From NCBI GenBank assembly GCA_005223125.1, contig NJBH01000012.1:32001-96000 (forward strand): a stretch of DNA of 64,000 nucleotides, written 5' to 3'. The position numbers and the translations under genes were made by a program. Under the pieces are notes generated by a model. That model worked only from the letters and a program-made list of their open reading frames with translations. It was not told where the DNA came from and searched no databases. Positions 1-64,000 of the stretch are shown here, piece by piece. This stretch comes from Promethearchaeota archaeon Loki_b32 (GTDB lineage: Archaea; Asgardarchaeota; Lokiarchaeia; Sigyniarchaeales; SOKP01). Numbering within the stretch: the first letter of the stretch is position 1; each line of letters begins with the position of its first letter.

Positions 1-2114
1 TCAATTCCAATTAGGGTTATTTCTTGTGTGGTTAAACCAGCATAATCACCAATTTCAGCAATAAATTCCTTATTTTCTTCCGCATAGATTTGAGTTAATT
101 GGTAAGGCTGTGCCAATACAGATGATACTTTCTCAACGCCATCAATTGCTAATAATTCTACTTCAAATTCAGTAGTCAAGATTCTATTGGGATTTATAGA
201 ACTATCTAAGGTTTTTAAGGTCTGTAATTCTAAAAGTTCATTGGCAGAAATCCCATCACTGGCCATCAAACCAATTCCCCCTCCCCCTCCAAATCCTCCT
301 TGGAAAATGTCCTCTTGTTCTTCCCAACCAGTAGTCTTTATAACTAGATCTGATCCAAAGCTTAATTGTGTCATAGCAGTTTCTTGTGCTGATAAAGTGT
401 TAATAAGAGTAGAAGTAAAAATAACAAATGAAAAAGATAATGCAAAAATCATGACTGTACTCGAATTCCTTCTTTGGTATCGAAATATAAAAATTTTGAT
501 AACATTGTGGAGACGTCTAGTTATTGGGCGAAATAAATGAATTACTAACCTCAAAACTACGGGAACTAATCCTAGTCCCGCAAGAGTTAATCCAATATTA
601 AATATTAGTAAAATCGCTATCAATACTCCTGCGAATAAACTCATGTCACTTGAAACCATAATTCTTGGAATAACATAAAATACAAATCCTCCATTAAATG
701 CCAGAATTACACCTACTAAAATTAATTTATAATTAACTGAAGCTTTCTTTTGTAAGCGATATAATGTATCTTCGTGGCGATATGGATGAATAGATTCGAT
801 TAATTGAAGTTTCATGACTTTCAAAGCAGGAGCGATACTAACTATCATTCCTACACTAAGTCCCATAACATATGATATTATAATAGACCACCAAGTAAAG
901 GAGAAAGGTATTTGACTAAATCCTAACGCACTCTGGGAAACTACGGTATTAGCAAAAGGTATTATAACAAATCGAGAAAGAATAAATGCTGTTATAATTC
1001 CTGAAATGGCACCAAAATTACACAATAAAAAACCTTGCATCAAGACTATTGATAAACTATATTTTTTATTTGCCCCTAAAGTTCTAAATATCCCAAATTC
1101 TCTGATTCTTTCCTCTATAGAAGTTTTTAAAATACCATTAATTAGAACCCCCGAAATGAGCATTGCTACAATCGAAACGAAAACAAAAATAATTACTATA
1201 AATACGCTTAAAAGCTCGGACCATCCTAAAATTCTTAATTTGGGTAAATCAATATTATATTCATTTATACCTATCGCTATTTGAATATCTGTTACTAGGT
1301 TCTTCACAAGGGTTTTAGAACCTTCAAGATCTCTAATATCATATAAACTATTACTTTGTTTGAAAGTAAGTATTAAATCACTGCATTTCCCGTTAAATTC
1401 ACTAAAACCAAAATATTGATAAAGCGTGTTAATATCCACTATAATTAAATTATCATTACGGTACTCTACTGGCCATTTTAAATTGTAATCAAAAATTTTA
1501 TCAATTGTTAAATTTACGGTACGAGAGAGGTTTATATTTCCATGAGTTAATTGCATGTTTATTTCAATTATATCATTTTCAGAATATTTAATAATATCAT
1601 TAAATCCATGATATATTGCACAGTGATTTAAAGGTAATTCATTTAGATCAAGTAAGTCATTATACACTGGATCAATAAAGCGCCCAAAATTAATACTATT
1701 TTCCAAAGAAAAATTAATTGCTGAGATCTTGCACCAAATCTTTTCATTTGTTAGATCAGTAGTATGAAAACCTTCAGAAATATTCACATCTCCATAAATC
1801 TCCATTCTTGGTATATAATGTTCAATTGCATTAGTTGTTTCTTGTATTGTTTGAATAACTGGATCATAATTGAAATATGAGGATCTATTATCAGGTTCTC
1901 CATTATAATGTCTTATTGAGATAACAGCGTCTTGATTTCCTGAATCTATAGATAAATAATTAATGTAACCTACAGATATAGAATCTGATAATAATAATAC
2001 AACTGTAAGAAGGCCTATAGAAATAAGCATTCCAATTATAGCTAATAATGTCCGTATTTTTTGCTTTTTTAAGTCTAAAAAAGCATATTTGAAAATAAGT
2101 TTAAGATTAGTCAT
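1..2114 (-). CDS. ABC transporter permease (FtsX/MacB-like), partial, runs off the left edge
   Basis: Not in ORF track, presumably because no stop lies in the window. The reverse strand from ATG at 2114 reads MTNLKLIFKYAFLDLKKQKIRTLLAIIGMLISIGLLTVVLLLSDS..., a typical FtsX/MacB permease N-terminus with multiple TM segments. It lies directly downstream of the ABC ATPase. Confidence 0.85.
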   Translation of the reverse strand, partial: MTNLKLIFKYAFLDLKKQKIRTLLAIIGMLISIGLLTVVLLLSDSISVGYINYLSIDSGNQDAVISIRHYNGEPDNRSSYFNYDPVIQTIQETTNAIEHYIPRMEIYGDVNISEGFHTTDLTNEKIWCKISAINFSLENSINFGRFIDPVYNDLLDLNELPLNHCAIYHGFNDIIKYSENDIIEINMQLTHGNINLSRTVNLTIDKIFDYNLKWPVEYRNDNLIIVDINTLYQYFGFSEFNGKCSDLILTFKQSNSLYDIRDLEGSKTLVKNLVTDIQIAIGINEYNIDLPKLRILGWSELLSVFIVIIFVFVSIVAMLISGVLINGILKTSIEERIREFGIFRTLGANKKYSLSIVLMQGFLLCNFGAISGIITAFILSRFVIIPFANTVVSQSALGFSQIPFSFTWWSIIISYVMGLSVGMIVSIAPALKVMKLQLIESIHPYRHEDTLYRLQKKASVNYKLILVGVILAFNGGFVFYVIPRIMVSSDMSLFAGVLIAILLIFNIGLTLAGLGLVPVVLRLVIHLFRPITRRLHNVIKIFIFRYQRRNSSTVMIFALSFSFVIFTSTLINTLSAQETAMTQLSFGSDLVIKTTGWEEQEDIFQGGFGGGGGIGLMASDGISANELLELQTLKTLDSSINPNRILTTEFEVELLAIDGVEKVSSVLAQPYQLTQIYAEENKEFIAEIGDYAGLTTQEITLIGI

Positions 2115-2123
2115 ATGGCTAAA

Positions 2124-3302
2124 TTAGTTTAAAATTAATATTTCTCCTTCAATCCTCCCAAAAAAATTGTTTTCTTCAATTAACTCCTGCAATATATCAT
2201 TAAAATGTTCTGGTAAATTCATAACAATAGAATTTGGAATACTATTTTTAATTTCACTTACCGGAATTTCTACTCTCCCTTGATTTGCAAATAAATATTG
2301 AAAAATTTTACACTTACATTTCTCTTTATTTATTTCAGTTTCTTGTCTTCTTTTCAGTTGCATTATTTCAGTTTCCTTTAAACCTCCAATTTTACCTTCA
2401 TGAGTTAGTTTTCCGTCTCTCATATGAAAAACCCTAGTAGCAAATTCTGATACAGCAGCATCGTGGCTTACCGCAATGAATGTTGCTCCTCTTTTATTTA
2501 AATCTCTGAGAAGGTTTAAAACCATAACTCCTGTTTTTGAATCTAAATCACCCGTAGGTTCATCTAATACACAAATCGCAGGATCATTTGCAAAAGCTCT
2601 GGCTATAGCAACTCTTTGCTGTTCACCTCCACTCAATTCTGAAGGTGTATGATGGGCTCTTTCATCTAGTCCTACTAATCTTAGAAGGTCCAGCGCTTTT
2701 TTTCTTTTACCCCGACGACTTAACTTCCCTGAAAAGTGTAAAGGGACCATTACATTTTCCATGGCTGTCATTTGAGGGAGTAAATTATAAAATTGAAACA
2801 CAAATCCTATTCTTTCTCTCCTAATCTCAGCTAAGGAATTATCGGATAACATACTAATATTTCTGCCTTCCAGAAATATTTTTCCCCTTGTAGGCGCGTC
2901 AAGTCCTCCAATTAAATTGAGGAGAGTAGTTTTTCCCGAACCTGAAGGACCCATTATATCGATGAAATCTCCCGTATCTATGGTTAAATCAACACCACGT
3001 AGCGCTGCCACAGCTGTGGTTCCTAATAAATAAGTCTTATGCAGATTTTCAACAACTATTAAATGATCATAGTCTTTATCAGCAACTTTATCTTCCCTAA
3101 TTTCTCTTTTCATCTTTTTCTTTTCAATCTTCGACTGAGTAAGCAATTCTACTTTTTGTTGCTTTATATCTTCTTGTTTTTTCTTTTTTTTCCATTTTTT
3201 AAAGTTCTTTGAAACTTCGCCTTTCCAAATTGCTAAATTACCCGTTTCTTGTTCATATTGCTCCATAAGAGGAGTCTTTTTAATTAGTGTTGATTTGGGC
3301 AT
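2124..3302 (-). CDS. ABC transporter ATP-binding protein (LolD/MacB type) with extra N- and C-terminal domains
   Basis: Walker A GPSGSGKT, signature LSGGEQQRV, Walker B VLDEPTG, SHD switch; ~80 aa N-terminal and ~80 aa C-terminal extensions. Confidence 0.92.
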   Translation of the reverse strand: MPKSTLIKKTPLMEQYEQETGNLAIWKGEVSKNFKKWKKKKKQEDIKQQKVELLTQSKIEKKKMKREIREDKVADKDYDHLIVVENLHKTYLLGTTAVAALRGVDLTIDTGDFIDIMGPSGSGKTTLLNLIGGLDAPTRGKIFLEGRNISMLSDNSLAEIRRERIGFVFQFYNLLPQMTAMENVMVPLHFSGKLSRRGKRKKALDLLRLVGLDERAHHTPSELSGGEQQRVAIARAFANDPAICVLDEPTGDLDSKTGVMVLNLLRDLNKRGATFIAVSHDAAVSEFATRVFHMRDGKLTHEGKIGGLKETEIMQLKRRQETEINKEKCKCKIFQYLFANQGRVEIPVSEIKNSIPNSIVMNLPEHFNDILQELIEENNFFGRIEGEILILN

Positions 3303-3548
3303 TTTAAGTTCTCTTTACTTTAATTTATGCTTTTTACAGAAAAATCTTCTTTTTCGTATTAATATAATTTTTCACTTTATTAATATCACAATGCTAAAAT
3401 AAACTTTTTCAGAATACTAAACTTGTACAGATATGAAAAGTGTGAAAATCTTTTAAAAATTGAGGTTCTAATTAAATAGAACATTTAAAATCCTTTATGG
3501 AATCAAAAAATCCAACATTGTTTTACAACGGTGTAATAATAAAAAGAG

Positions 3549-4280
3549 TTATTTATTTTTAGTTTTTAGATATTCTAAGATTTTAGCATAGATATCTTTT
3601 TCAGCATCTTTTTTGTTTCTAAATTCGTCCGATTTTAATTTTTTTGTTATTTCTATTAATTCTATTTGTTTAGTTTTTTCTAAGATCCTTGGATTCTTCG
3701 CTATCCAGATCAAGTCGTGATCTTCCCCGCTTTTTTGATATTCAAGTTCGATAACAATAGAAGTCTTAAATTTTACCTGTAAAAATTCTAATAATTCATT
3801 TTTACTAGAAATTATCGGATTTTGAGCCTTAATATTCAAATCTGTGATAAAGGGATTTATAATTGTTTGTTCAACTATATTTAAATTATGTTCAGAATCA
3901 AGAAATATTGCACCACATATAGCCTCAAATACATCAGCTAAAATCCTCGTCCCTATAATAGGTTGGTTTTCAGTTTTAAATATAAATTCATGCAAATTCA
4001 TTGAATCTGCTACTCTTTTTAAATTTTTATCGCTTTCTAAAGCTGCTTTTATTTTAGTTATTTCACTTGGAGTATTTATACCCTCTTGATATAATTTTAA
4101 AATAAAAATAATTTTGATTACTGAGTCTCCTAGTGTTTCCAGAAATTCATAACTAGGTTTGCCTATGATATTCGCCATTTGTGGAGTAGTTAAAGCTTGC
4201 TCTAAAAGTTCTTCGTTTTTAAACTTATAATCTAAAAACTCTTGAAATTTGCGTAATTTATATTTCTCGATCGTAAACAT
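3549..4280 (-). CDS. rnc: Ribonuclease III family protein with C-terminal dsRBD-like domain
   Basis: YEFLETLGDSVI signature variant, LADVFEAICGAIFLD, C-terminal KNELLEFLQ...NKKDAEK dsRBD pattern. Confidence 0.85.
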   Translation of the reverse strand: MFTIEKYKLRKFQEFLDYKFKNEELLEQALTTPQMANIIGKPSYEFLETLGDSVIKIIFILKLYQEGINTPSEITKIKAALESDKNLKRVADSMNLHEFIFKTENQPIIGTRILADVFEAICGAIFLDSEHNLNIVEQTIINPFITDLNIKAQNPIISSKNELLEFLQVKFKTSIVIELEYQKSGEDHDLIWIAKNPRILEKTKQIELIEITKKLKSDEFRNKKDAEKDIYAKILEYLKTKNK

Positions 4281-4340
4281 AATTTAATTAACTATTATTT
4301 TCAGTTAAATTTAAAAATTTAGACGAAACTTTAATATAAT

Positions 4341-4772
4341 ATGGAAAGAGGAAATAAGGAAAAAATTATAGAAATGATTAAAGCAATTGAAAATAAGAAT
4401 TCAGAAATGGAAGAGTACATCTCAAATTTATCTATATTATCAAGAAATGATATGTTAAAAAAAATTACTCAGGATATTATTAATAATAATTCACTATTAC
4501 AAGAACTTTTAGGAACCGAAATGTATATTATCTCAAGTGAAGAAACTGAGAAGAACTCTTCAAGTTATATAATTGAAGGGTATATTAATAAAATCCAAAA
4601 AGATCCTTACAAGAAAATTATTTTTCTAAGAGAGTTCCTTGGATTATTCCAAGAACGAATATCCGAAATGGATAAAGAGGTAATACTGAAATCCTTGAAA
4701 GATGAAAAAAATGAAGAAAAATTAAGAGAGGAAATGATATCCTTAGCGAATACATTCAACCTTAACTCATAA
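4341..4772 (+). CDS. Hypothetical helical protein
   Basis: 143-aa ATG-started ORF with charged composition filling the gap between neighbours; no motif recognised. Confidence 0.6.
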   Translation: MERGNKEKIIEMIKAIENKNSEMEEYISNLSILSRNDMLKKITQDIINNNSLLQELLGTEMYIISSEETEKNSSSYIIEGYINKIQKDPYKKIIFLREFLGLFQERISEMDKEVILKSLKDEKNEEKLREEMISLANTFNLNS

Positions 4773-5159
4773 ATCAAATAATTGAAGCAATACTAATATG
4801 TGTTTTATTCCCCTAATTTTTATTTTTCCTGTTAAAATCTTTCTGACAACCTTACCTGTCGAAACATTGTCCCCACCAAGAAGTTCTAGGAATGAAGCTG
4901 TTGTAGTTTGTAATAAACCGTCCCAACCAGCATTTTTCTTTTTTATGCCTTCTTTTGGATTATTTTTAATGCCTTCTACATATATTTTGCCTTTATCTAT
5001 TATCAACAATGCCGCCCATTTTCCATCCTTTGCATTTAAAAGAACCTTCACTTCAGTATCTTTAAATTTTTGTTTGAATTTTTCCATTTCATTTAAGGGC
5101 TCAACTTGTTTGGCTACAATTCCAGCAAATCCACGCAGTTTTTTTTCCTCTTCTGTCAT
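4767..5159 (-). CDS. SCP2 sterol/lipid-binding domain protein
   Basis: C-terminal FLELLGG...KILTGKIKIRGIKHILVLLQLF pattern typical of SCP2; likely ATG at 5159. Confidence 0.65.
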   Translation of the reverse strand: MTEEEKKLRGFAGIVAKQVEPLNEMEKFKQKFKDTEVKVLLNAKDGKWAALLIIDKGKIYVEGIKNNPKEGIKKKNAGWDGLLQTTTASFLELLGGDNVSTGKVVRKILTGKIKIRGIKHILVLLQLFDL

Positions 5160-5326
5160 ATGAATCAAAATTTAGTAATGTTATATGTTGAAATTTTTTT
5201 TCTAATTATAATTTAATTACTTCTTAAATAATTTAAAGGTTTAAACAATGATATTAGGAATTTTTTATTTTAGCTAAACTAAGGAAGAATAAGTGATTTA
5301 ACCCTAACATTCACAAGAAGGCAATA

Positions 5327-5581
5327 TTAATACGCGTCTCCGTCGACTATATCGAATAGATCTTCATAAGCTTTACGGTCATCTCCAGAAATTCTGTCTC
5401 CCCTTAAACTCTCCTTTACTACAATTGGAGCACTTTCTTTTTCATCATGTTTAATTGATTTTTTTATTGTATAATCTTCTGTTTTTGAAGTATCTAAATC
5501 GAATTCTTCTTCACATGCCTTACAGTGTAGTTTTCCGTTTTTTGGGACTAGCATATTTCCGCAATTGTCGCAAAATTTCAT
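5327..5581 (-). CDS. TFS/RpoM-like protein with N-terminal Zn ribbon only
   Basis: MKFCDNCGNMLVPKNGKLHCKAC matches the TFS/Rpb9 N-terminal ribbon; GGTGA RBS precedes ATG 5581; no second Zn ribbon. Confidence 0.75.
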   Translation of the reverse strand: MKFCDNCGNMLVPKNGKLHCKACEEEFDLDTSKTEDYTIKKSIKHDEKESAPIVVKESLRGDRISGDDRKAYEDLFDIVDGDAY

Positions 5582-5956
5582 AATTTTTAAGATCACCTGT
5601 GATATCTTTTAACTCAAATATTTAAACTTATCGGTTTATTAGGTCATTTCCTATGTTTTTTTACTTTATCAGAAGTATAAAAAAAATTATAGCTTTATAA
5701 ATTTAACTTTTTCTTTGTATTATGTGTTGCCATTTCACACATATAAATCTGATGTTTTAACGTCAATAAAATTTTAACAGAGTAGATGATCCTATCGATC
5801 AAATAAACCCATAGAATTTGTGATCAAATGTTTATTTGAACAAAAGGTAGTGCTAAATCTGGAAAATAAAAAAATTCAAAAAAAGATAATTAATTATTTA
5901 ATTCTTAGTCTTATCAATAAAATTTAATTAGGGAATATTAAAAATCATAGAATAAA

Positions 5957-6688
5957 ATGAATAGCAAAGAGAAAGTTTTAATATTTGCTCATAGAGGAGT
6001 CAGCAATTTAGCACCTGAGAATACTTTAAAAGCATTTAAAAAAGCAATTGAATTAAAAGCTGACTATATTGAATTTGACGTTCATCGATCTAAAGATGGG
6101 GAAATTGTAATTATGCACGATGCTAATACATTCAGAATGACTGGTCATTTTAGATTAATAAAAGAAATGACCCTTGAAGAGTTAAAACAACTCGATTGCG
6201 GAGATGGTGAAAAAATACCAACCTTGCGAGAACTAGTTAGATTAGCAAAGGGTAAGATTTGCTTGAATTGTGAGGTAAAAGTTAGAGGTATTGCTGAACA
6301 AATTGTAAAGATTTTCAATGAAGAAGATAGTTTTGAAACAACGATAATTAGTTCATTTAAACACGATGTTCTATTGAAAATTCAGAAATTAGAACCACGA
6401 ATTAAATTGGCATCTTTAGAACCCACTCGAACTGGATGGATAAAAAGTTGGTTATCAAGGAAAAAATTAATTAGGCTAGCAATTAATAATAAGTTTTATG
6501 CTATTAATCCTTTCTTTAAACTTGTAAACAAAAATTTTATAGATAAAGCTCATAATAATAACCTCAAAATTTTTCCTTGGACTGTGAATTCTTATTCTGC
6601 CATAAAGAAACTGATTAATAATGGCGCTGATGGAATTATTACCAATGAAGTCAAAAAAGTTAGAGAGTTATTGAATCGAATAAATTAA
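5957..6688 (+). CDS. Glycerophosphodiester phosphodiesterase (GDPD)
   Basis: AHRG...APENTL, IEFDVH, HD, WTVN, DGIITN motifs. Confidence 0.93.
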   Translation: MNSKEKVLIFAHRGVSNLAPENTLKAFKKAIELKADYIEFDVHRSKDGEIVIMHDANTFRMTGHFRLIKEMTLEELKQLDCGDGEKIPTLRELVRLAKGKICLNCEVKVRGIAEQIVKIFNEEDSFETTIISSFKHDVLLKIQKLEPRIKLASLEPTRTGWIKSWLSRKKLIRLAINNKFYAINPFFKLVNKNFIDKAHNNNLKIFPWTVNSYSAIKKLINNGADGIITNEVKKVRELLNRIN

Positions 6689-6721
6689 ATCTCTCTTTAT
6701 AATAAAACAAATGAAATAATT

Positions 6722-7030
6722 ATGAATGAAAGTAAAAGTCAACCTTTAATTATTGGCCATAGAGGGGCTTATGATGAGGCTCCTGAAAACACATTAAAAG
6801 GATTTAAAAAAGCAATTGAATTAGGGGCTGATTATCTCGAATTTGATGTACACCAATCTAAAGATGGAGCACTTGTAGTAATTCATGACATTGATATCCT
6901 CAGAAGAATGGGGATTGATAACTCTATAGTGCAATTGACATTAAGAGAATTACAAGAATTAGATCTTGGAGAAGGTGAAAGAGTTCCTGAATTATGGGAA
7001 GTTTTGGAACTCCCTTTTGATATTTTTTGA
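6722..7030 (+). pseudogene. Truncated GDPD paralog (N-terminal ~95 aa only)
   Basis: GHRG...APENTL, LEFDVH motifs; similarity to the upstream copy stops near VLEL (~7010). Confidence 0.8.
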
Positions 7031-7073
7031 ACCAAGGTTTATTATCATCAACATACCATTTAAGTCCATTCAT
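7002..7073 (-). pseudogene. N-terminal stub of a long-chain acyl-CoA ligase (FadD-like)
   Basis: Reverse strand from ATG 7073 reads MNGLKWYVDDNKPWFKKYQKGVPK, matching the KPWxxxYxxGVP start of FadD-type ligases, then runs into the antisense of the GDPD fragment. Confidence 0.6.
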
Positions 7074-7228
7074 AAAAATTCCACTTATATATTTTATTTT
7101 CCAGATTTACATCAATTTAAAATTATTCGCTAAAATTATTAATAAATGTTTGTCCATTTCAATAAATTATTGCCATCTGGATTCAACTTTAGAGCTTCAT
7201 CAATATATCCAAGTTCCAAACAAATATC

Positions 7229-8008
7229 TTAATATTTGTCTTTTACTTCAATTGGACGCCCGGGACTACCTTGGTAATATAATTTTTCCGGTTTACCTCT
7301 CCAATTTTTATGTAGAACAGTGTTTGGATATATTACATTGTTATCTGTACTCAATGCTCCACAACCCATTATTGTTCCTGGATAAAATGTATTGTTTTTA
7401 CCCACTTTAATTTCCATCATTGTTATTTTTCCAAAAATTGTATTTACTGCATGACTTGAAAACCCGCTTGTAGGATATACAAAAGTGTTATCACCCAAAT
7501 CAGTAAATTCTAAACCAACATATGAATCATAATAAATTACATTCTTGCCAATTTTATTATGACTGATTTTACGAAGTGTACGATTAATAAGCCAAGGGAA
7601 TGGTGATTTAGATGTTAACCATATCGGAAATTTTATTATAAACCCTCGTTTGTGGTAATATTTCATCATTTTTCCTTCCTCACTGTTTGCATCATCCAGA
7701 ACTCGCCTGAATACTCCTTGTTTAGGAGGAGATTTTTTATTCCAGCTCCGAGCCCAAAATGCCGTAAACTCAATCAAAACAACAAGGTATATATAGTAAA
7801 GGATTAATAACAAAACTGGTAATGTAAATAAATGGATAATTGGAGGTATTGAGAGTAGATTAATAAAACCATATTCAAATAATAAGAAAAGACCTAAACA
7901 TACGTAAAGAGGTACTAAGAAGCTAATAAAATTAATTTTAAAGAAGTCTAAAGCAGGAAGTTCTACAGTTTTTTCCAACTTTTCTTCAAAACTTGAATCA
8001 GCTTCCAT
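7229..8008 (-). CDS. Membrane protein with C-terminal hexapeptide-repeat (left-handed beta-helix) acyltransferase-like domain
   Basis: Two N-terminal TM helices; IGKNVI, LGDNTF, VGKNNT repeats; terminal YQGSPGRPI. Confidence 0.65.
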   Translation of the reverse strand: MEADSSFEEKLEKTVELPALDFFKINFISFLVPLYVCLGLFLLFEYGFINLLSIPPIIHLFTLPVLLLILYYIYLVVLIEFTAFWARSWNKKSPPKQGVFRRVLDDANSEEGKMMKYYHKRGFIIKFPIWLTSKSPFPWLINRTLRKISHNKIGKNVIYYDSYVGLEFTDLGDNTFVYPTSGFSSHAVNTIFGKITMMEIKVGKNNTFYPGTIMGCGALSTDNNVIYPNTVLHKNWRGKPEKLYYQGSPGRPIEVKDKY

Positions 8009-8073
8009 ATTATAATATTTACTGAGGAATTATAAAAAATTAATTATTTCTCATTAAAGTCATTCGACAATTA

Positions 8074-9354
8074 TTACGCTGTATGTTCCAAATCTTTAAA
8101 TTGTACTTTTTCTCTATATATTACAATCTGTTTGAAAGACATCATTAACGCTACAAATGCGAGTATTCCCATAACTGATCCAAACAATAATGGATCATTA
8201 GGCATAAATAATGTTCCTATAATGGGTCCAAAAATCTGAGCAAGACTATCCAATGTTGATGTATAACCATTTATTTTTCCTACTTCTTTTGGAGAGACAG
8301 TTTCAGTAACTTTACTCATCAAAAGACCTCTAGCACATGATACACCATAACTCGCAACAACCATTAATACTATAAATATCCACCATTCTTGATAAAAGGC
8401 ACCAAAAATCCCTACAAGAATAAATGTTATTACTAAAATAGACAATCCTAATATTTTCATCTTTTTTTCGCCCAGTAATCTCAAAGTAGTTTTAAATACT
8501 GTAAAGCGAACGATTGCTCGTGATATACCCGATATTGTTAATAATAAACTAACACCTAAAGTATCTAATCCTAAGATTAAAGCGATAAAAATGGCTAAAG
8601 TGGATACATACATAATGAAAGAGAAAGTATGAAACGCAAACTGGGTTAATAAGTATACAGCATCCTTATTATTCCATAACTTTAATTTTATTTTAATTTC
8701 TTTGTCTACTTTTTGTCTTTTAGATTTTGGCCATGATTCTTTTATAAAGAAGAATGTGATAATAATAGTTGAAAAAGAAAGACAAGCTGCAACTAAACCT
8801 GGAAGAGCAAGTGGAAAATCAGGACCAAAGATTAGAAAAACCGATAAAAACCCTCCTAATCCTGGAGCTACTAACCCTGCTAAGGTATGAGCAACTCCAA
8901 GATTTGTCATTTGAAGTCCTCTATCTCTTGGAGGAACACTGTCAGTAATGATGGCTTTTGTAATAGGGTAATTACCACCGAAAATACCATCAACAATCCG
9001 TGCTACAAAAAGCAAATTAAGAGAGTTTGAGAATGCTAAAATTAGAAAAGCTGAACATGTTCCAGCTTCAGCAATTAGAAGCATAGGTCTTCTGCCAAAT
9101 TTATCACTTAATCTTCCCCATATAGGGGCAGAAAAAAGTGTAAATACAGCATTTGTAGCAAGAAGCAATCCAATAACTAAAGGTGTAGTATTGTAAGTTT
9201 TTATCAGGGAGGGTAAATAAGGGATGATTATATAAAAACCTAAAATATCAATGAAAAGCCCAAACCATAAAGCGCTTAATTCAGGGTATTTTTTTTTAGC
9301 TGATCTACCAGAATTTTCTTTACTCTTTAAAATGTCATTAGCTTTTTGTTTCAT
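8074..9354 (-). CDS. MFS transporter (TetA/DHA1-like)
   Basis: Motif A GRLSDKFGRRP, ARIVDGIFGGN, about 12 TM segments. Confidence 0.9.
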   Translation of the reverse strand: MKQKANDILKSKENSGRSAKKKYPELSALWFGLFIDILGFYIIIPYLPSLIKTYNTTPLVIGLLLATNAVFTLFSAPIWGRLSDKFGRRPMLLIAEAGTCSAFLILAFSNSLNLLFVARIVDGIFGGNYPITKAIITDSVPPRDRGLQMTNLGVAHTLAGLVAPGLGGFLSVFLIFGPDFPLALPGLVAACLSFSTIIITFFFIKESWPKSKRQKVDKEIKIKLKLWNNKDAVYLLTQFAFHTFSFIMYVSTLAIFIALILGLDTLGVSLLLTISGISRAIVRFTVFKTTLRLLGEKKMKILGLSILVITFILVGIFGAFYQEWWIFIVLMVVASYGVSCARGLLMSKVTETVSPKEVGKINGYTSTLDSLAQIFGPIIGTLFMPNDPLLFGSVMGILAFVALMMSFKQIVIYREKVQFKDLEHTA

Positions 9355-9444
9355 ATTGATGTTTAAAAAAGAATCTATATTAACTGTAAATCGGAAAATA
9401 TCGAATCCTTTTTAAAATTATTATTAATAAAAAAAAATATTGAA

Positions 9445-10293
9445 CTAGATTTTTCTTCCTTTTAAAAAATCTATCATCATTTGGTTAATTTCTGGAGCTT
9501 TTTCTTGAGGAGAAGCATGCCCTACTCCTTCAAGTACAATAAATTTGCTATTTGAAATACCTTCATGAATTTTCAGATTTACTAATTTTGGCATTTGTCG
9601 ATCTTTTTCTGCACAGATAATTAGCGTTTCAGAATTTATTAAATGTAGCCTCTCTAAGACATTATGTGTACCGAGTGCATGAGTTTGATTTCTAATATCT
9701 TGTGGAGTTGCTGGATTAGTTGTACTTTTTTTAATTAAATCTTCTGCTGAAAATAATCCGTGGAACTTCTTCTTAGGGTCTTCCTTCATTAATTTTAAAA
9801 AATTACGTGAAAATCCCATTTTTGCGGCATCAAAGAAAGTTTTAACCGGATCTTTTAATCTTGCTTCATATCTAGCAATTTGTCCATTTTTATAGAGTTC
9901 TAATCCAGATTTTTCTTCAGGCCAAGCAGCTGTAGTGTTTATTAAAATTAATTTATTAACCCTTTCAGGATATTTAATCGCAAAATGTTGAGCAATCATG
10001 CCACCCACAGACCATCCTATGATGTGCGCTTTCTCAATTTTTAAAAAGTCCATCAATCCTCTAGTATCATCAGCAAATAGTTCCATAGTGTATGGTGTAT
10101 TAGGTCTATCAGATTTTCCTGATCCTCGATTATCGAATCTTACTACTCTGAAATATTGAGATAATGGTTCAAATTGACAAATCCATTCCTCTTTAGTAAC
10201 CCCAAATCCATGGATTAAGGCAACTGGATCGCCCTCTCCTTGAACTTCATAACAAATTTTTATTCCATTAACGTCGGCAAAGAATTCAGTCAT
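9445..10293 (-). CDS. Alpha/beta hydrolase
   Basis: LIHGFG, DNRGSGKSD, GWSVGG nucleophile, C-terminal GH. Confidence 0.9.
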   Translation of the reverse strand: MTEFFADVNGIKICYEVQGEGDPVALIHGFGVTKEEWICQFEPLSQYFRVVRFDNRGSGKSDRPNTPYTMELFADDTRGLMDFLKIEKAHIIGWSVGGMIAQHFAIKYPERVNKLILINTTAAWPEEKSGLELYKNGQIARYEARLKDPVKTFFDAAKMGFSRNFLKLMKEDPKKKFHGLFSAEDLIKKSTTNPATPQDIRNQTHALGTHNVLERLHLINSETLIICAEKDRQMPKLVNLKIHEGISNSKFIVLEGVGHASPQEKAPEINQMMIDFLKGRKI

Positions 10294-10399
10294 AACTATT
10301 AAAAATATGGAATGAAAATAAGTATTATCATAAATTAATTTTAAGAATTATAATGTCTTTAATTAAATACTTGAAATAAATAGAACATAGGGAAAGCTT

Positions 10400-11164
10400 A
10401 TGATAGAAAATAAAGTATTAATTCAAAGTACTACCAGAAGTGATCTTCATGGGATTCTATATATGCACAGTATAGATGCAAAAAAAACCTCAATTCTAAT
10501 AATGTGTCATGGTTTTCTGGGGGATAAATATGAATGGGGGCATTTTCCAGAATTAGCTAAAGCTTGTAATAAAGAGGGAATCGATGGACTTATTTTTGAT
10601 TTTACGGGTTCTGGAGAAAATGAAAGAGTACCTATAACATTATCCAAACAAATTGAGGATTTAGAATCAGTATATAAATGGGGGCAAAATGAAGGCTATG
10701 GCAATATTGCTGTATTGGGATTATCATTGGGAGGTCTTACAGTACTAGGAGCTAATCTACCAGGGATTAAAACATATATTTTTTGGGCACCAGTTTTATT
10801 TCTTCATACTACTGATGATCAAGCCGACTGGTTCAAGGATTTAAACAAAGGTCCAGTAGAAATTCCATCAACTATAGAGGGAAGACCTGTGATCATCGAT
10901 ATGAGTTATATGACAGATTTTGCAAAATTTCGAGTAAAAAATCATTTAAAGAAGTTGGATTACCCCGTATTAATTATACAAGGAACTTCCGATGAAACAG
11001 TACCATATGAATTAACAAGAAAAGCTTTTAATTTCATACCAAATAAGGATAAAAACAAGCTTTTAGAAATTGAAAATGCGACTCACGACATCGAAGGGGA
11101 ACATCTAAAAGAATTTATAAAGCATACAATCAATTGGTTGAAATTCTATTTAGGCGGAAATTGA
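10400..11164 (+). CDS. Alpha/beta hydrolase
   Basis: MCHGF, DFTGSGE, GLSLGG, QGTSDETV, ATH. Confidence 0.88.
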   Translation: MIENKVLIQSTTRSDLHGILYMHSIDAKKTSILIMCHGFLGDKYEWGHFPELAKACNKEGIDGLIFDFTGSGENERVPITLSKQIEDLESVYKWGQNEGYGNIAVLGLSLGGLTVLGANLPGIKTYIFWAPVLFLHTTDDQADWFKDLNKGPVEIPSTIEGRPVIIDMSYMTDFAKFRVKNHLKKLDYPVLIIQGTSDETVPYELTRKAFNFIPNKDKNKLLEIENATHDIEGEHLKEFIKHTINWLKFYLGGN

Positions 11165-12001
11165 TTTCTCTAAAAAATCTATAATTGCTTCATTAACATT
11201 GGGAGCATTTTCTAAAGGAAACCAGTGGCTTCCACTAAACATCTTCAATTTACTATTCTGTATTATCTCTTTCATTTGATTGGCTATCGATTTTGGCGTA
11301 AATCTATCTTTTTCCCCACACATTATTAAGGTTTCATTTTTAATTTCCTTTAATCGATCCAAAGTATCATGTTGTCCCATAGCATTAGCCATATTTATAA
11401 TATCTGTAGTTTTCATAGGATCAACTTTTCCCCTTTCTATAAGTTCTTCAGTAGATATGATTCCATGAAGTTTATTTTTAGGATCTTCTCTCATTGAATT
11501 CAAGAATTTACGTGTAAGCCTAAGCTTCATTTTGCTATAGAATGTTTCTATAGGATTTTTTAACATTGCTTCATATAATTCAATCTGATTCTTTTTCCAA
11601 AGCTCTAATCCACTGAGATCTCTAGACCAACTTGGTAAAGTTGCCATTAGAATTAATTTATCTACATAATCGGGGTATTTTAAACAGAAATTCATTGAAA
11701 TCATTCCACCAAAAGAATGACCTACTAAATATGCTTTTTTAATATTTAAAACATCCATTAATCCTCTGAGGTCTTCTACATACATTTCCATAGTATAGAG
11801 GTGATTAGGGCGATCGGATTTTCCAACCCCTCTTAGGTCGAAATAGATAATTTGATATCTCTTTGCTAATTCTTGAATTTGACCAATCCAAAATTCTTTA
11901 CTAGTGCCAAATCCATGAACTAAAAATACTGGTTTTCCTTTCCCATGCAATTTATAGCAGATTTTTAATCCATTAACATTTGTAAATAAATTTTCACTCA
12001 T
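11150..12001 (-). CDS. Alpha/beta hydrolase (paralog of 9445..10293)
   Basis: LVHGFG, DLRGVGKSDRP, GHSFGG, GSH. Confidence 0.9.
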   Translation of the reverse strand: MSENLFTNVNGLKICYKLHGKGKPVFLVHGFGTSKEFWIGQIQELAKRYQIIYFDLRGVGKSDRPNHLYTMEMYVEDLRGLMDVLNIKKAYLVGHSFGGMISMNFCLKYPDYVDKLILMATLPSWSRDLSGLELWKKNQIELYEAMLKNPIETFYSKMKLRLTRKFLNSMREDPKNKLHGIISTEELIERGKVDPMKTTDIINMANAMGQHDTLDRLKEIKNETLIMCGEKDRFTPKSIANQMKEIIQNSKLKMFSGSHWFPLENAPNVNEAIIDFLEKSISA

Positions 12002-12076
12002 ATTAGTAATTCAATACTTGAAGAATTTTAAAACTACATCTTAATTGAATTTGTGAAAAAAATTCATGAAAAAAAA

Positions 12077-13120
12077 TTAAATGATACAAATTGGAAATCC
12101 ACAAAACTTACAATTTCCGTCAGAATCTAAATAAGACTCTTTAATACCTAAAATTTTTCTTTTTATGACTAATTTAGAGCATTTGGGGCAATAGGTATTA
12201 TCATAATCTGTAGTAGGTAAATTCCCAAGATATACATATTTCAATCCAACGTCCTTTGCGATATCATAAGCATTATATAGAAGTTCTAAGGGTGTTGGGT
12301 CAGAAAGTCCGTAATTTTGTGATTTATAATGAGGAAAGAATCGACTTATATGATATGGTGTAAATTCACCTAATTCATTAAAAATCCGTTTAGAGCGTTT
12401 CCTAATGATTTCATCCTCAGAATTAAATCCTTGGATTAATAATGTTGTAATCTCTACATGAACACCTAATATTTTTGCTAACTTCGCATTTCTCCATACT
12501 TTTTCTACATCAATGCCACAATATTTCTCAACCATATCAGAATCTCCTTTTATATCTATATTCATTGCATCGAGACCAGCATCTACTAAGTCTTTTAAAA
12601 CTTCTTCTGTCATATAGCCATTTGTAACATATGTATTGTATAAGCCATTCTCTTTTGCTAGTTTAAAAACTTCTAATGAATATTCAAACAATAATGTAGG
12701 TTCATTAAAAGAAATTGAGGTTCCATCACACTTTCTGTTTAGAGCAATCTCAATAAGTTTCTTAGGAGAAAGAAATTCGTCAGAGGTCGCAAACTGGCTA
12801 GCTCTAAAAGCATTTGTTTTTGAAAGATGGTGATTTTGACACCAAAAACATGCAAAATTACAGCCATAAGTCCCTGCTGTTATTGCAGTACTTCCAGGAT
12901 GAAAATGATATAGTGGTTTCTTCTCTATAGGGTTAAATGATAAAGCAGGTATCAATCCATAAACAACAGAATATATTTCTCCCTCTTTATTAGTTCGTGA
13001 TTGGCAAAATCCAGACTTTCTATTTGAAATTTTGCATTTCCTCTCACAAATGAGACATTGTGAGAAATTCTCATCAATTTTTCGCTGATGTTTAGCTCTT
13101 ATTGTGAAGTCTGAATTCAT
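12077..13120 (-). CDS. amrS: AmmeMemoRadiSam system radical SAM enzyme
   Basis: PIEKKPLYHFHPG, GCNFACFWCQN (CxxxCxxC), FNEP, SRFFPHY, YLGN, TYCPKC. Confidence 0.88.
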   Translation of the reverse strand: MNSDFTIRAKHQRKIDENFSQCLICERKCKISNRKSGFCQSRTNKEGEIYSVVYGLIPALSFNPIEKKPLYHFHPGSTAITAGTYGCNFACFWCQNHHLSKTNAFRASQFATSDEFLSPKKLIEIALNRKCDGTSISFNEPTLLFEYSLEVFKLAKENGLYNTYVTNGYMTEEVLKDLVDAGLDAMNIDIKGDSDMVEKYCGIDVEKVWRNAKLAKILGVHVEITTLLIQGFNSEDEIIRKRSKRIFNELGEFTPYHISRFFPHYKSQNYGLSDPTPLELLYNAYDIAKDVGLKYVYLGNLPTTDYDNTYCPKCSKLVIKRKILGIKESYLDSDGNCKFCGFPICII

Positions 13121-13186
13121 ATGGACTCATTATTAATTTTGGCAATATCTTTTATGATTTTATTATTTTGAATTATCTACTCTTTA

Positions 13187-14548
13187 TTAACGTGTTTTCA
13201 TAAGAGGTATAATTAATCGAAAAAACCAAGAGTAAAACTTTCTAATAAATGAAATATTAAATAAAATCCTCATAAATTTTAAGAGAATTTGTCTTTTAGG
13301 TTTGAAAGTACTGAAATTCTTATCATATTTTAGATCTTTAATAAAGAAATTTTTCTTAAAAATAGAAAGCAATAGAGAATAAGATATGATTGCTATAATA
13401 TCCCAAGCACGTTTTATGTGATCTTTTGGGTAATTAAGTTTTTCTCCCATTGATAGTCTTACAACTTCAATAATATGGAAGATATCAATTTTACTTCCTA
13501 AAAGTTCCCGAGTAGCCCATAAAAAATAAATACATCCACTACAATACGAAATTAATGCTTGAGCACCGGTTTCTTCAGCTTCTCTAAACTTTTTCACTCC
13601 TTCTGAGATAATATCAAAAGGTAAAGCTATATTTTTAACCCAAGACGCTCCAGCGCCAAATCCACAGCATAAGGCGTCTTTTTTAATATGCCGCATTTCA
13701 ATAATATTGCATCCACATTTGTTTAATATCTTTCTTGGTTTGTCCCAATATTTTCCGCCTAAAACTTTAGAAAAACAATTATCATGTATAGTTACATTCA
13801 TATTAAGCTGATTAGGTAGATTTATTTCACCTGAATCGATATTTTCAATTAGCCAATCATGGAAATTTATAAGATCGCGGTTATGTTCGACTCCCATTTC
13901 TTTGGGATGAACATTGTTGAACATATATTCAACAGTATCTAATAAAGCAACAATCCTTTTTACATTCCAACCATCAAAATCTTTTTTTGTTTGATTAGCA
14001 ATTTCTTTTACAACGTCTAAATAGCCTCCTTGATATAAATAAGCTCCTCCTTCCCAGTGATCAATCAAATCTATGGGCTTAAAATATTCCAATAATTTAC
14101 TTCCTCCTATAATAAATGGAAATAAATGAGTATAACTCCCAATCAACAAAACTGTATCTTCCTGTTTAGGGACATTATACATCCATTTATGGATCCATTT
14201 TTTTTCTGTATTGGAAAGAAATAAATTGAGGAGTTGCCAGAGATTTGGTTCTTCAGTAGGGCACACAAACCTATAAAGAGGTGGTGCTCCTCTTTTTTTA
14301 TATATTTTATTCCATCTTTCAAGAATTAATTGGTAGGGATTAGCTTGATTTGGACAATATAAATTACATGAAAAACATGTATTACATTTATTTAGCACGT
14401 ACTTACTTTCTTTCCCTTTAATTAAATTTATGATTTCCTGTTTTGCTTTTTCTAAAGGTAAATGTAGAACAGGGCATAAATGAAAACATAATCCACATGA
14501 ATCGCATAAATCTTCTTTAAAAAAACGATATTTAGTATTTTGAAACAA
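13187..14548 (-). CDS. (Fe-S)-binding oxidoreductase, HdrD/GlpC CCG family
   Basis: Two CxxCxxCxxxCP motifs at the N-terminus, HDNC, CCGFGAG, SYCSGC; first CCG repeat degenerate. Confidence 0.8.
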   Translation of the reverse strand: MFQNTKYRFFKEDLCDSCGLCFHLCPVLHLPLEKAKQEIINLIKGKESKYVLNKCNTCFSCNLYCPNQANPYQLILERWNKIYKKRGAPPLYRFVCPTEEPNLWQLLNLFLSNTEKKWIHKWMYNVPKQEDTVLLIGSYTHLFPFIIGGSKLLEYFKPIDLIDHWEGGAYLYQGGYLDVVKEIANQTKKDFDGWNVKRIVALLDTVEYMFNNVHPKEMGVEHNRDLINFHDWLIENIDSGEINLPNQLNMNVTIHDNCFSKVLGGKYWDKPRKILNKCGCNIIEMRHIKKDALCCGFGAGASWVKNIALPFDIISEGVKKFREAEETGAQALISYCSGCIYFLWATRELLGSKIDIFHIIEVVRLSMGEKLNYPKDHIKRAWDIIAIISYSLLLSIFKKNFFIKDLKYDKNFSTFKPKRQILLKFMRILFNISFIRKFYSWFFRLIIPLMKTR

Positions 14549-14739
14549 AATTGTTTACCCTAGAGTTTAGTCAATCTTTATTCAGTTTTTAGTTTAATTT
14601 GTAAATTATACTACTATTTTGCTTTTTATATTCTTAAATATTATTATATTTTGAAAATTGATTGGTGATTAAATTTAAATAATTTTATCACCTTCTTTTT
14701 AACAGTTTAAAATAATAACTTAAAAATTTGCGAAATTAA

Positions 14740-15066
14740 ATGCAAGACACAGTTGGAATAATAAAAATACTAAAAGAATTTAAAGTTAGACTTCAAAATT
14801 TATATGGAGATAAATTTTCGAGCCTAATATTATATGGTTCTTATGCAAGAGGAGAATTTATTGAAGATTCAGATATAGATTTGGCAATAATTCTAAAAGG
14901 AGAGATATCTCCCTTCAAAGAAATCGATAGAATGAGTGAAATCACGTATGATCTCGTTTTAAAATATGATATTTTAATATCAATTCACCCCGTATCAGAG
15001 GAACGCTATTTATTGATGAAAACTCCATTTTTAATGAATATAAGAGAAGAAGGTATTCAAATATGA
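14740..15066 (+). CDS. Minimal nucleotidyltransferase (MNT) antitoxin
   Basis: LYGSYARG...DSDIDL (GSx10DxD); ends IREEGIQI. Confidence 0.9.
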   Translation: MQDTVGIIKILKEFKVRLQNLYGDKFSSLILYGSYARGEFIEDSDIDLAIILKGEISPFKEIDRMSEITYDLVLKYDILISIHPVSEERYLLMKTPFLMNIREEGIQI

Positions 15067-15455
15067 GTGAAATTAATATTAAACCATTAATTGAAAAAGC
15101 AAAGAAATTTATGAAAAGTGCTAAACTATTGCTCGATGTTGATGATTTTGATAGTTCGGCTTCAAGGATTTATTATGCAATGCATTACATGGTTGAAGCA
15201 TTGTTATTAACTAAAAATCTGAGAATAAAAAGCCACAGAGGATTGATTTCTATCTTCGGAAGGGAGTTTATTAAAACCAAAATTTTGCCTAAAGAAGTAG
15301 GTAGACAACTTAAAGATGCATTTGATAAAAGGCAAATTGGCGATTATGAAATATCTGTGAAGATTAATAAAAAAGATATTGAAGAACTACTAAAAATTGG
15401 ACAAAGATTCATTGAAAAACTAATGGATTATTTAGTAGAAAATAATTTCCTTTAA
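15063..15455 (+). CDS. HEPN domain protein
   Basis: SRIYYAM, KSHRGL, RQIGDY; ATGA overlap with MNT. Confidence 0.88.
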   Translation: MSEINIKPLIEKAKKFMKSAKLLLDVDDFDSSASRIYYAMHYMVEALLLTKNLRIKSHRGLISIFGREFIKTKILPKEVGRQLKDAFDKRQIGDYEISVKINKKDIEELLKIGQRFIEKLMDYLVENNFL

Positions 15456-15551
15456 ACATCATATCACCGCATTTTATTATTTCAGTATCTATAATCTAAT
15501 TCTTTTAAGAGTGAAAAATATTGGGAATTTTCCTTTTAGTTATCTGGAAAA

Positions 15552-16367
15552 TTAAGGGGCAATAATTAGAATTATAATATAAACAAGCATTAAATTACCC
15601 AAGATAATTCCAATGTCTTTTAAAGATGTCTTTCCATATAAATTAGTCCTAGGTTTTCTGTAGATATACATAATTCCCAATGGAAAAAAAACTATCGGTA
15701 TAAATATCCAATACGGCGTAATAATAAAGGAAAGTATTGCTATAAGTAATGAAACTATACACGCAATCCAAATTACTAATTGAGATGTTTTAGGTTTTAA
15801 TTTTGCTAGAGAATCTCCATCAATCATTTCATGAACCATTTGCCCTGTAAATGCTACTGCTATTATAGTTGCTAATATTAATGACTCATACAACTCCATA
15901 TAGGGAAAGATATTCATGAAATTATCCCTCGCTTTTATTTTAACCATAAAATATGGTAGAATTATATGAGAGACTCCTAAAATAATATGATTAATAATGA
16001 CAAGCTTTTTGAACATACAATAGAAAACAACCATAAATACAATTATTGCTAGGTAGAATCCTAGAATCGGATTCACTAATATATCATTCATGAAACACAT
16101 AGTTCCTAGCATAAAACTTGCGATGGCAAGAACGGCAATTTCCTTTCTGCCATATCCTTTCACTCTTTCCAGAGTTTCTTTTTCATTCGGATCTTTCATG
16201 TCAATGACATCATTGAGAGTGTTTCCCGTTATTGCATAAAAAGCAAAACCCGCTAATATCCAAATGTGAGATACTATATCATATCCGTTCAAATATATAC
16301 ATAATAAGCAAGGGATTATTACAGAAAAAATATATTCAACCCGAAGAAGTTTAAATCCCTTACTCAT
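15552..16367 (-). CDS. UbiA-family prenyltransferase
   Basis: NTLNDVIDMKD aspartate-rich motif, HEMIDGD second motif, about 8-9 TM segments. Confidence 0.7.
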   Translation of the reverse strand: MSKGFKLLRVEYIFSVIIPCLLCIYLNGYDIVSHIWILAGFAFYAITGNTLNDVIDMKDPNEKETLERVKGYGRKEIAVLAIASFMLGTMCFMNDILVNPILGFYLAIIVFMVVFYCMFKKLVIINHIILGVSHIILPYFMVKIKARDNFMNIFPYMELYESLILATIIAVAFTGQMVHEMIDGDSLAKLKPKTSQLVIWIACIVSLLIAILSFIITPYWIFIPIVFFPLGIMYIYRKPRTNLYGKTSLKDIGIILGNLMLVYIIILIIAP

Positions 16368-16527
16368 GAAAATATTACCTTAAAATATTGTATTCAAAGA
16401 TATTTTTAATTATCCTTAAAATGATTTAAAATTTTAGAGAGAAAACCATAATATTATTTTGATTTATTGAATCATAAAGTAATGAAAGTTTATGGTTATT
16501 TTTTAAAGTTTAAATTCATATAATATC

Positions 16528-16935
16528 ATGCGAAAAATTATGTTTGATTATGACGAATACAATAGATGGATGAATGAAGCAGAAAATACATTCAAGTCTG
16601 CAATTGTGGATAAGGAAAATGGATTTTATAATTGGTGTTGTTTTAAGTGCCATCAAGCTTCTGAATTCGCATTAAAAGGATTACTATATGGTTTAGGATT
16701 AACTCCTTTTGGCCATTCATTGACTAAAATGACCAATGATTTAAAAGACCAAAAAATAGATATTGCATTAATATTAACTTCTTGTAAAAAACTTGATTTA
16801 CATTACATTCCTTCACGATATCCCAATGCACATCCTACAGGGTCTCCATTTGAATATCATGATAAAAATATTGCTGAAGAAGCCATAACAAATGCTAAAA
16901 AAATAATGGATCTCGTTAAAGGTATTAAAAAATGA
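16528..16935 (+). CDS. HEPN domain protein (second subfamily)
   Basis: WCCFKCHQASEFALKG, GHSL, HYIPSRYPNA. Confidence 0.88.
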   Translation: MRKIMFDYDEYNRWMNEAENTFKSAIVDKENGFYNWCCFKCHQASEFALKGLLYGLGLTPFGHSLTKMTNDLKDQKIDIALILTSCKKLDLHYIPSRYPNAHPTGSPFEYHDKNIAEEAITNAKKIMDLVKGIKK

Positions 16936-17357
16936 AGAAAAACTTAAAATCCATTAATAAGGGTATTAAAAAATTTTGTCAGAATATTATTAAAGTAATG
17001 CAACCGAACTGTATAATACTCTATGGATCCTTAGCTAGGGGGGATTTTAACGAGCGAAGTGATGTTGATGTAATAGTAATATCATCAAAACTTCCTAAAA
17101 ATTATTATAAAAGAGCAGAATTGCTTTTTAATATGGTTGAGACATTAGATCCTATCGAACCTCTTGGTTTTACTCCTGATGAATTTATTAACATGATAAA
17201 AAATAGACATTGTACAAGTTTATTTGCGATGAAAGAAGGTAAAGCTTTGTATGGTAAGAAATATTTCTTATTTTTAAAGGGAATTCATGAAAAAATTATA
17301 AATCAATATAAAATAATCAAGGGACATTCATCTTGGATTCCTGAATCAATAAAATAA
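16932..17357 (+). CDS. Minimal nucleotidyltransferase (MNT)
   Basis: LYGSLARGDFNERSDVDVIV; ATGA overlap with HEPN. Confidence 0.88.
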   Translation: MKKNLKSINKGIKKFCQNIIKVMQPNCIILYGSLARGDFNERSDVDVIVISSKLPKNYYKRAELLFNMVETLDPIEPLGFTPDEFINMIKNRHCTSLFAMKEGKALYGKKYFLFLKGIHEKIINQYKIIKGHSSWIPESIK

Positions 17358-17489
17358 TAAATATTTGGTTTCCTGCAATACTGAATATAGAGACATTATC
17401 TTGTACTTTGGATAAATTGCACTTCTTTCTTTTTTTTTTCTCAACAATAAGATGTAAAATAACTACATTATGGTTTCTTTAGCAATTTT

Positions 17490-18596
17490 TCACTTTCTAA
17501 TTACCCAAATACTATTACCACCCTCTTTTATAAATTCTGCTCTCGTAAAGGGTGTTGAGTCAATGAATTCTTTAAAACTTTTTTCATTATAAAAATTTGC
17601 AAAACGCGCTTCAAGAAATTTGTGTAATACATCGAAAAGCAATAATTTTTGTCTTGGTGCAAAAGTGTCTGGAATCATACTCTCTCCAACGAGCAAAATT
17701 CCATCGTCTTTTAATAAAGAATATAGGCTATTAAAGATGCTTGATCGGTAATTTACATCATGATCCATCTCATGAAGGACTTGATTTAGTGTTATCAAAT
17801 CAAATTTTTTTATGCTAATTTTTGCATATTCATTAATCGGGATTTCATGAATTTCAATCCTATCATCCCAGTTATTTTCCTTTACCATTTTTTTCGCAAA
17901 ATCTATAGCAATAGGATCGATATCAATCCCAACAAATTGTACTTTTTCATATTTCTTTGCCCATACTTGAAGGTTGTATCCATATCCACAGCCTGCCTCT
18001 AGTACTGTACCTCCATTTTGTAGTTTTTCACAAAATTCTTTATAATTTGTTGAGAATAATCTCTCTATTAATGTACCAAATCTTGCACTCATCCGATTTA
18101 TATCATGAATCACCTCATCAGTAAATTCAAAATTGGGTACAACTCCATCTTGTTTAAAAGCATCAAGAATTAATTCTTGGTATGGTGCGAGATAATAAAA
18201 AGCCCCTAACGGATCCCCAATATAAGCCGGTTGATTACGATTGATTAATAACTCATATACATATGGTGCAGTTCTTAAACATCTTTCACAAGAATCATCG
18301 ATTTCCAATAAACCACACTCAAGAGCAGTGTGTGCCCACGCATCTACATAATTTCGTTCTAGGTTTAATTTTTCAGAAACTTCATTAATTGTAAAAGTAA
18401 CTGAAGATATCTTTTCAGTATTAGACTTACTTTTAGCTTTTTCTTGAAGATAATCTAAAATTCCTACTCTTCTTCCTAAACCAAATATAAGAACAGTTAG
18501 AAAGCCATAAAGGCTTTTTATCAGAAATTTTTTCATCTGATCTTTCATTGTAATTTCATCATTATTATTTTTTTTTTCTGAAATTGCTTTCACCAA
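17490..18596 (-). CDS. Class I SAM-dependent methyltransferase with N-terminal winged-helix-like region
   Basis: VLEAGCGYG, VGIDID, NQVLHE, LLKDDG. Confidence 0.85.
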   Translation of the reverse strand: MVKAISEKKNNNDEITMKDQMKKFLIKSLYGFLTVLIFGLGRRVGILDYLQEKAKSKSNTEKISSVTFTINEVSEKLNLERNYVDAWAHTALECGLLEIDDSCERCLRTAPYVYELLINRNQPAYIGDPLGAFYYLAPYQELILDAFKQDGVVPNFEFTDEVIHDINRMSARFGTLIERLFSTNYKEFCEKLQNGGTVLEAGCGYGYNLQVWAKKYEKVQFVGIDIDPIAIDFAKKMVKENNWDDRIEIHEIPINEYAKISIKKFDLITLNQVLHEMDHDVNYRSSIFNSLYSLLKDDGILLVGESMIPDTFAPRQKLLLFDVLHKFLEARFANFYNEKSFKEFIDSTPFTRAEFIKEGGNSIWVIRK

Positions 18597-18660
18597 TATA
18601 TTCTCTTTTTGGATAAAATAACAGATATGAATAATAAGAGATTTGAAAAAGTTATGGTAT

Positions 18661-18891
18661 TTAACTTTCTCTAAGAGTTATAACCTCATCCGGTAAAAAT
18701 GAATTCAAGATATCACTTATTATCCTATTATCTTCTATTGGAATGCCTCTAATCACAAATTCAGATTTCTTAAGAGGATCCACTTTCCAATCGAATTCAG
18801 TTAGAAGATAACGTTTGATATCGATAAATTTATCTTCTGGTTCTATCATAAAATCATCCATTAGTTTCTCGAGGTCTTTGACTTTTACCAT
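18661..18891 (-). CDS. Ubiquitin-like (beta-grasp) 76-aa protein lacking C-terminal GG
   Basis: Manual alignment to ubiquitin: VKxL...EPxDxxxxxK and GxxxEDxRxxSD blocks align without gaps; GGAG RBS upstream. Confidence 0.65.
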   Translation of the reverse strand: MVKVKDLEKLMDDFMIEPEDKFIDIKRYLLTEFDWKVDPLKKSEFVIRGIPIEDNRIISDILNSFLPDEVITLRES

Positions 18892-18997
18892 TTTCTTTCT
18901 CCAAATTTATTTTTTAATTTGAATGAGATAAGAATTTTTAATGTGTATTCAATAAAAATTTAAGTTTCAAAATTTATAAAGTTTTAAAAATCATTAC

Positions 18998-19792
18998 CTA
19001 AAAATACATTCTAATTGCTAAGCCCATCAACACAGCTGCGACTAAAAATTGTAAATAACTTCTAGGAATTTTTCCAGAAATTTTTGCCCCAAAAATGGAG
19101 CCTGAAATCGCCCCTACTCCAATTAAAATTCCAAATAAATAGTTTATTTGACCTATAATACTTTTAGCTATAGTATTATATATTGCTGTGAAGAATATTA
19201 TCCCTGTAGATATTGCTGTGGCATTATGAATGGGATATAAAAGAATAATATGAAGAGAAGGAGTATTGATAATACCCCCTCCAATTCCTAATAAATTAGC
19301 GGTAAACCCTGCCAAAAAAAATAAGGGTATTGACTTTCTGAGATTAGTTTGATAGTCATGATTATGCAGCATAAAATTATTTTCAAATTCTTCTTGAGAT
19401 AGATTAATCCTTCTAGATTTAAGTGCTTTATATGCCATGTTTGTTCCAGCTATTAGTAATGTTGTAGCAAATATCATTTTTAAAATATTTTCATCTAAAT
19501 CAACGAAAGTGAATAATACCGTACTCACAAAGCTTCCTAAAATCGAAAATGAAGAAAAAATAGCAACTTGTTTAATATGCAGTCTTTCTTCTTTGAAATA
19601 AATTAAAAATCCTGCCCCAGAAGAAATTAATATTATGAAAACAGAAGTATCTACAGCGACGTTTATTGGAATAAAAAAAAGAAGAACTAATGTGCTTACA
19701 AAAAAAACTCCACCCCCTATACCAACAATAGAGCTTATGGTTCCGAAAAGAAATCCTGCTATTAATAGGATAATAACTACGACAGTATCCAT
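18998..19792 (-). CDS. Sulfite exporter TauE/SafE (TSUP) family protein
   Basis: Repeated GIGGG motifs, A-x-x-TS/ST helices, about 8 TM segments. Confidence 0.88.
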   Translation of the reverse strand: MDTVVVIILLIAGFLFGTISSIVGIGGGVFFVSTLVLLFFIPINVAVDTSVFIILISSGAGFLIYFKEERLHIKQVAIFSSFSILGSFVSTVLFTFVDLDENILKMIFATTLLIAGTNMAYKALKSRRINLSQEEFENNFMLHNHDYQTNLRKSIPLFFLAGFTANLLGIGGGIINTPSLHIILLYPIHNATAISTGIIFFTAIYNTIAKSIIGQINYLFGILIGVGAISGSIFGAKISGKIPRSYLQFLVAAVLMGLAIRMYF

Positions 19793-19864
19793 ATAATGTG
19801 AAATACCTTAAGCTATTATTAGTTTTCTAAAAATTAAGGCCTAATTGATGAAAAATTTAGTCTC

Positions 19865-19920
19865 ATGTTAATCATCATTCCCTAACTTCAACTTATTGAA
19901 ATGATGATGATTAATAACAT
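19865..19920. repeat. Imperfect inverted repeat / hairpin in divergent intergenic region
   Basis: TTAATCATCAT (19868-19878) pairs with ATGATGATTAA (19904-19914); inner TTCAA/TTGAA stem. Confidence 0.55.
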
Positions 19921-20092
19921 TTAATTTTATAAAAAATTAAAATTATCTATTTATCTTTATTATAAGAGACTTCTTAAATTATAATTGCTTCTTAAGAAAT
20001 CTAACTTCTAAATAGAATAATAATATATTATTAAGACAAGATTAAAATTATAGATAAATTATTATAAAATAAAATTCACTTCTCTCCTAAAT

Positions 20093-20482
20093 ATGCCCGA
20101 TTCTGACAACGATAAATTTGTTTTAAAGCTTGTACCGTGTTCTCGTTGTGGAAACCCTTTTATGATTAAAAATAATCAAAAAAATTCGGGCGAAATATTT
20201 TGTGATAATTGTATAAAATTAGAACAAAGAAAAAAGCAATTAGCTTCCTCTGTACTTGAATCTCAGAAAGAAATTAAAACTTCTATTAAAGAATATGAAA
20301 ATAAATTAGAATCAGCAGATTCACCAGATACAAAAAAAGCTTATTATGAAAAAATCAAAAAACAGTCTGAAATTTTGACTAAATCGGTTGAGCTCCTCAA
20401 AAAAATTGAAGAAACTAATAATGAGAAATATATCGAAGAATACAAACGACTATTCGAAAAAATGAAAAAGGAAAGTTCATAA
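20093..20482 (+). CDS. Zn-finger + coiled-coil hypothetical protein
   Basis: CSRC...CDNC then heptad-rich charged helix. Confidence 0.65.
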   Translation: MPDSDNDKFVLKLVPCSRCGNPFMIKNNQKNSGEIFCDNCIKLEQRKKQLASSVLESQKEIKTSIKEYENKLESADSPDTKKAYYEKIKKQSEILTKSVELLKKIEETNNEKYIEEYKRLFEKMKKESS

Positions 20483-20501
20483 AAGATCCTTGTAATAACC
20501 A

Positions 20502-21263
20502 TTATTTCTTTATAAAAATTAAACCTATATTTCGGATTCTATTTGTAGAATTATATTTAGCATCTAATTTCATGAACTTAGAAAGAATATTGACAATAAC
20601 ATTCCAAAACTTTCGGAACACAATATTGGATTCATATTTATTTCTCAAGTTTATAAGATTCTGTTCTATTTTTTTTGGATTCGTGGATTGAATGTCTGCA
20701 ATCATCATCAATCTACCATATACACCAAAAGTTTTGAGATTAATTAGATTGAATTTATTGAAACTGTTAATAATTTGGCTTATTTCATAACGTCTGTAAT
20801 GACCTATTATTATATCTTGTGTTGTGTAATATTTCATTCTGTGAGGTACTGTTATTACAGCTATCCCATTTTTCTTCAGAATCCTGCTTATTTCTGATAC
20901 AGCTAATTTATCATCTCTAATATGTTCTAACACATCAAGAACACTTACAAAATCAAAAGTCTCTTCTCTATAGGGTAATTTTACTAGATCGCCGCACATA
21001 GGATGCCATGTTTTTCCATCTGTATATTGCGTTAAAGGAAGGCTGGCAATATCAAAAAAAGATTTGTGTTTAATATTATCTAAAAAAGAGAGAATAGAAT
21101 TTCCAGATGAACCAAGGTCAATACCACATAAGAATTTTCTTTTTGTGTTAATATTATCTTTCAAAAGATCAAATTTACATCTTATTCCAGGAGATAAATA
21201 ATATTCTGATAATGTTCTAAAAGAAAAATTCTTATGCTCATCGTAAAAATCCTTGATTCTCAA
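20502..21263 (-). CDS. Class I SAM-dependent methyltransferase
   Basis: IDLGSSG, LPYREETFD, LDVLEHI, RILKKNG, TVP. Confidence 0.85.
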   Translation of the reverse strand: MRIKDFYDEHKNFSFRTLSEYYLSPGIRCKFDLLKDNINTKRKFLCGIDLGSSGNSILSFLDNIKHKSFFDIASLPLTQYTDGKTWHPMCGDLVKLPYREETFDFVSVLDVLEHIRDDKLAVSEISRILKKNGIAVITVPHRMKYYTTQDIIIGHYRRYEISQIINSFNKFNLINLKTFGVYGRLMMIADIQSTNPKKIEQNLINLRNKYESNIVFRKFWNVIVNILSKFMKLDAKYNSTNRIRNIGLIFIKK

Positions 21264-21353
21264 AATAGTGTGGTCATTAAATTTATTACTATATTTAAAA
21301 AAAGTGTAATATTAAAATTAAACATCGATTAACTTAAAAAAATTATTTTAAAA

Positions 21354-21761
21354 ATGATTCAGCTTAGTGTATATTTGGAAGATAGACCAGGCGAACTTGC
21401 TAATTTTATTAAACTTTTAATGGATAATAAAATTTTTATACGAGCTCTAACTGTGGCAAAAACAAGTGAATATGGGTTAATATTAATTTTGGTCGATAAT
21501 CCTGAAAAATGTATTAATCTTTTGGAAGACAGAGATTTCCTCTTATCTACTACTGATGTAATTGCTGTTAGATTAAATGATCGTCCTTATGCTTTATACG
21601 AAATTCCAAAGACATTAGGCGAAAATGATATCAATATTGATTACTTTTATTCTACTTTAATAAAAGATGAATCTATGCTTATTTTACGTGTTGAAGATAC
21701 GATAATAGAAGAAGCTATAAATCTCCTTGAGAAAACGGGATTTCCTATAGTTGAAAAATAG
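21354..21761 (+). CDS. Tandem ACT-domain protein
   Basis: QLSVYLEDRPGEL...IRAL and second repeat LNDRPYAL...INIDYFY. Confidence 0.85.
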   Translation: MIQLSVYLEDRPGELANFIKLLMDNKIFIRALTVAKTSEYGLILILVDNPEKCINLLEDRDFLLSTTDVIAVRLNDRPYALYEIPKTLGENDINIDYFYSTLIKDESMLILRVEDTIIEEAINLLEKTGFPIVEK

Positions 21762-21898
21762 AAATTAATTTAAGATTCTTAAGTATTTTCTCCCATTTTA
21801 TTCCCAATTAAATTGATATTTTAATTGAATAATAAAACTTAAGAATTTTACGTAATTTAAAGGTATACAGTTAAATTAGTAACAATAAGGTAAGAAAC

Positions 21899-23083
21899 AT
21901 GAGTATTAAGTTTACTGAAGAACAAGAGATGATCCGTGAATCGGTAAGAGAATTTGCGCAAAGTAAAATTGCGCCAATAGCTCTTCAAATGGAAGAGACT
22001 AAGGAAATTCCGAGAGATGTCGTCAAAGGAATGGCAGAATTAGGACTTATGACGTGTACTGCAGATGAAAAGTATGGTGGCGCTGGATTAGATGCTGTAA
22101 GTGCTGGTGTTATCGCAGAAGAATTAGCAAAAGCAGATTGTACTGGTTCTACATGTGTATATTACTTGGTTCCCGCATCATGGGGTTTTCTTTTGAATAA
22201 ATACGGAACAGAAGAAGCAAAACAAGAGATATTCCCTAAAACTGTCTCGGGAGAGTGGTTTCTTGGAATAGCTACAACTGAAAGTGATGCTGGTTCTGAT
22301 GTAGGAGCTACTAAGACAACAATAAAACCAGATGGAGATGGATTTGTTGTGAACGGTGAAAAAATGTATATTAGTGGAGTAAGAGAGGCAGTTACGCATG
22401 GGGGGGGACATATCACAATTGCCCATCAAACTCCTGAGCGTGGGACAAGGGGTATGACTACATTTTATTTACCATTAACAGCTGAAGGAATTACTCCTAC
22501 TTATATAGACGACTTAGGTAGAGAGGGGATTTCATGTGGTGGTTTCAGTATAGATAATGTAAAAATCCCTAAACATTATATATTAGGAGAAGAAAACAAA
22601 GGATTCTATATACTCCATGAAGGATATGAATATGCAAGGGCATTAATTTCTGTTATTTGCGCATCCGCCGGTTTAAAATCGTTAGAAAACGGAATGAATT
22701 ATATTAAAGAACGAAAATCCTTTGGAAAACCTTTAGCACAATACCAAGAAATTAACTTTAGATTAGCTGAACATTATACAAAATTGAATATGCTAAGGGA
22801 TTTGGGTTATAAAGCTTTAAAAACTATTGATTTAGAACAAGCAGGCAAGGTAGGTAGATTCGAAACAAGCAATATTGTGGCTCAAGCGAAAATGTTCTGC
22901 TCAGATTGGGCTTGCGAAGCAATAAATGATGTCATGCAGTGGCAGGGTGCTTTTGGATATTCACGAGAATGCCCTGATCAAGCTGCATGGAGAGCTGTTA
23001 GATCATTCTCACTTGCAGAAGGAACCAAAGAAATAATGAAGATGATTGTAGCAAGAGAACTACTTGGTAAGAAACAATATTAA
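21899..23083 (+). CDS. Acyl-CoA dehydrogenase
   Basis: TESDAGSD, NGEKMYIS, ERKSFGKPL, QWQGAFGY, AEGTKEIMK (catalytic Glu retained). Confidence 0.93.
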   Translation: MSIKFTEEQEMIRESVREFAQSKIAPIALQMEETKEIPRDVVKGMAELGLMTCTADEKYGGAGLDAVSAGVIAEELAKADCTGSTCVYYLVPASWGFLLNKYGTEEAKQEIFPKTVSGEWFLGIATTESDAGSDVGATKTTIKPDGDGFVVNGEKMYISGVREAVTHGGGHITIAHQTPERGTRGMTTFYLPLTAEGITPTYIDDLGREGISCGGFSIDNVKIPKHYILGEENKGFYILHEGYEYARALISVICASAGLKSLENGMNYIKERKSFGKPLAQYQEINFRLAEHYTKLNMLRDLGYKALKTIDLEQAGKVGRFETSNIVAQAKMFCSDWACEAINDVMQWQGAFGYSRECPDQAAWRAVRSFSLAEGTKEIMKMIVARELLGKKQY

Positions 23084-23172
23084 TTAACTTTTTTTTATAT
23101 TTTTAATATTACTATTTAACTCTTATAAGATTGAGATTGATTTTATTATCATAATTTAATTTTGATGAAACT

Positions 23173-23961
23173 ATGAGATTTATCGTATGTGTAAAACAAG
23201 TTCCTGACACAACTGAAGTTAAGATAGATCCTGAGACTAACACCTTGATAAGAGAGGGTGTACCCAGCATTTTAAATCCTTTTGATCAGTTTGCTCTTGA
23301 AGAGGCAATTAAAATTAAACAAGAAGGTGATGAGATTATCGTGATTTCTATGGGTCCACCTCAAGCTAAAAAAGCTTTATTGAAGTGTCTCGCATTAGGA
23401 GCAGATAAAGCAATCTTGCTTAGTGATAGAATATTTGCTGGAGCTGATACTTGGGCGACTTCCTATACTCTTACTCGGTGTATCAAAAAAATTGGTGATT
23501 TTAATATTATATTTTGTGGTTTACAAGCCATTGATGGAGATACCGCCCAAGTAGGTCCCGAAATTGCAGCTCAATTAGGGATTCCACAGATAACATATTG
23601 TGAAAGTGTTGAAAAATTAGAAGGTAAAAAATTAACAGCAAAAGTTCAAACAGATGATGGGTACAAAATTGTAGAAACAAGACTTCCTATACTTATAACT
23701 GGAATTACTCCATCTTCATTTGAGCCAACAAACCCCCCCATGATGAGTATAATGAAAGCAAATAAAAAACCATTTTCTACATGGGATGCTAATGAGCTTG
23801 GGGGTAGTAAGGATAATTATGGATTGAATGGTTCATTAACTGAAGTTATTAAAGTTTATTCCCCACCGGCACGACAGCAGGGTGTTGTTATTGATGAGGA
23901 AACTGCTGAAACAGCGGTTCAAAAATTAATCGATTTATTATCTAAAGATAAGGTGATTTAG
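23173..23961 (+). CDS. etfB: Electron transfer flavoprotein beta subunit
   Basis: CVKQVPDT, NPFDQFALE, FAGADTWATS, QAIDGDTAQVGP. Confidence 0.95.
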   Translation: MRFIVCVKQVPDTTEVKIDPETNTLIREGVPSILNPFDQFALEEAIKIKQEGDEIIVISMGPPQAKKALLKCLALGADKAILLSDRIFAGADTWATSYTLTRCIKKIGDFNIIFCGLQAIDGDTAQVGPEIAAQLGIPQITYCESVEKLEGKKLTAKVQTDDGYKIVETRLPILITGITPSSFEPTNPPMMSIMKANKKPFSTWDANELGGSKDNYGLNGSLTEVIKVYSPPARQQGVVIDEETAETAVQKLIDLLSKDKVI

Positions 23962-23962
23962 T

Positions 23963-25156
23963 TTGATAAATGTAGATAAGGAAAAGTGTACTGGATGTGA
24001 ATTATGTGAAAAAGCATGTCCATTTGGAGCAATAACAATTGTAGAAAAAATTGCAGTAATCGGAGATGAATGCACTCTTTGTGGTGCTTGTGTCGATCAA
24101 TGTAATGTGGGGGCAATTACAATTCAACGGAAAAAAATTGAAGATATTGACTTATCGCGGTATCAAGATATATGGATCGTTGCTGAGATAAAAGACGACA
24201 AGGTTAGAAATGTATCTTTTGAGTTGTTAGGTAAGGCAAAAGAACTTGCAGATGAATTAAAACAAAAAGTTTGTGTCTTACTTTTAGGAGATAATGTAAA
24301 AAAATTCGCTCAAGATTTTTCAAACCGAGGGGCTAACAGAATATATATAGCTGAACATGAAGCTCTTAAAGATTATTATACTGAAACTTATTCTTCTGTG
24401 GTTACTGGTATAATCTCAAAATACAAACCAAATATTGTTCTATATCCCGCAACTATAAATGGAAGGGATTTAGCGCCAAGAGTGGCTGCTACTCTTGAGT
24501 TAGGGCTTACTGCCGACTGTACTGGGTTATCTATACACGATGGCTTATTATTACAAACAAGACCTGCGTTTGGTGGAAACATAATGGCAGATATTATTTG
24601 TCCTGCTACACGCCCACAAATGGCAACAGTTAGACCTAATGTTATGGAAATGGCATCAATCCAAGACAGTAATAATGCAGAAATCATTGATATACCTGTA
24701 AATATAGATCTTCAAGGAGTGAAGGTAAAAACTAAAGAAGTAATCAGTGAAACTGCTTCTGAGTGTGGTATTCCCGTTTGCGAAGCAGATACTATTGTAT
24801 CTGGAGGAAGAGGGGTAGGTAGTAAGGAGAATTTTAAATTAATTGAGGATTTAGCTAAAGTTTTAAATGCAGCTGTGGGAGCAAGTAGAGCTGCAGTGGA
24901 CTTGGGATGGATTCCAAAATCACAACAAGTAGGACAAAGTGGAACCACAGTCTCTCCAAAGATTTACATCGCATGTGGAATATCAGGGACAATCCAACAT
25001 TTAGTTGGAATGAAAAGTAGTGATATAATTATTGCGATAAATAAAGATCCTGAAGCTACGATATTTAACGTAGCAAATTATGGAATTGTAGGCGATTTGT
25101 GCGAAGTTGTACCATTATTAACGAAAGCTTTAAAGAAAAAATTATGTGAAGATTAA
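23963..25156 (+). CDS. etfA: Electron transfer flavoprotein alpha subunit with N-terminal 2x[4Fe-4S] domain
   Basis: CTGCELCEKACP, CTLCGACVDQC, GLTADCT, RPAFGGN, QVGQSG, GISGTIQH. Confidence 0.95.
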   Translation: MINVDKEKCTGCELCEKACPFGAITIVEKIAVIGDECTLCGACVDQCNVGAITIQRKKIEDIDLSRYQDIWIVAEIKDDKVRNVSFELLGKAKELADELKQKVCVLLLGDNVKKFAQDFSNRGANRIYIAEHEALKDYYTETYSSVVTGIISKYKPNIVLYPATINGRDLAPRVAATLELGLTADCTGLSIHDGLLLQTRPAFGGNIMADIICPATRPQMATVRPNVMEMASIQDSNNAEIIDIPVNIDLQGVKVKTKEVISETASECGIPVCEADTIVSGGRGVGSKENFKLIEDLAKVLNAAVGASRAAVDLGWIPKSQQVGQSGTTVSPKIYIACGISGTIQHLVGMKSSDIIIAINKDPEATIFNVANYGIVGDLCEVVPLLTKALKKKLCED

Positions 25157-25217
25157 TAAAAAATTTTTTTATCAAGTCTTTTTTAAATTAAGTTTTTTTC
25201 GAATCTGAATGTAATTT

Positions 25218-25421
25218 GTGTTGGTGAAAGCCCATTTTACAGAAGCTATTAATAAGCTTGAAAAATACATGTCTAGAGAAGAAGCCGAAAAGTTTTGGCA
25301 AATTATGAATGAGTGGGCGAAATGGGTGAAAATTACTCTTAACCCAGAACGAATGGCATCGTGTGATTATGATAAAGATGATAAATGGCAAGAACTGCTA
25401 AATAAAATGGGATGGGAGTGA
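25218..25421 (+). CDS. Small hypothetical protein or gene remnant
   Basis: 67-aa ORF with protein-like composition between convergent operons; weak GTG start. Confidence 0.35.
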   Translation: MLVKAHFTEAINKLEKYMSREEAEKFWQIMNEWAKWVKITLNPERMASCDYDKDDKWQELLNKMGWE

Positions 25422-25422
25422 A

Positions 25423-27966
25423 TTAAAAAAGATCATCATCAAGATCCTCATTACCTTCTGGGAATCTTCCGAATTCTAGCATGAATTGTTGAAGTAATTC
25501 ACTCTCTCTTTTTGTGTACATCGGATCTTCATCATAATCAAAATAACAAGCTTTCGAATTTGTTAACAATTGTTCTTCCAATCCTAAACGTAAATTAGGG
25601 GTTCCTTGTATTAAGATTATTTCTTGATTCTCATTTAAGATTTGAATAGCACCCTCAGTTTCGGGTACATTTTGTATATTTTCAGAAGTTAGTTCTATCC
25701 ATTTTTGAGGCGGGAGTTCTACAGCTGAGATTTCAAAACGTAAATCACATCTTAAACATCTATTAGCTTCTTCTAGAGCTAAATTTTCATCAAAACCCAG
25801 TTCAATTTCACTAAAACTACTTTGGCGTTCTTTTAGTGATAAGAGTGGCATTTGTACACGTGGTTTATCATAAAAACTTTCATCACGTCCCAACCAAGGG
25901 TTTGGAGTATCAGGTTCAACAAATAAATCTTCTATTTCGCAATTTCCTCCTAAATATCTATCAATTGAAGAAGCAGCCTTTCGTCCCATTTCAATTGCAT
26001 CTACTATAGAACTAGGACTACTTGTAACTTCACCACCAGCAAATATACCCGGAATATTCGTCTCTAATGTTCTCTCTTTTGTTTGAATTAATCCTCCGGT
26101 GGAAATTTTGATTTGACTTTCACTTCCTAAAAGAGATAAATCAGGGATTTGCCCTATAGCCATTATTACCATTTCGGTTTTAATAGATTTTGTATTGGTT
26201 TCGTCAAATATGGGACTAAATAAGTTATTAACATCAAATACCGAATCACAATGGATAAGTTCAATTTCAGAGACCTCACCATTCGAGTCAATAACCCTTT
26301 TCGGTCCCCATGAACAATTAAGCGTGATGCCTTCGTCTATCGCTTTCTGAATCTCCCATTCATGTGCTGGCATGTCTTCTCTGCACTCTAGGCAAGCCAA
26401 TTGTACCTCTTTAGCTCCTAATCTTTTAGCTGTTAAAGCTACATCAACAGCTACATTACCTCCACCGATCACAATGACATTATCGGTTACCTTAACTTCT
26501 TCACCAAGATTAACTTTTTTAAGAAAATCTAGACCCCAGAGGATATTTTGTAAATTGGAACCCTCTACATTAAGCTTTTTAGTATTTTGAGCACCAATCG
26601 CCAAAAAAGTAGCATCAAAACCCTTTTCAACTAAATCATCAAGTGTTAAGTGTTCTCCTATAACCTTATCTGTTTGAATATCAATTCCCAGGCTTAATAT
26701 ATAGTCAAGATCTTTTTGAAGGACGGTTCTTGGTAATCGATATTCAGGAATTCCTACTCTTAACATACCTCCTATATAGGAATTAGTTTCAAAAACAGTA
26801 ACCAAATGTCCAAGTCTTCTCAAATAATATGCTACTGTGAGACCTGAAGGACCAGAGCCTACTACAGCTATCTTTTTCCCTGTTGAAGAACCTATTTTTA
26901 ATTTAGGTTTCCATAATTCATTATCATAATCCATTGCAAAACGTTTTAGTGCACAGATAGCAATAGGATCATTAAGTTGGTTTCGACGGCATTCAAGTTC
27001 ACAATCATGAAAACAAACTCTTCCTAGAACTGAAGGAAATGGCGTTTTTTCTCGGACGACTGCTGCTGCTTCAGCATACTTTTTCTCTGAAATGAATCGA
27101 ATATATCGTGGTACATTAATGCCTAATGGACATGCTTCTCTACAAGGAACAAGCAGTTTTTCACGTTCAGCCCAAAGGATATCTTTATCTGTAAGTGCTC
27201 CTGTTGGACAAACTTCAATACAAGCTCCACAAAATTTACAACCCGATTCCTTGAGTGAAGGTGCAAGACTCCCTACTATGGTTTCTCCATTTGAATAAAC
27301 AAATCCTAACGCTTCGATACCACGAACATCTTTACAAACTCTAACGCATCTAGTACATCCGATACATAACTCGTAATTTCGGATAAAAAGTGGTTCATCT
27401 TCAATAATCACACGTCCTTGGGGTTTATAACGTGAAGTATCTTCTCGAATTCCAATATATTCTGCAACTTTTTGTAATTCGCATCGTCCTATTATTGGAC
27501 AACATCTTTCATCTACGGGAACATTAGGTGAACATGGCTCACGAGGGCAACCTTCGCGTTGCGCACAAATTAAACATGCATGAGGATGCTTTGAAAGTAT
27601 AGTCACCAACTTTTCTCGACGTAAGGCTTGAATCTCTGGTGAATCAGTTGAAATTTTCATCCCTTCTTCTATAATCGTACTACAAGATGTCTGTAATCCT
27701 TCATTTCCTTCTATTTTTACAACACATAGTTGACATCCCTGATGTTCTTGGGGTGAATTACCTGATTTATCATTTTCGAATTTATTTTTTCCTTGGAAAA
27801 CATGATCAGTCGGCTTCAATCCTACCAGAGTCGGTAAATCGGGGTGAGCACAAAGACTAGGGATATAAACTCCTGCTTTTAAAGACGCTTCTAAAATTGT
27901 ACTCCCTTTCTTAGCTTCAACTTTTGTTCCATCAATTGTGATTGTATTTGTTTCCATATTAAACAC
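25423..27966 (-). CDS. bzdV: BzdV-like FAD/Fe-S NAD(P)H:ferredoxin oxidoreductase
   Basis: N-terminal NuoG-like Fe-S domains, GltD-like core (PCREACP, GSGPSGL, GGGNVAVD), C-terminal EDPMYTKRESELLQQF domain; context in bzd cluster. Confidence 0.75.
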   Translation of the reverse strand: MFNMETNTITIDGTKVEAKKGSTILEASLKAGVYIPSLCAHPDLPTLVGLKPTDHVFQGKNKFENDKSGNSPQEHQGCQLCVVKIEGNEGLQTSCSTIIEEGMKISTDSPEIQALRREKLVTILSKHPHACLICAQREGCPREPCSPNVPVDERCCPIIGRCELQKVAEYIGIREDTSRYKPQGRVIIEDEPLFIRNYELCIGCTRCVRVCKDVRGIEALGFVYSNGETIVGSLAPSLKESGCKFCGACIEVCPTGALTDKDILWAEREKLLVPCREACPLGINVPRYIRFISEKKYAEAAAVVREKTPFPSVLGRVCFHDCELECRRNQLNDPIAICALKRFAMDYDNELWKPKLKIGSSTGKKIAVVGSGPSGLTVAYYLRRLGHLVTVFETNSYIGGMLRVGIPEYRLPRTVLQKDLDYILSLGIDIQTDKVIGEHLTLDDLVEKGFDATFLAIGAQNTKKLNVEGSNLQNILWGLDFLKKVNLGEEVKVTDNVIVIGGGNVAVDVALTAKRLGAKEVQLACLECREDMPAHEWEIQKAIDEGITLNCSWGPKRVIDSNGEVSEIELIHCDSVFDVNNLFSPIFDETNTKSIKTEMVIMAIGQIPDLSLLGSESQIKISTGGLIQTKERTLETNIPGIFAGGEVTSSPSSIVDAIEMGRKAASSIDRYLGGNCEIEDLFVEPDTPNPWLGRDESFYDKPRVQMPLLSLKERQSSFSEIELGFDENLALEEANRCLRCDLRFEISAVELPPQKWIELTSENIQNVPETEGAIQILNENQEIILIQGTPNLRLGLEEQLLTNSKACYFDYDEDPMYTKRESELLQQFMLEFGRFPEGNEDLDDDLF

Positions 27967-28200
27967 TCTCTAAATATAATTAACCATAAAATTAATTACT
28001 TTTTTTCCCCATAATATTAATTTTTAATTGTTTCATTTCGTTTCTCGAAAGAACTTCAGTATATAAGGATCAATTTTTACTATTTGATAAGAATTTCGAG
28101 AAAAAAAAGATGAATATTTTCATAAAGAATTATAAGAGTGTAAACACGATTTTATAATAAAACCATACAATCAACTTAATAAATAATGTGAGCTAAACTA

Positions 28201-29604
28201 ATGAACAGATTTTTAGATGAGAATTTTCTTTTACAAACAGAAACGGCAAGGAAACTTTATCACGAGTACGCAGAAAGGATGCCTATTTTTGATTATCATT
28301 GTCATCTACCTGTGAAAGATATTGCTAATGATATCTGTTTTGATAACCTAAGTCAAGCATGGCTAGCTGGAGATCATTATAAATGGCGTTTGATGCGCAG
28401 TAATGGCATAGCTGAGAAATTCTGTACTGGTGATGCTACCGATTATGAAAAATTTGAAAAATGGGCAGAAACAGTTCCATTAGCAATCCGCAATCCATTG
28501 TATCACTGGACTCATTTGGAACTTCAAAGATATTTTAATATAAGTGATTTATTAAGCCCAAAGACATGTAAAAATATTTACGATCATTGTTCAAGGATGC
28601 TTCAATCGCCAGAATTCTCAGTTCGGAATTTACTACTTAAAATGAATGTAAAACTTATCTGTACAACAGATGATCCAATTGATTCTTTGGATTATCATAA
28701 AAAAATTAAGGATGATGGCTTTAGGGTTAAAGTTCTTCCTACTTTCAGACCAGACAAGGCTATGGCTGTAAATAACAGTGCTGGATATAACAATTATATT
28801 TCCAAATTAAGAGGAATCTCTGGAATTGATATAAAAAATTTTACAAGTTTGATGGAAGCATTAGAAATTCGTCATAAATATTTTCATGATAGGGGTTGTC
28901 GAGTTGCCGACCATGGAATCTTGTCTTTCTATGCTGAAAGTTATACAGATGTGGAAATAGAAAAAATAACTAATAAGGTTCTTTTAGGGAGAGAACTATC
29001 TGAGATGGAAATTTCTAAATTTAAATCTGCATTTCTCTATGAAATTGCTAGATTAAATCATAAACGTGGGTGGGTACAACAGTTTCATGTTGGAGCACTT
29101 CGTAATATTAACACTCGATTATTCAACGAACTTGGACCTGATATTGGATGTGATTCGATAGGTGATCGCAACTATGGAGAAGAAATGGCTAGATTTTTAG
29201 ATAAACTTGATCAATCACAAGAGCTTACAAAAACTATACTGTATAATTTGAATCCTCGAGACAATGAATTAATTGCAGCTATGACTGGTAATTTTCAAGA
29301 TGGATCTTTTCCCGGCAAAATGCAATTTGGTCCCAGTTGGTGGTTTTTAGATCAAATTGATGGGATGACCAAACAAATTAATAATCTCTCTAATTTTGGA
29401 TTGTTGGGGCGTTTTATTGGCATGACTACGGATTCTCGAAGCTTTTTATCATTTCCAAGGCATGAATATTTTCGTAGAATATTATGCAATTTGATCGGAG
29501 CGGATGTTGAAAATGGAGAAATTCCCTCTGATATGAACTTAATTGGAGATGTAATTGAAAATATATGTTATAATAATGCGGTTAATTATTTTAAATTATT
29601 GTAG
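28201..29604 (+). CDS. uxaC: Glucuronate (uronate) isomerase
   Basis: FLLQTETARKLYH, DYHCHL, GDHYKWRLMR, WWFLDQ, TDSRSFLSFPRHEYFRR. Confidence 0.95.
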   Translation: MNRFLDENFLLQTETARKLYHEYAERMPIFDYHCHLPVKDIANDICFDNLSQAWLAGDHYKWRLMRSNGIAEKFCTGDATDYEKFEKWAETVPLAIRNPLYHWTHLELQRYFNISDLLSPKTCKNIYDHCSRMLQSPEFSVRNLLLKMNVKLICTTDDPIDSLDYHKKIKDDGFRVKVLPTFRPDKAMAVNNSAGYNNYISKLRGISGIDIKNFTSLMEALEIRHKYFHDRGCRVADHGILSFYAESYTDVEIEKITNKVLLGRELSEMEISKFKSAFLYEIARLNHKRGWVQQFHVGALRNINTRLFNELGPDIGCDSIGDRNYGEEMARFLDKLDQSQELTKTILYNLNPRDNELIAAMTGNFQDGSFPGKMQFGPSWWFLDQIDGMTKQINNLSNFGLLGRFIGMTTDSRSFLSFPRHEYFRRILCNLIGADVENGEIPSDMNLIGDVIENICYNNAVNYFKLL

Positions 29605-29649
29605 TTATATCGAATTTAAAAAATAAGTAAAAAAGAAAGGATCTTTATC

Positions 29650-29940
29650 TTACCAAGAATGAGTTATTGCTCCAAGTTCACAGACTTTTACACATGGTAA
29701 TTCTTTTTCTTCACCACTAGGTTTACAAGGAGCACATGAGTACTTTATCTTCTTGCGGTGTTCATCAGAAACGGTTGCAATAATTTCATCACCTAAAGGA
29801 TCTAATTCATCTTCTGCCATTTCAAGAACTCCAGCGGGGCATACTTCTACACATTTACCACATGAATTACATAAATCCGTATCAATAGTAATAAAATATT
29901 CTCCTGAACCATCCTTATAACCATAGTTTGCCTTTGCCAT
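29650..29940 (-). CDS. bzdM: Bzd-type ferredoxin
   Basis: ANYGYKDGSGEYFITIDTD, CNSCGKCVEVCP, YSCAPCKP...PCVKVC, AITHSW. Confidence 0.85.
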   Translation of the reverse strand: MAKANYGYKDGSGEYFITIDTDLCNSCGKCVEVCPAGVLEMAEDELDPLGDEIIATVSDEHRKKIKYSCAPCKPSGEEKELPCVKVCELGAITHSW

Positions 29941-29978
29941 TTATTTCCCTTTATTTTTAATTAATTATTAAAATAAAT

Positions 29979-30866
29979 CTAAGATTTTTTACGTTCTTTT
30001 TCAACAAGAGCTTTAGCAAACAAAGCGGCGCCAATTGCTCCTGCAAGTTGGGGGTCAATACTAGGTTCTGGAGCTTTGAGTTTCAACTCATCTTCGATTC
30101 TCTTTACAACTCCAATATTTTTAGCGATACCTCCAGTTATGGCAAACTTCTCTTCTATTCCAAGTCGTAATAACAGTGTTACAACACGATGTGCCATAGC
30201 TGAACAATATGCTGCTAAGACTTTTTCTTTTGGCCAACCTTTTCTAAGCAATCCAACGGCTTCTGATTTGGCAAATACTACACAAGTACTACTAACTGGT
30301 TCAGGTTCTTCTTCAACCTCTAAGGACATTTTTCCTACATCATTAATGTGTACTTGAAGCAAATCTGCAAAAACTTCCATCCCTCTACCTGTTCCTGCTG
30401 CACATTTGTCATTCATGAGGAAAGCAGTTACTTTACCGCGTTGATCACAGCGTATTGCTTTACAATCTTGACCACCCATATCTAACACAGTCCTTATCTC
30501 AGGACCGTAAATAAAGTTTGCACCTCGTGCATGACAAGCTATTTCTGTAATTGCTCGTTTTGCGAACGAAACATTAACTCTTCCATATCCTGTTCCAACA
30601 ATATATTGAATTTTATCTAAAGATAATCCCGTTCCATCAAGTGCCCAATCCATAGCATTATTAGCGCTATCTGGACTATCACTACCAGTTCGCATACTTG
30701 AATAACAATAAATTTTCCCATCAACCATTATTACTGCTTGGGTACTGACTGAGCCAACGTCTACGCCAGCCGATATAATATCAACATCTTTCCAATTAAG
30801 ATCGGGGTTAGTATAACGTGATTCGGTCCATCTCCAATATTCTTTATTTGATTCTGCATTTGACAT
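29979..30866 (-). CDS. bzdQ: Benzoyl-CoA reductase (Bzd-type) subunit Q, ATP-binding
   Basis: N-terminal EYWRWTE extension, GVDVGSVS, TGYGR, EIACHARG, DMGGQD, MNDKCAAGTGR; ATG 30866 after GGAGGT. Confidence 0.92.
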   Translation of the reverse strand: MSNAESNKEYWRWTESRYTNPDLNWKDVDIISAGVDVGSVSTQAVIMVDGKIYCYSSMRTGSDSPDSANNAMDWALDGTGLSLDKIQYIVGTGYGRVNVSFAKRAITEIACHARGANFIYGPEIRTVLDMGGQDCKAIRCDQRGKVTAFLMNDKCAAGTGRGMEVFADLLQVHINDVGKMSLEVEEEPEPVSSTCVVFAKSEAVGLLRKGWPKEKVLAAYCSAMAHRVVTLLLRLGIEEKFAITGGIAKNIGVVKRIEDELKLKAPEPSIDPQLAGAIGAALFAKALVEKERKKS

Positions 30867-30867
30867 A

Positions 30868-31656
30868 TTAATAACCTCCAATTTTATCTTGCGCTACAAG
30901 CGCAGCTCCTAAAGCACTCACATATTCTGGAGCTACCCCATCTTTTGGTACTAAGAGCCCAAAACCTAAGTTTCTGTTCATTGAATCAACAAATCCAATA
31001 TTATTCGCAACTCCGCCTATCAATGCGACATCTTTCTCAATACCTATTTGACGTACCATACTCGTGTTTCTATCCGCAATTGCGTCATGAACAGCTCGAA
31101 TAATGTCTTCTTTAAGAGTTTTTTGGTGAATTAAGGACACTACCTCTGATTCTGCAAAAATTGTACATTGTGCGTTTATAGGAATTTGTTTTGCTGATTT
31201 TAAAGATAATTCTCCCATATTTTCGATATCTACTTCTAATGCTCTTGACATAGCTTCTATAAATGCACCTGCTCCCGCCGCACATTTTTCATTTATTCCA
31301 AAATCTTTAACTTTTCCTTTATCATCGATTTTTATTACTAATCCTTCTTCTGCTCCGATATCAATTATAGTACGAGCTGAAGGGAAGATAGAATAAGTAC
31401 CCCGAGCATCTGCCGTTATCGTAGTGATTGTATTATGGGAAAACTTAATTGCTTCCATCCCTGCTCCTGTAGCAGTAATATGTTCAATTTCTTCACGTTT
31501 AATTCCTGCTTTTTCTAGAGCACTCTTTAATGCTTGTTCTGCTGATTCTTCTTGGTCAAAACCACTTAATACAGAAGCTGTTGATAAAACAACACCTTCT
31601 TTTACAATACATACTTTTGTATTTTTTGAGCCACAATCAATTCCAGCTGTTATCAT
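30868..31656 (-). CDS. bzdP: Benzoyl-CoA reductase (Bzd-type) subunit P, ATP-binding
   Basis: ITAGIDCGSKNTK, DIGAEE, NEKCAAGAGAF, NAQCTIFAESE. Confidence 0.9.
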   Translation of the reverse strand: MITAGIDCGSKNTKVCIVKEGVVLSTASVLSGFDQEESAEQALKSALEKAGIKREEIEHITATGAGMEAIKFSHNTITTITADARGTYSIFPSARTIIDIGAEEGLVIKIDDKGKVKDFGINEKCAAGAGAFIEAMSRALEVDIENMGELSLKSAKQIPINAQCTIFAESEVVSLIHQKTLKEDIIRAVHDAIADRNTSMVRQIGIEKDVALIGGVANNIGFVDSMNRNLGFGLLVPKDGVAPEYVSALGAALVAQDKIGGY

Positions 31657-31703
31657 ATTAAACCATTTTTCATTTTTTGTTTTAAATCATTATTTTTTTA
31701 AAT

Positions 31704-32183
31704 TTAATTATTAACATCATTGAATTTTAATCGATTTAGCAAGAGGACTAATATTAAATCGAAAATCATTAAAATTGGGATAGGAAAGATTATAACAAAT
31801 AAATTATCTCCATCTGAATTCCTAATAAATATTCTAGGTATAGATAATACTAAAGGAACTATCTCACTAATAATACCAATTAAAAAAAATTGTATTTTAT
31901 TATATTTACCAACAATTAGTAGTAAAACATATATTACAAAGACAAGTCTAAAAAAAACAAATTCAAAATAATAAAGAAATGCACTGAAAAATCTTACTGA
32001 ATACCATGCAGGGCTAAGAGGAACTTCCCATATCATTGAAACAATACTGTTTGGGCCCTGTGGAGCAAGATCTATCATAATACCGAAAGGAAGTAAGAAA
32101 ACTCCCAGAATTGTTAAAACACCAATTATTATTAATATATATCTTTTCATGAGATTATTTCTTATCATGTATTTTTTTTCCAA
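31704..32183 (-). CDS. Hypothetical membrane protein (about 4 TM) within the bzd operon
   Basis: Hydrophobic 159-aa ORF co-oriented and tightly spaced between bzdO and bzdP. Confidence 0.6.
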   Translation of the reverse strand: MEKKYMIRNNLMKRYILIIIGVLTILGVFLLPFGIMIDLAPQGPNSIVSMIWEVPLSPAWYSVRFFSAFLYYFEFVFFRLVFVIYVLLLIVGKYNKIQFFLIGIISEIVPLVLSIPRIFIRNSDGDNLFVIIFPIPILMIFDLILVLLLNRLKFNDVNN

Positions 32184-32194
32184 TATTACTCTAT

Positions 32195-33511
32195 TTATTT
32201 CAAATCAATTTTTTCTATCTCTAATGATTCCATAAAAGCATCTACACGCTTCATAGTTCGCTCAAGATCGAATTCTCTCTCATCTCCCATGTTTCCTTCA
32301 AATGGCATTGTTGGAATCCCAGATTGTTGAATCGCTAAACGATTTTCCGCAATTCCAAGACTTAATCCTTCACATCCCCTATTAAAATGAAGAAAAACTC
32401 CATCTAGTTTCCATTCATTGGCGATCCGAATCATCATATCAGATTTGAGTTTTGGATGGTAAAAGTGTTGCCATTCTGGTTTACTCAAATTCCAATCTGC
32501 GAGAGCTCGTAGTGCTTCATCTCGATTAGTTATCTCAATATCAGGAATCGTCTTTGGACCCCAGGAACCATCTTCTTTATCTTCCCATAATCCTATAAGG
32601 CCAAAAGTGTAAAGACTCCCTATAGAAACGCAACCATAATGCTCTAAATAGCGAAAAATTCTTAAAAAAGCCCATGGAGGTTGAGTATCCGTCATAATTC
32701 GACATCGCTCATTTCCAACAGCAGCTATGCCTCTCTCGACACGATCCTTTACTTCTGGATATAGCTCTTTTTCATAGAAATCTGCTGCCCATTGAGCTGA
32801 TTTTCTTAACGTCCCCAAAACATATAAAGAATACATAGATTTCTCGTCTAAAGGAGCAGGGATTGCTTTATTAAGTTCACATATTGCAGCCCAATAATGG
32901 CATGATCGGAATTCATTTTTAACTGCTTTAATTAAGAGTTCATCATCATAATCTCTTCCTGTGATCTTTTCAAGCCATTTAATTCCATCATGCATCTGAC
33001 CAACAATATAGTTGATCTTATGTTCTGTTCGTTCTTCATATGGACCTACTGAAACATCAATTGAAAACATTGGAATCCCTCCTTCGAGGTCACTTGCTAC
33101 TTGATACCACTTAGCATGGGAACAACAAATATGATCTTGCCAGATGAAATCAGGCTTGGGAAATTCTTCGGAGAATTGTGGCCACGCATATTTATTTATA
33201 AGAATAGATCCCCAATAATTTCGCATATAAGAACAGAGATCTCGTGCAAACCCCTTTGCTTCAGCTGCTTCCTGACATTCTAAGGCTAATTTATCATTGA
33301 ATGCAACAGTAGCACCATAAGGTTCTCCCGTCAATGAATATATATCCTCTCCTAAACCAGCAGGAATTGCATCAAAACTCCATGCACCTCCGGCCCATCG
33401 GAGTCCACCCTTATCATGAGCCTCAGCAAAATCTCTATAATAATTCTCTCTGAGAATTTTAGCATTATTCCAACACTTTAATGGTTCCATTGGATATTTT
33501 GTTTCTGTCAT
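32195..33511 (-). CDS. bzdO: Benzoyl-CoA reductase (Bzd-type) subunit O
   Basis: [54 protein letters not shown]. Confidence 0.92.
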
Positions 33512-33522
33512 TTTTATACCTC

Positions 33523-34662
33523 CTAAAAAAGATCCTCCTCTCTTAATATTTCTAAAAACGCCTCAACACGCGTTTTAAATTGACCAATTGGTACGGTAAC
33601 ATCAAATTCAAGGAATATTGTAGGAACTCCAACATCATTCTCTAAGGCTTTCTTGATTGCAGGGGTGTCCAATTCGTGTGGGTCGCAAAACTTCATTTGC
33701 ATAACGATAGCTCCTTGTATATCATATTCCTTTGCTAATTTAACAATGTGGTCTACCCGTGTTCTTTCAGGCCAGTCTTTGCTCGGACAGGGTATACGTT
33801 TTACATATCGTTCTGCGATTGATGCTAATGCATCTCCATTTGTATTTACTTCTTCATAAAAATATCGAGTACCAGTACAATGTTCATCAATAACAATTCT
33901 CGAACCTAAATCCTCAACCATGGCTATAAATTTAGTATCATCGTCCTCAGAGCCTAATATCATAAGTCGTTCACCAGGTTCATCTAAACTTCTTGAGGGA
34001 AGCTTTTCTAAAAGTTCTACTAAAGCTTTATTATGTTCTCGTTTATCAACCATCTGGGAAGATACTACCATAATCATTGCTTCAAGCCCCGTCAATGGTG
34101 GATTTGGCTGTTTTCTAAGCTCATATACTTGCTGTAAAAGCCGTCTATTAGTATTCATAATCTCAATTCCTCGTTTGAGATCCTCTTCAGTAATTTCTTT
34201 TCCTGTCCATTCTTCAACTGCTTTCTTGAATTCTTTTAGCTCCTCTGTTAAATAAGGAATCGCTCGAGGGCTCTGAATGTGCATTGGATGTGTTAAATAA
34301 TATGTAAAGTCCACAGGAATATGAAGATCCCAGCTAGTAAAAGTTTGTCTAATATGGAGACAACTTTGAGCAATTGTAATTCCATCTAGATAATCAAATC
34401 TACCCTTTAATCCCTGCGCTAAACAATCACGGCAGAAAGGGCAAAACATAGCAAAAATATGCGGTTCAGAGACATCTTGTGGCTCGTGACTACCCAATAT
34501 CCTTACTGGTAGAATATCAGCAGCATAGAGGATTTCTTCAGGTACATATGTACAGAAAGTTCCTATTACTTTACCACCAGTACGTTCTTTCCATTTTTTC
34601 GCATATTCATGACGGTTTTCATACCAGTCTTTAAATTGTTCAAACACACTTATTGCCTCCAT
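33523..34662 (-). CDS. bzdN: Benzoyl-CoA reductase (Bzd-type) subunit N
   Basis: [46 protein letters not shown]. Confidence 0.92.
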
Positions 34663-34771
34663 TTATACTGATTCTATAATAATTATCATAATAAACCATT
34701 TTAATTCAAATATCCCCTTGATTCATTCTATTTTGGAAAGTTAAAAGTAAATTAAAAATTTTATTAAACCT

Positions 34772-35818
34772 CTATTTTTGACATAATATTAATATCCTAA
34801 TTCCTTCTCCCTTACGCATAACTTCAAAAGCTTCATTTATTTCTGAAAGTGGGAATTTGTGGGTAATTAACGGTTTAAGCTGAAGTGAACCATTTTTTAC
34901 CAAGTCTATAATATGTGGATAATCAACGGGACGGCAACCAAGGCTTCCCATTATTTCCATTTCTCGAAACATTACACGACCGATATCGAACCCATCCCAA
35001 CGTTTGGGTGAATATCCTACAGCAACCAGACGACCTCCAGTTCGCAAACTATTAAATGCTTGTTTCATTGTTGCGGGATGTCCAATTGCTTCAAATGCTA
35101 TATCTGCTCCACCTCTTGTTATTTTTCGAATAGCTCCAACAATTTCTCTCTCATCCATACCTTTTGCTAAAACAGTTTCTACAGCTCCAATTTGTTTAGC
35201 AATCTCTAGCTTTTTTGGGATAATATCGACAGCTATAGGCAAACCACCTGCAGCTTTTACATTTTGCACCACATTCAAACCAATCCCACCACAACCTATA
35301 ACAACTACCCAATCGCCAGGTCTTACTTGACCTCGATTTTTTACAGCATGATAAGGTGTTGAGACTGCATCTGAAATGATACAACTTTCTTCTAATGACA
35401 TTTCAGTGGGGAGGTGGACTACATCTTTTATAGGAACCTTAATTTGTTCTGCAAATCCCCCATCAATATGATTACCAAGCATTATTTGATTAAGACATAT
35501 ATTTTCTCTACCAGTTCTACAATTAACACAATAACCACAGGAAAGCACAGCGGGAATAATAACATGATCCCCTTCTTTGAAGGTACTTACATCATCACTT
35601 ACATCTTTAATACGTCCTGAGATTTCATGCCCTAAAATAAGAGGTGGCTGTTTAACTGTTGGTACACCATGTTCTAAATAACCAAAATCAGTATGACAAA
35701 CACCACATGCTTCTATTTCTATTATAGTTTGACCCATTTCACCAGAAATATTTGGGTCAGGATAATTATCATCTAGTTTTAAAGGCTCCTTAACCTTTTC
35801 AAAAACTGCTGCTTTCAT
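34772..35818 (-). CDS. had: 6-hydroxycyclohex-1-ene-1-carbonyl-CoA dehydrogenase (Zn-ADH family; BzdX/Had)
   Basis: CGVCHTD, GHEISG, CGYCVNCRTG..C, DAVSTPY; context between dch and bzdN. Confidence 0.82.
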   Translation of the reverse strand: MKAAVFEKVKEPLKLDDNYPDPNISGEMGQTIIEIEACGVCHTDFGYLEHGVPTVKQPPLILGHEISGRIKDVSDDVSTFKEGDHVIIPAVLSCGYCVNCRTGRENICLNQIMLGNHIDGGFAEQIKVPIKDVVHLPTEMSLEESCIISDAVSTPYHAVKNRGQVRPGDWVVVIGCGGIGLNVVQNVKAAGGLPIAVDIIPKKLEIAKQIGAVETVLAKGMDEREIVGAIRKITRGGADIAFEAIGHPATMKQAFNSLRTGGRLVAVGYSPKRWDGFDIGRVMFREMEIMGSLGCRPVDYPHIIDLVKNGSLQLKPLITHKFPLSEINEAFEVMRKGEGIRILILCQK

Positions 35819-35886
35819 CTTAAATTCCTACAATTTGTTTTATTTTTATTATAATTTAAACCTAATTCTTATTAAATTTAATTAAA

Positions 35887-36654
35887 TTAACGATTCTGCC
35901 AATTGGGTGACCGTTTCTCTAAGAATGCTTGTAAACCTTCATTCGCATCATGCGTAGACATTAATTCTTTAAGATAAAATTCTTCGATTTCATCTAATTG
36001 CGTATCAAAATCGATTCCTAAAGCTTTGTTGAATGCTTTTTTAGTGTATTGTAAAATAATGGCGCTGATATCATTAAAAGATTCAATAAATTTAGTAAAA
36101 TCCTGCTCATATGATTCAAGTGGGAAAATATGATTAGAAATCCCAAGTCTATATGCCTCATCAGCATCAATTATATCACCTAGCATGATAAGTTCAAAAG
36201 CCTTTTTATTTCCAATGATTTGGGGAAAAGCCAATACGGCAATGGGTGGAATTACACCTACTTTTATTTCGGGTTGCCCAAATTTTGCTTTATCTGAGGT
36301 GAGTACAATATCACAGAATATGGCAATTTCACAACCTCCACCAAGAGCAGCTCCTTTAATGCTTGCAATTGTTGGACATTTTAGTTTATTAAGCTTTCTG
36401 AAAATTCCATGAAATTCCTTTATCATTTTGGGGGCTTTATCACCCATATGATCATCAATATCAACTCCCGCTGAAAATGCTTTTCCATTATGATCAAAAA
36501 TTACTGCCTTTAATGATTGATCTTCGAGAAAACCTTCAAGAGCTTTATTAATCTGCTCCATCATACCTATTGTTAAGATATTTAATGGACCATTGTTGAA
36601 TATTATCTTTCCAATATTATTGGTTTTTTCGACTATAATTAAATCATTTATCAA
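35887..36654 (-). CDS. dch: Cyclohexa-1,5-dienecarbonyl-CoA hydratase (crotonase family; BzdW/Dch)
   Basis: AFSAGVD, LGGGCE, GQPEIKVGV, LMSTHDANEGL; context. Confidence 0.82.
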   Translation of the reverse strand: MINDLIIVEKTNNIGKIIFNNGPLNILTIGMMEQINKALEGFLEDQSLKAVIFDHNGKAFSAGVDIDDHMGDKAPKMIKEFHGIFRKLNKLKCPTIASIKGAALGGGCEIAIFCDIVLTSDKAKFGQPEIKVGVIPPIAVLAFPQIIGNKKAFELIMLGDIIDADEAYRLGISNHIFPLESYEQDFTKFIESFNDISAIILQYTKKAFNKALGIDFDTQLDEIEEFYLKELMSTHDANEGLQAFLEKRSPNWQNR

Positions 36655-36742
36655 TTTATATCATCCAATATAGCTATTATTTTCTTTTATACTACTTCTT
36701 TCCTATTTTTTCTAAAATAAAAAAAATTTTATATTTATACTA

Positions 36743-37711
36743 TTATTCGAGTTTAGCTCCACATTTACCACAAAACTTGAAATCAGAAGGTATATTCTTA
36801 GCTTGGCATGAAGGGCATGTCACGGAAGGTGGTCCCCATAAAAATTCGGGATGAGGACTTTCTCGTACACCTCTATAGTTTGGAGGGCGTTTTTCTACAA
36901 ATGCAGACATTCCTTCAAGTGGCTCCCATGAAGTATAATGAATTGACAACCAATCTTTTGCATGTCCAATTGTTTGGTGCCAAACAAAATCTTTCCAGAA
37001 ATTAACTTGTTGTTTTGTATACCTCATACATTCTGGGAATTTATCAATAAGCTTCTGACAATATTTATCAATTTCATCATCTAATTCTGCATATGGTACA
37101 ACAGAATTTACTAAACCCCATTCTAATGCTTTTTCTGCTGAGATTGGTTCACACAGAAATAAGATTTCTCTTGCTCGGCGATCACCAACTATAATGGGTA
37201 ACCATTGAGTAGCACCACCACAAGCAACAGATCCTACTCTTGTCCCTACTTGTTGAATAGTGGCATGATCTGCAGCTACAGCTAAATCACAAGCCATTTG
37301 CCATTCATTACCACCGCCAGCAACGATACCATTAATTCTAGCTATAGTAGGTTTACCGATATTACGGAAAATATCATGAGCTTCTTGAAAAATACACATC
37401 CATTTCCAATATTCAGCAGGTTGGACGGTAAATCTCTCTCTATACTCTTTTACATCGCCTCCCGTACAAAAAGCTTTATCTCCTGCTCCTGTTAAGATTA
37501 TAACTGCAACTTTATTATCCCACGCGGCATCATGAAAAGCCTCAATCATTTCCATTAATGTAAGGGTTGAATATGCATTGTATACTTCTGGGCGATTAAT
37601 TGTGACAGTTGCTTTCCAATCTTTCTTTTCATAAAGTATTTCTTTAAAATCAAATTCTTTTGGATCCTTAGGAGTAAAATTTGGTTCTTTTGTATAAGTC
37701 ATTACTATCAC
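36743..37711 (-). CDS. oah: 6-oxocyclohex-1-ene-1-carbonyl-CoA hydrolase (BzdY/Oah) with C-terminal Zn ribbon
   Basis: YNAY, AFCTGGDVKEY, GSVACGGATQWLP, RYTKQQVNFWKD; C-terminal CPSC...CGKCG. Confidence 0.82.
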   Translation of the reverse strand: MIVMTYTKEPNFTPKDPKEFDFKEILYEKKDWKATVTINRPEVYNAYSTLTLMEMIEAFHDAAWDNKVAVIILTGAGDKAFCTGGDVKEYRERFTVQPAEYWKWMCIFQEAHDIFRNIGKPTIARINGIVAGGGNEWQMACDLAVAADHATIQQVGTRVGSVACGGATQWLPIIVGDRRAREILFLCEPISAEKALEWGLVNSVVPYAELDDEIDKYCQKLIDKFPECMRYTKQQVNFWKDFVWHQTIGHAKDWLSIHYTSWEPLEGMSAFVEKRPPNYRGVRESPHPEFLWGPPSVTCPSCQAKNIPSDFKFCGKCGAKLE

Positions 37712-37801
37712 ATCTATACTTGATTTTTTTGATTTCTTTTATTTTTATTATTATTCTTAGATAATTTTACAAATTAATTTAAAATTTGTTAATAGAAAAC
37801 G

Positions 37802-37827
37802 TTTAGTGGGAATAAAATTCCACTAAA
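37802..37827. promoter_or_regulatory. Palindromic candidate operator in the divergent promoter of the bzd operon
   Basis: TTTAGTGG-N10-CCACTAAA, perfect 8-bp arms. Confidence 0.5.
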
Positions 37828-37934
37828 AGCGTATTTCAGATGGAATATGAAAAAGAGTAAGATTTAAACTGAACATTAACATAATATCTAATGTTAGATT
37901 CGAAAAAGAAAATAAAGAATGAGACAGAATAACT

Positions 37935-38216
37935 GTGGTTTCAGAAAAAGAAAAAAGTGAAGAAAATAAGGATCTAAATGTTCCACCTAGAGGAAAAGAA
38001 TGGGAGAGGGGATTCACAGTCGAAGAAAATAGAGTAGCTGAATATGTAGAATTGTATGAGTCAATTGGTTATGAAGTACGCGTTGAGTCTGCTACCCCTG
38101 ATGACCAGGAGGAGTGTCAAACATGTTTTAAAACTGATTTTGATAATTTACGAACAATCTATATAAAGCGAAAAGAAAATAGAGAAAATGAAAAGGATCT
38201 AGAAGAATTAATGTAG
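37935..38216 (+). CDS. Small CxxC protein divergent from the bzd operon
   Basis: WERGF...RVAEYVELYESIGYEVRVE...CQTC...IYIKR; protein-like composition. Confidence 0.65.
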   Translation: MVSEKEKSEENKDLNVPPRGKEWERGFTVEENRVAEYVELYESIGYEVRVESATPDDQEECQTCFKTDFDNLRTIYIKRKENRENEKDLEELM

Positions 38217-38227
38217 TTTAACTTGAA

Positions 38228-39484
38228 TTATACATCAAAAGCCCATTCTCCCTTTCGCATGATTGCTTCAACCGTACCATCTTCAATAATTCCATCAACA
38301 TCCATCTCTCCTGAGCCAATCATAAAATCGATATGGGTAAGACTAATGTTTCCCCCGGCAGTCATAAATTCTTCATCAGACATCTTGTCGCCATTTTCTA
38401 AGCAAGGTTTATAAGCCTTTCCAAGAGCAATATGACAAGAAGCGTTCTCATCGATTAATACATTATAAAAGAGTAAATTAGATTGTGAGATGGGTGAACT
38501 ATGCGGCACTAGTGCAATTTCACCTAAATAACTTGCGCCTTCATCTATTTCAAATACTTTATCCAACATTTCTTTACCTTTTTTAGCAGTTGCACTTACT
38601 ACACGTCCCTTAGAAAAAGTCAAAGTAAAATCCTCAATTATAATACTAAGAGGGAGGGGTTTTGTAGCAGTTACAATTCCTTCTGTCATATCTCTATGAG
38701 GTACGGTAGCGATCTCCTCTGTAGGTATATTTGGAATAAAATCAATCCCATTCTGTGATTTTTCACGACCTCCAACCCAAATATGCCCTTTAGGTAAGCC
38801 AATCGTTAAATCAGTACCTGGACCATTCAATTTCAAAGCTGTATACTGTTTATGATTTAAATATTTGGACCTTGCGAGGAGTTGGTTAACATGATCATTC
38901 CAAGCTAAAACTGGGTCTTTTTGCTTCACGCGACAGATATCAAATATTTTATCCCATAATTTGGCTTTTCGGTTGTTAGGAGGGAGATCAGGGAAGACTT
39001 TATTGGCCCATCCCTCAACAGGTGCGGAAATTATTACCCAATTCGTCACATTTTTCATAATTAATTCACTAACAGGCTTATAGTGTTTTAAAGCTGTCCG
39101 TTCTACAATTGTCATTAGTTCGAGATCTTGATCAATTAGTAAATCGGGATCAAAGGCATCTATAGTAAGTTTAGCATCACCTTTTTGTGTGAACTCTAGA
39201 GACGCATCTCTTCTCCATGTTGAAAATTCTTCAAAAGAATCCCGAGATGCATGTTGAAGCCTTATTAAATATAATTGAGGATCATTCCAAAATACTTCAA
39301 CAAATCTAGCACCTATTTGATATGCCTTCCTCACAAGTAATCTGACAAATGGGGCTAATTCAAAAATAGGTGTACTAAAATCAAAAGGTTGAATTAATAA
39401 CCGTTGCCCTGGTTGTAAATTAAGACCTACTTTTAAAATTACTTCAGCATACTTTTCTAAATTCTGTTCAAATTCTGATGACAT
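38228..39484 (-). CDS. M29 aminopeptidase (AmpS/PepS family), copy 3
   Basis: NIPTEE, GEIALV, DENASCHIALG, HIDFM metal ligands. Confidence 0.93.
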   Translation of the reverse strand: MSSEFEQNLEKYAEVILKVGLNLQPGQRLLIQPFDFSTPIFELAPFVRLLVRKAYQIGARFVEVFWNDPQLYLIRLQHASRDSFEEFSTWRRDASLEFTQKGDAKLTIDAFDPDLLIDQDLELMTIVERTALKHYKPVSELIMKNVTNWVIISAPVEGWANKVFPDLPPNNRKAKLWDKIFDICRVKQKDPVLAWNDHVNQLLARSKYLNHKQYTALKLNGPGTDLTIGLPKGHIWVGGREKSQNGIDFIPNIPTEEIATVPHRDMTEGIVTATKPLPLSIIIEDFTLTFSKGRVVSATAKKGKEMLDKVFEIDEGASYLGEIALVPHSSPISQSNLLFYNVLIDENASCHIALGKAYKPCLENGDKMSDEEFMTAGGNISLTHIDFMIGSGEMDVDGIIEDGTVEAIMRKGEWAFDV

Positions 39485-39570
39485 TGGATTTTCATTTAAA
39501 TTTTTGAATTTAATTAATTATACTGGATTATATTTACTATATTAAAGTTTTACATTTCAACTATTTCAAG

Positions 39571-40836
39571 TTATACCTTAAAAGCCCATTCTCCATTTCG
39601 CATTATTGGTTCAAATGTACCATCTTCAGTAATTCCATCAACGTCCATTTCACCTGAGCCTATCATGAAATCAATGTGGATAAGGCTTAGATTGCCCCCA
39701 ACTCCTGCAAAGTCATCATCTGACATTTCCTCCCCATTCTCAAGATTGAATTTCCTCGCTCTCCCAAATGCAACATGAATGGCCGCATTTTCATCGATAA
39801 GAGTATTATAAAAAAGCAAATCAGATTGTGATATGGGTGAACTATGCGGAACTAGTGCTATTTCACCAAGATACCGGGCTCCGTTATCCGTTTCAAGTGT
39901 TTTAAGCAAAAAATCTGCACCCTTTTTTGCCTTTACTTCAATTATTCTTCCTTCAGAGAATTTTAGTCTGAAATCTTCAATTATTACACCCCCATAATAG
40001 AGTGGTTTAGTGCTTGACACAATCCCTTCAGTTTTATCTTTATGGGGTATAGTGAAAATCTCCTCAGTTGGCATATTAGGTGTAAAATTAATCCCATTTT
40101 GAGTAGTAGTGATTCCACCTACCCATTTATGGCCTTTAGGTAAACCGATTGTTAAATCTGTTCCAGGAGCAATCAATTTTAATTCATTATATTTTTTACT
40201 ATTTAGATAGTCTTTTCTTTTACCAAGCTGGTCGATATGATCTCGCCACGCGGAAATAGGATCTTTTTCCTTAACCCGACAAATTTCAAAAATAGAATCC
40301 CAAAGTTTAGCTTTTCGACTTTTTTTAGGGAAAGTTGGGAAGACTTTATTTGCCCATCCATCAGTTGCTCCTGAAGCTGCTAACCAGTTCATTGCATTCT
40401 TAGAAATTAAATCAGATAGAGGCTTTACATGCTTGAAAAATGTTTGCTGAAATTTTGTAATTAATTGGGGATCTTGCTCACGAAGTAACTCAGGGTCAGA
40501 ACTAACAATAACAAGGTCTGCATCCCCAGCTTCACCAATTTTAACTTCTGCATCAATTCTCCATTTCGGAAATACTTCGAAGGAGTCTTTAGGGGCATGT
40601 TGGAATCTGATTAACCGCAATTGATCATCACCCCACATCACATCAACCAATCTAGCACCAATTTGATAAGCTTCTTTGGCAATCAATCGCACTAAGGGAG
40701 CAAATTCTAAGGGTGTGCCATCATTACTCAAAGTGAGTCCACCTATAAGTAACCGTTGTCCAGGTTGAAGATTTAATCCTACTTTAACGATAACTTTAGC
40801 ATACTTTTTTAAATTTTGCTCAAATTCTGAAGACAT
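39571..40836 (-). CDS. M29 aminopeptidase, copy 2
   Basis: NMPTEE, GEIALV, DENAAIHVAFG, HIDFM. Confidence 0.93.
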   Translation of the reverse strand: MSSEFEQNLKKYAKVIVKVGLNLQPGQRLLIGGLTLSNDGTPLEFAPLVRLIAKEAYQIGARLVDVMWGDDQLRLIRFQHAPKDSFEVFPKWRIDAEVKIGEAGDADLVIVSSDPELLREQDPQLITKFQQTFFKHVKPLSDLISKNAMNWLAASGATDGWANKVFPTFPKKSRKAKLWDSIFEICRVKEKDPISAWRDHIDQLGKRKDYLNSKKYNELKLIAPGTDLTIGLPKGHKWVGGITTTQNGINFTPNMPTEEIFTIPHKDKTEGIVSSTKPLYYGGVIIEDFRLKFSEGRIIEVKAKKGADFLLKTLETDNGARYLGEIALVPHSSPISQSDLLFYNTLIDENAAIHVAFGRARKFNLENGEEMSDDDFAGVGGNLSLIHIDFMIGSGEMDVDGITEDGTFEPIMRNGEWAFKV

Positions 40837-40933
40837 TGGATTTTCCTTTAAATTTTTAATTTTGATTAATACTGTTAGATTATATTTATTATATTAATGT
40901 TTTACATTTTGGAAGTTCTAACAAGAATTCAAA

Positions 40934-42199
40934 TTATACCTCAAAAGCCCATTCTCCCTTCCTCATAATTGGTTCAGCATTTCCATTATCTAATATTCCG
41001 TCAACATCCATTTCCCCTGAACCAAACATACAATCAATATGAATAAGGCTATTATTACCACCTAGGGCTGCAAATTCTTTATCAGATAAAGTTTCGCCAC
41101 CCTTAAAACTAAATTTATAACCTCGACCCAAAGCAATATGATTTGAAGCATTTTCATCAAGGAGAATATTATAGTAGAGTAATCCTGATTGTGAGATAGG
41201 TGAGCTGTGTGGAACAAGAGCAATTTCCCCTAAATAACTTGCACCTTCGTCTGTTTCAATTAAGTTACGTAGTAAATCTTCACCCTTTTTAGCAACAACT
41301 TCCACAATCTTTCCTTTAGAAAAAGTGAGTGTATAATTCTCTACTAAGCTTCCACTATAGTAAAGTGGTTTTGTACCTTTTACAACACCTTCAGTTTTAT
41401 CTTTATGAGGTATTGTAAATACTTCTTCTGTTGGAATATTTGCTGTAAAATCGATACCATTTTGACTAGTCATAGAACCACTATGCCACATATGCCCTTT
41501 TGGTAAACCTATTGTTAAATCTGTCCCAGTTGCAGTAAATTTTAATGACATATATTCCTTTTGGTTAAGATAATTACTTCTAGAAGCAAGTTGATTTACA
41601 TGATCTTGCCAAGCAGAAACAGGATCTTTATGTTTTATACGACAAATATCAAAGATTATATCCCAAAATTTATCTTTTCGCTTATCTGGTGGGATATCGG
41701 GAAAAACTTTATCAACCCATCCATCTATAGGAGCAGTGATGACTGCCCAGTTCATTGTATTTTGTACAACTAAATCCATGATAGGTGCCATGTGCTTAAA
41801 AAATGTCTGTTGCGAAATATTTACTAATTTAGGATCTTCATTAATCAGCAAATCAGGATTCTCTGCGTATATAACGAGTATTGCATCTCCAGATTTACCT
41901 ATATCATGTACTAAATCGGTTCTCCATGAAGGAAACTCCTCAAATGAATCCTTAGGGGCATATTTATATCTTAATAGCTGTAATTGATAGTCAATCCACA
42001 TGACATCCACAAATCTAGCACCTACTTTATAAGCTTTAGCTACAATCAATCTCACTAATGGGGCTAATTCAATAGGAGCATAAGTATCTGAGAATATAGG
42101 TGCCCCGATTAACAAATGCTGCCCAGATTGTAAATTAAGCCCTACTTTAATGATTACATCGGCATATTTGTCCAAATTCAGTTCAAATTCTGAAGACAT
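40934..42199 (-). CDS. M29 aminopeptidase, copy 1
   Basis: NIPTEE, GEIALV, DENASNHIALG, HIDCM. Confidence 0.93.
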   Translation of the reverse strand: MSSEFELNLDKYADVIIKVGLNLQSGQHLLIGAPIFSDTYAPIELAPLVRLIVAKAYKVGARFVDVMWIDYQLQLLRYKYAPKDSFEEFPSWRTDLVHDIGKSGDAILVIYAENPDLLINEDPKLVNISQQTFFKHMAPIMDLVVQNTMNWAVITAPIDGWVDKVFPDIPPDKRKDKFWDIIFDICRIKHKDPVSAWQDHVNQLASRSNYLNQKEYMSLKFTATGTDLTIGLPKGHMWHSGSMTSQNGIDFTANIPTEEVFTIPHKDKTEGVVKGTKPLYYSGSLVENYTLTFSKGKIVEVVAKKGEDLLRNLIETDEGASYLGEIALVPHSSPISQSGLLYYNILLDENASNHIALGRGYKFSFKGGETLSDKEFAALGGNNSLIHIDCMFGSGEMDVDGILDNGNAEPIMRKGEWAFEV

Positions 42200-42427
42200 T
42201 GGATATTCATTTAAATTTTTGAATTTAATTAATATTATTGGATTTTATTACTATTTAAAAGTTTTACAATTATCGAATTGATTTTAAAATATAGGAATTA
42301 AAAGCTTATACTTCATCTTTTTTTGATATTTTAACTTCAAGTCTTGATTCTTAATCGTTGTATTTTTAGATATGTTTAATATGATTTTTAGTCAATATTT
42401 TTATCTATTTTTTCATTAGATTAATTT

Positions 42428-42868
42428 ATGTCGAAAACAGAAATCGTTAAATTTGATGACTATAGTGAGGGAGATTCGGCCTCTTGTAGTAAGACTATTA
42501 CTGAAGCAGATGTAATCTTATTTGCAGGCATCAGTGGAGATTTCAATCCTCTTCATGTGAATGAGCAATTTGCAAAAACCCAAATGTTTGGTACACGGGT
42601 AGTGCATGGTGCTTTCAGTTCAGCATTAATTTCAGCAGTACTTGGTGTTCATTTATTTGGTCCAGGAGCCCTTTATGCTTCACAAAAGGTAGTATTTAAA
42701 AAACCAGTATATATTGGAGATACATTAACTGCAGTTGCAACAATAACAAAGAAATACACTAAAGAAGGTAAAAGTGGAACACTACAATTTCTAGATGTAG
42801 AAACAAAAGTATTGAACCAAAAAGATGAAGTTGTTACAGACGGAGAAGCCCAAGTACTAGTCATGTAA
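42428..42868 (+). CDS. MaoC/PhaJ-like (R)-enoyl-CoA hydratase
   Basis: FAGISGDFNPLHVN hydratase-2 motif, VVHG, FKKPVYIGD. Confidence 0.9.
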   Translation: MSKTEIVKFDDYSEGDSASCSKTITEADVILFAGISGDFNPLHVNEQFAKTQMFGTRVVHGAFSSALISAVLGVHLFGPGALYASQKVVFKKPVYIGDTLTAVATITKKYTKEGKSGTLQFLDVETKVLNQKDEVVTDGEAQVLVM

Positions 42869-43013
42869 CATTTTTTTTTCTTTTTTCATATTTTAACAAT
42901 GCGTTTTTTCTTTCATTTCATTTTATTTTTTTTTTATTTCGCCCCTCAGCTCTTTGAGCAAATGTTTTCGAAAAATTTTTTGTATTTGCTTTATTTTTTT
43001 TAAATGGTATGAA

Positions 43014-44150
43014 ATGTCAGAAAAAGTCGAAGATCGAATAAAAGAACTAGAAGAACGATTGGCTTCCACCAAGGTAAACAAAGCTACACAAAAAAGTATA
43101 AATTTCATTAAAGCACAACTAGCCAAACTCCGCGAAGATTTGATTCGCATTGCCAGTTCTAAAAAAGGAGGTGGCGGTGGCTTTGGAATAAAAAAATCTG
43201 GAGATGCTCAGGTATCTTTTATTGGATATCCTTCAGTAGGAAAATCTTCCTTACTTAACTTGCTTACCGGAGGGAAAACTCATTCTAAAGTAGCAGCGTA
43301 CGAGTTTACAACGGTAACAGCTATACCCGGTATGATGAATATTGAAGATGCTAAAATACAGCTTATTGATTTGCCAGGGGTAATTTTAGGTGCAGCTACA
43401 GGAAAAGGACGTGGTAAGGAAGTGTTGGGGGCAGTAAGGACTGCTGAGTTAATTTTAATTATTATATGTTTTCGTCAAGATGGAACTATTAATATCACAG
43501 ACTTAGATTTAATTAGAAAAGAATTAAATGACGCTGGGATTCGGTTAAACACTCAACCCCCACGGATTCAGATAAAGGAACGAAACCAAGGAGGTATACA
43601 TTTCACATATAATGGGAATCAATTAATGGATACAGAAGAAGTTAAATCTTTAATGAATGATTTGAAAATTCGTAATGCGGGTGTTTACTTCGCCGAACCT
43701 GACATTATCCCAGATCAATTAATAGATTTCGTTTTAGGTAATCGAGTTTATACAAGAGAATTTGTTGTCATAAATAAATCTGATTTAATGGAAGCTCCAA
43801 TTCCCCCTGAAAAGATTACAGAAGCAATTGGTCATGAACATTGGGTTATGGTCTCAGCGAAAAATAAAGAAAATATTAATACGCTTAAGCATAATATCTT
43901 CATGGAGCTGAATTTAATACGAGTGTTTTTGAAGCCACCAAGACAGGAAGCTGATATGAATGAGCCAATAATTCTTCACCGGGGCGATACACTAAAGAAA
44001 CTCTGTCGTAAAATTCACAAACGATTCATAAGCGATTATCGCTACTCGTTAGTATGGGGTAAATCTGCTAAGCACCCCGGTCAAAAATTTGATAACCTAG
44101 ATCACGTAGTTGAGGATGGTGACATAATTTCAATTTATCTGAAGCGATAG
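43014..44150 (+). CDS. DRG-family OBG GTPase with C-terminal TGS domain
   Basis: NKAT, GYPSVGKS, YEFTT, DLPG, NKSD, TGS (WGKSAKHPGQ); real start likely ATG 43014. Confidence 0.92.
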   Translation: MSEKVEDRIKELEERLASTKVNKATQKSINFIKAQLAKLREDLIRIASSKKGGGGGFGIKKSGDAQVSFIGYPSVGKSSLLNLLTGGKTHSKVAAYEFTTVTAIPGMMNIEDAKIQLIDLPGVILGAATGKGRGKEVLGAVRTAELILIIICFRQDGTINITDLDLIRKELNDAGIRLNTQPPRIQIKERNQGGIHFTYNGNQLMDTEEVKSLMNDLKIRNAGVYFAEPDIIPDQLIDFVLGNRVYTREFVVINKSDLMEAPIPPEKITEAIGHEHWVMVSAKNKENINTLKHNIFMELNLIRVFLKPPRQEADMNEPIILHRGDTLKKLCRKIHKRFISDYRYSLVWGKSAKHPGQKFDNLDHVVEDGDIISIYLKR

Positions 44151-44653
44151 TAGGAATGAAGAATTTAAATCTTTAAAATCAACAAAATTAGAGAAGAATT
44201 ATTCTATTCATTAATTTCTTTATTAATTAAACTTTTAAAATGTTATATTAAAACTTAATACTAATGTCAGTAAATCTTGTTAATGGAAATATTGATATTA
44301 GTAGAAAAGCTGAAACATTAATATATTAAACAATAAAAGATATTCATTTTTTCATCGTTTTAAGTTCATAAAAAAATAAAAAAATAAGAGTTTGATGGGA
44401 AATATTAATAGAATTAGAAAAAAATCAAAAATAAAAAAAAAGTTATATATGTACACATCATTTTTAAGAGGGATGGACTCTATATCAAATCAAGCTGGAC
44501 CATTAATGTATTCAAAGATGGATGAACTAGCTATTAAGTTAGGGATTTCTAAAGAGGAGCGAATTTCTTCGTAAAAATATTAAAAAAAGCCCCTTTTTTT
44601 ATTTCTGAATATAAACTTTAACGTGTCATAATATTCCAGAACAAAATCTAAAG

Positions 44654-44760
44654 TTTTCCTATAAGTAAGGGAAAAGGAAAAATTTTATTTGTATCTTAGA
44701 TGTTTAAAATAAGATTAAGATATTTTTAGAAATCATTCTGAGTCAATATAACTGAGCATT
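44654..44760 (+). promoter_or_regulatory. Duplicated promoter module, copy A (upstream of radical SAM gene)
   Basis: Homologous to 46956-47060; identical 21-mer TTAGATGTTTAAAATAAGATT containing a TATA-like box. Confidence 0.7.
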
Positions 44761-44826
44761 TCAAATTTAGACAATAAATCTTTTCTATCAATTCTTTTTT
44801 AAATCATAGATTCTTATATCAAACTC

Positions 44827-45552
44827 ATGAAAAAGCAATATTTAAGCGAAATTATGGATCATCCTCTTTTGGGAAAATTACTTCCTGTTGATTTTAGCCC
44901 TTTAAAGACATGCTCCTTTAACTGTTATTATTGTAGTCTAGGAAAAACTACTAAAATAACTATGGAACGGGAGGAATTTTATCCAGTTAAAGATGTTTTT
45001 CAGGAAGTTGATTCATATATACAACAAAATGACTCTCCTGATACGATCATCCTTACAGGAAGCGGTGAACCTGCATTATATTCGAAATTTGGAGAATTAG
45101 CACGAAAAATCAAAGAGAAATATCCTTCCATTACGATAACAGCATATTCAAATGCGTCTTTGTTGACTGATCCTGAAGTACGAAAAGATTTTTGTGAATG
45201 TGATGTAATGCAATTCAATTTAAATGCTGTTAACGCTGAAGAATTCCGAAAATTAAATAGACACCATGGTAATGTAAGAATTGAGGATGTTCTTGAAGGA
45301 ATGAAGAAATTTAAAACTGAGTTTAATAAACCAATCTGGATTCATTCTATTTTTGGTAATAATTTTAATATCTCCGAAGAAAACATTATCGGATTGCGAG
45401 ATTTTATAGCTGAATTCAAACCAGAAAAATATATTATTCGGAAATTTGAAATAGAAAATGATGTGAAACCATTAAGTAATAAAACTATCAATTTCATTAA
45501 ATCTCATATGGATTCTTTAGATTGTGAATGTAAATACATGGGATTTGATTAA
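44827..45552 (+). CDS. Radical SAM protein
   Basis: KTCSFNCYYCSLG (CxxxCxxC), GSGEP, YSNASL. Confidence 0.88.
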   Translation: MKKQYLSEIMDHPLLGKLLPVDFSPLKTCSFNCYYCSLGKTTKITMEREEFYPVKDVFQEVDSYIQQNDSPDTIILTGSGEPALYSKFGELARKIKEKYPSITITAYSNASLLTDPEVRKDFCECDVMQFNLNAVNAEEFRKLNRHHGNVRIEDVLEGMKKFKTEFNKPIWIHSIFGNNFNISEENIIGLRDFIAEFKPEKYIIRKFEIENDVKPLSNKTINFIKSHMDSLDCECKYMGFD

Positions 45553-45596
45553 TGAGAATCATAGACTCATTTTTCAGAATTTGTACAGTTATAAAA

Positions 45597-46874
45597 TCAA
45601 TTTTGCGGGAAAAACAAAACAGTTGGAACTAAATTTCCTTTAAGAGACAATCTCTCATTTTTTGCGAGATTTACTAGTTTGGATGCTAAATAATTTATTG
45701 ATTGTTCGGCAGAATCAAGATTAAATAGGTTTCTATATTTAGAATCATCTGGATTTGATAGAACTGTTTTTTGCCAATTCAAGCCTAAAGCATTTGCCTG
45801 TAATTGTAACCCTGCAAGTGCCATCCCTGCTTCAATCTCAGCCCAATATTTTAGATTCATAACTTTATGCATAAATCCAGCACAGGGTTTCTTTCTATCT
45901 ATACATAATAGAATAGCATAATTGGAGAAATTAATGCCAAGTTCCTTTTCAATTTCGCCTTTAGAACTATCTGAAGTATAATATTGAAGAAAATGATCAT
46001 AAGTTATCTTTTCATTCACACTAGTCCATCTATTTAACGCAGAATATCCAACAGGATTATATATATATGATCCTTTTGGTAGGTTAGCAAGGTCCTCTAC
46101 AATAACTATTGGATAAACAGCATAACCAGCGCATCCGGAAGCATGAACTCTACCATAACCGTTTTTCTCTAAAGCATCTCTATTTCCATGAGTCGCATGG
46201 TCATTTTCTCCTTGACAAGCCCATAATAATTGAGAGATTTCATGTAAATTCGTATAATTTGGGGTTTTTTTATCTGTTTGATTAAAGATAGCAGTATCTA
46301 ATGGTACTCCTTCATATCGATTTTTATAAATCAAGCGATCTTTGTAGCATGATGGAGTGTCGAGTAATACAGTACCTTCCTCAACTTCTTTTTGAATAGG
46401 TTTTGAGGTATCCTCTACTAATTCTCGTCGATCTCGTTCTCGAACTGCTACTGAATAAAAAAAGACATGATTTTGATTGAGTTCAGTATTAATTAGTTTA
46501 TTATATTTTTTCGGAGCTCTTGCACGTTGTGACACTCCAAGCCCCATACTTTCCACTTTTAATGAGAGATATTGCCAAATAAGCCCTACATCGATTAATT
46601 CATTTAACGCAATTGATTCTTTCCAAATCAATTCCGGATAGAGCTCCATTGAATATTGAGTTTTTTCTTTACCTGTAATTAGCGTTAAATCTTCATCTTT
46701 ATACGAATATATTCCACCCGAAGATTCTTCTCCATCGGGCAGTACTACAAATAAAGATTTTGAAGGTGCCGCTTGGTTGGTCGATTTACAAATATTTAGG
46801 ATTTCCCCTTTCGATAAAGTTCGACCCTCCCCAGAGCAGTCTTTACGACTTGCTAAACATTCTTGTAAACTCAT
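45597..46874 (-). CDS. Tandem nitroreductase/SagB-like domain protein (divergent)
   Basis: ISQLLWACQG, GSYIYNP, EAGMALAGLQLQANALGL and an N-terminal repeat DVGLIWQYLSLKVESMGLG. Confidence 0.6.
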   Translation of the reverse strand: MSLQECLASRKDCSGEGRTLSKGEILNICKSTNQAAPSKSLFVVLPDGEESSGGIYSYKDEDLTLITGKEKTQYSMELYPELIWKESIALNELIDVGLIWQYLSLKVESMGLGVSQRARAPKKYNKLINTELNQNHVFFYSVAVRERDRRELVEDTSKPIQKEVEEGTVLLDTPSCYKDRLIYKNRYEGVPLDTAIFNQTDKKTPNYTNLHEISQLLWACQGENDHATHGNRDALEKNGYGRVHASGCAGYAVYPIVIVEDLANLPKGSYIYNPVGYSALNRWTSVNEKITYDHFLQYYTSDSSKGEIEKELGINFSNYAILLCIDRKKPCAGFMHKVMNLKYWAEIEAGMALAGLQLQANALGLNWQKTVLSNPDDSKYRNLFNLDSAEQSINYLASKLVNLAKNERLSLKGNLVPTVLFFPQN

Positions 46875-46955
46875 TTTTAATTCAATTTTTTATCTATTTA
46901 ACTGTACTTAGACATTTATTTCAAATTAAATTTGTGATAAGTAATTTTCTAATAA

Positions 46956-47060
46956 AATTCCCATAAATATGGGAAAAGGTAAAATTTTTTATGTAATTTA
47001 GATGTTTAAAATAAGATTGAAATTTTATGAAATCGTTCTCAGTCATTAGAACCGAGAAAT
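46956..47060 (+). promoter_or_regulatory. Duplicated promoter module, copy B (upstream of CoA ligase operon)
   Basis: Perfect palindrome TTCCCATA-AA-TATGGGAA (46958-46975), TATA-like core, near-perfect palindrome TTCTCAGT-N7-ACCGAGAA downstream. Confidence 0.7.
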
Positions 47061-47102
47061 TATTAATTTAAATGAAAAGATATATGAAAGGAGGAATACT
47101 GT

Positions 47103-48683
47103 ATGACTTGGCTTAATCTTGGTGAAATTGTAAATGTTAATGCATATAAATATCCAAACAAACTTGCTCTGAAAGATGCAAGGCGTCAATTAACATTTGA
47201 AGAATTAAATGAAAGAACTAATAAACTTGCCAATGGAATTCTTAAAAATGGGATAAAAAAGGGGGATAAGATAGCTATATTATCTAATAATTCGATAGAG
47301 TTTATGGAAATTTATGTTGCAGCCGCGAAAGGAGGATTTATAATCGTTCCTTTAAATTTTCGCTTACATCCAGATGATATTTCTTTTATAATTAATAATT
47401 CGGATGCAAAATGGTTATTCGTAGAATCCCGATTCCGTGAAGCAACGGAAAAAATATGGTTAAGAGCTAAAGAATTAGGATTTGAAAATGTTGAACGTGT
47501 CTTGATTGACGATGAACCAGCAAAAAGTTGGAAATTTTTTGAAGATATTGTAGAAATGGGAGAAAACTCTTATCCTTTAATCAAAATTAAGCCTGAAGAT
47601 ACGTGGATTATTCTATATACATCAGGTACAACTGGGAAACCTAAAGGTGTAATCCGTTCACATCGTTCTTATATAGCATTTTTCTTAATTAATGGAGTTG
47701 AATTTTCCTTTACACCCCAGGATTATGGGATGATCCTGATGCCGCTCTCTCATGTAAATTCTACATTCTATTCATTTGTCTTTATATATATAGGAGCACC
47801 AGTTTATATCCATATCGAGTATAACTTTGATCCAGAGGAAATTTTAAAGATAATTGATCAAGAGAAAATAACTTTTACTTCTATGATACCTACTCATTAT
47901 AATTTGATATTAAGTCTTCCTGAGGAAGTAAAACAAAAGTATGATCTTAGTTCTGTAACGTCATTATTGACTTCTTCCGCGCCTGCTACTAAGCAAATGA
48001 AATTAGATGTAATGAATCTCTTTATTAAAACAAAACTCTTTGAAGCTTATGGTTCAACAGAAGCAGGGCTTGTAACTCTCCTTAGACCTGAAGATCAAAT
48101 GAATAAGTTAGGTTCAATTGGAAAAGAGTGTATTGGAACAGATTGTATAAAGCTTTTAGATGAAGACGGAAATCCAGTTCCTATAGGAGACATTGGAGAA
48201 CTGTATTCCCGTGGCCCACAAATGTTTGATGAATATTACAAATTACCAGAAAAAACTAAAGATTCTTTTAAAGGAGAATTTTTCAGTGCTGGTGATATGG
48301 GTAAAAAAGACGAAGAAGGGTTTTATACGCTCGTAGATAGAAAAGCAAACATGCTTATCTCTGGTGGAGAACATGTTTATCCATCTGAAGTTGAAAAAGT
48401 TCTTGTTTCACATCCGTCGGTTATTGAATGCGCTGTAATCGGTTTACAAGATTACAAGTGGGGTGAAAAAGTCACAGCAGTTTGTATTTTAAATAAAGAA
48501 ATAGTACCTTCCGATGAAATAACTAAAGAACTCCGTCAATATTGCGATGATAAGTTAGCAAGATTTAAAATCCCAAAAGATGTTTTATACATTAATTCAG
48601 ATGAGATGCCTAGAACTGGTTCTGGAAAAGTTATTCACCGATTATTAAGAGAACGATTTAATAAGCAAATTAATAATGAATAA
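47103..48683 (+). CDS. AMP-dependent acyl-CoA synthetase
   Basis: YTSGTTGKPKG, AYGSTE, SAGDMG, DRKANMLISGG, PRTGSGK. Confidence 0.93.
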   Translation: MTWLNLGEIVNVNAYKYPNKLALKDARRQLTFEELNERTNKLANGILKNGIKKGDKIAILSNNSIEFMEIYVAAAKGGFIIVPLNFRLHPDDISFIINNSDAKWLFVESRFREATEKIWLRAKELGFENVERVLIDDEPAKSWKFFEDIVEMGENSYPLIKIKPEDTWIILYTSGTTGKPKGVIRSHRSYIAFFLINGVEFSFTPQDYGMILMPLSHVNSTFYSFVFIYIGAPVYIHIEYNFDPEEILKIIDQEKITFTSMIPTHYNLILSLPEEVKQKYDLSSVTSLLTSSAPATKQMKLDVMNLFIKTKLFEAYGSTEAGLVTLLRPEDQMNKLGSIGKECIGTDCIKLLDEDGNPVPIGDIGELYSRGPQMFDEYYKLPEKTKDSFKGEFFSAGDMGKKDEEGFYTLVDRKANMLISGGEHVYPSEVEKVLVSHPSVIECAVIGLQDYKWGEKVTAVCILNKEIVPSDEITKELRQYCDDKLARFKIPKDVLYINSDEMPRTGSGKVIHRLLRERFNKQINNE

Positions 48684-48730
48684 GAAATTATCAAAATAAC
48701 AATTAAGAAATAAATTAGGTTGTTAAAAAA

Positions 48731-49939
48731 ATGTCTTTTAAAAAAGCTTACATACCTTATGGACAATACTGGAGTACTCCTTTTTCAAGGTGGCAAATGA
48801 GTTTTCAAAATCTCCATGCTATAAAGTTTGCAGCAGATATAACGACACGCTTTTTAAATGAAAGGGAAATTTCTCCTAATGACTTTGATGAACTCATATT
48901 TGGTATTACAATTCCGCAACTCTATTGTTTCTATGGAGGACCTTGGTTAGCTAGCATGATTGGAGCTGAACATGTTACCGGACCTATGATCAGTCAAGCA
49001 TGTGCTACAGGAACTAATACTATTTCTATCGCGGCTCAGAATATTGAAACAGGAACAAATAAAAATGTACTTGTAGTAACCGCAGATCGATGTTCTAATG
49101 GGCCTCATCTTGTGTATCCGAACCCTCAAGCACCAGGTAGCACGGTGGATGCAGAAAGCTGGGTATGGGATAATTTTGGTCGAGATCCATTTGCTAAGAA
49201 TTCGATGATACAAACTGCTGAAAATGTAGTTAAAGAAGTGGGGATTACTAAAAAGGAACAAGATGAAGTTACTTTGTTACGTTATAATCAATATCAAGAT
49301 TCTATGAAAGATAATAGAGCTTTTCAAAAGAAATATATGATAGATCCTATCGAAGTTAAAGATCGGTCTGGAAGAAAAGTACTTGCAACAGTAGAAGGAG
49401 ATGAGGGGATATATCCAACCACAATGGAAGGATTATTAAAACTTAGACCAGTACTTCCAGAAGGTACAGTTACTTATGGAACTCAAACACATCCAGGAGA
49501 TGCTAATTGCGGTGTAATTGTCGCTACAAAAGAAAAGGCAGATCAATTAAGGAAAAGAGACGATGTTGAGATTAGGATTGTATCTTATGGAGAACATAAA
49601 ACAAAGAAAGGATATATGGCAATGGCGATAGTTCCAGCCGCAAAAAAAGCTTTGGACAATGCCGAGATTACAATAAAAGATGTATCAGTTATTAAAACAC
49701 ATAACCCTTTTGCAGTTAATGATGTATATTTCTGTAGAGAGATGGATATCGAATGGAAAGATATGAACAATTACGGAAGCTCACTTATATATGGTCATCC
49801 TCAAGCACCTACAATGATGAGAATTATTATCGAATTAATAGAAGAATTGGTGGAGAAGGGAGGAGGAATCGGTTTAGCCGACGGGTGTGCTGCTGGGGAT
49901 ACTGGTGCAGCTCTGGTTTTGGAAGTTAAAGTAGAATGA
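48731..49939 (+). CDS. Thiolase family protein (HNPF/CAAGD variant)
   Basis: QACATG active Cys, KTHNPF, YGHPQ, GCAAGDTG. Confidence 0.88.
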   Translation: MSFKKAYIPYGQYWSTPFSRWQMSFQNLHAIKFAADITTRFLNEREISPNDFDELIFGITIPQLYCFYGGPWLASMIGAEHVTGPMISQACATGTNTISIAAQNIETGTNKNVLVVTADRCSNGPHLVYPNPQAPGSTVDAESWVWDNFGRDPFAKNSMIQTAENVVKEVGITKKEQDEVTLLRYNQYQDSMKDNRAFQKKYMIDPIEVKDRSGRKVLATVEGDEGIYPTTMEGLLKLRPVLPEGTVTYGTQTHPGDANCGVIVATKEKADQLRKRDDVEIRIVSYGEHKTKKGYMAMAIVPAAKKALDNAEITIKDVSVIKTHNPFAVNDVYFCREMDIEWKDMNNYGSSLIYGHPQAPTMMRIIIELIEELVEKGGGIGLADGCAAGDTGAALVLEVKVE

Positions 49940-50000
49940 CTTAAAATCTTATTATTTATTTTTTTAAAAATAGAATTTAAACAATAGGAAAGTATGTTTA

Positions 50001-51227
50001 ATGCTTAGAAAGAAAATAGAAGCATCAAAAGAATTAAACAAATTAATGTCTGATTATTATCATGAGTTAGATCATGCCTCCAAAGTAAGTGATAAAAAGG
50101 TTGCGTGGTGTTCTAGTGTTGGTCCTGCGGAAATCTTAAGAAGCTTAGATTTTGAGGTTTATTTCCCAGAAAATCATAGTGCTATGTTAGGATCTTCTAG
50201 AATGGCCACAGAATTAATTCCTTATGCTAATGCGATAGGATATTCCCCTGAGATTTGCTCTTACCTTACTGCTGACATTGGTGCGTATTTAAAACAAGTA
50301 ACTCCATTATCAAAAGCTTTTACTGATATCACAAGTGTCCCAAAACCTGATGTGTTGGTATTTAATACAAATCAATGTAGAGAGGTTCAAGATTGGTTTG
50401 ATTGGTATGCTAATGAATTTAAAGTTCCATTAATGGGTATATCTACACCCAGAACTGTGAGTGAAGTTACAAATGCACATATTATATTTATAGCACAACA
50501 GATGGAAGAGCTTATTGAACAATTAGAACAAATTTCAATTACAAAATTTGATCTTAATAAACTGAAAGAGATTGTATCACTCTCACGTGAATGCTCTGAA
50601 CTTTGGAAAAAAGTGTTAGAAACAGCAGCTACTATACCTTCACCTTTTACCTTCTTTGATGGAACTATTCATATGGGACCTGCTGTAGTTATGAGAGGGA
50701 CTCAACAAGCTGTAGATTATTATAAGATTCTATTAGCAGAATTACAAGACAGAGTAAAAAATCACATTGGAGCAGTAGATAGTGAGCGTTTTAGACTTTA
50801 TTGGGAAGGAATGCCTATTTGGGGAAGACTGAGACACTATTCTGAATTATTTGCAAGCCTTAAAGCATGTGTTGTTGCATCAACTTATTGTAATAGTTGG
50901 ATTTTTTCTGCTTTTGATGAAAAAGATCCTTTTAGAAGTATGGCAAAAGCATATACTGAACTGTTCATCGTACGTTCTGATGAATATAAAGAAGAATATC
51001 TAAAAGAAATGGTAGACTTCTTTAAAATTGATGGTGTTATTTTCCACGATGCAAAGACATGCCCACACAATACTAACTCCCGGTATGGTATGCCCCAAAG
51101 ACTCGAAAAAGAAATGAAAGTGCCGAATTTAGTAATAAATGGAGATTTAAACGATTTAAGATGCCTTTCAGATGATCAATCGAGAACTAGTATCGAAGCC
51201 TTTATTGAACAACTGGAAGAAAGTTAA
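50001..51227 (+). CDS. 2-hydroxyacyl-CoA dehydratase subunit (HgdAB/FldBC/BcrBC family)
   Basis: YFPEN, EICSY, NQC, IDGVIFHDAKTC, GDLND, IEAFIEQL. Confidence 0.85.
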   Translation: MLRKKIEASKELNKLMSDYYHELDHASKVSDKKVAWCSSVGPAEILRSLDFEVYFPENHSAMLGSSRMATELIPYANAIGYSPEICSYLTADIGAYLKQVTPLSKAFTDITSVPKPDVLVFNTNQCREVQDWFDWYANEFKVPLMGISTPRTVSEVTNAHIIFIAQQMEELIEQLEQISITKFDLNKLKEIVSLSRECSELWKKVLETAATIPSPFTFFDGTIHMGPAVVMRGTQQAVDYYKILLAELQDRVKNHIGAVDSERFRLYWEGMPIWGRLRHYSELFASLKACVVASTYCNSWIFSAFDEKDPFRSMAKAYTELFIVRSDEYKEEYLKEMVDFFKIDGVIFHDAKTCPHNTNSRYGMPQRLEKEMKVPNLVINGDLNDLRCLSDDQSRTSIEAFIEQLEES

Positions 51228-51308
51228 AAGAAATTCAGTTTGAGAAAAAAATAAAACATTTTTAAATAATCATTAATAAGAAAATTTGAAAGAAAGAGCA
51301 AGAAAAAA

Positions 51309-51779
51309 ATGGTAGATAAGATTAAAGCTATTGAAATAAAGAATTATATTGGGAAAGAATTTAGCACAAAATGGTATCAAGTTACCCAAGAAGCTATCAA
51401 TAAATTTGCAGATCTTACACAAGACCACCAATTTATTCATATCAACCCTGAAAGAGCAAAAAGATCACTTTATGGAGAAACAGTCGCTCATGGTTTTTTT
51501 GTTTTATCTATGCTAGGTTTCTTTACTTTACAAGATGGAGAGAAAGACTCCATGCAATTTTATGTAACAGATGCCAAATCAATCGTTAATTATGGATTTG
51601 ATAAAATAAGGTTTATCTCTGCTGTTCCAGTTGGTTCTTATATTCGAGATGTTACTCACATTTCAAAAGTCGAATTAGTCAAAAAAGGAATGAAATTTAC
51701 TTCACACCATATAATTGAAATTAAAGGTCAAGACAAGCCTGCTGTTGTCGCAGATTGGATTAACCTGCTCGTCCTATAA
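51309..51779 (+). CDS. MaoC-family (NodN-like) dehydratase
   Basis: FADLTQDHQFIHINPERA, VAHGF, NYGFDKIRF. Confidence 0.9.
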   Translation: MVDKIKAIEIKNYIGKEFSTKWYQVTQEAINKFADLTQDHQFIHINPERAKRSLYGETVAHGFFVLSMLGFFTLQDGEKDSMQFYVTDAKSIVNYGFDKIRFISAVPVGSYIRDVTHISKVELVKKGMKFTSHHIIEIKGQDKPAVVADWINLLVL

Positions 51780-51945
51780 CTCATTATTGCAGACTTGATA
51801 ATCCTTCTTTTGTTAAAGGGTTATCTCCAATAATTTCTTACATTCTCGGCAATACATCGAAATTTATATTTTATGGAGATCATATTTATAATTTCATTTA
51901 TTTAGTTTATTTTATACTATGATGATTTATTTTTGGTGATGATAC

Positions 51946-52773
51946 TTGATTATTGATGGTCATGTTCATATCTGTGGTCCTCCATTAAATCAGGAATATA
52001 TAAAAACTCCTTTAGCAAACGGATCATTAATTACTTTACCATTTAAAAGAGCTGATTGCTCTGTAGATCGCCTTCTACAGGCCATGGATACTCACAATAT
52101 TGATATGGCTCTTGTTAATGCATTCCCTGGAGCGGTAACTAACGAGCAACTGTCACAAATAATAAAGGAACACAAGGAAAGGTTAAAAGGTTTCGCTTGG
52201 ATAGATAATCCCTTAAATGAAAGTAATTCTGCGAGGGAGTTAGAGAAAGCATTTACTAAATTAGATCTTAGAGGTCTTAAACTTAACCCTGGGACACAGC
52301 AATTTAGTCCCGCTGATCCTAAGGTTTATCCACTCATTAAAAAAGCTACTGAGCTAAAGATCCCAATCTTTATTCACATGTATCCATGGCCTCTCGACGC
52401 CTTTGAATATACCAAGCCTGAGCATATATATACATTGAAAAAGCATGTACCTGATGCAATAATCTTAATTGGTCATACGGCATATCAACATTTTATGGAT
52501 CTATTACCTCTTATGTCTTATCCTGGAATATATGTTGAGACTTCATTTGGGCTTGAGATGATAGCAGATTTATATGGTGTCAAATTTGCAGAAAGATTTA
52601 TCCGTAGAATTGGCATTGATAAGGTTGTCTATGGTTCAGACTGGATGGGCACTCAAGATGGGAAAGAAAGAATTGTAGATAATAACTTTAGTATATTTGA
52701 TAAAATGAATCTTACAAAAGAAGAGAAAGCTAAAATCCTAGGAGAAAATATTAGAAACGTTATGGAATTATAA
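51946..52773 (+). CDS. Amidohydrolase_2 family protein
   Basis: IIDGHVH, GLKLNP, IFIH, IGH, YGSDW, ILGEN. Confidence 0.85.
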   Translation: MIIDGHVHICGPPLNQEYIKTPLANGSLITLPFKRADCSVDRLLQAMDTHNIDMALVNAFPGAVTNEQLSQIIKEHKERLKGFAWIDNPLNESNSARELEKAFTKLDLRGLKLNPGTQQFSPADPKVYPLIKKATELKIPIFIHMYPWPLDAFEYTKPEHIYTLKKHVPDAIILIGHTAYQHFMDLLPLMSYPGIYVETSFGLEMIADLYGVKFAERFIRRIGIDKVVYGSDWMGTQDGKERIVDNNFSIFDKMNLTKEEKAKILGENIRNVMEL

Positions 52774-52801
52774 CATAACTTAACTAATAGTTTTAAATTA
52801 A

Positions 52802-53158
52802 TCAGTTCGAAATTATTTCGTGCAATATATTTTCAATTTTTAATTTTTCCAATGAGTCTGGACTTAGAATATAAGCTTTTTCTTTATTTTTTTCTTCAAC
52901 TACTATCATTCCAGATGATTTTATTCTATTTTTAATATGATTTTTCTTATCTTTTATAGCTACATTCAATATCGAGGTCAACTGATTGTATTGTTTTTCA
53001 CTAATTTCCTTTTTAGTATAATTTCCCCCATTGTAAACTCCACTTGAGCTAAATAAGGGTTTCACGGGTATAAATTCAATGAATCTATCTCTTATAATAT
53101 ATTGATTACCATTTCCATCGAGATAATTATAAATTTTCTGAGAAGAACTTAGAACCAT
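52802..53158 (-). CDS. Hypothetical protein co-transcribed with SAMP/MoaD
   Basis: ATG at 53158, 4 nt after the SAMP stop; YLDGNGNQY...SSSGVYNGG. Confidence 0.6.
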   Translation of the reverse strand: MVLSSSQKIYNYLDGNGNQYIIRDRFIEFIPVKPLFSSSGVYNGGNYTKKEISEKQYNQLTSILNVAIKDKKNHIKNRIKSSGMIVVEEKNKEKAYILSPDSLEKLKIENILHEIISN

Positions 53159-53162
53159 CTTA

Positions 53163-53444
53163 TTATCCTCCAACAAGAGGAGGAGAGATAACAATTTCGT
53201 CCCCATCTTTTAATTTCGTGTCTAATTCTTCTAAGAACATATAATTTCTTCCATTCACTAGGATTACAACATGAGTCTCTAAATTTCCTTGTGATTTAAC
53301 AAAGTTTTTCCTAATTTTCTTTCCATAGGTACTCATGAATTGATCGATGACCTCTCCTAATGTTTCAACATCAGTATAATTGATATGTGTTAATCCAACA
53401 TCAGTTGAAAATATAGTCATTAATTTTAGAACCACATTTGCCAT
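53163..53444 (-). CDS. MoaD/ThiS/SAMP ubiquitin-like sulfur carrier
   Basis: VILVNGRN...LKDGDEIVISPPLVGG C-terminal diglycine. Confidence 0.9.
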   Translation of the reverse strand: MANVVLKLMTIFSTDVGLTHINYTDVETLGEVIDQFMSTYGKKIRKNFVKSQGNLETHVVILVNGRNYMFLEELDTKLKDGDEIVISPPLVGG

Positions 53445-53614
53445 TAAATCTTTAATATTCTAATGGTGTTAAAAATTTTATCCAATAGAATTATTAAGTT
53501 TAATCATAAGGTTAAAAATTATTTTTAATCTTTCCTAATCTAGAAGAAAAGTATTTTTTACTTTACTAGATAAGTTAAATACACTATTACAAAATACTCA
53601 TCGTAAGTGAAATT

Positions 53615-55165
53615 ATGAATCCCAAAGATGAAATCATCGAACAATTAAAACAGATGATCAATGAAAATCAAGTTCTAACAGATTTAGTAGACCTGTATGT
53701 ATATTCTTTTGAGAAAATATTTCTAAACCAACTTTACCCAAAACCTGATGTTGTGGTTAGAACTTCTTCTATAAAAGAAGAGACAGACGTTTTAAAATTA
53801 GGTGAGAGGGAGAATGTTGTAGTAATTAAAAGAGGCCATGAGATTTTATCTCGTGATATCAATTCCTCTGATATGATTATCTTATTAGATAATGTGGAGA
53901 TTCCATCTCTTGAAAGTTGTACTGAGGAAATAGGAGGAAAAAAAGGCCTTATTAAAGATTTTCATGAATTAATAAGAAGTGGACATGGAACCTATAGGAA
54001 TTTTGCGTTAGCTGTTCAAAACTTACTATTTGGAAAAACACTAAGCAAATGTCAAAATTGTATCACTTGTACAGGGTATTGTACAGTATCTCCTTCTTTT
54101 AATGGGATAGAAACTTGGTCATCAAAAGGAAGAATGCTTATAGCTAAGGGAATAATGAAAGGAGAACTAGCGTTCTCAGAAAAAATTATTGATACGTTAT
54201 ATACTTGTACAAAATGTGGACTTTGTTATGCTCAATGTTTCCAGGATTTGGAGTTTCATGAAGCAATACTTTATTTAAGACATATTATAGCTGAAAAGAA
54301 TTTAACTCCACAGATTTTTCGTACAACAGCTAATAACATTTTTGAACATGGAGATCCTGCCGCAATACCAGTTAATCGGCGTTTATCACGATTAAAAAAT
54401 ATTACTAATTTGAATTTACCACAAAAAGCGAATATTCTTTGTTGGTTAGGGTGTACAGTAGCAACACGAACTCCAAAAACCGCCGAGGCTTTTATAAATA
54501 TATTAAACCGGGGTAATAATGAATTTACGATGTTAGGGAAAAATGAAGGGTGTTGTGGCTATGTATTAATAACATCTGGATTATGGGAAGAAGCCAAAAA
54601 AGTTGCAATAGAAACAATTGAAAGGATTGAAAAGACCGAAGCGGAAATTTTAGTGACTCCTTGTTCTGGCTGCTACTACACTTTTACACGGCTTTATCCT
54701 GAAATTCTTGATGTCAATTTACCATGTAAAATCCTCCATAGTTCTCAATTTCTTGAAAAAAAGATAAAAAATGAAAAAATTAAACTTAAACCTATGGAAT
54801 TAAATGTTTCTTATCATGATCCTTGCTCCCTCGGAAGACATAGTAAGGTTTATGACCCACCACGTAATGTATTGAAGGCAATACCTAATCTTAATCTTAT
54901 TGAGATGCCATTGAATAGAGAGTGTGCACGATGTTGTGGAGGTGGAGGTGGACTTTGGACATTTAATAATCAAGTAAGTTTAGAAACGACTCAAACAAGG
55001 TTAAAAGAAGACTTAATCCCTACAAATGTTAATATTTTAACAACAGCTTGCCCACAATGCCAGCTAAATTTCCGTTTTGCAGCTCGCACGAAAAATCTTG
55101 CGTCTAATTCATTTAAGATCTATGACATAACAGAAATATTTGAAAAAGCTATGCAATTTGAATAA
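53615..55165 (+). CDS. GlcF/HdrD-like Fe-S oxidoreductase with vestigial GlcD-type N-terminus
   Basis: N-terminal DLYVYS...PDVVV..RG; CITCTGYC, CTKCGLCYAQC, CCG, TPCSGC, HDPC, CCGGGGG, TACPQC. Confidence 0.8.
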   Translation: MNPKDEIIEQLKQMINENQVLTDLVDLYVYSFEKIFLNQLYPKPDVVVRTSSIKEETDVLKLGERENVVVIKRGHEILSRDINSSDMIILLDNVEIPSLESCTEEIGGKKGLIKDFHELIRSGHGTYRNFALAVQNLLFGKTLSKCQNCITCTGYCTVSPSFNGIETWSSKGRMLIAKGIMKGELAFSEKIIDTLYTCTKCGLCYAQCFQDLEFHEAILYLRHIIAEKNLTPQIFRTTANNIFEHGDPAAIPVNRRLSRLKNITNLNLPQKANILCWLGCTVATRTPKTAEAFINILNRGNNEFTMLGKNEGCCGYVLITSGLWEEAKKVAIETIERIEKTEAEILVTPCSGCYYTFTRLYPEILDVNLPCKILHSSQFLEKKIKNEKIKLKPMELNVSYHDPCSLGRHSKVYDPPRNVLKAIPNLNLIEMPLNRECARCCGGGGGLWTFNNQVSLETTQTRLKEDLIPTNVNILTTACPQCQLNFRFAARTKNLASNSFKIYDITEIFEKAMQFE

Positions 55166-55172
55166 ACTCCTA

Positions 55173-55328
55173 TTATTTTGCCAAACCCCTAACTTTTGGT
55201 TGGCCTGGCCATGGCCATGAGATTCTATATTTAATATTACAGTGAGGACAAGTAGCCTCTTTGACATTTGGTTGAACAGGAAAACGTTCAAGACAATTCA
55301 AACACCTACATTTAGTTTCTTCACTCAT
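55173..55328 (-). CDS. Small zinc-finger protein (51 aa), absent from ORF track
   Basis: Translates MSEETKCRCLNCLERFPVQPNVKEATCPHCNIKYRISWPWPGQPKVRGLAK; GAGGAG RBS upstream; two CxxC knuckles. Confidence 0.75.
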   Translation of the reverse strand: MSEETKCRCLNCLERFPVQPNVKEATCPHCNIKYRISWPWPGQPKVRGLAK

Positions 55329-55664
55329 ACATAGGTCTCCTCTTACTTTAAAATACCAAATAATATTAATGGTTTAGAAGGATTCAATAATAGGTATGAA
55401 ATAATTTTAATTGTTAATTTATTGTTAAAAGCGGTCTATTATATTATTCTAAAGTAATTTACTACTTATTAGTTTACGTTGAAATATTTAAATCTAATGG
55501 ATAATTTAAATAAAAAGTAAAACTTTTTAATTTTTCAACTGAATACTAGTATTAAAATTGCTTCTGAGTTCAATTCTGTTGCTTAAGTGGGCACATATTC
55601 CCATCGCACTAAAACGCCTAGTGATTCGTAATGAAATAAAATCAAGAGTTAGAGGTGGAATATT

Positions 55665-57554
55665 ATAGTTTGGAATAAAAAAATAGCTTATATTGATTTA
55701 AGTACTGGAGAAATAACAAAAAAACAGATTCCAAAATCAATTCGACAACAATTTTTAGGTGGTAGAGGTATAAATATGTATCTTCTATACAATCACCTCG
55801 TACCTGGAATTGATCCTTTAAGCCTTGAAAACGTGTTGCTTGTAGGTGCGGGATTACTTACAGGAATTCCCGCACTTGGAAGTGGAAGATGTGATATAGC
55901 AGCAAAATCACCTATCACTGGTGCAATTGGCGACTCAAATATCGGAGGTTTTTTTGCACCGGAAATGAGAATGGCTGGATTTGATCATCTTGTAATAACA
56001 GGAAAAGCAGAGAAACCTAGTTATCTTTGGATACATGATGGTGAAATAGAAATATTAGATGCTAGCCATCTTTGGGGAAAAGACACGTTTGAAACACAAA
56101 CCTTAATCCGTTCGGATCATGGAGATGAAGAAATAAAATCTTTAGTTATCGGCCAAGCAGGTGAAAATCTTGTTCGTTTTGCTAATGTTAGAACTGGCAT
56201 GAAAAATTCTGCAGGACGTACCGGTATGGGATGTGTTATGGGTTCAAAGAATCTAAAGGCTATAGCTGCTCGTGGAACATTGGATGTTGAATTTACCCAT
56301 CCAGATCAATTGCTAACTTACTGTAAAGAAATGATCGATATGGTTATGAAAAATCGGTATTCAAGAGCAGCATCAAAGTGGGGTACTTTGATTATATATA
56401 GCACTACAAATACCACAGGATTAATTCGAACAAGAAACTTTCAATTAAACCAGCTAGAGCAGGGATGGGATATTGAACCTGAAGAAATGGATAAGTATAC
56501 AATTGGTATGTCGGGTTGTTATGGATGCCCTGTCAGCTGTCGACATCGGTATACATTGAAAGAGGGATCTTTTGCCCCTATTTTTGCTGAAGGTCCGGAA
56601 TACACTTCGCTTGGTGCGTTTGGTACTATGGTAGATTGTAAGAAAATGGAAACAATTTTAGTAGCAAATCATCTCGTTAATAAGTATGGTATAGATACGT
56701 TAGAAACTGGAGGACTTATAGCTTGGGCAATGGAACTCTATGAAAAGGGTATAATTACCGAAAAAATGACAGATGGACTACGACTCGAATGGGGTAATGA
56801 AGAAGTTGTGTTTGAACTTATTAGAAAAATTTCTCAAAGGGAAGGATTTGGGAGCGTACTTGCTGATGGATTTAAAAATGCAATAGCAAAGATAGGAAAT
56901 GAATCTGAATATTATGCTATTAAAGTAAAGGGAATGAGCAATTTACATTCAGATGAACGTCCAACTCCAAGTTTAGCTTTAGGTATCGCCACATCGACAA
57001 GAGGAGCTGATCATTTAAGAAGTCGACCAGCTATCGATCTTTATGGCTTACCAGAAGATTTCTTAGAAGAAATATATGGTGGTTCTATGTCATCAGATTA
57101 TAGATCTTATAAAGGGAAAAGTCGCATGGTTTGGTGGCAAGAGCTTTTATACGCAGTTACAGATTCATTGGGGACATGTAAATTTCAGACGGTTTTTTTG
57201 GCAGTTCATGCTCCAAAATGGGAGGAATATTCAAAACTAATCTATTTAGTTTCTGGAATGCAATATTCGATCCCCCAACTTATGGATATAGGAGAGAGAA
57301 TTTACACTATTGAAAGAATGTTTAATATTAGAGAGGGATTTTCAAGAAAGGATGATGCTCTACCCGAACGCTACTTTGAGGAAGCTACACCTATAGGACT
57401 TCCAAGAGTAAAAGGTCTAAAAATTGATAGAGAAAAATTTGAAAAAATGCTTGATGAGTATTATACCCTTCATGGGTGGGATAATAATGGGGTTCCTACA
57501 AATAAAATCCTTCAAAAACTTGGAATTGAACGAGAACCATCTCAAATTATTTAA
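55665..57554 (+). CDS. aor: Tungsten aldehyde:ferredoxin oxidoreductase family protein
   Basis: IAYIDLSTG...FLGGRG N-terminus upstream of the tracked ATG; KSPITG, GRTGMGCVMGSKNLKA, CYGCPVSC, GPEY, RGADH, DSLGTC; start inferred at ATA 55665 after GAGGTG. Confidence 0.9.
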   Translation: MVWNKKIAYIDLSTGEITKKQIPKSIRQQFLGGRGINMYLLYNHLVPGIDPLSLENVLLVGAGLLTGIPALGSGRCDIAAKSPITGAIGDSNIGGFFAPEMRMAGFDHLVITGKAEKPSYLWIHDGEIEILDASHLWGKDTFETQTLIRSDHGDEEIKSLVIGQAGENLVRFANVRTGMKNSAGRTGMGCVMGSKNLKAIAARGTLDVEFTHPDQLLTYCKEMIDMVMKNRYSRAASKWGTLIIYSTTNTTGLIRTRNFQLNQLEQGWDIEPEEMDKYTIGMSGCYGCPVSCRHRYTLKEGSFAPIFAEGPEYTSLGAFGTMVDCKKMETILVANHLVNKYGIDTLETGGLIAWAMELYEKGIITEKMTDGLRLEWGNEEVVFELIRKISQREGFGSVLADGFKNAIAKIGNESEYYAIKVKGMSNLHSDERPTPSLALGIATSTRGADHLRSRPAIDLYGLPEDFLEEIYGGSMSSDYRSYKGKSRMVWWQELLYAVTDSLGTCKFQTVFLAVHAPKWEEYSKLIYLVSGMQYSIPQLMDIGERIYTIERMFNIREGFSRKDDALPERYFEEATPIGLPRVKGLKIDREKFEKMLDEYYTLHGWDNNGVPTNKILQKLGIEREPSQII

Positions 57555-57569
57555 AACGAGGTAAATAAA

Positions 57570-58058
57570 ATGCAAAAAATATTATTTGTCGATCCAGAAA
57601 AATGTACTGGATGTAGACTCTGTGAGATTGCATGTTCTCTTCATCATGAAAAGGTTAGTAATCCCTCTCGAGCAAGAATTCAAATTGTAAAATGGGAAAA
57701 TGCTGGCTTATTTATACCCATGATTTGTCAACAATGCGAAACGCCTATTTGCGAAATTGTTTGTCCAATGGGTGCAATAAGTAGAGATGAAAAGACCGGT
57801 GCTATGCTTATCAATAAAGAATTATGTGTTGGATGTAAACTATGTGTAATGTTCTGTCCACTTGGGGGAGTAGGAATTGATAAGAATAGAAAAATTTTAA
57901 AGTGCGACCTTTGTGATGGCGATCCTTTATGTGTGAAATATTGTATTCCTGGTGCTCTTCAATTTATGGATGCAAATGTTATTAATATAAAAAAAAGAAG
58001 AATAGCAGCAGAAAAATTATCAGAATTGATGAAAAAATTGTTAGAAGTATCTTTATAA
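57570..58058 (+). CDS. 4x[4Fe-4S] ferredoxin-like subunit (AorA-type)
   Basis: CTGCRLCEIACS, CQQCETPICEIVCP, CVGCKLCVMFCP, KCDLCDGDPLCVKYC. Confidence 0.9.
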   Translation: MQKILFVDPEKCTGCRLCEIACSLHHEKVSNPSRARIQIVKWENAGLFIPMICQQCETPICEIVCPMGAISRDEKTGAMLINKELCVGCKLCVMFCPLGGVGIDKNRKILKCDLCDGDPLCVKYCIPGALQFMDANVINIKKRRIAAEKLSELMKKLLEVSL

Positions 58059-58090
58059 AAAAATATATGATTTATTTAAGAGGGTTAAAC

Positions 58091-59038
58091 ATGGTAGAGA
58101 AAATAAATTTTGGTATTATTGGTGTCGGACCAACTGGAGGAATTATGGCTGCTTATCTTGCTAAAGAAGGTTATAACGTAGTTTTGGTCGACATAAATAG
58201 AAATCATATGGATGCTATAAAAAAGAAGGGACTTACGATAACGAATCTTAAAAAATTTAAGACAAAATTTCCAAAAAAGAATATTTGTTATTCTATAGAT
58301 GAGCTTCAAAATAAGAAAGTTGATACTTTATTTATTGCTGTAAAAGCATCCCATCTTAAGGAAATTTTACCACAAATAAAAAAAGTTGTAGAACCTGGAA
58401 CTACTTTAATTAGCTTACAAAATGGTTTTGATACAGAGGAACTTATTGCAGAATATGTGGGAGAAGAGAACTCTTTACGTGTAGTTGTTAACTATGCCGG
58501 AAATGTATTGGAGGATGGAATCATAAGAATGTCATTTTTTAATCCTCCGAATTATTTGGGTGTTTTAACGACTAACGCTGAAGAAAAAGCCAAAAATTTA
58601 GCAGAAATTATCAATAAAACCGGTTTAGAAACTATTTTTACTCCAGATATTAAAAAATATGAATGGACTAAATGCATACTTAACTCAATAAGCCCCGTTT
58701 GTGTAACGACTCGAACAACAATGAAACAAACCTTGAGTATGGAAGGAACAAGAAAAATTTGTAGAGAAATACTACGTGAAGGAATAGAAGTTGCACGAGT
58801 ACGTGGTATTAACCTCGAACCAGATTTTTTAGAGAAGAGTATGGACTATCTGGATAAGGCAGGACACCATAGAGTTTCAATGGAAGCCGATATAGAGGCA
58901 GGTATTCCTTCAGAAATTGGATTTCTCAATGGTAAAATAGTAGAATATGGAAAAATTGAAGGGATTGAAACACCTTATAATAAAATATTTGTCTCTTTAA
59001 TTAAAGGATGCGAATTACCTCCTATAAATCGTGATTAA
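58091..59038 (+). CDS. panE: Ketopantoate reductase family (PanE/ApbA)
   Basis: GVGPTGG, AVKA, LQNG, EWTKCILN, SMEADI, EIGFLNG, TPYN. Confidence 0.85.
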   Translation: MVEKINFGIIGVGPTGGIMAAYLAKEGYNVVLVDINRNHMDAIKKKGLTITNLKKFKTKFPKKNICYSIDELQNKKVDTLFIAVKASHLKEILPQIKKVVEPGTTLISLQNGFDTEELIAEYVGEENSLRVVVNYAGNVLEDGIIRMSFFNPPNYLGVLTTNAEEKAKNLAEIINKTGLETIFTPDIKKYEWTKCILNSISPVCVTTRTTMKQTLSMEGTRKICREILREGIEVARVRGINLEPDFLEKSMDYLDKAGHHRVSMEADIEAGIPSEIGFLNGKIVEYGKIEGIETPYNKIFVSLIKGCELPPINRD

Positions 59039-59082
59039 ATCATAATTTACTTACAGTGAAATTATAGGGATGAAAGTTAAGA

Positions 59083-59895
59083 ATGAGTAAGAATTTGTCG
59101 ACTTCAATTTCTTTTTTTGTTGGACTCGATGTGGGAACTTCATATGTAAAATCAGTACTTATTGATAATAATAAAGAGATTTTAAGCTCATTTGTTAAAC
59201 GTACTGGTACTTCTATAGAGAATTCAAGTAAGACTGCTTTTGAAGAAGTTCTTTCAGGTGCATCATTATCTAGATCTTCTATAAAACATATTACAGCGAC
59301 AGGTTATGGAAAAAGTAAGGTTTCATTTGCTGATAGTAATAAAACTGAAATTAGTTGTCATGCAAAAGGAGCTTATCATTATTTTCCCAAGAAGATTACA
59401 GTTATTGATATTGGAGGGCAAGATACAAAGGTTATTAAGCTTGATGAGAAAGGAAAAATAGTTAGATTCAAAATGAATAGAAAGTGCGCTGCAGGAACAG
59501 GAGCTTTTATTGAAGAGATTGCTTATCGGCTTGATCTCCCTCTAAAAGAATTAAATAACTTAGCAGCAAAATCTACTTTAAATGCACCTCTTGCAAGTTT
59601 TTGCACTGTTTTTGCTAAAACCGAAATTCTTACTCGTATAAAAGATGGTGAAAAAGTAGAGGATATGATAAAAAGTGCCTTTGATTCAGTTATTAGGAGA
59701 ATAATTGAGATGGCTGTCCTAGAAGGTTCAATAGTTCTTACGGGTGGGCTTATAGCTCACAATCGTATCATTGGGGTAATTCTAAAAAAGGAAATAAATG
59801 CGGATATTTTGATTCCACCTCACCCACAATTAATAGGAGCAATAGGAGCAGCGCATTTTGCATTAGAAAGTTATGTTTTAGAAATAAATCAATAA
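59083..59895 (+). CDS. 2-hydroxyacyl-CoA dehydratase activator (HgdC/FldI-type ATPase)
   Basis: GLDVGTS, TGYG, EISCHAKG, DIGGQDTK, MNRKCAAGTG, SFCTVFA. Confidence 0.9.
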   Translation: MSKNLSTSISFFVGLDVGTSYVKSVLIDNNKEILSSFVKRTGTSIENSSKTAFEEVLSGASLSRSSIKHITATGYGKSKVSFADSNKTEISCHAKGAYHYFPKKITVIDIGGQDTKVIKLDEKGKIVRFKMNRKCAAGTGAFIEEIAYRLDLPLKELNNLAAKSTLNAPLASFCTVFAKTEILTRIKDGEKVEDMIKSAFDSVIRRIIEMAVLEGSIVLTGGLIAHNRIIGVILKKEINADILIPPHPQLIGAIGAAHFALESYVLEINQ

Positions 59896-59937
59896 ATTTC
59901 AAAAAAAATATAGAGTTTTATTAGTTTTAAGGAAATT

Positions 59938-60465
59938 CTAGCTTATTACTCTCCCAAGATCTTTTCTAGCTTTTTTGGTTTCTTCATTTGTAATATAGAA
60001 TCCAATAAAATAGGCGATTAAAACAAGACAGAAAAATATTATTGCTGATAAATAAAACCATCGTCCAAATTGCCCCATAACATCCATGATTATCCATTTC
60101 ATTAACCACATAGCTGCCCCGCCACCTACGACAAATATGATATCAAATAAGGCATTAAGGAAGGAATCTTTCCTATTCTCATATTTTAAGCCTAATCTCC
60201 ATAATATCGTATTTTCTATCAATTCCCAAAATATAGCAACAACAAGAACGAAAATCGATACATAATACCATGGCATAGCTGCCGGGCCAATTAAAAGTTC
60301 CCAAATAGTTATAATTAATGAGAAAATAGCAAAAGCCGCAATTCCAAAGGCAATATGGCCCCAACTATAATAATCCCAAGGTGAGCGCCCTACATAGTCT
60401 TCAAGAAGTCCGATAAACGGTACATAATGTTTTTTTTCAGAATCTTCACTCGACATATTAAACAC
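59938..60465 (-). CDS. Hypothetical membrane protein
   Basis: About 4 TM segments; DYYSWGH and FWELIEN motifs. Confidence 0.65.
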   Translation of the reverse strand: MFNMSSEDSEKKHYVPFIGLLEDYVGRSPWDYYSWGHIAFGIAAFAIFSLIITIWELLIGPAAMPWYYVSIFVLVVAIFWELIENTILWRLGLKYENRKDSFLNALFDIIFVVGGGAAMWLMKWIIMDVMGQFGRWFYLSAIIFFCLVLIAYFIGFYITNEETKKARKDLGRVIS

Positions 60466-60711
60466 AATTTTACTTTTTTAAAAAGATTTCTAACGTCTTA
60501 ATAATATAACAACAGTACATTTAATTAATAAATTTAAGTGATATTATTAGGGGTTAATTTTTTTACATTTTATTAAAGATTTGATGTGTGAAATTTACTT
60601 ATCAAGTCAACTAATTTTTAAAATTTGATTAAATATGTGGAAAATTATACCAGATGATTTAAATATACAATTTACTAATTATTAGCTTACAGATCATTTT
60701 TTTGATCATTT

Positions 60712-60727
60712 AAAAAAAAAAAAAAAA
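60712..60727 (+). repeat. A16 homopolymer 11 nt upstream of surface protein start
   Basis: 16 consecutive A residues. Confidence 0.9.
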
Positions 60728-60738
60728 CAGGAAGAAAC

Positions 60739-63700
60739 ATGAAATCAAAAAACAAAAAATTTATTGTTATTTTAACTATTTCGACATTTTTCTTGTTAAA
60801 TGCTTTAGCCTTAATTAATGGGCTAGCTAAGACTATAGACGGTAAAGATGCAACCTTTAATCTTGATAAAGAAGATCCTTTAGGTCCTGAAGGTTATGGC
60901 GCAATAATTCCATCTCCTAATACAATGGGTAGAATATCAATTGATGGATCAAATCAAGGGAAGTTCACACTAATGGATTGGTTAGGAGGATCAACTGGTT
61001 ATGAAGAAATAGTAAGCTACTCAGGTGAAGATATTTCTCTTTACTATCCCACATATTTAGATGATTATATCTCTGATAGTTATACAAAAACCGATATTAA
61101 TCCATGGTTAGATATTAGTTGGTTAAATATATCTGCATATAATGCTGAGGCTGAAACTTTATCTCCTTTCACTTTAAATTCTGTGTTTGATTACTACGTT
61201 TTAGGAGAGGGAGGTTCTTTAAATGCCCCTGCCAATAATGAACATCCATTACAAATCGATGTTATTGTTAAAAGTGGAGGTCCTAAAGTGCTTCAATTTG
61301 ATTGGTTAATGGCTGATCCTACAGCAGCTTCATACGACTACTATTTAATTTCTCCTTCAGGAATTTATATGGATACTAATTGTTATGAAGAACCAATAGC
61401 ACACACAATAAGTTCTGGAACAGAATTGTTCAACATTTTGATATTTACAGCTTCTGAAATAGGTACATATCGTTTACTTTTTGATGTGGATCACACTGAC
61501 CCTAGTTCTTTATATTTGGAGTTTTTAGATACCCAGATTTCATCGTTACCTACTGGTACGGTAAAATTTGCGGGGAATAGTGATGGAATTTTAAGTATTG
61601 AAGAAGGAAGTTATGCTGATTGGCAATCACAATGGTTTAGAATTAGCGGTAAAAAAGGAGATCTCTTTACTTTAGACTTATTTGAAGATTATGCTACAGG
61701 TGATGAACCTATTATAGATATCTGGACTCCGTGTGGAAATGGCTACCTTCTCGATTCAGGTAAAGTTATGGGAAGCCACGAGATTTATTTTCCTAAAAGC
61801 GGTGCAGCTTACATATCTTTTACAGATATAATTTTTGGTGATTGGTATAGATATTCATTATTCTTGAGCAAAATAGAGACTGTCCAGTATACACTTGGAG
61901 AGAACCTAACCACCTTCATGCTTTCAAATGAAGAAAGAAAGGCTATAGAATTTTCACTCCGAGAAGATTCAATTGTTCGATTTAATTATACAAGTCTAGC
62001 TCCTGAATTTCCAGAGATTTATGCATTTACTGCCGCTAAACGTTTTATTTATCGTGATTCAAGCGAGTTTGAATGTTTTGATATTAATATGAGACTCATG
62101 GAAAGAACCTTCGGGTCGACTACTTTCTATTACCATTACATGCCCGCAGGAACCTATAGAGCTATAATAAAAAATACAGTTGCAGGTGTGGACGGAGTTT
62201 TCCAAATTACCTCTAAGGTATATGATTGGGCAGATGAATCAGTTCCCGTAAATAATTTATCTTCTCCATACTTATATCCTTCTGAATTAATCACTCTTGA
62301 GTTTGGGGCTGATGATTATTTTCCAAGTATCAAAGATCCTATTGGTATTGATATACAACTCCCTGAAATCGGTCAATTCATATTAAATACGACAATTTGG
62401 GCTTCAGATAACCCTGAGACTGCTACAGGCTTTCCTTCATATCTATATATGTATAACTCAACAGGTCCAGCAGATTATTATAGTTTTGGTTACCCACAAC
62501 CTGTATTTTCACTTGACGGTGATTCTACAGTAGGAGATTTCTTATACATCGGATCCCCAACAAGATGGGCAGGGATGGCATTTGATTTTTCAGTCCTTGG
62601 AGCTAGTGGAACAATGGAACCGTATGTTTACAACGGTGGATGGCAGTTAATATCGGAAGATAGCGATGGTACTAGTGAGCTCACTGCGGATGGTACAATA
62701 GAATTTGATATAACCGATTCCGACTTTACGGGATGGGATCTAGGAACTGGAGGTCTTATTATAGATCCTGCCATTACTGAGGCTGATTATTATTGGATGA
62801 GATTAGAATGTACCGGAGATTACAGTGTTGGAACTGTACCTATTATACAACAATTAACACTACTAAATAATACAATCGAAGGAAATGTATTCTTCAGACT
62901 CCTTGGAGAGACTGGTTATGAGTACGCTGATTATTTGGGCACTGGAGGTATTACCCAACCAAGTACTGAAACAGGGTTAGAAGTAAATTTAGATGATGAT
63001 TTAGGTAGTTCATTTAATTGGGAAGACAGAGATAGTTATATTGTTAGAGGTTCATATCCTTTAATTATTGGAATGGAAGAACGAACATACAAATTAATTA
63101 TCCTTCCAGAATCATGGGATTATGAAGGAACAGTCAGGATTCAATTCGCAATCGAAGATTATTGGGGGTATCACCATCAAGAAACTTACGATATTCCTAC
63201 AATATCCCCTACTCCAAGTCTTCATGCAATCGATATAACAAACTACACTCTTAGTGGCTATTCTAATTTAACTGGGCCATACAATAATTACGGATTAACG
63301 ACACAATACGACCATACTGAAACAACTCTAGGATTTGCTGGCGATGTGAGTTATTTTGCTCTACATTGTCATGGAAATGCTTATCAGTGGACACAATTAA
63401 TCGTGACTATGCAAGGTGTAAGTAATTATGAACTCTATTTAATACAAGATCTTCCATGGATTACTAACGGTGGTCCAAATATGGAAGTAGCAACTATTGA
63501 TACAAATGTTGGTGTCAATAGAACTTTTGAATTTGGTGTCTTTAATGAAGATTTTATTTTGTTATTTCAAGTCGAGGATGTTGCTGTAGATATCAAGTTT
63601 TATATTTCATTAAGCCAGTATGATACCGAAACACTTTTAACACTCGATAAAAAAGCATCTTATACACCACCAATAGATATAATTTTAGTTTTAGCAATTG

Positions 63701-63786
63701 TTATACCTGCTGCTGTCGGAGGAGCTATCGTTGTAGTATATGTCTTGAAGAAGAAAGGTAAAATTTTAACAAAACGTCCATCGTAA
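60739..63786 (+). CDS. Large secreted, C-terminally anchored cell-surface protein
   Basis: Lys-rich N-terminus plus hydrophobic signal, acidic beta-rich repeats, C-terminal TM helix followed by KKKGK tail. Confidence 0.8.
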   Translation: MKSKNKKFIVILTISTFFLLNALALINGLAKTIDGKDATFNLDKEDPLGPEGYGAIIPSPNTMGRISIDGSNQGKFTLMDWLGGSTGYEEIVSYSGEDISLYYPTYLDDYISDSYTKTDINPWLDISWLNISAYNAEAETLSPFTLNSVFDYYVLGEGGSLNAPANNEHPLQIDVIVKSGGPKVLQFDWLMADPTAASYDYYLISPSGIYMDTNCYEEPIAHTISSGTELFNILIFTASEIGTYRLLFDVDHTDPSSLYLEFLDTQISSLPTGTVKFAGNSDGILSIEEGSYADWQSQWFRISGKKGDLFTLDLFEDYATGDEPIIDIWTPCGNGYLLDSGKVMGSHEIYFPKSGAAYISFTDIIFGDWYRYSLFLSKIETVQYTLGENLTTFMLSNEERKAIEFSLREDSIVRFNYTSLAPEFPEIYAFTAAKRFIYRDSSEFECFDINMRLMERTFGSTTFYYHYMPAGTYRAIIKNTVAGVDGVFQITSKVYDWADESVPVNNLSSPYLYPSELITLEFGADDYFPSIKDPIGIDIQLPEIGQFILNTTIWASDNPETATGFPSYLYMYNSTGPADYYSFGYPQPVFSLDGDSTVGDFLYIGSPTRWAGMAFDFSVLGASGTMEPYVYNGGWQLISEDSDGTSELTADGTIEFDITDSDFTGWDLGTGGLIIDPAITEADYYWMRLECTGDYSVGTVPIIQQLTLLNNTIEGNVFFRLLGETGYEYADYLGTGGITQPSTETGLEVNLDDDLGSSFNWEDRDSYIVRGSYPLIIGMEERTYKLIILPESWDYEGTVRIQFAIEDYWGYHHQETYDIPTISPTPSLHAIDITNYTLSGYSNLTGPYNNYGLTTQYDHTETTLGFAGDVSYFALHCHGNAYQWTQLIVTMQGVSNYELYLIQDLPWITNGGPNMEVATIDTNVGVNRTFEFGVFNEDFILLFQVEDVAVDIKFYISLSQYDTETLLTLDKKASYTPPIDIILVLAIVIPAAVGGAIVVVYVLKKKGKILTKRPS

Positions 63787-63805
63787 ATTCGAATAACTAA
63801 TTATC

Positions 63806-63823
63806 TCTTTTTTTTATTTTTTT
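63806..63823 (+). terminator. T-tract archaeal-type terminator
   Basis: CTTTTTTTTATTTTTTT run ~20 nt after the stop of the surface protein gene. Confidence 0.45.
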
Positions 63824-64000
63824 ACTTTCTATTATCTTTAAAATTCCAAAGAATTTTATAATTAATAGGCTATTAGTTTCAAGATTTTCAAATAATCTTA
63901 AAAAAAGGATTGAATTTTTTGTTTTCATTTTATGAATTTATTATACTTACATTAATCCTTGGCATGTTAAAGAACCGCTTGTTGGTAGTCTCAAATTTGA

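Follow-up and report, generated by a model that had tools for sequence, protein, structure and literature searches.

The DNA analyzed in the current work, here called the window, is a stretch of 64,000 nucleotides from the lokiarchaeial genome Promethearchaeota archaeon Loki_b32 (assembly GCA_005223125.1, contig NJBH01000012.1, positions 32,001 to 96,000). In agreement with the original prediction, it contains an open reading frame with an ATG start that encodes a protein of 76 aa, here designated P0001, with TLRES as its C-terminus and therefore no GG; the frame lies on the minus strand. The gene, its upstream signals and its neighbours are listed in Table 1.

Table 1. The P0001 gene, its upstream signals and neighbouring genes in the window.
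Feature	Coordinates	Strand	Basis and remarks
Gene for P0001, a putative tail-less, remodelled ubiquitin-fold protein	18661..18891	minus	ORF, homologues, models, profile match, dN/dS
Shine-Dalgarno-like GGAG	18899..18902	minus	7 nt ahead of the P0001 ATG; read from the sequence
BRE/TATA-like promoter element (putative)	18973..18986	minus	A-rich run plus TTTATAAA, starting 89 nt 5' of the P0001 ATG
TauE/SafE membrane protein, upstream neighbour	18998..19792	minus	PF01925, E 3e-42; upstream in 41/72, the commonest
Class I SAM methyltransferase, downstream neighbour	17490..18596	minus	Downstream in 29/72; varies
Zinc-ribbon and coiled-coil protein, no named family	20093..20482	plus	Block member; 107/135 family genomes
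UbiA-family prenyltransferase	15552..16367	minus	110/135 genomes; immediately 5' of the P0001 gene in several distant homologues
4Fe-4S/CCG-domain oxidoreductase subunit	13187..14548	minus	Immediately 5' of the gene in some homologues
AmmeMemoRadiSam-type radical SAM enzyme	12077..13120	minus	TIGR04337, 252.8 bits (cut-off 220); immediately 3' in the second genus

P0001 is a real, conserved gene under purifying selection. Homologue searches retrieved 197 sequences at E <= 0.01, nearly all of which are exactly 76 aa long and are hosted by Asgard MAGs, chiefly Promethearchaeota, and more distant homologues were found at 35-51% identity. The median dN/dS of the family is 0.11 (194 unsaturated pairs from 22 genes, the pairs not being independent), and its mean identity of 67% is close to that of the neighbouring genes (62-76%). 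The homologues are labelled hypothetical, which is the annotation that had been anticipated. No Pfam family, PF00240 included, was matched at E <= 1 by P0001 or by members of the alignments A1 and A2, P0001 is absent from the PF00240 matches of the genome, an NCBIfam scan of P0001 returned no relevant family, and in PDB sequence searches the best ubiquitin-like match was Get5, at E 0.24. A search for longer or fused forms found none, which is weak evidence, and no homologues were found in viral contigs.

A purine-rich stretch occupies the position of the GGAG in many homologues. The BRE/TATA-like element, located 68-93 nt upstream, is kept in homologues whose upstream genes differ, and the corresponding pattern is present in 33 of 67 homologue upstream regions as compared to 1.1% of 2618 other genes of the genome, a contrast to be read in the knowledge that the pattern was derived from these same 67 regions and that kin are not independent. 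When a promoter matrix built from other genomes was used, the P0001 site was the sole strong match in the genome, and a regulon search of this genome with the upstream motif yielded no further strong site. The element suggests that P0001 may have its own transcription start.

The proposed search for Asgard orthologues produced 43 true matches in 400 genomes, representing this genome, 35 of the 53 others of its genus and seven of the ten of a second genus; the family was found only in these two genera of one family. Two further hits were set aside, the match in genome G128 (E 0.002) being inside a small-GTPase-like ORF and P0128 (186 aa, E 5e-4) being taken as a chance match. The conserved block in which the gene is embedded comprises an ACT pair and genes for the methyltransferase, the zinc-ribbon protein, TauE, UbiA, the CCG Fe-S subunit, the radical SAM enzyme, a hydrolase and an MFS protein, and within it the P0001 gene is placed after TauE in its own genus and after UbiA or CCG in distant members. 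The block is also intact without P0001 in close relatives; since these include four members of the same genus whose genomes are 96-100% complete, P0001 is dispensable. In 20 genomes lacking P0001, an unfiltered search of the surroundings of the zinc-ribbon gene revealed no remnant of it (best E 0.06).

Several additional features of the window were noted. The zinc-ribbon protein contains two CxxC motifs and its gene is usually convergent with one for a methyltransferase, while no AMMECR1 or Memo partner of the radical SAM enzyme was noticed in the block. By eye, apparent nucleotidyltransferase/HEPN toxin-antitoxin pairs are inserted in the block (14740-15455 and 16528-17357, plus strand). Further away, again by eye, apparent subunits and activators of benzoyl-CoA reductase / 2-hydroxyacyl-CoA dehydratase (29650-37711, minus; 48731-51227, plus) are accompanied by ferredoxin, crotonases, alcohol dehydrogenase and thiolase, a cluster possibly serving anaerobic aromatic degradation, and three tandem paralogues of 418-421 aa (38228-42199, minus) appear aminopeptidase-like.

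The genomic arrangement is the basis for an explanation in which P0001 is a ubiquitin-derived accessory or assembly subunit for its neighbouring enzymes (UbiA, CCG Fe-S, radical SAM, TauE), comparable to TmoB or RnfH and with no remaining link to protein modification. The gene stays in the block and co-oriented with it even at 35-50% identity and after moving within the block, the arrangements being TauE>gene in one genus and UbiA/CCG>gene>radical SAM/hydrolase in others, and a precedent of the TmoB/RnfH type is described in PMC1949818. However, each of the three block genes that were tested occurs throughout the family, in 83-110 of 135 family genomes as compared to 43 for P0001, and the block persists without the gene, which has no constant neighbour and a promoter-like site of its own. 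The block also accepts unrelated insertions, and local synteny may therefore reflect inertia. On balance, a role as accessory subunit is unlikely, if still worth serious consideration.

With respect to conjugation, the original prediction had relied on the absence of E1, E2 or E3 genes nearby. None was seen among the ORFs of the window (inspected by eye, with some ORFs scanned against Pfam), and no ubiquitin-system gene adjoins P0001 in 72 distinct copies of the locus. The argument built on this absence is nevertheless void, because an 84-aa GG-ended ubiquitin of Lokiarchaeia (see below) is a stand-alone gene too, and because the genome harbours E1, E2 and JAB elsewhere (JAB-E1-E2-Ubl on contig C36, and E1 with STAG-ended Ubls on C44). 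The C-terminal tail of ubiquitin is what E1 and JAB read, and E1 requires a C-terminal glycine. Gly-Gly ends none of 199 P0001 homologues and none of the 72 locus copies; the chain stops approximately at the position of ubiquitin Arg72, mostly with KEI, KEV or RES, and in two members with KG at the strand end. Considering that no C-terminal glycine protrudes, E1 adenylation would not be expected, conjugation of P0001 is very unlikely and its action would have to be non-covalent.

Within the family, Y28, F45 and R48 are invariant and M15, F22, K26, W35, P67 and E69 nearly so, while conservation outside the ubiquitin core positions concerns Met1, Met15, Tyr28, Glu32, Trp35, Arg48, Pro67 and Glu69. 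Met15 and Tyr28 presumably line the groove between strand 2 and helix 1, by which SUMO and Atg8 bind SIM/LIR peptides. The Ile44 patch is eroded, with M, I, V or L at position 46 and Lys or Arg at the Val70 position. These features bear on the proposal that P0001 serves the ubiquitin system of the cell as a decoy or regulator, which would occupy E1, JAB, UEV or proteasome-associated sites for ubiquitin without being transferable. Such a role would fit descent from a GG-bearing ubiquitin, a genome encoding E1, E2, JAB and several Ubls, and the non-covalent binding of ubiquitin by Asgard UEV domains via an Ile44-type patch (PMC9192718). Yet it is precisely this patch, needed for UEV binding according to the same paper, that is eroded in the P0001 family, the tail has been lost, and linkage to the ubiquitin system is absent from all 72 loci, which together make a decoy improbable.

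The resemblance to ubiquitin had been described as two ungapped blocks, and the 13 identities quoted are in register at an offset of 1 in the N-terminal and of 2 in the C-terminal block, with the K48 position of ubiquitin indeed taken by Ile (Ile50 in P0001). The two blocks reach a BLOSUM62 score of 56, as compared to 6.5 +/- 7.9 (maximum 49) for shuffled sequences, none of 5000 of which attained it; the corresponding p-value is optimistic because the ubiquitin segments were picked in making the original prediction. When 7030 stop-to-stop segments were ranked genome-wide by this score, P0001 came first, followed (score 48) by a Ubl of this genome that does end in GG, encoded on C36. The latter serves as an internal positive control, and a persuasive one, although the significance of the two-block match is overstated. 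Several of the quoted identities are poorly kept among diverse members (E53 in 38%, R56 in 21% and S59 in 47% of 34 sequences).

Structure prediction with AlphaFold2 gave a model of P0001 with a pLDDT of 91.8, three of the five models in this first run being poor (45-62), whereas all five models agreed (pLDDT 89-92) for a homologue of 35% identity, the alignment of which was more diverse. Both predicted structures consist of a strand (residues 2-3), a helix (4-13), an extended link, a helix (23-32), strands (43-47 and 50-51), a helix (58-64) and a final strand (70-75). From residue 14 onward they are ubiquitin-like, with the helix and strands 3, 4 and 5 in the order of ubiquitin; in place of the beta1-beta2 hairpin, both have the predicted helix 4-13 and just a two-residue strand remnant. 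Since residues 4-13 are helical in both runs, the K6 and L8 matches are not structural equivalents of those of ubiquitin. The N-terminal sequences of the family have a hydrophobic moment of 0.70 at 100 degrees versus 0.13 at 170 degrees, which is a helical pattern, they are without the turn glycine, and Asp, Glu or Lys takes the place of ubiquitin core residue Ile13. An amphipathic helix is predicted to stand in for most of the first hairpin of ubiquitin.

All identifiable fold matches have the ubiquitin fold, with 55-68 residues aligned at 2.3-3.7 A, TM scores of 0.5-0.64 (approximately 0.5 to ubiquitin itself) and Z of 4-5.7 (best Z 5.0-5.7), middling values that, according to the tool, possibly indicate just a common arrangement. 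In both exhaustive structure searches all identifiable entries among the 50 matches listed were ubiquitin-fold proteins, as were the top Foldseek matches, the E-values of which were no better than 0.005. Ubiquitin, NEDD8, SUMO, ISG15, Atg8/GABARAP, Ufm1, FERM F0 and a bacterial Ubl were tied; MoaD, ThiS and S4 were not among the matches listed, and are still possible. The structural check proposed originally is thus borne out as regards a beta-grasp-derived fold, this being degenerate and with no special closeness to ubiquitin or NEDD8.

Hub1/UBL5 is characterized by a C-terminal di-tyrosine and by binding of the spliceosomal HIND motif. The original prediction amounted to an intact eukaryote-type fold, Hub1/UBL5- or NEDD8-like, with a eukaryote-like role, and is in line with a two-block match to eukaryotic ubiquitin well over chance, with ubiquitin, NEDD8 and Get5 as the top Foldseek entries for the first model, and with a Z of 5.1 for Hub1 (4pyu_A). 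Against this, both runs and the sequence pattern indicate a helix instead of the hairpin, the TM score to ubiquitin is low, Hub1 (7% identity) shares its rank with some 35 other Ubls, no Pfam family is matched, no YY occurs in the C-termini of the P0001 family, and the family is limited to two genera, so that an intact fold of this kind appears very unlikely. The description as eukaryote-style and nearest to ubiquitin/NEDD8 is not supported, given the degenerate N-terminus, the ties in the fold searches and a nearer relative within Lokiarchaeia; the likeness to Hub1/UBL5 and Elongin B is one of analogy, the family being confined to two genera.

This nearer relative is the 84-aa Lokiarchaeial ubiquitin (loci L148-L177), which ends in ATQAGG(x) and matches PF00240 at E 4e-11. 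HHalign of the P0001 family against it returned P 68.5% and E 4.6e-5 over 48 columns, a result to be read with the caveat that P is 68% rather than above 95% and that both alignments are shallow (Neff 1.4-2.3). The score of 29.2 was reached by none of 300 column shuffles (mean 10.6, maximum 23.4), three unrelated small families scored 7-12, and a reversed alignment was also below the observed value. Single pairs between the two families are 28-39% identical over 44-54 aa. Sequence homology of P0001 to a bona fide ubiquitin-superfamily member appears to be detectable at moderate strength, and from these comparisons the nearest relative found is, as far as sequence can tell, this GG-ended ubiquitin rather than Hub1 or SAMP. 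The ubiquitin-superfamily origin originally put forward is supported; profile similarity exists to this PF00240-family protein, and not to PF00240 itself.

The 84-aa ubiquitin is widespread, but neither it nor the two genes that usually follow it were found in this assembly (G000, 95.5% complete; cf. L179-L186), where its usual upstream gene, on C2, is followed by other genes, reflecting loss or an assembly gap. PF00240 proteins are present in 133 of 135 genomes of the host family.

The other Ubls compared by profile gave no match to P0001. The idea that P0001 is a relic of the Ubl (87 aa) belonging to the JAB-E1-E2 cassette, a cassette that shares the block of P0001 in two genomes of a different genus, was rejected, since HHalign gave P 0.1% and the two proteins occur together in many genomes. 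The cassette with its convergent Ubl of 84-91 aa, which ends in IGG plus a short extension, is located at L146:4642-8958 (C36 of G000, preceded by two GTPase-like paralogues), L090:6928-9204 and L101:2015-4321, and the Ubl, which is without Pfam match, occurs in 77 of 161 class genomes in up to four copies. A STAG-ended Ubl as parent reached P 1.6% and only E 0.02-0.03. Three such PF00240 Ubls, with acidic N-terminal extensions and a single glycine in the STAG end, were observed (L049:1366-3016; L051:1007-2268, C44 of G000; L048:1477-1815, C70); one adjoins E1, and a further protein noted with them has a hydrophobic N-terminus and carries a ubiquitin domain at its C-terminus that lacks GG. Membership of SAMP/MoaD/ThiS is contradicted by the lack of GG and of a PF02597 match, and P0001 is, as had been claimed, distinct from the ThiS/SAMP protein of the window (HHalign P 1.2%), which itself matches PF02597 and ends in VGG (53163-53444, minus); near the latter gene is an apparent aldehyde:ferredoxin oxidoreductase gene (55776-57554). 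A search with PF03671 (Ufm1) in the 400 Asgard genomes gave nothing credible, and this profile also misses published Asgard homologues (PMC12962969). Convergence, or an origin in a different branch of Ubls (for example that of Ufm1 or of MoaD), is the least probable of the alternatives, for although Ufm1 chains are among those of lowest rmsd (2.4-2.5 A, Z 4.9), MoaD has the order S1-helix-S2 (PMC1949818) and P0001 lacks any Pfam match, no shuffle attains the score of the profile match to the 84-aa ubiquitin, the match to the SAMP of the window is negligible, and many other Ubls lie within 1 Z unit of Ufm1.

P0001 and the 84-aa ubiquitin have in common a core that extends from the DP/EP anchor over helix 1, the F-x-x-x-G strand turn and a P/E-D motif, as well as the last strand (DVITV / EVITL), a stand-alone gene and the same host family. 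P0001 differs by an N-terminus shorter by about six residues, a predicted helix for the hairpin, a loop after helix 1 that is two residues longer, a longer second helix, the absence of QAGG, a restriction to two genera and the lack of a PF00240 match. With type I Ubls (ubiquitin, NEDD8, SUMO, Atg8) it shares helix 1, strands 3-5, the 22-55 bridge and equivalents of K27, G47 and D52, yet it has no C-terminal glycine, no intact beta1-beta2 hairpin, an eroded Ile44 patch and no K48. Like Hub1/UBL5, Elongin B, the Get5 UBL, YukD/EsaB, TmoB and RnfH, it is a tail-less ubiquitin fold presumed to act by binding, a likeness without demonstrated orthology, and nothing in its context relates to the spliceosome, cullins or type VII secretion; clusters of YukD and TmoB are weak feature-level neighbours of P0001 (0.87-0.88). 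Hub1/UBL5, Elongin B, the Get5 UBL, EsaB and RnfH retain strands 1 and 2. The same is described for YukD and TmoB in PMC1949818, where S4 is presented as an RNA-binding, TGS-derived, degenerate beta-grasp domain that lost its first strands; S4 is a precedent for decay of N-terminal strands, with no sequence link to P0001. Overall, P0001 would resemble a non-conjugated Ubl in its working, but falls outside PF00240, type I Ubls, SAMP/MoaD and proteins with a Hub1 tail, and is predicted to lack the canonical hairpin.

The explanation to which we assign slightly better than even chances is that P0001 is a ubiquitin-derived, non-conjugated binding module, being a lineage-restricted, diverged paralogue of the 84-aa ubiquitin; its computed basis consists of core homology, tail loss, purifying selection and the predicted helix 4-13. 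Points that weigh against it are the middling fold scores, the HHalign probability with its shallow alignments, the poor models of the first run, the dispensability of the gene and the failure to find the 84-aa ubiquitin in this assembly. Judging from ungapped extension from the shared DP/EP anchor, the ancestral 84-aa ubiquitin would have shed about six N-terminal residues, comprising most of strand 1, and the same extension at the last strand indicates that the final four residues, QAGG, may have been lost. The short PPDQA stretch of the parent hairpin could then have grown into the new helix. The tail-less protein would act non-covalently, most likely as a small module for one protein partner, and non-conjugated beta-grasp proteins are established as adaptors and assembly factors (PMC1949818). 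The candidate binding face, mapped from alignments, would be formed by the strand-2 remnant and helix 1, with Met15 and the invariant Tyr28 together with Met1, Glu32 and Trp35. We advance more tentatively, and regard as rather doubtful, the fuller scenario of a ubiquitin paralogue that quit conjugation, converted its hairpin into a helix and became a SIM/LIR-type adaptor, which would represent an independent origin, in a prokaryote, of a non-conjugated Ubl with an undescribed beta-grasp topology.

In the literature searched no published description of the P0001 family was found, although a listing as an unnamed cluster in the supplements of PMC12962969 is possible. Lokiarchaeia have diversified their Ubls independently, in at least four families. 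The P0001 family is structurally unusual and amenable to in vitro tests, yet a family so narrow and dispensable is probably not the ancestor of any Ubl of eukaryotes. Many non-conjugated ubiquitin folds exist in eukaryotes, and inferences on how they arose out of modifiers have to be drawn from divergences of great age. In the present case, the putative parent and its derived copy belong to one archaeal family and remain alignable, and the loss of the tail and the predicted change from hairpin to helix may therefore be studied with two small proteins.

What the first reader, a model, noticed from the sequence alone, without database searches (positions are those of the whole stretch)
47103..59895. 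Hypothesised new upper pathway: aryl-lactyl-CoA dehydration and beta-oxidation funnelling into benzoyl-CoA
Seen: one operon has CoA ligase, thiolase, a single 2-hydroxyacyl-CoA dehydratase subunit, MaoC and amidohydrolase. A second has AOR, ferredoxin, PanE and the dehydratase activator. Established: PanE-family enzymes can be D-2-hydroxyacid dehydrogenases; FldBC/FldI dehydrate phenyllactyl-CoA to cinnamoyl-CoA; cinnamoyl-CoA beta-oxidation yields benzoyl-CoA; W-AOR oxidises phenylacetaldehyde/benzaldehyde. Inference: together with the aminopeptidases and the bzd operon this could form a peptide to Phe to phenyllactyl-CoA to cinnamoyl-CoA to benzoyl-CoA route, bypassing phenylacetyl-CoA alpha-oxidation. 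Caveats: only one dehydratase subunit, and no 3-hydroxyacyl-CoA dehydrogenase or aminotransferase is visible.
Basis: inference. Interest (0 to 1): 0.75.

Follow-up and report, generated by a model that had tools for sequence, protein, structure and literature searches.

The report
Lone-subunit aryl-lactyl-CoA dehydratase module
Next to its benzoyl-CoA ring-reduction genes, this Asgard archaeon carries a widespread but biochemically untested gene set (keto-acid reductase, CoA ligase, single-subunit radical dehydratase with ATP-driven activator, hydratases, thiolase) that most likely turns phenylalanine- and tyrosine-derived keto acids into benzoyl-CoA.

Summary
All ten gene calls in the finding are correct. 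Comparative genomics changes the anatomy.

- **Conserved unit:** a lone HadB-like iron-sulfur subunit (50001-51227), an HgdC/HadI-type activase (59083-59895) and a PanE-family reductase (58067-59038). It usually comes with this specific AMP-ligase and an atypical thiolase.
- **Not core:** the amidohydrolase and the M29 peptidases are local insertions. The AOR/ferredoxin/CCG/MoaD block is an optional cassette.
- **Fusions:** the reductase is fused to the dehydratase subunit in a Myxococcota MAG and to the activase in Bacteroidota.
- **Distribution:** at least 592 relatives exist in species genomes of both domains. A second dehydratase-family gene lies nearby in only 3 of 80 loci.
- **Neighbours:** often indolepyruvate:ferredoxin oxidoreductase, Had/Dch/Oah, benzoyl-CoA reductases and 4-hydroxybenzoyl-CoA-reductase-like enzymes.
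- **Co-occurrence:** 32 of 34 sampled Asgard genomes with this BzdO also carry the module.
- **Prior annotation:** a cluster of the same order and sizes in Desulfococcus multivorans was annotated "predicted R-phenyllactate dehydratase", and the gene clusters it lies in are reported as phenylpyruvate/phenylacetate-induced (PMC5109826).

This scan has already reported the same module in Bacteroidota and sulfate reducers.

The parts
50001..51227 (+). Lone alpha-type (HadB/FldB-like) [4Fe-4S] radical dehydratase subunit, 408 aa
   Evidence: PF06050 E=4e-65. HadB 3o3m E=1.5e-51. Cys86, Cys126 and Cys354 align with BzdO Cys95/128/380, and Glu57 with BzdO Glu65. BzdO His131 is Val and Trp46 is Gly. 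It forms a distinct 90-row clade (support 99) apart from BzdO/BcrB.
59083..59895 (+). ATP-dependent activase (HgdC/HadI type)
   Evidence: TIGR00241 231 bits. HadI 4eht 187 bits. The KCAAGTG and CTVFA cluster-cysteine motifs are present. An activase lies beside the HGD-D ortholog in 71 of 80 loci.
58067..59038 (+). PanE/ApbA-family NAD(P)H 2-oxoacid reductase (likely start 58091)
   Evidence: ApbA plus ApbA_C. The KPR catalytic set (N119, K202, N206, S271, D275, E283) is invariant or nearly so, fusion proteins included. It is fused to HGD-D (P0123, P0142, P0130) or to the activase. A second ApbA gene lies elsewhere in the genome.
47103..48683 (+). AMP-forming acyl-CoA ligase (FadD-like), candidate aryl-lactate/aryl-propenoate ligase
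   Evidence: PF00501. PRK06187 431 bits; benzoate-CoA-ligase structure 2v7b only 150 bits. Orthologs at 40% identity or more lie next to the HGD-D ortholog in 34 of 80 loci.
48731..49939 (+). Atypical thiolase
   Evidence: Thiolase_N and Thiolase_C. TIGR01930 190 bits, below the 240 cut-off. The Cys-His-Cys triad is present and NEAF reads HNPF. Orthologs at 40% identity or more occur in 33 of 80 loci.
51309..51779 (+). MaoC-type (R)-enoyl-CoA hydratase, variant motif
   Evidence: PF01575. Asp and His are kept in a QDHQFIH motif. Conserved after HGD-D in Asgard loci.
42428..42868 (+). Second MaoC hydratase, canonical GDFNPLH motif. It heads the operon in other Asgard genomes.
   Evidence: PF01575. 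Motif seen. It lies directly upstream of the ligase in L001 and L004.
34772..35818 (-). Had-like Zn-dependent beta-hydroxyacyl-CoA dehydrogenase, a candidate for the missing 3-hydroxyacyl-CoA dehydrogenase
   Evidence: TIGR03201 237 bits, below the 338 cut-off. An 88% ortholog stays beside the module in G204, where BzdN/O and Oah orthologs were not found.
29979..34662 (-). bzdN-bzdO-(159 aa ORF)-bzdP-bzdQ class I benzoyl-CoA reductase, the proposed sink for the product
   Evidence: BzdO 688, BzdN 493 and BzdQ 430 bits, all above their cut-offs. Linked to the module in families f1 and f24.
55662..57554 (+). Tungsten-type aldehyde:ferredoxin oxidoreductase (optional cassette). The N-terminus is encoded upstream of the first ATG.
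   Evidence: AFOR_N and AFOR_C. 1aor 368 bits, with the match starting at chain residue 39. The conserved N-terminal peptide follows a TAG, with only ATT/ATA available as starts. Cassette absent in G204.
57570..58058 (+). Polyferredoxin of the AOR cassette
   Evidence: Fer4 families. Co-varies with AOR.
53615..55165 (+). Soluble HdrD/TfrB-like CCG iron-sulfur protein of the AOR cassette
   Evidence: CCG x2 plus Fer4_8; TfrB 163 bits. Present or absent together with AOR in the Asgard loci compared.
53163..53444 (-). ThiS/MoaD-like protein (probable cofactor maturation for AOR)
   Evidence: PF02597. Conserved in L001, L003, L004 and L010.
55173..55328 (-). 51-aa Cys-rich microprotein divergent from aor
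   Evidence: 82-88% identical copies beside aor in Asgard loci, and 47% beside an AOR in a Desulfobacteraceae MAG.
46958..47026 (+). Promoter-region cassette with the palindrome TTCCCATAAATATGGGAA, duplicated at 44656-44724 before the radical-SAM gene
   Evidence: Repeat family D6, 84% identical. Pattern search.
51946..52773 (+). Amidohydro_2 gene: a local insertion, not part of the conserved system
   Evidence: PF04909. No NCBIfam hit. Not found in 5 same-genus genomes or in any related locus compared.

Best explanation
The window holds the Asgard version of a widespread catabolic module for 2-oxo and 2-hydroxy acids. Its most probable substrates are phenylpyruvate and 4-hydroxyphenylpyruvate.

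Proposed sequence:
1. The PanE-family enzyme reduces the arylpyruvate to (R)-aryl-lactate with NAD(P)H.
2. The FadD-like ligase makes aryl-lactyl-CoA.
3. The lone HadB-like [4Fe-4S] protein dehydrates it to cinnamoyl-CoA (or 4-coumaroyl-CoA) through a ketyl radical. It is primed by one ATP-driven electron from the HgdC-type activase.
4. The two MaoC hydratases add water.
5. A 3-hydroxyacyl-CoA dehydrogenase oxidises the product. The candidate is the neighbouring Had-like Zn-dehydrogenase or an enzyme encoded elsewhere.
6. The atypical thiolase releases acetyl-CoA and benzoyl-CoA. Benzoyl-CoA enters the adjacent Bzd pathway, or is excreted as benzoate in genomes without Bzd.

The AOR/polyferredoxin/CCG/MoaD block is an optional side cassette. 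It may oxidise aryl-aldehydes, and possibly supplies low-potential electrons.

Shown here: gene content, catalytic-residue conservation, gene fusions, synteny and co-occurrence.
Inferred: substrate identity, direction of flux, the oligomeric state of the lone subunit and which dehydrogenase is used.
For: **One enzyme system**
- PanE::HGD-D fusions exist (P0123 at 53% identity, P0142, P0130).
- PanE::activase fusions exist in Bacteroidota.
- The three genes are adjacent in all Asgard loci examined, including the AOR-less G204 and the distant family f24.

**Dehydratase-type, not ring-reductase-type**
- The three cluster cysteines and the catalytic Glu are conserved.
- BzdO His131 and Trp46 are not conserved.
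- HadB is the best solved match, and the family forms its own clade.

**PanE and activase look functional**
- PanE keeps the ketopantoate-reductase catalytic Lys/Glu/Asn/Ser set.
- A second, higher-scoring ApbA gene could serve CoA biosynthesis.
- The activase keeps both cluster cysteine motifs.

**Link to aromatic metabolism**
- 32 of 34 Asgard genomes with BzdO have the module, 8-24 kb away where both lie on one contig.
- In Bacteroidota it sits inside a bcrCBAD-had-oah-dch operon.
- In 80 cross-phylum loci the neighbours include IorA in 18 (L088 IorA 768 bits, above its cut-off), Had in 17 and a 3HCDH-ECH fusion in 11. A 4-hydroxybenzoyl-CoA-reductase-like Mo enzyme occurs in at least 6 (L030 951 bits against a 994 cut-off).
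- An IOR lies beside the Asgard module in L004.

**Published support**
- D. multivorans carries iorA3B3, 'putative phenylpyruvate reductase' (319 aa), 'R-phenyllactate dehydratase activator' (269 aa) and 'subunit alpha' (416 aa), then ligases. A 680-aa 3HCDH-ECH fusion and a 396-aa thiolase lie in the adjacent cluster.
- Proteins of these two clusters form specifically on phenylpyruvate and phenylacetate, and phenyllactate supports growth (PMC5109826).

**Self-contained**
- G204 (100% complete) has the module plus Had, but BzdN/O and Oah orthologs were not found.
Against: - No enzyme of this family has been assayed.
- Characterised 2-hydroxyacyl-CoA dehydratases are alpha/beta heterodimers and use a CoA-transferase. 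Here there is one subunit and a ligase.
- Only about half of the long loci (23 of 44) carry an aromatic-pathway marker nearby.
- Genomes such as G049 have the module without Bzd or a Had ortholog.
- No 3-hydroxyacyl-CoA dehydrogenase is assigned with confidence in this window.
- An acyl-CoA dehydrogenase with a ferredoxin-fused EtfAB lies 25 kb upstream and could divert the enoyl-CoA to a reductive fate.
- Orthology to the D. multivorans genes rests on gene order and protein sizes, not on a sequence comparison.
- The D. multivorans authors read their genes as converting phenyllactate to phenylpyruvate.
Confidence: 0.55

Rival explanations
1. Reductive (Stickland-like) branch. Aryl-lactyl-CoA is dehydrated to cinnamoyl-CoA and then reduced to 3-phenylpropionyl-CoA by an acyl-CoA dehydrogenase/EtfAB as an electron sink, as in Clostridium sporogenes. 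It is not beta-oxidised to benzoyl-CoA.
For: An acyl-CoA dehydrogenase (closest model: acryloyl-CoA reductase AcrC) with EtfB and a ferredoxin-fused EtfA lies at 21899-25156. Etf genes also flank the module in L001.
Against: A thiolase and hydratases are conserved inside the operon, and a reductive branch does not need them. The module is linked to benzoyl-CoA reductases of two types and to Had/Dch/Oah. The Acd/Etf set is not adjacent in most loci.
Confidence: 0.14
2. The same chemistry acts on a non-aromatic 2-oxo acid (2-oxoglutarate, 2-oxoisocaproate, 2-oxobutyrate or pyruvate). The link to bzd then reflects shared lower-pathway intermediates such as glutaconyl- or crotonyl-CoA.
For: HadB, which acts on an aliphatic substrate, is the closest solved relative. 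The ligase is FadD-like. About half of the long loci show no aromatic marker. The module also occurs without Bzd.
Against: No glutaconyl-CoA decarboxylase carboxyltransferase (PF01039) was found in this 95.5%-complete genome. Neighbours are IOR, 4-hydroxybenzoyl-CoA-reductase-like enzymes and BCRs. The syntenic clusters of D. multivorans are reported as induced by phenylpyruvate and phenylacetate.
Confidence: 0.13
3. The lone subunit is an accessory ATP-dependent reductase or dehydroxylase of the benzoyl-CoA pathway. It would act on a substituted benzoyl-CoA or a ring intermediate, perhaps borrowing BzdN, and PanE would reduce a ring ketone.
For: It is embedded in BCR operons. MbdO is the second-best solved match. 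4-HBCR-like enzymes are frequent neighbours.
Against: The BzdO catalytic His131 and Trp46 are missing. It has its own single, homodimer-type activase. It is present where BzdN/O were not found. PanE keeps an alpha-keto-acid-reductase active site. Another HGD-D family gene is nearby in only 3 of 80 loci.
Confidence: 0.07

Closest known systems
Phenyllactate dehydratase system FldI + FldABC with FldL (Clostridium sporogenes), and (R)-2-hydroxyisocaproyl-CoA dehydratase HadI + HadBC with LdhA and HadA (Clostridioides difficile; PDB 3o3m, 4eht)
   Same: The catalytic subunit has the PF06050 fold, three cysteine ligands and the conserved Glu. There is a dedicated HgdC-type ATP-dependent activase. 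A 2-oxoacid reductase is encoded alongside. The proposed chemistry is alpha-dehydration of an (R)-2-hydroxyacyl-CoA via a ketyl radical.
   Different: Only the alpha-type subunit is present, with no beta subunit gene. The reductase is PanE-family, not a D-isomer-specific 2-hydroxyacid dehydrogenase. An AMP-ligase (and, in bacteria, an ADP-forming synthetase) replaces the CoA-transferase. The operon couples to a thiolase, hydratases and benzoyl-CoA reductase, which is an oxidative fate rather than reduction. It scores 229 bits against the HadB equivalog cut-off of 750.
Desulfococcus multivorans DSM 2059 cluster Dmul_24830-24900 (PMC5109826)
   Same: The gene order and protein sizes match the Desulfobacterales loci found here: IorA, IorB, reductase 319 aa, activator 269 aa, alpha subunit 416 aa, then ligases. 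A 680-aa 3HCDH-ECH fusion and a 396-aa thiolase lie nearby. The genes are annotated as phenylpyruvate reductase and R-phenyllactate dehydratase.
   Different: It is bacterial, and it has IOR and a TRAP transporter in place of the AOR cassette and MaoC hydratases. Orthology was not tested by sequence here. That paper assigns no route through cinnamoyl-CoA.
Class I benzoyl-CoA reductase catalytic subunit BzdO/MbdO (PDB 8s02, 9g87)
   Same: Same superfamily, the same three cluster cysteines and Glu, ATP-driven electron injection, and the same genomic island.
   Different: The His131 and Trp46 acid/base residues are absent. There is no N-type double-cubane partner of its own. It has a single activase gene rather than a P/Q pair. 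It forms a separate clade.
Beta-oxidative cinnamoyl-CoA to benzoyl-CoA route (plants; Streptomyces enterocin pathway; 3-phenylpropanoid degradation in Aromatoleum, Rhodopseudomonas and D. multivorans)
   Same: A hydratase, dehydrogenase and thiolase yield benzoyl-CoA plus acetyl-CoA (own knowledge and PMC5109826).
   Different: Entry here would be by radical dehydration of aryl-lactyl-CoA. In the known routes entry is by ammonia-lyase or by acyl-CoA dehydrogenation.

Membership tests
2-hydroxyacyl-CoA dehydratase (Hgd/Had/Fld/Lcd) | Catalytic component of the PF06050 (HGD-D) fold | tested here: met
   PF06050 E=4e-65. HadB alpha E=1.5e-51 over residues 4-407.
2-hydroxyacyl-CoA dehydratase (Hgd/Had/Fld/Lcd) | Heterodimer of homologous alpha and beta subunits encoded side by side | tested here: not met
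   No second HGD-D gene lies in the operon. The nearest are bzdN/O about 15 kb away. Only 3 of 80 related loci hold another HGD-D family gene. The oligomeric state could not be tested.
2-hydroxyacyl-CoA dehydratase (Hgd/Had/Fld/Lcd) | [4Fe-4S] cluster held by three cysteines with one open iron site, plus a catalytic Glu | tested here: met
   Cys86, Cys126 and Cys354 are conserved in at least 90% of 32 family members, and Glu57 is invariant. They align with BzdO Cys95/128/380 and Glu65. This is sequence-level evidence only.
2-hydroxyacyl-CoA dehydratase (Hgd/Had/Fld/Lcd) | Dedicated ATP-dependent activator with a bridging [4Fe-4S] cluster | tested here: met
   TIGR00241 231 bits. HadI 187 bits, with both cluster-cysteine motifs present. 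Adjacent in 71 of 80 loci.
2-hydroxyacyl-CoA dehydratase (Hgd/Had/Fld/Lcd) | Substrate supplied by a CoA-transferase | tested here: not met
   No CoA-transferase is in the cluster. An AMP-ligase is present here, and an ADP-forming synthetase in 48 of 80 related loci.
2-hydroxyacyl-CoA dehydratase (Hgd/Had/Fld/Lcd) | Dehydration of an (R)-2-hydroxyacyl-CoA to a 2-enoyl-CoA | not testable with these tools
   Needs an anaerobic enzyme assay.
HadB equivalog (NF052455) | Score above the curated cut-off of 750 bits | tested here: not met
   229.5 bits.
Class I benzoyl-CoA reductase, O/B subunit | Catalytic His131/Trp46 and an N-type double-cubane partner | tested here: not met
   Val129 and Gly40 occupy those positions. 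TIGR03191 scores 73 bits against a 449 cut-off. It forms a separate clade.
Double-cubane cluster protein (DCCP) | NF040772 above its 350-bit cut-off | tested here: not met
   62.8 bits.
Ketopantoate reductase family (PanE/ApbA) | ApbA and ApbA_C domains with the catalytic Lys/Glu/Asn/Ser | tested here: met
   TIGR00745 scores 189.5 bits against a 141 cut-off.
Ketopantoate reductase family (PanE/ApbA) | Physiological substrate is ketopantoate (CoA biosynthesis) | tested here: inconclusive
   Its fusion to dehydratase parts and its catabolic context argue against this. A second ApbA paralog scores higher (216 bits). No assay was possible.
Thiolase | Cys-His-Cys catalytic residues | tested here: met
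   Cys91, His355 and Cys385 are present, and the NEAF motif is replaced by HNPF. It falls below the TIGR01930 cut-off.

The most novel reading that the evidence does not exclude
The lone subunit works without any beta partner, which would make it the first single-subunit 2-hydroxyacyl-CoA dehydratase, possibly held in a complex with the PanE-like reductase and the activase. Together with IOR running in reverse (reductive carboxylation of phenylacetyl-CoA to phenylpyruvate), the module would form a molybdenum- and oxygen-independent route from phenylacetate, phenylalanine and tyrosine to benzoyl-CoA in strict anaerobes. That would fill the gap left by the absent padBCD/padEFGHI genes in sulfate reducers. 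Asgard and Thermoplasmata archaea would have acquired the module from bacteria.
Probability: 0.15. Interest if true: 0.85.

Novelty: new variant of a known kind. Interest (0 to 1): 0.62.

Why it matters
How strict anaerobes without the Pad enzymes convert phenylalanine, tyrosine, phenylpyruvate or phenylacetate to benzoyl-CoA is unresolved. PMC5109826 says so for D. multivorans.

A conserved module found in hundreds of species across both domains would give a concrete, testable answer. It would also add a structurally new, partnerless form of the ketyl-radical dehydratases.

For Asgard archaea it links their peptide and amino-acid lifestyle to their puzzling benzoyl-CoA reductase genes. Those genes have so far been read as hydrocarbon or aromatic-pollutant degradation (PMC8163825). 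It also indicates gene flow of whole catabolic modules between bacteria and archaea in sediments.

Tried and rejected
- **Complex prediction:** Complex prediction of HGD-D with the PanE-like protein gave no verdict (score 0.00). It is neither for nor against binding.
- **Expression:** The small word shares in RNA runs are not evidence of expression.
- **Shared operator:** the TGGG-N8-CCCA and CCCA-N-TGGG palindromes occur upstream of aor (55588) and the ligase (46960), but the counts are not above chance. The exact 18-bp palindrome is found only before the radical-SAM gene and the ligase. No regulon claim is made.
- **Hydroxyglutarate pathway:** considered, then down-weighted because no PF01039 gene was found.
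- **BzdN as an obligatory partner:** rejected, because G204, G049 and G102 lack BzdN above its cut-off. G243 and G150 were taken out of the 'no Bzd' argument because they hold BzdN fragments at contig ends.
- **Had as the universal missing dehydrogenase:** rejected, because G049 has no Had ortholog.
- **Ligase and thiolase as universal parts:** rejected for Bacteroidota, where these genes are not orthologous (22% identity).

Full report
**Observation**

The window is low-GC DNA (about 32%) from an Asgard archaeon. Close homologs carry the labels Promethearchaeota and relatives, and the near-identical DNA occurs in marine-sediment and cold-seep metagenomes. Every gene call in the finding is correct.
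- The first run is an AMP-ligase, thiolase, one PF06050 HGD-D protein, MaoC and Amidohydro_2.
- The second run is AOR, polyferredoxin, PanE/ApbA and an activase.
- A Bzd-type benzoyl-CoA reductase operon (oah-dch-had-bzdN-bzdO-x-bzdP-bzdQ) lies at 29979-37711 on the minus strand. BzdN, BzdO and BzdQ score above their equivalog cut-offs.
- The genome holds eight full HGD-D family genes. The one at 50001-51227 is the only HadB/alpha-type besides BzdO, and the others score as N/beta or double-cubane-like.

**What is conserved in Asgard genomes**

In other Asgard contigs (L001, L003, L004, L010, L019-L022, L054) the layout is a supercluster.
- The oah-dch-had-bzdNO... operon lies divergent from MaoC(146 aa), ligase, thiolase, HGD-D and MaoC(156 aa).
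- Next come MoaD/ThiS (minus strand), a CCG/HdrD-like protein and a 51-aa Cys-rich gene (minus strand).
- The run ends with AOR, polyferredoxin, PanE and the activase.

The three M29 peptidases, the DRG GTPase and the amidohydrolase of this window are absent from those loci. The amidohydrolase was not found in five same-genus genomes.

In G204 (100% complete) the whole MoaD-CCG-51aa-AOR-ferredoxin block is missing, and PanE and the activase directly follow MaoC156. So PanE and the activase belong with the dehydratase operon, and the AOR block is an inserted optional cassette.

In the distant Asgard family f24 (G259) the HGD-D ortholog (59% identity) is followed by the activase and then PanE. 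An SDR, a crotonase and an ADP-forming acyl-CoA synthetase subunit lie nearby, and bzdVQPON lies 10 kb away.

**Co-occurrence with bzd**

I searched 301 sampled Asgard genomes.
- 47 have an HGD-D ortholog at 54% identity or more.
- 34 have a BzdO at 83% identity or more.
- 32 have both. Where the two lie on one contig they are 8-24 kb apart, in two families.

Kin are not independent, so I give no statistic. Within one genus of 28 genomes the pattern is 9 with both, 1 with HGD-D only, 0 with BzdO only and 18 with neither.

Fifteen genomes have the module without a BzdO match. Two of these are assembly gaps, since BzdN fragments sit at contig ends. G204, G049 and G102 lack BzdN above its cut-off. 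G204 keeps an 88% Had ortholog beside the module but has no Oah ortholog. G049 has neither.

**The core is a three-protein system**

A search of 1.8 billion representative proteins found PanE::HGD-D fusion proteins. These are P0123 (728 aa, Myxococcota MAG, 53% identity), P0142 (768 aa) and a partial, P0130. The P0123 gene is followed by an activase and a molybdenum hydroxylase whose large subunit scores best as 4-hydroxybenzoyl-CoA reductase alpha (733 bits, below its cut-off).

A search for longer PanE relatives found about 30 PanE::activase fusions of 600-645 aa in Bacteroidota. In a Crocinitomicaceae genome the fusion sits in bcrC-bcrB-bcrA-bcrD-x-ligase-loneHGD-D-PanE::activase-thiolase-had-oah-dch. 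The lone HGD-D there is 53% identical to the window's. The ligase and thiolase are not orthologous to the window's (22% identity).

**Distribution**

A scan of one genome per prokaryotic species found at least 592 relatives. The best 80 are 62-88% identical to the window's protein. They come from Asgard, Thermoplasmata, Chloroflexota, Desulfobacterota (including Geobacter MAGs), Ignavibacteriota, Bacteroidota, Aminicenantes, Zixibacteria, Planctomycetota, Spirochaetota and Proteobacteria.

Neighbours within these loci, many of which are truncated:

| Neighbour | Loci of 80 |
|---|---|
| Activase | 71 |
| ADP-forming acyl-CoA synthetase, about 693 aa | 48 |
| PanE | 42 |
| Orthologous ligase | 34 |
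| Orthologous atypical thiolase | 33 |
| Crotonase | 30 |
| IorA | 18 |
| Had | 17 |
| 3-hydroxyacyl-CoA-dehydrogenase/crotonase fusion | 11 |
| AOR | 8 |
| 4-hydroxybenzoyl-CoA-reductase-like large subunit | at least 6 |
| BCR ATPase subunits | 6 |
| Any other HGD-D family gene | 3 |

A typical Desulfobacterales operon reads ECH, 3HCDH-ECH, Had, IorA, IorB, PanE, activase, HGD-D, ADP-forming synthetase, ligase, thiolase. In L088, IorA (768 bits) and Had (473 bits) exceed their equivalog cut-offs. The Ignavibacterium Mo enzyme scores 951 bits against a 994 cut-off. Of 44 loci of 15 kb or more, 23 carry at least one aromatic-pathway marker.

In a tree, the lone-subunit family is a well-supported clade (support 99) apart from BzdO/BcrB and from the N/C-type subunits. 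The window's clade groups with Thermoplasmata inside a bacterial radiation, while the f24 Asgard copy branches outside it. That pattern is consistent with inter-domain transfer. I did not formally test the direction.

**Sequence features**
- **HGD-D.** Cys86, Cys126 and Cys354 align with the [4Fe-4S] ligands Cys95/128/380 of BzdO, and Glu57 aligns with Glu65. The BCR-specific His131 and Trp46 are Val and Gly, as in HadB (citing PMC11971306). This fits a dehydratase-type rather than a ring-reducing active site.
- **Activase.** It matches HadI, MbdQ and HgdC and keeps both cluster-cysteine motifs.
- **PanE-like protein.** It keeps the ketopantoate-reductase Lys/Glu/Asn/Ser set in all members, fusions included. 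An acidic residue after the second beta strand suggests NAD(H) use (own inference). A second ApbA gene elsewhere scores higher on TIGR00745, 216 against 189 bits, so the cluster copy need not serve CoA synthesis.
- **Hydratases and thiolase.** MaoC146 has the canonical hydratase motif and MaoC156 a variant that retains Asp and His. The thiolase keeps Cys-His-Cys with an unusual HNPF motif.
- **Ligase.** It is FadD-like, not benzoate-CoA-ligase-like. The same is true of the non-orthologous Bacteroidota ligase.

**Literature**
- The Asgard bcr cluster has been described (PMC8163825), but the neighbouring module has not.
- For Desulfococcus multivorans, supplementary Table S1 of PMC5109826 lists the genes in order. 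[quoted passage not shown] Then come 'subunit alpha' (416 aa) and two ligases.
- A 680-aa 3HCDH-ECH fusion and a 396-aa thiolase lie nearby in that genome.
- The paper reports that proteins of these two adjacent clusters form specifically on phenylpyruvate and phenylacetate, and that phenyllactate supports growth.
- It also notes that padEFGHI is absent, so the path to benzoyl-CoA is unclear.
- The gene order and sizes match the Desulfobacterales loci found here. I could not test orthology by sequence.
- A 2026 paper (PMC13416013) draws phenylpyruvate to phenyllactyl-CoA to cinnamoyl-CoA to benzoyl-CoA as a hypothesis, with an 'unassigned dehydratase'.
- I found no biochemical characterisation.

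**Mechanism proposed**

Arylpyruvate is reduced by PanE, activated by the ligase, and dehydrated by the lone [4Fe-4S] subunit after ATP-driven one-electron priming. The enoyl-CoA is hydrated by the MaoC proteins and oxidised by a 3-hydroxyacyl-CoA dehydrogenase. The candidates are a Had-like enzyme here and a 3HCDH-ECH fusion in bacteria. The thiolase then cleaves the product to benzoyl-CoA (or 4-hydroxybenzoyl-CoA) plus acetyl-CoA. Bzd dearomatises benzoyl-CoA where it is present.

- **Shown:** gene content, residue conservation, fusions, synteny and co-occurrence.
- **Inferred:** substrate, direction of flux, oligomeric state and the role of the AOR cassette.

The AOR cassette might oxidise aryl-aldehydes or supply low-potential electrons. 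An IorA-like gene exists elsewhere in this genome (544 bits, below its cut-off), and an IOR lies beside the module in L004.

**Rivals**
- A reductive Stickland-like fate via the nearby Acd/EtfAB.
- An aliphatic substrate.
- An accessory reductase role in the ring pathway.

The conserved thiolase and hydratases, the missing PF01039 gene, the aromatic-type neighbours and the non-BCR active site argue against them. None is excluded.

**Verdict**

The central idea is the best available reading, and it now rests on cross-domain comparative evidence. The amidohydrolase and peptidases are not part of the system, the AOR block is optional, and the idea is foreshadowed in sulfate-reducer proteogenomics.

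This scan has already reported the same module in Bacteroidota and sulfate reducers. I re-tested the fusion and operon claims independently. It is a new variant of the 2-hydroxyacyl-CoA dehydratase systems: one subunit, a PanE-type reductase, a ligase instead of a transferase, and an oxidative fate.

Noticed in passing
window 55650-55775: The conserved AOR N-terminus (W..IAYIDLSTGE...) is encoded upstream of the first ATG and directly after an in-frame TAG. Only ATT (55662) and ATA (55665) are available as starts, behind a GAGGTGG motif, so a near-cognate start codon is likely.
   Followed up: partly
window 44656-44724 and 46958-47026: An 84%-identical 69-nt cassette with an 18-bp palindrome precedes both the radical-SAM gene and the ligase operon. 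The radical-SAM gene and the SagB-like 425-aa gene between them are conserved at this position in several Asgard loci (L010, L019-L021; the 425-aa gene also in G204). The radical-SAM protein hits MoaA and the tungsten-cofactor radical-SAM maturase only weakly.
   Followed up: partly
window 55173-55328 (-): A 51-aa Cys-rich microprotein gene divergent from aor is conserved at 78-88% in Asgard loci. A 47% copy lies beside an AOR in a Desulfobacteraceae MAG (L092). It may be an AOR maturation or regulatory factor.
   Followed up: partly
window 53615-55165: The soluble CCG/HdrD-like protein begins with about 140 residues that look, by eye, like the start of a GlcD-type FAD-oxidase domain (untested). 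It is present or absent together with AOR, which suggests an AOR-polyferredoxin-CCG electron-transfer complex of unknown acceptor.
   Followed up: no
window 38228-42199 (-): Three tandem M29 aminopeptidase genes (about 1.35-kb repeat units, 65-82% DNA identity in parts) are inserted between oah and MaoC146. They are absent from the syntenic loci of other genomes.
   Followed up: partly
window 21899-27966: An acyl-CoA dehydrogenase (closest to acryloyl-CoA reductase, cyclohexanecarboxyl-CoA dehydrogenase and glutaryl-CoA dehydrogenase models), EtfB and a ferredoxin-fused EtfA lie next to an 847-aa BzdV-like NuoG/GltD fusion. This may be a bifurcating-type module of the aromatic island.
   Followed up: no
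window 31704-32183 (-): A 159-aa ORF with no family hit sits between bzdO and bzdP. It is conserved at 62% identity in L001. The classical bzd operon has no counterpart (own knowledge).
   Followed up: no
loci L023-L097 (e.g. L030:11312-13390, L024:2792-4876): In bacteria and Thermoplasmata a fused ADP-forming acyl-CoA synthetase of about 693 aa directly follows the lone HGD-D gene (48 of 80 loci). Whether it activates the hydroxy acid or harvests ATP from the product is open.
   Followed up: partly
G000 contigs C18:198994-204567 and C58:84343-86707: Two further HGD-D gene sets of double-cubane/N-type character lie elsewhere in the genome. One has its own activase, and one lies next to a GlcD-like FAD oxidase. 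Their function is unknown.
   Followed up: no
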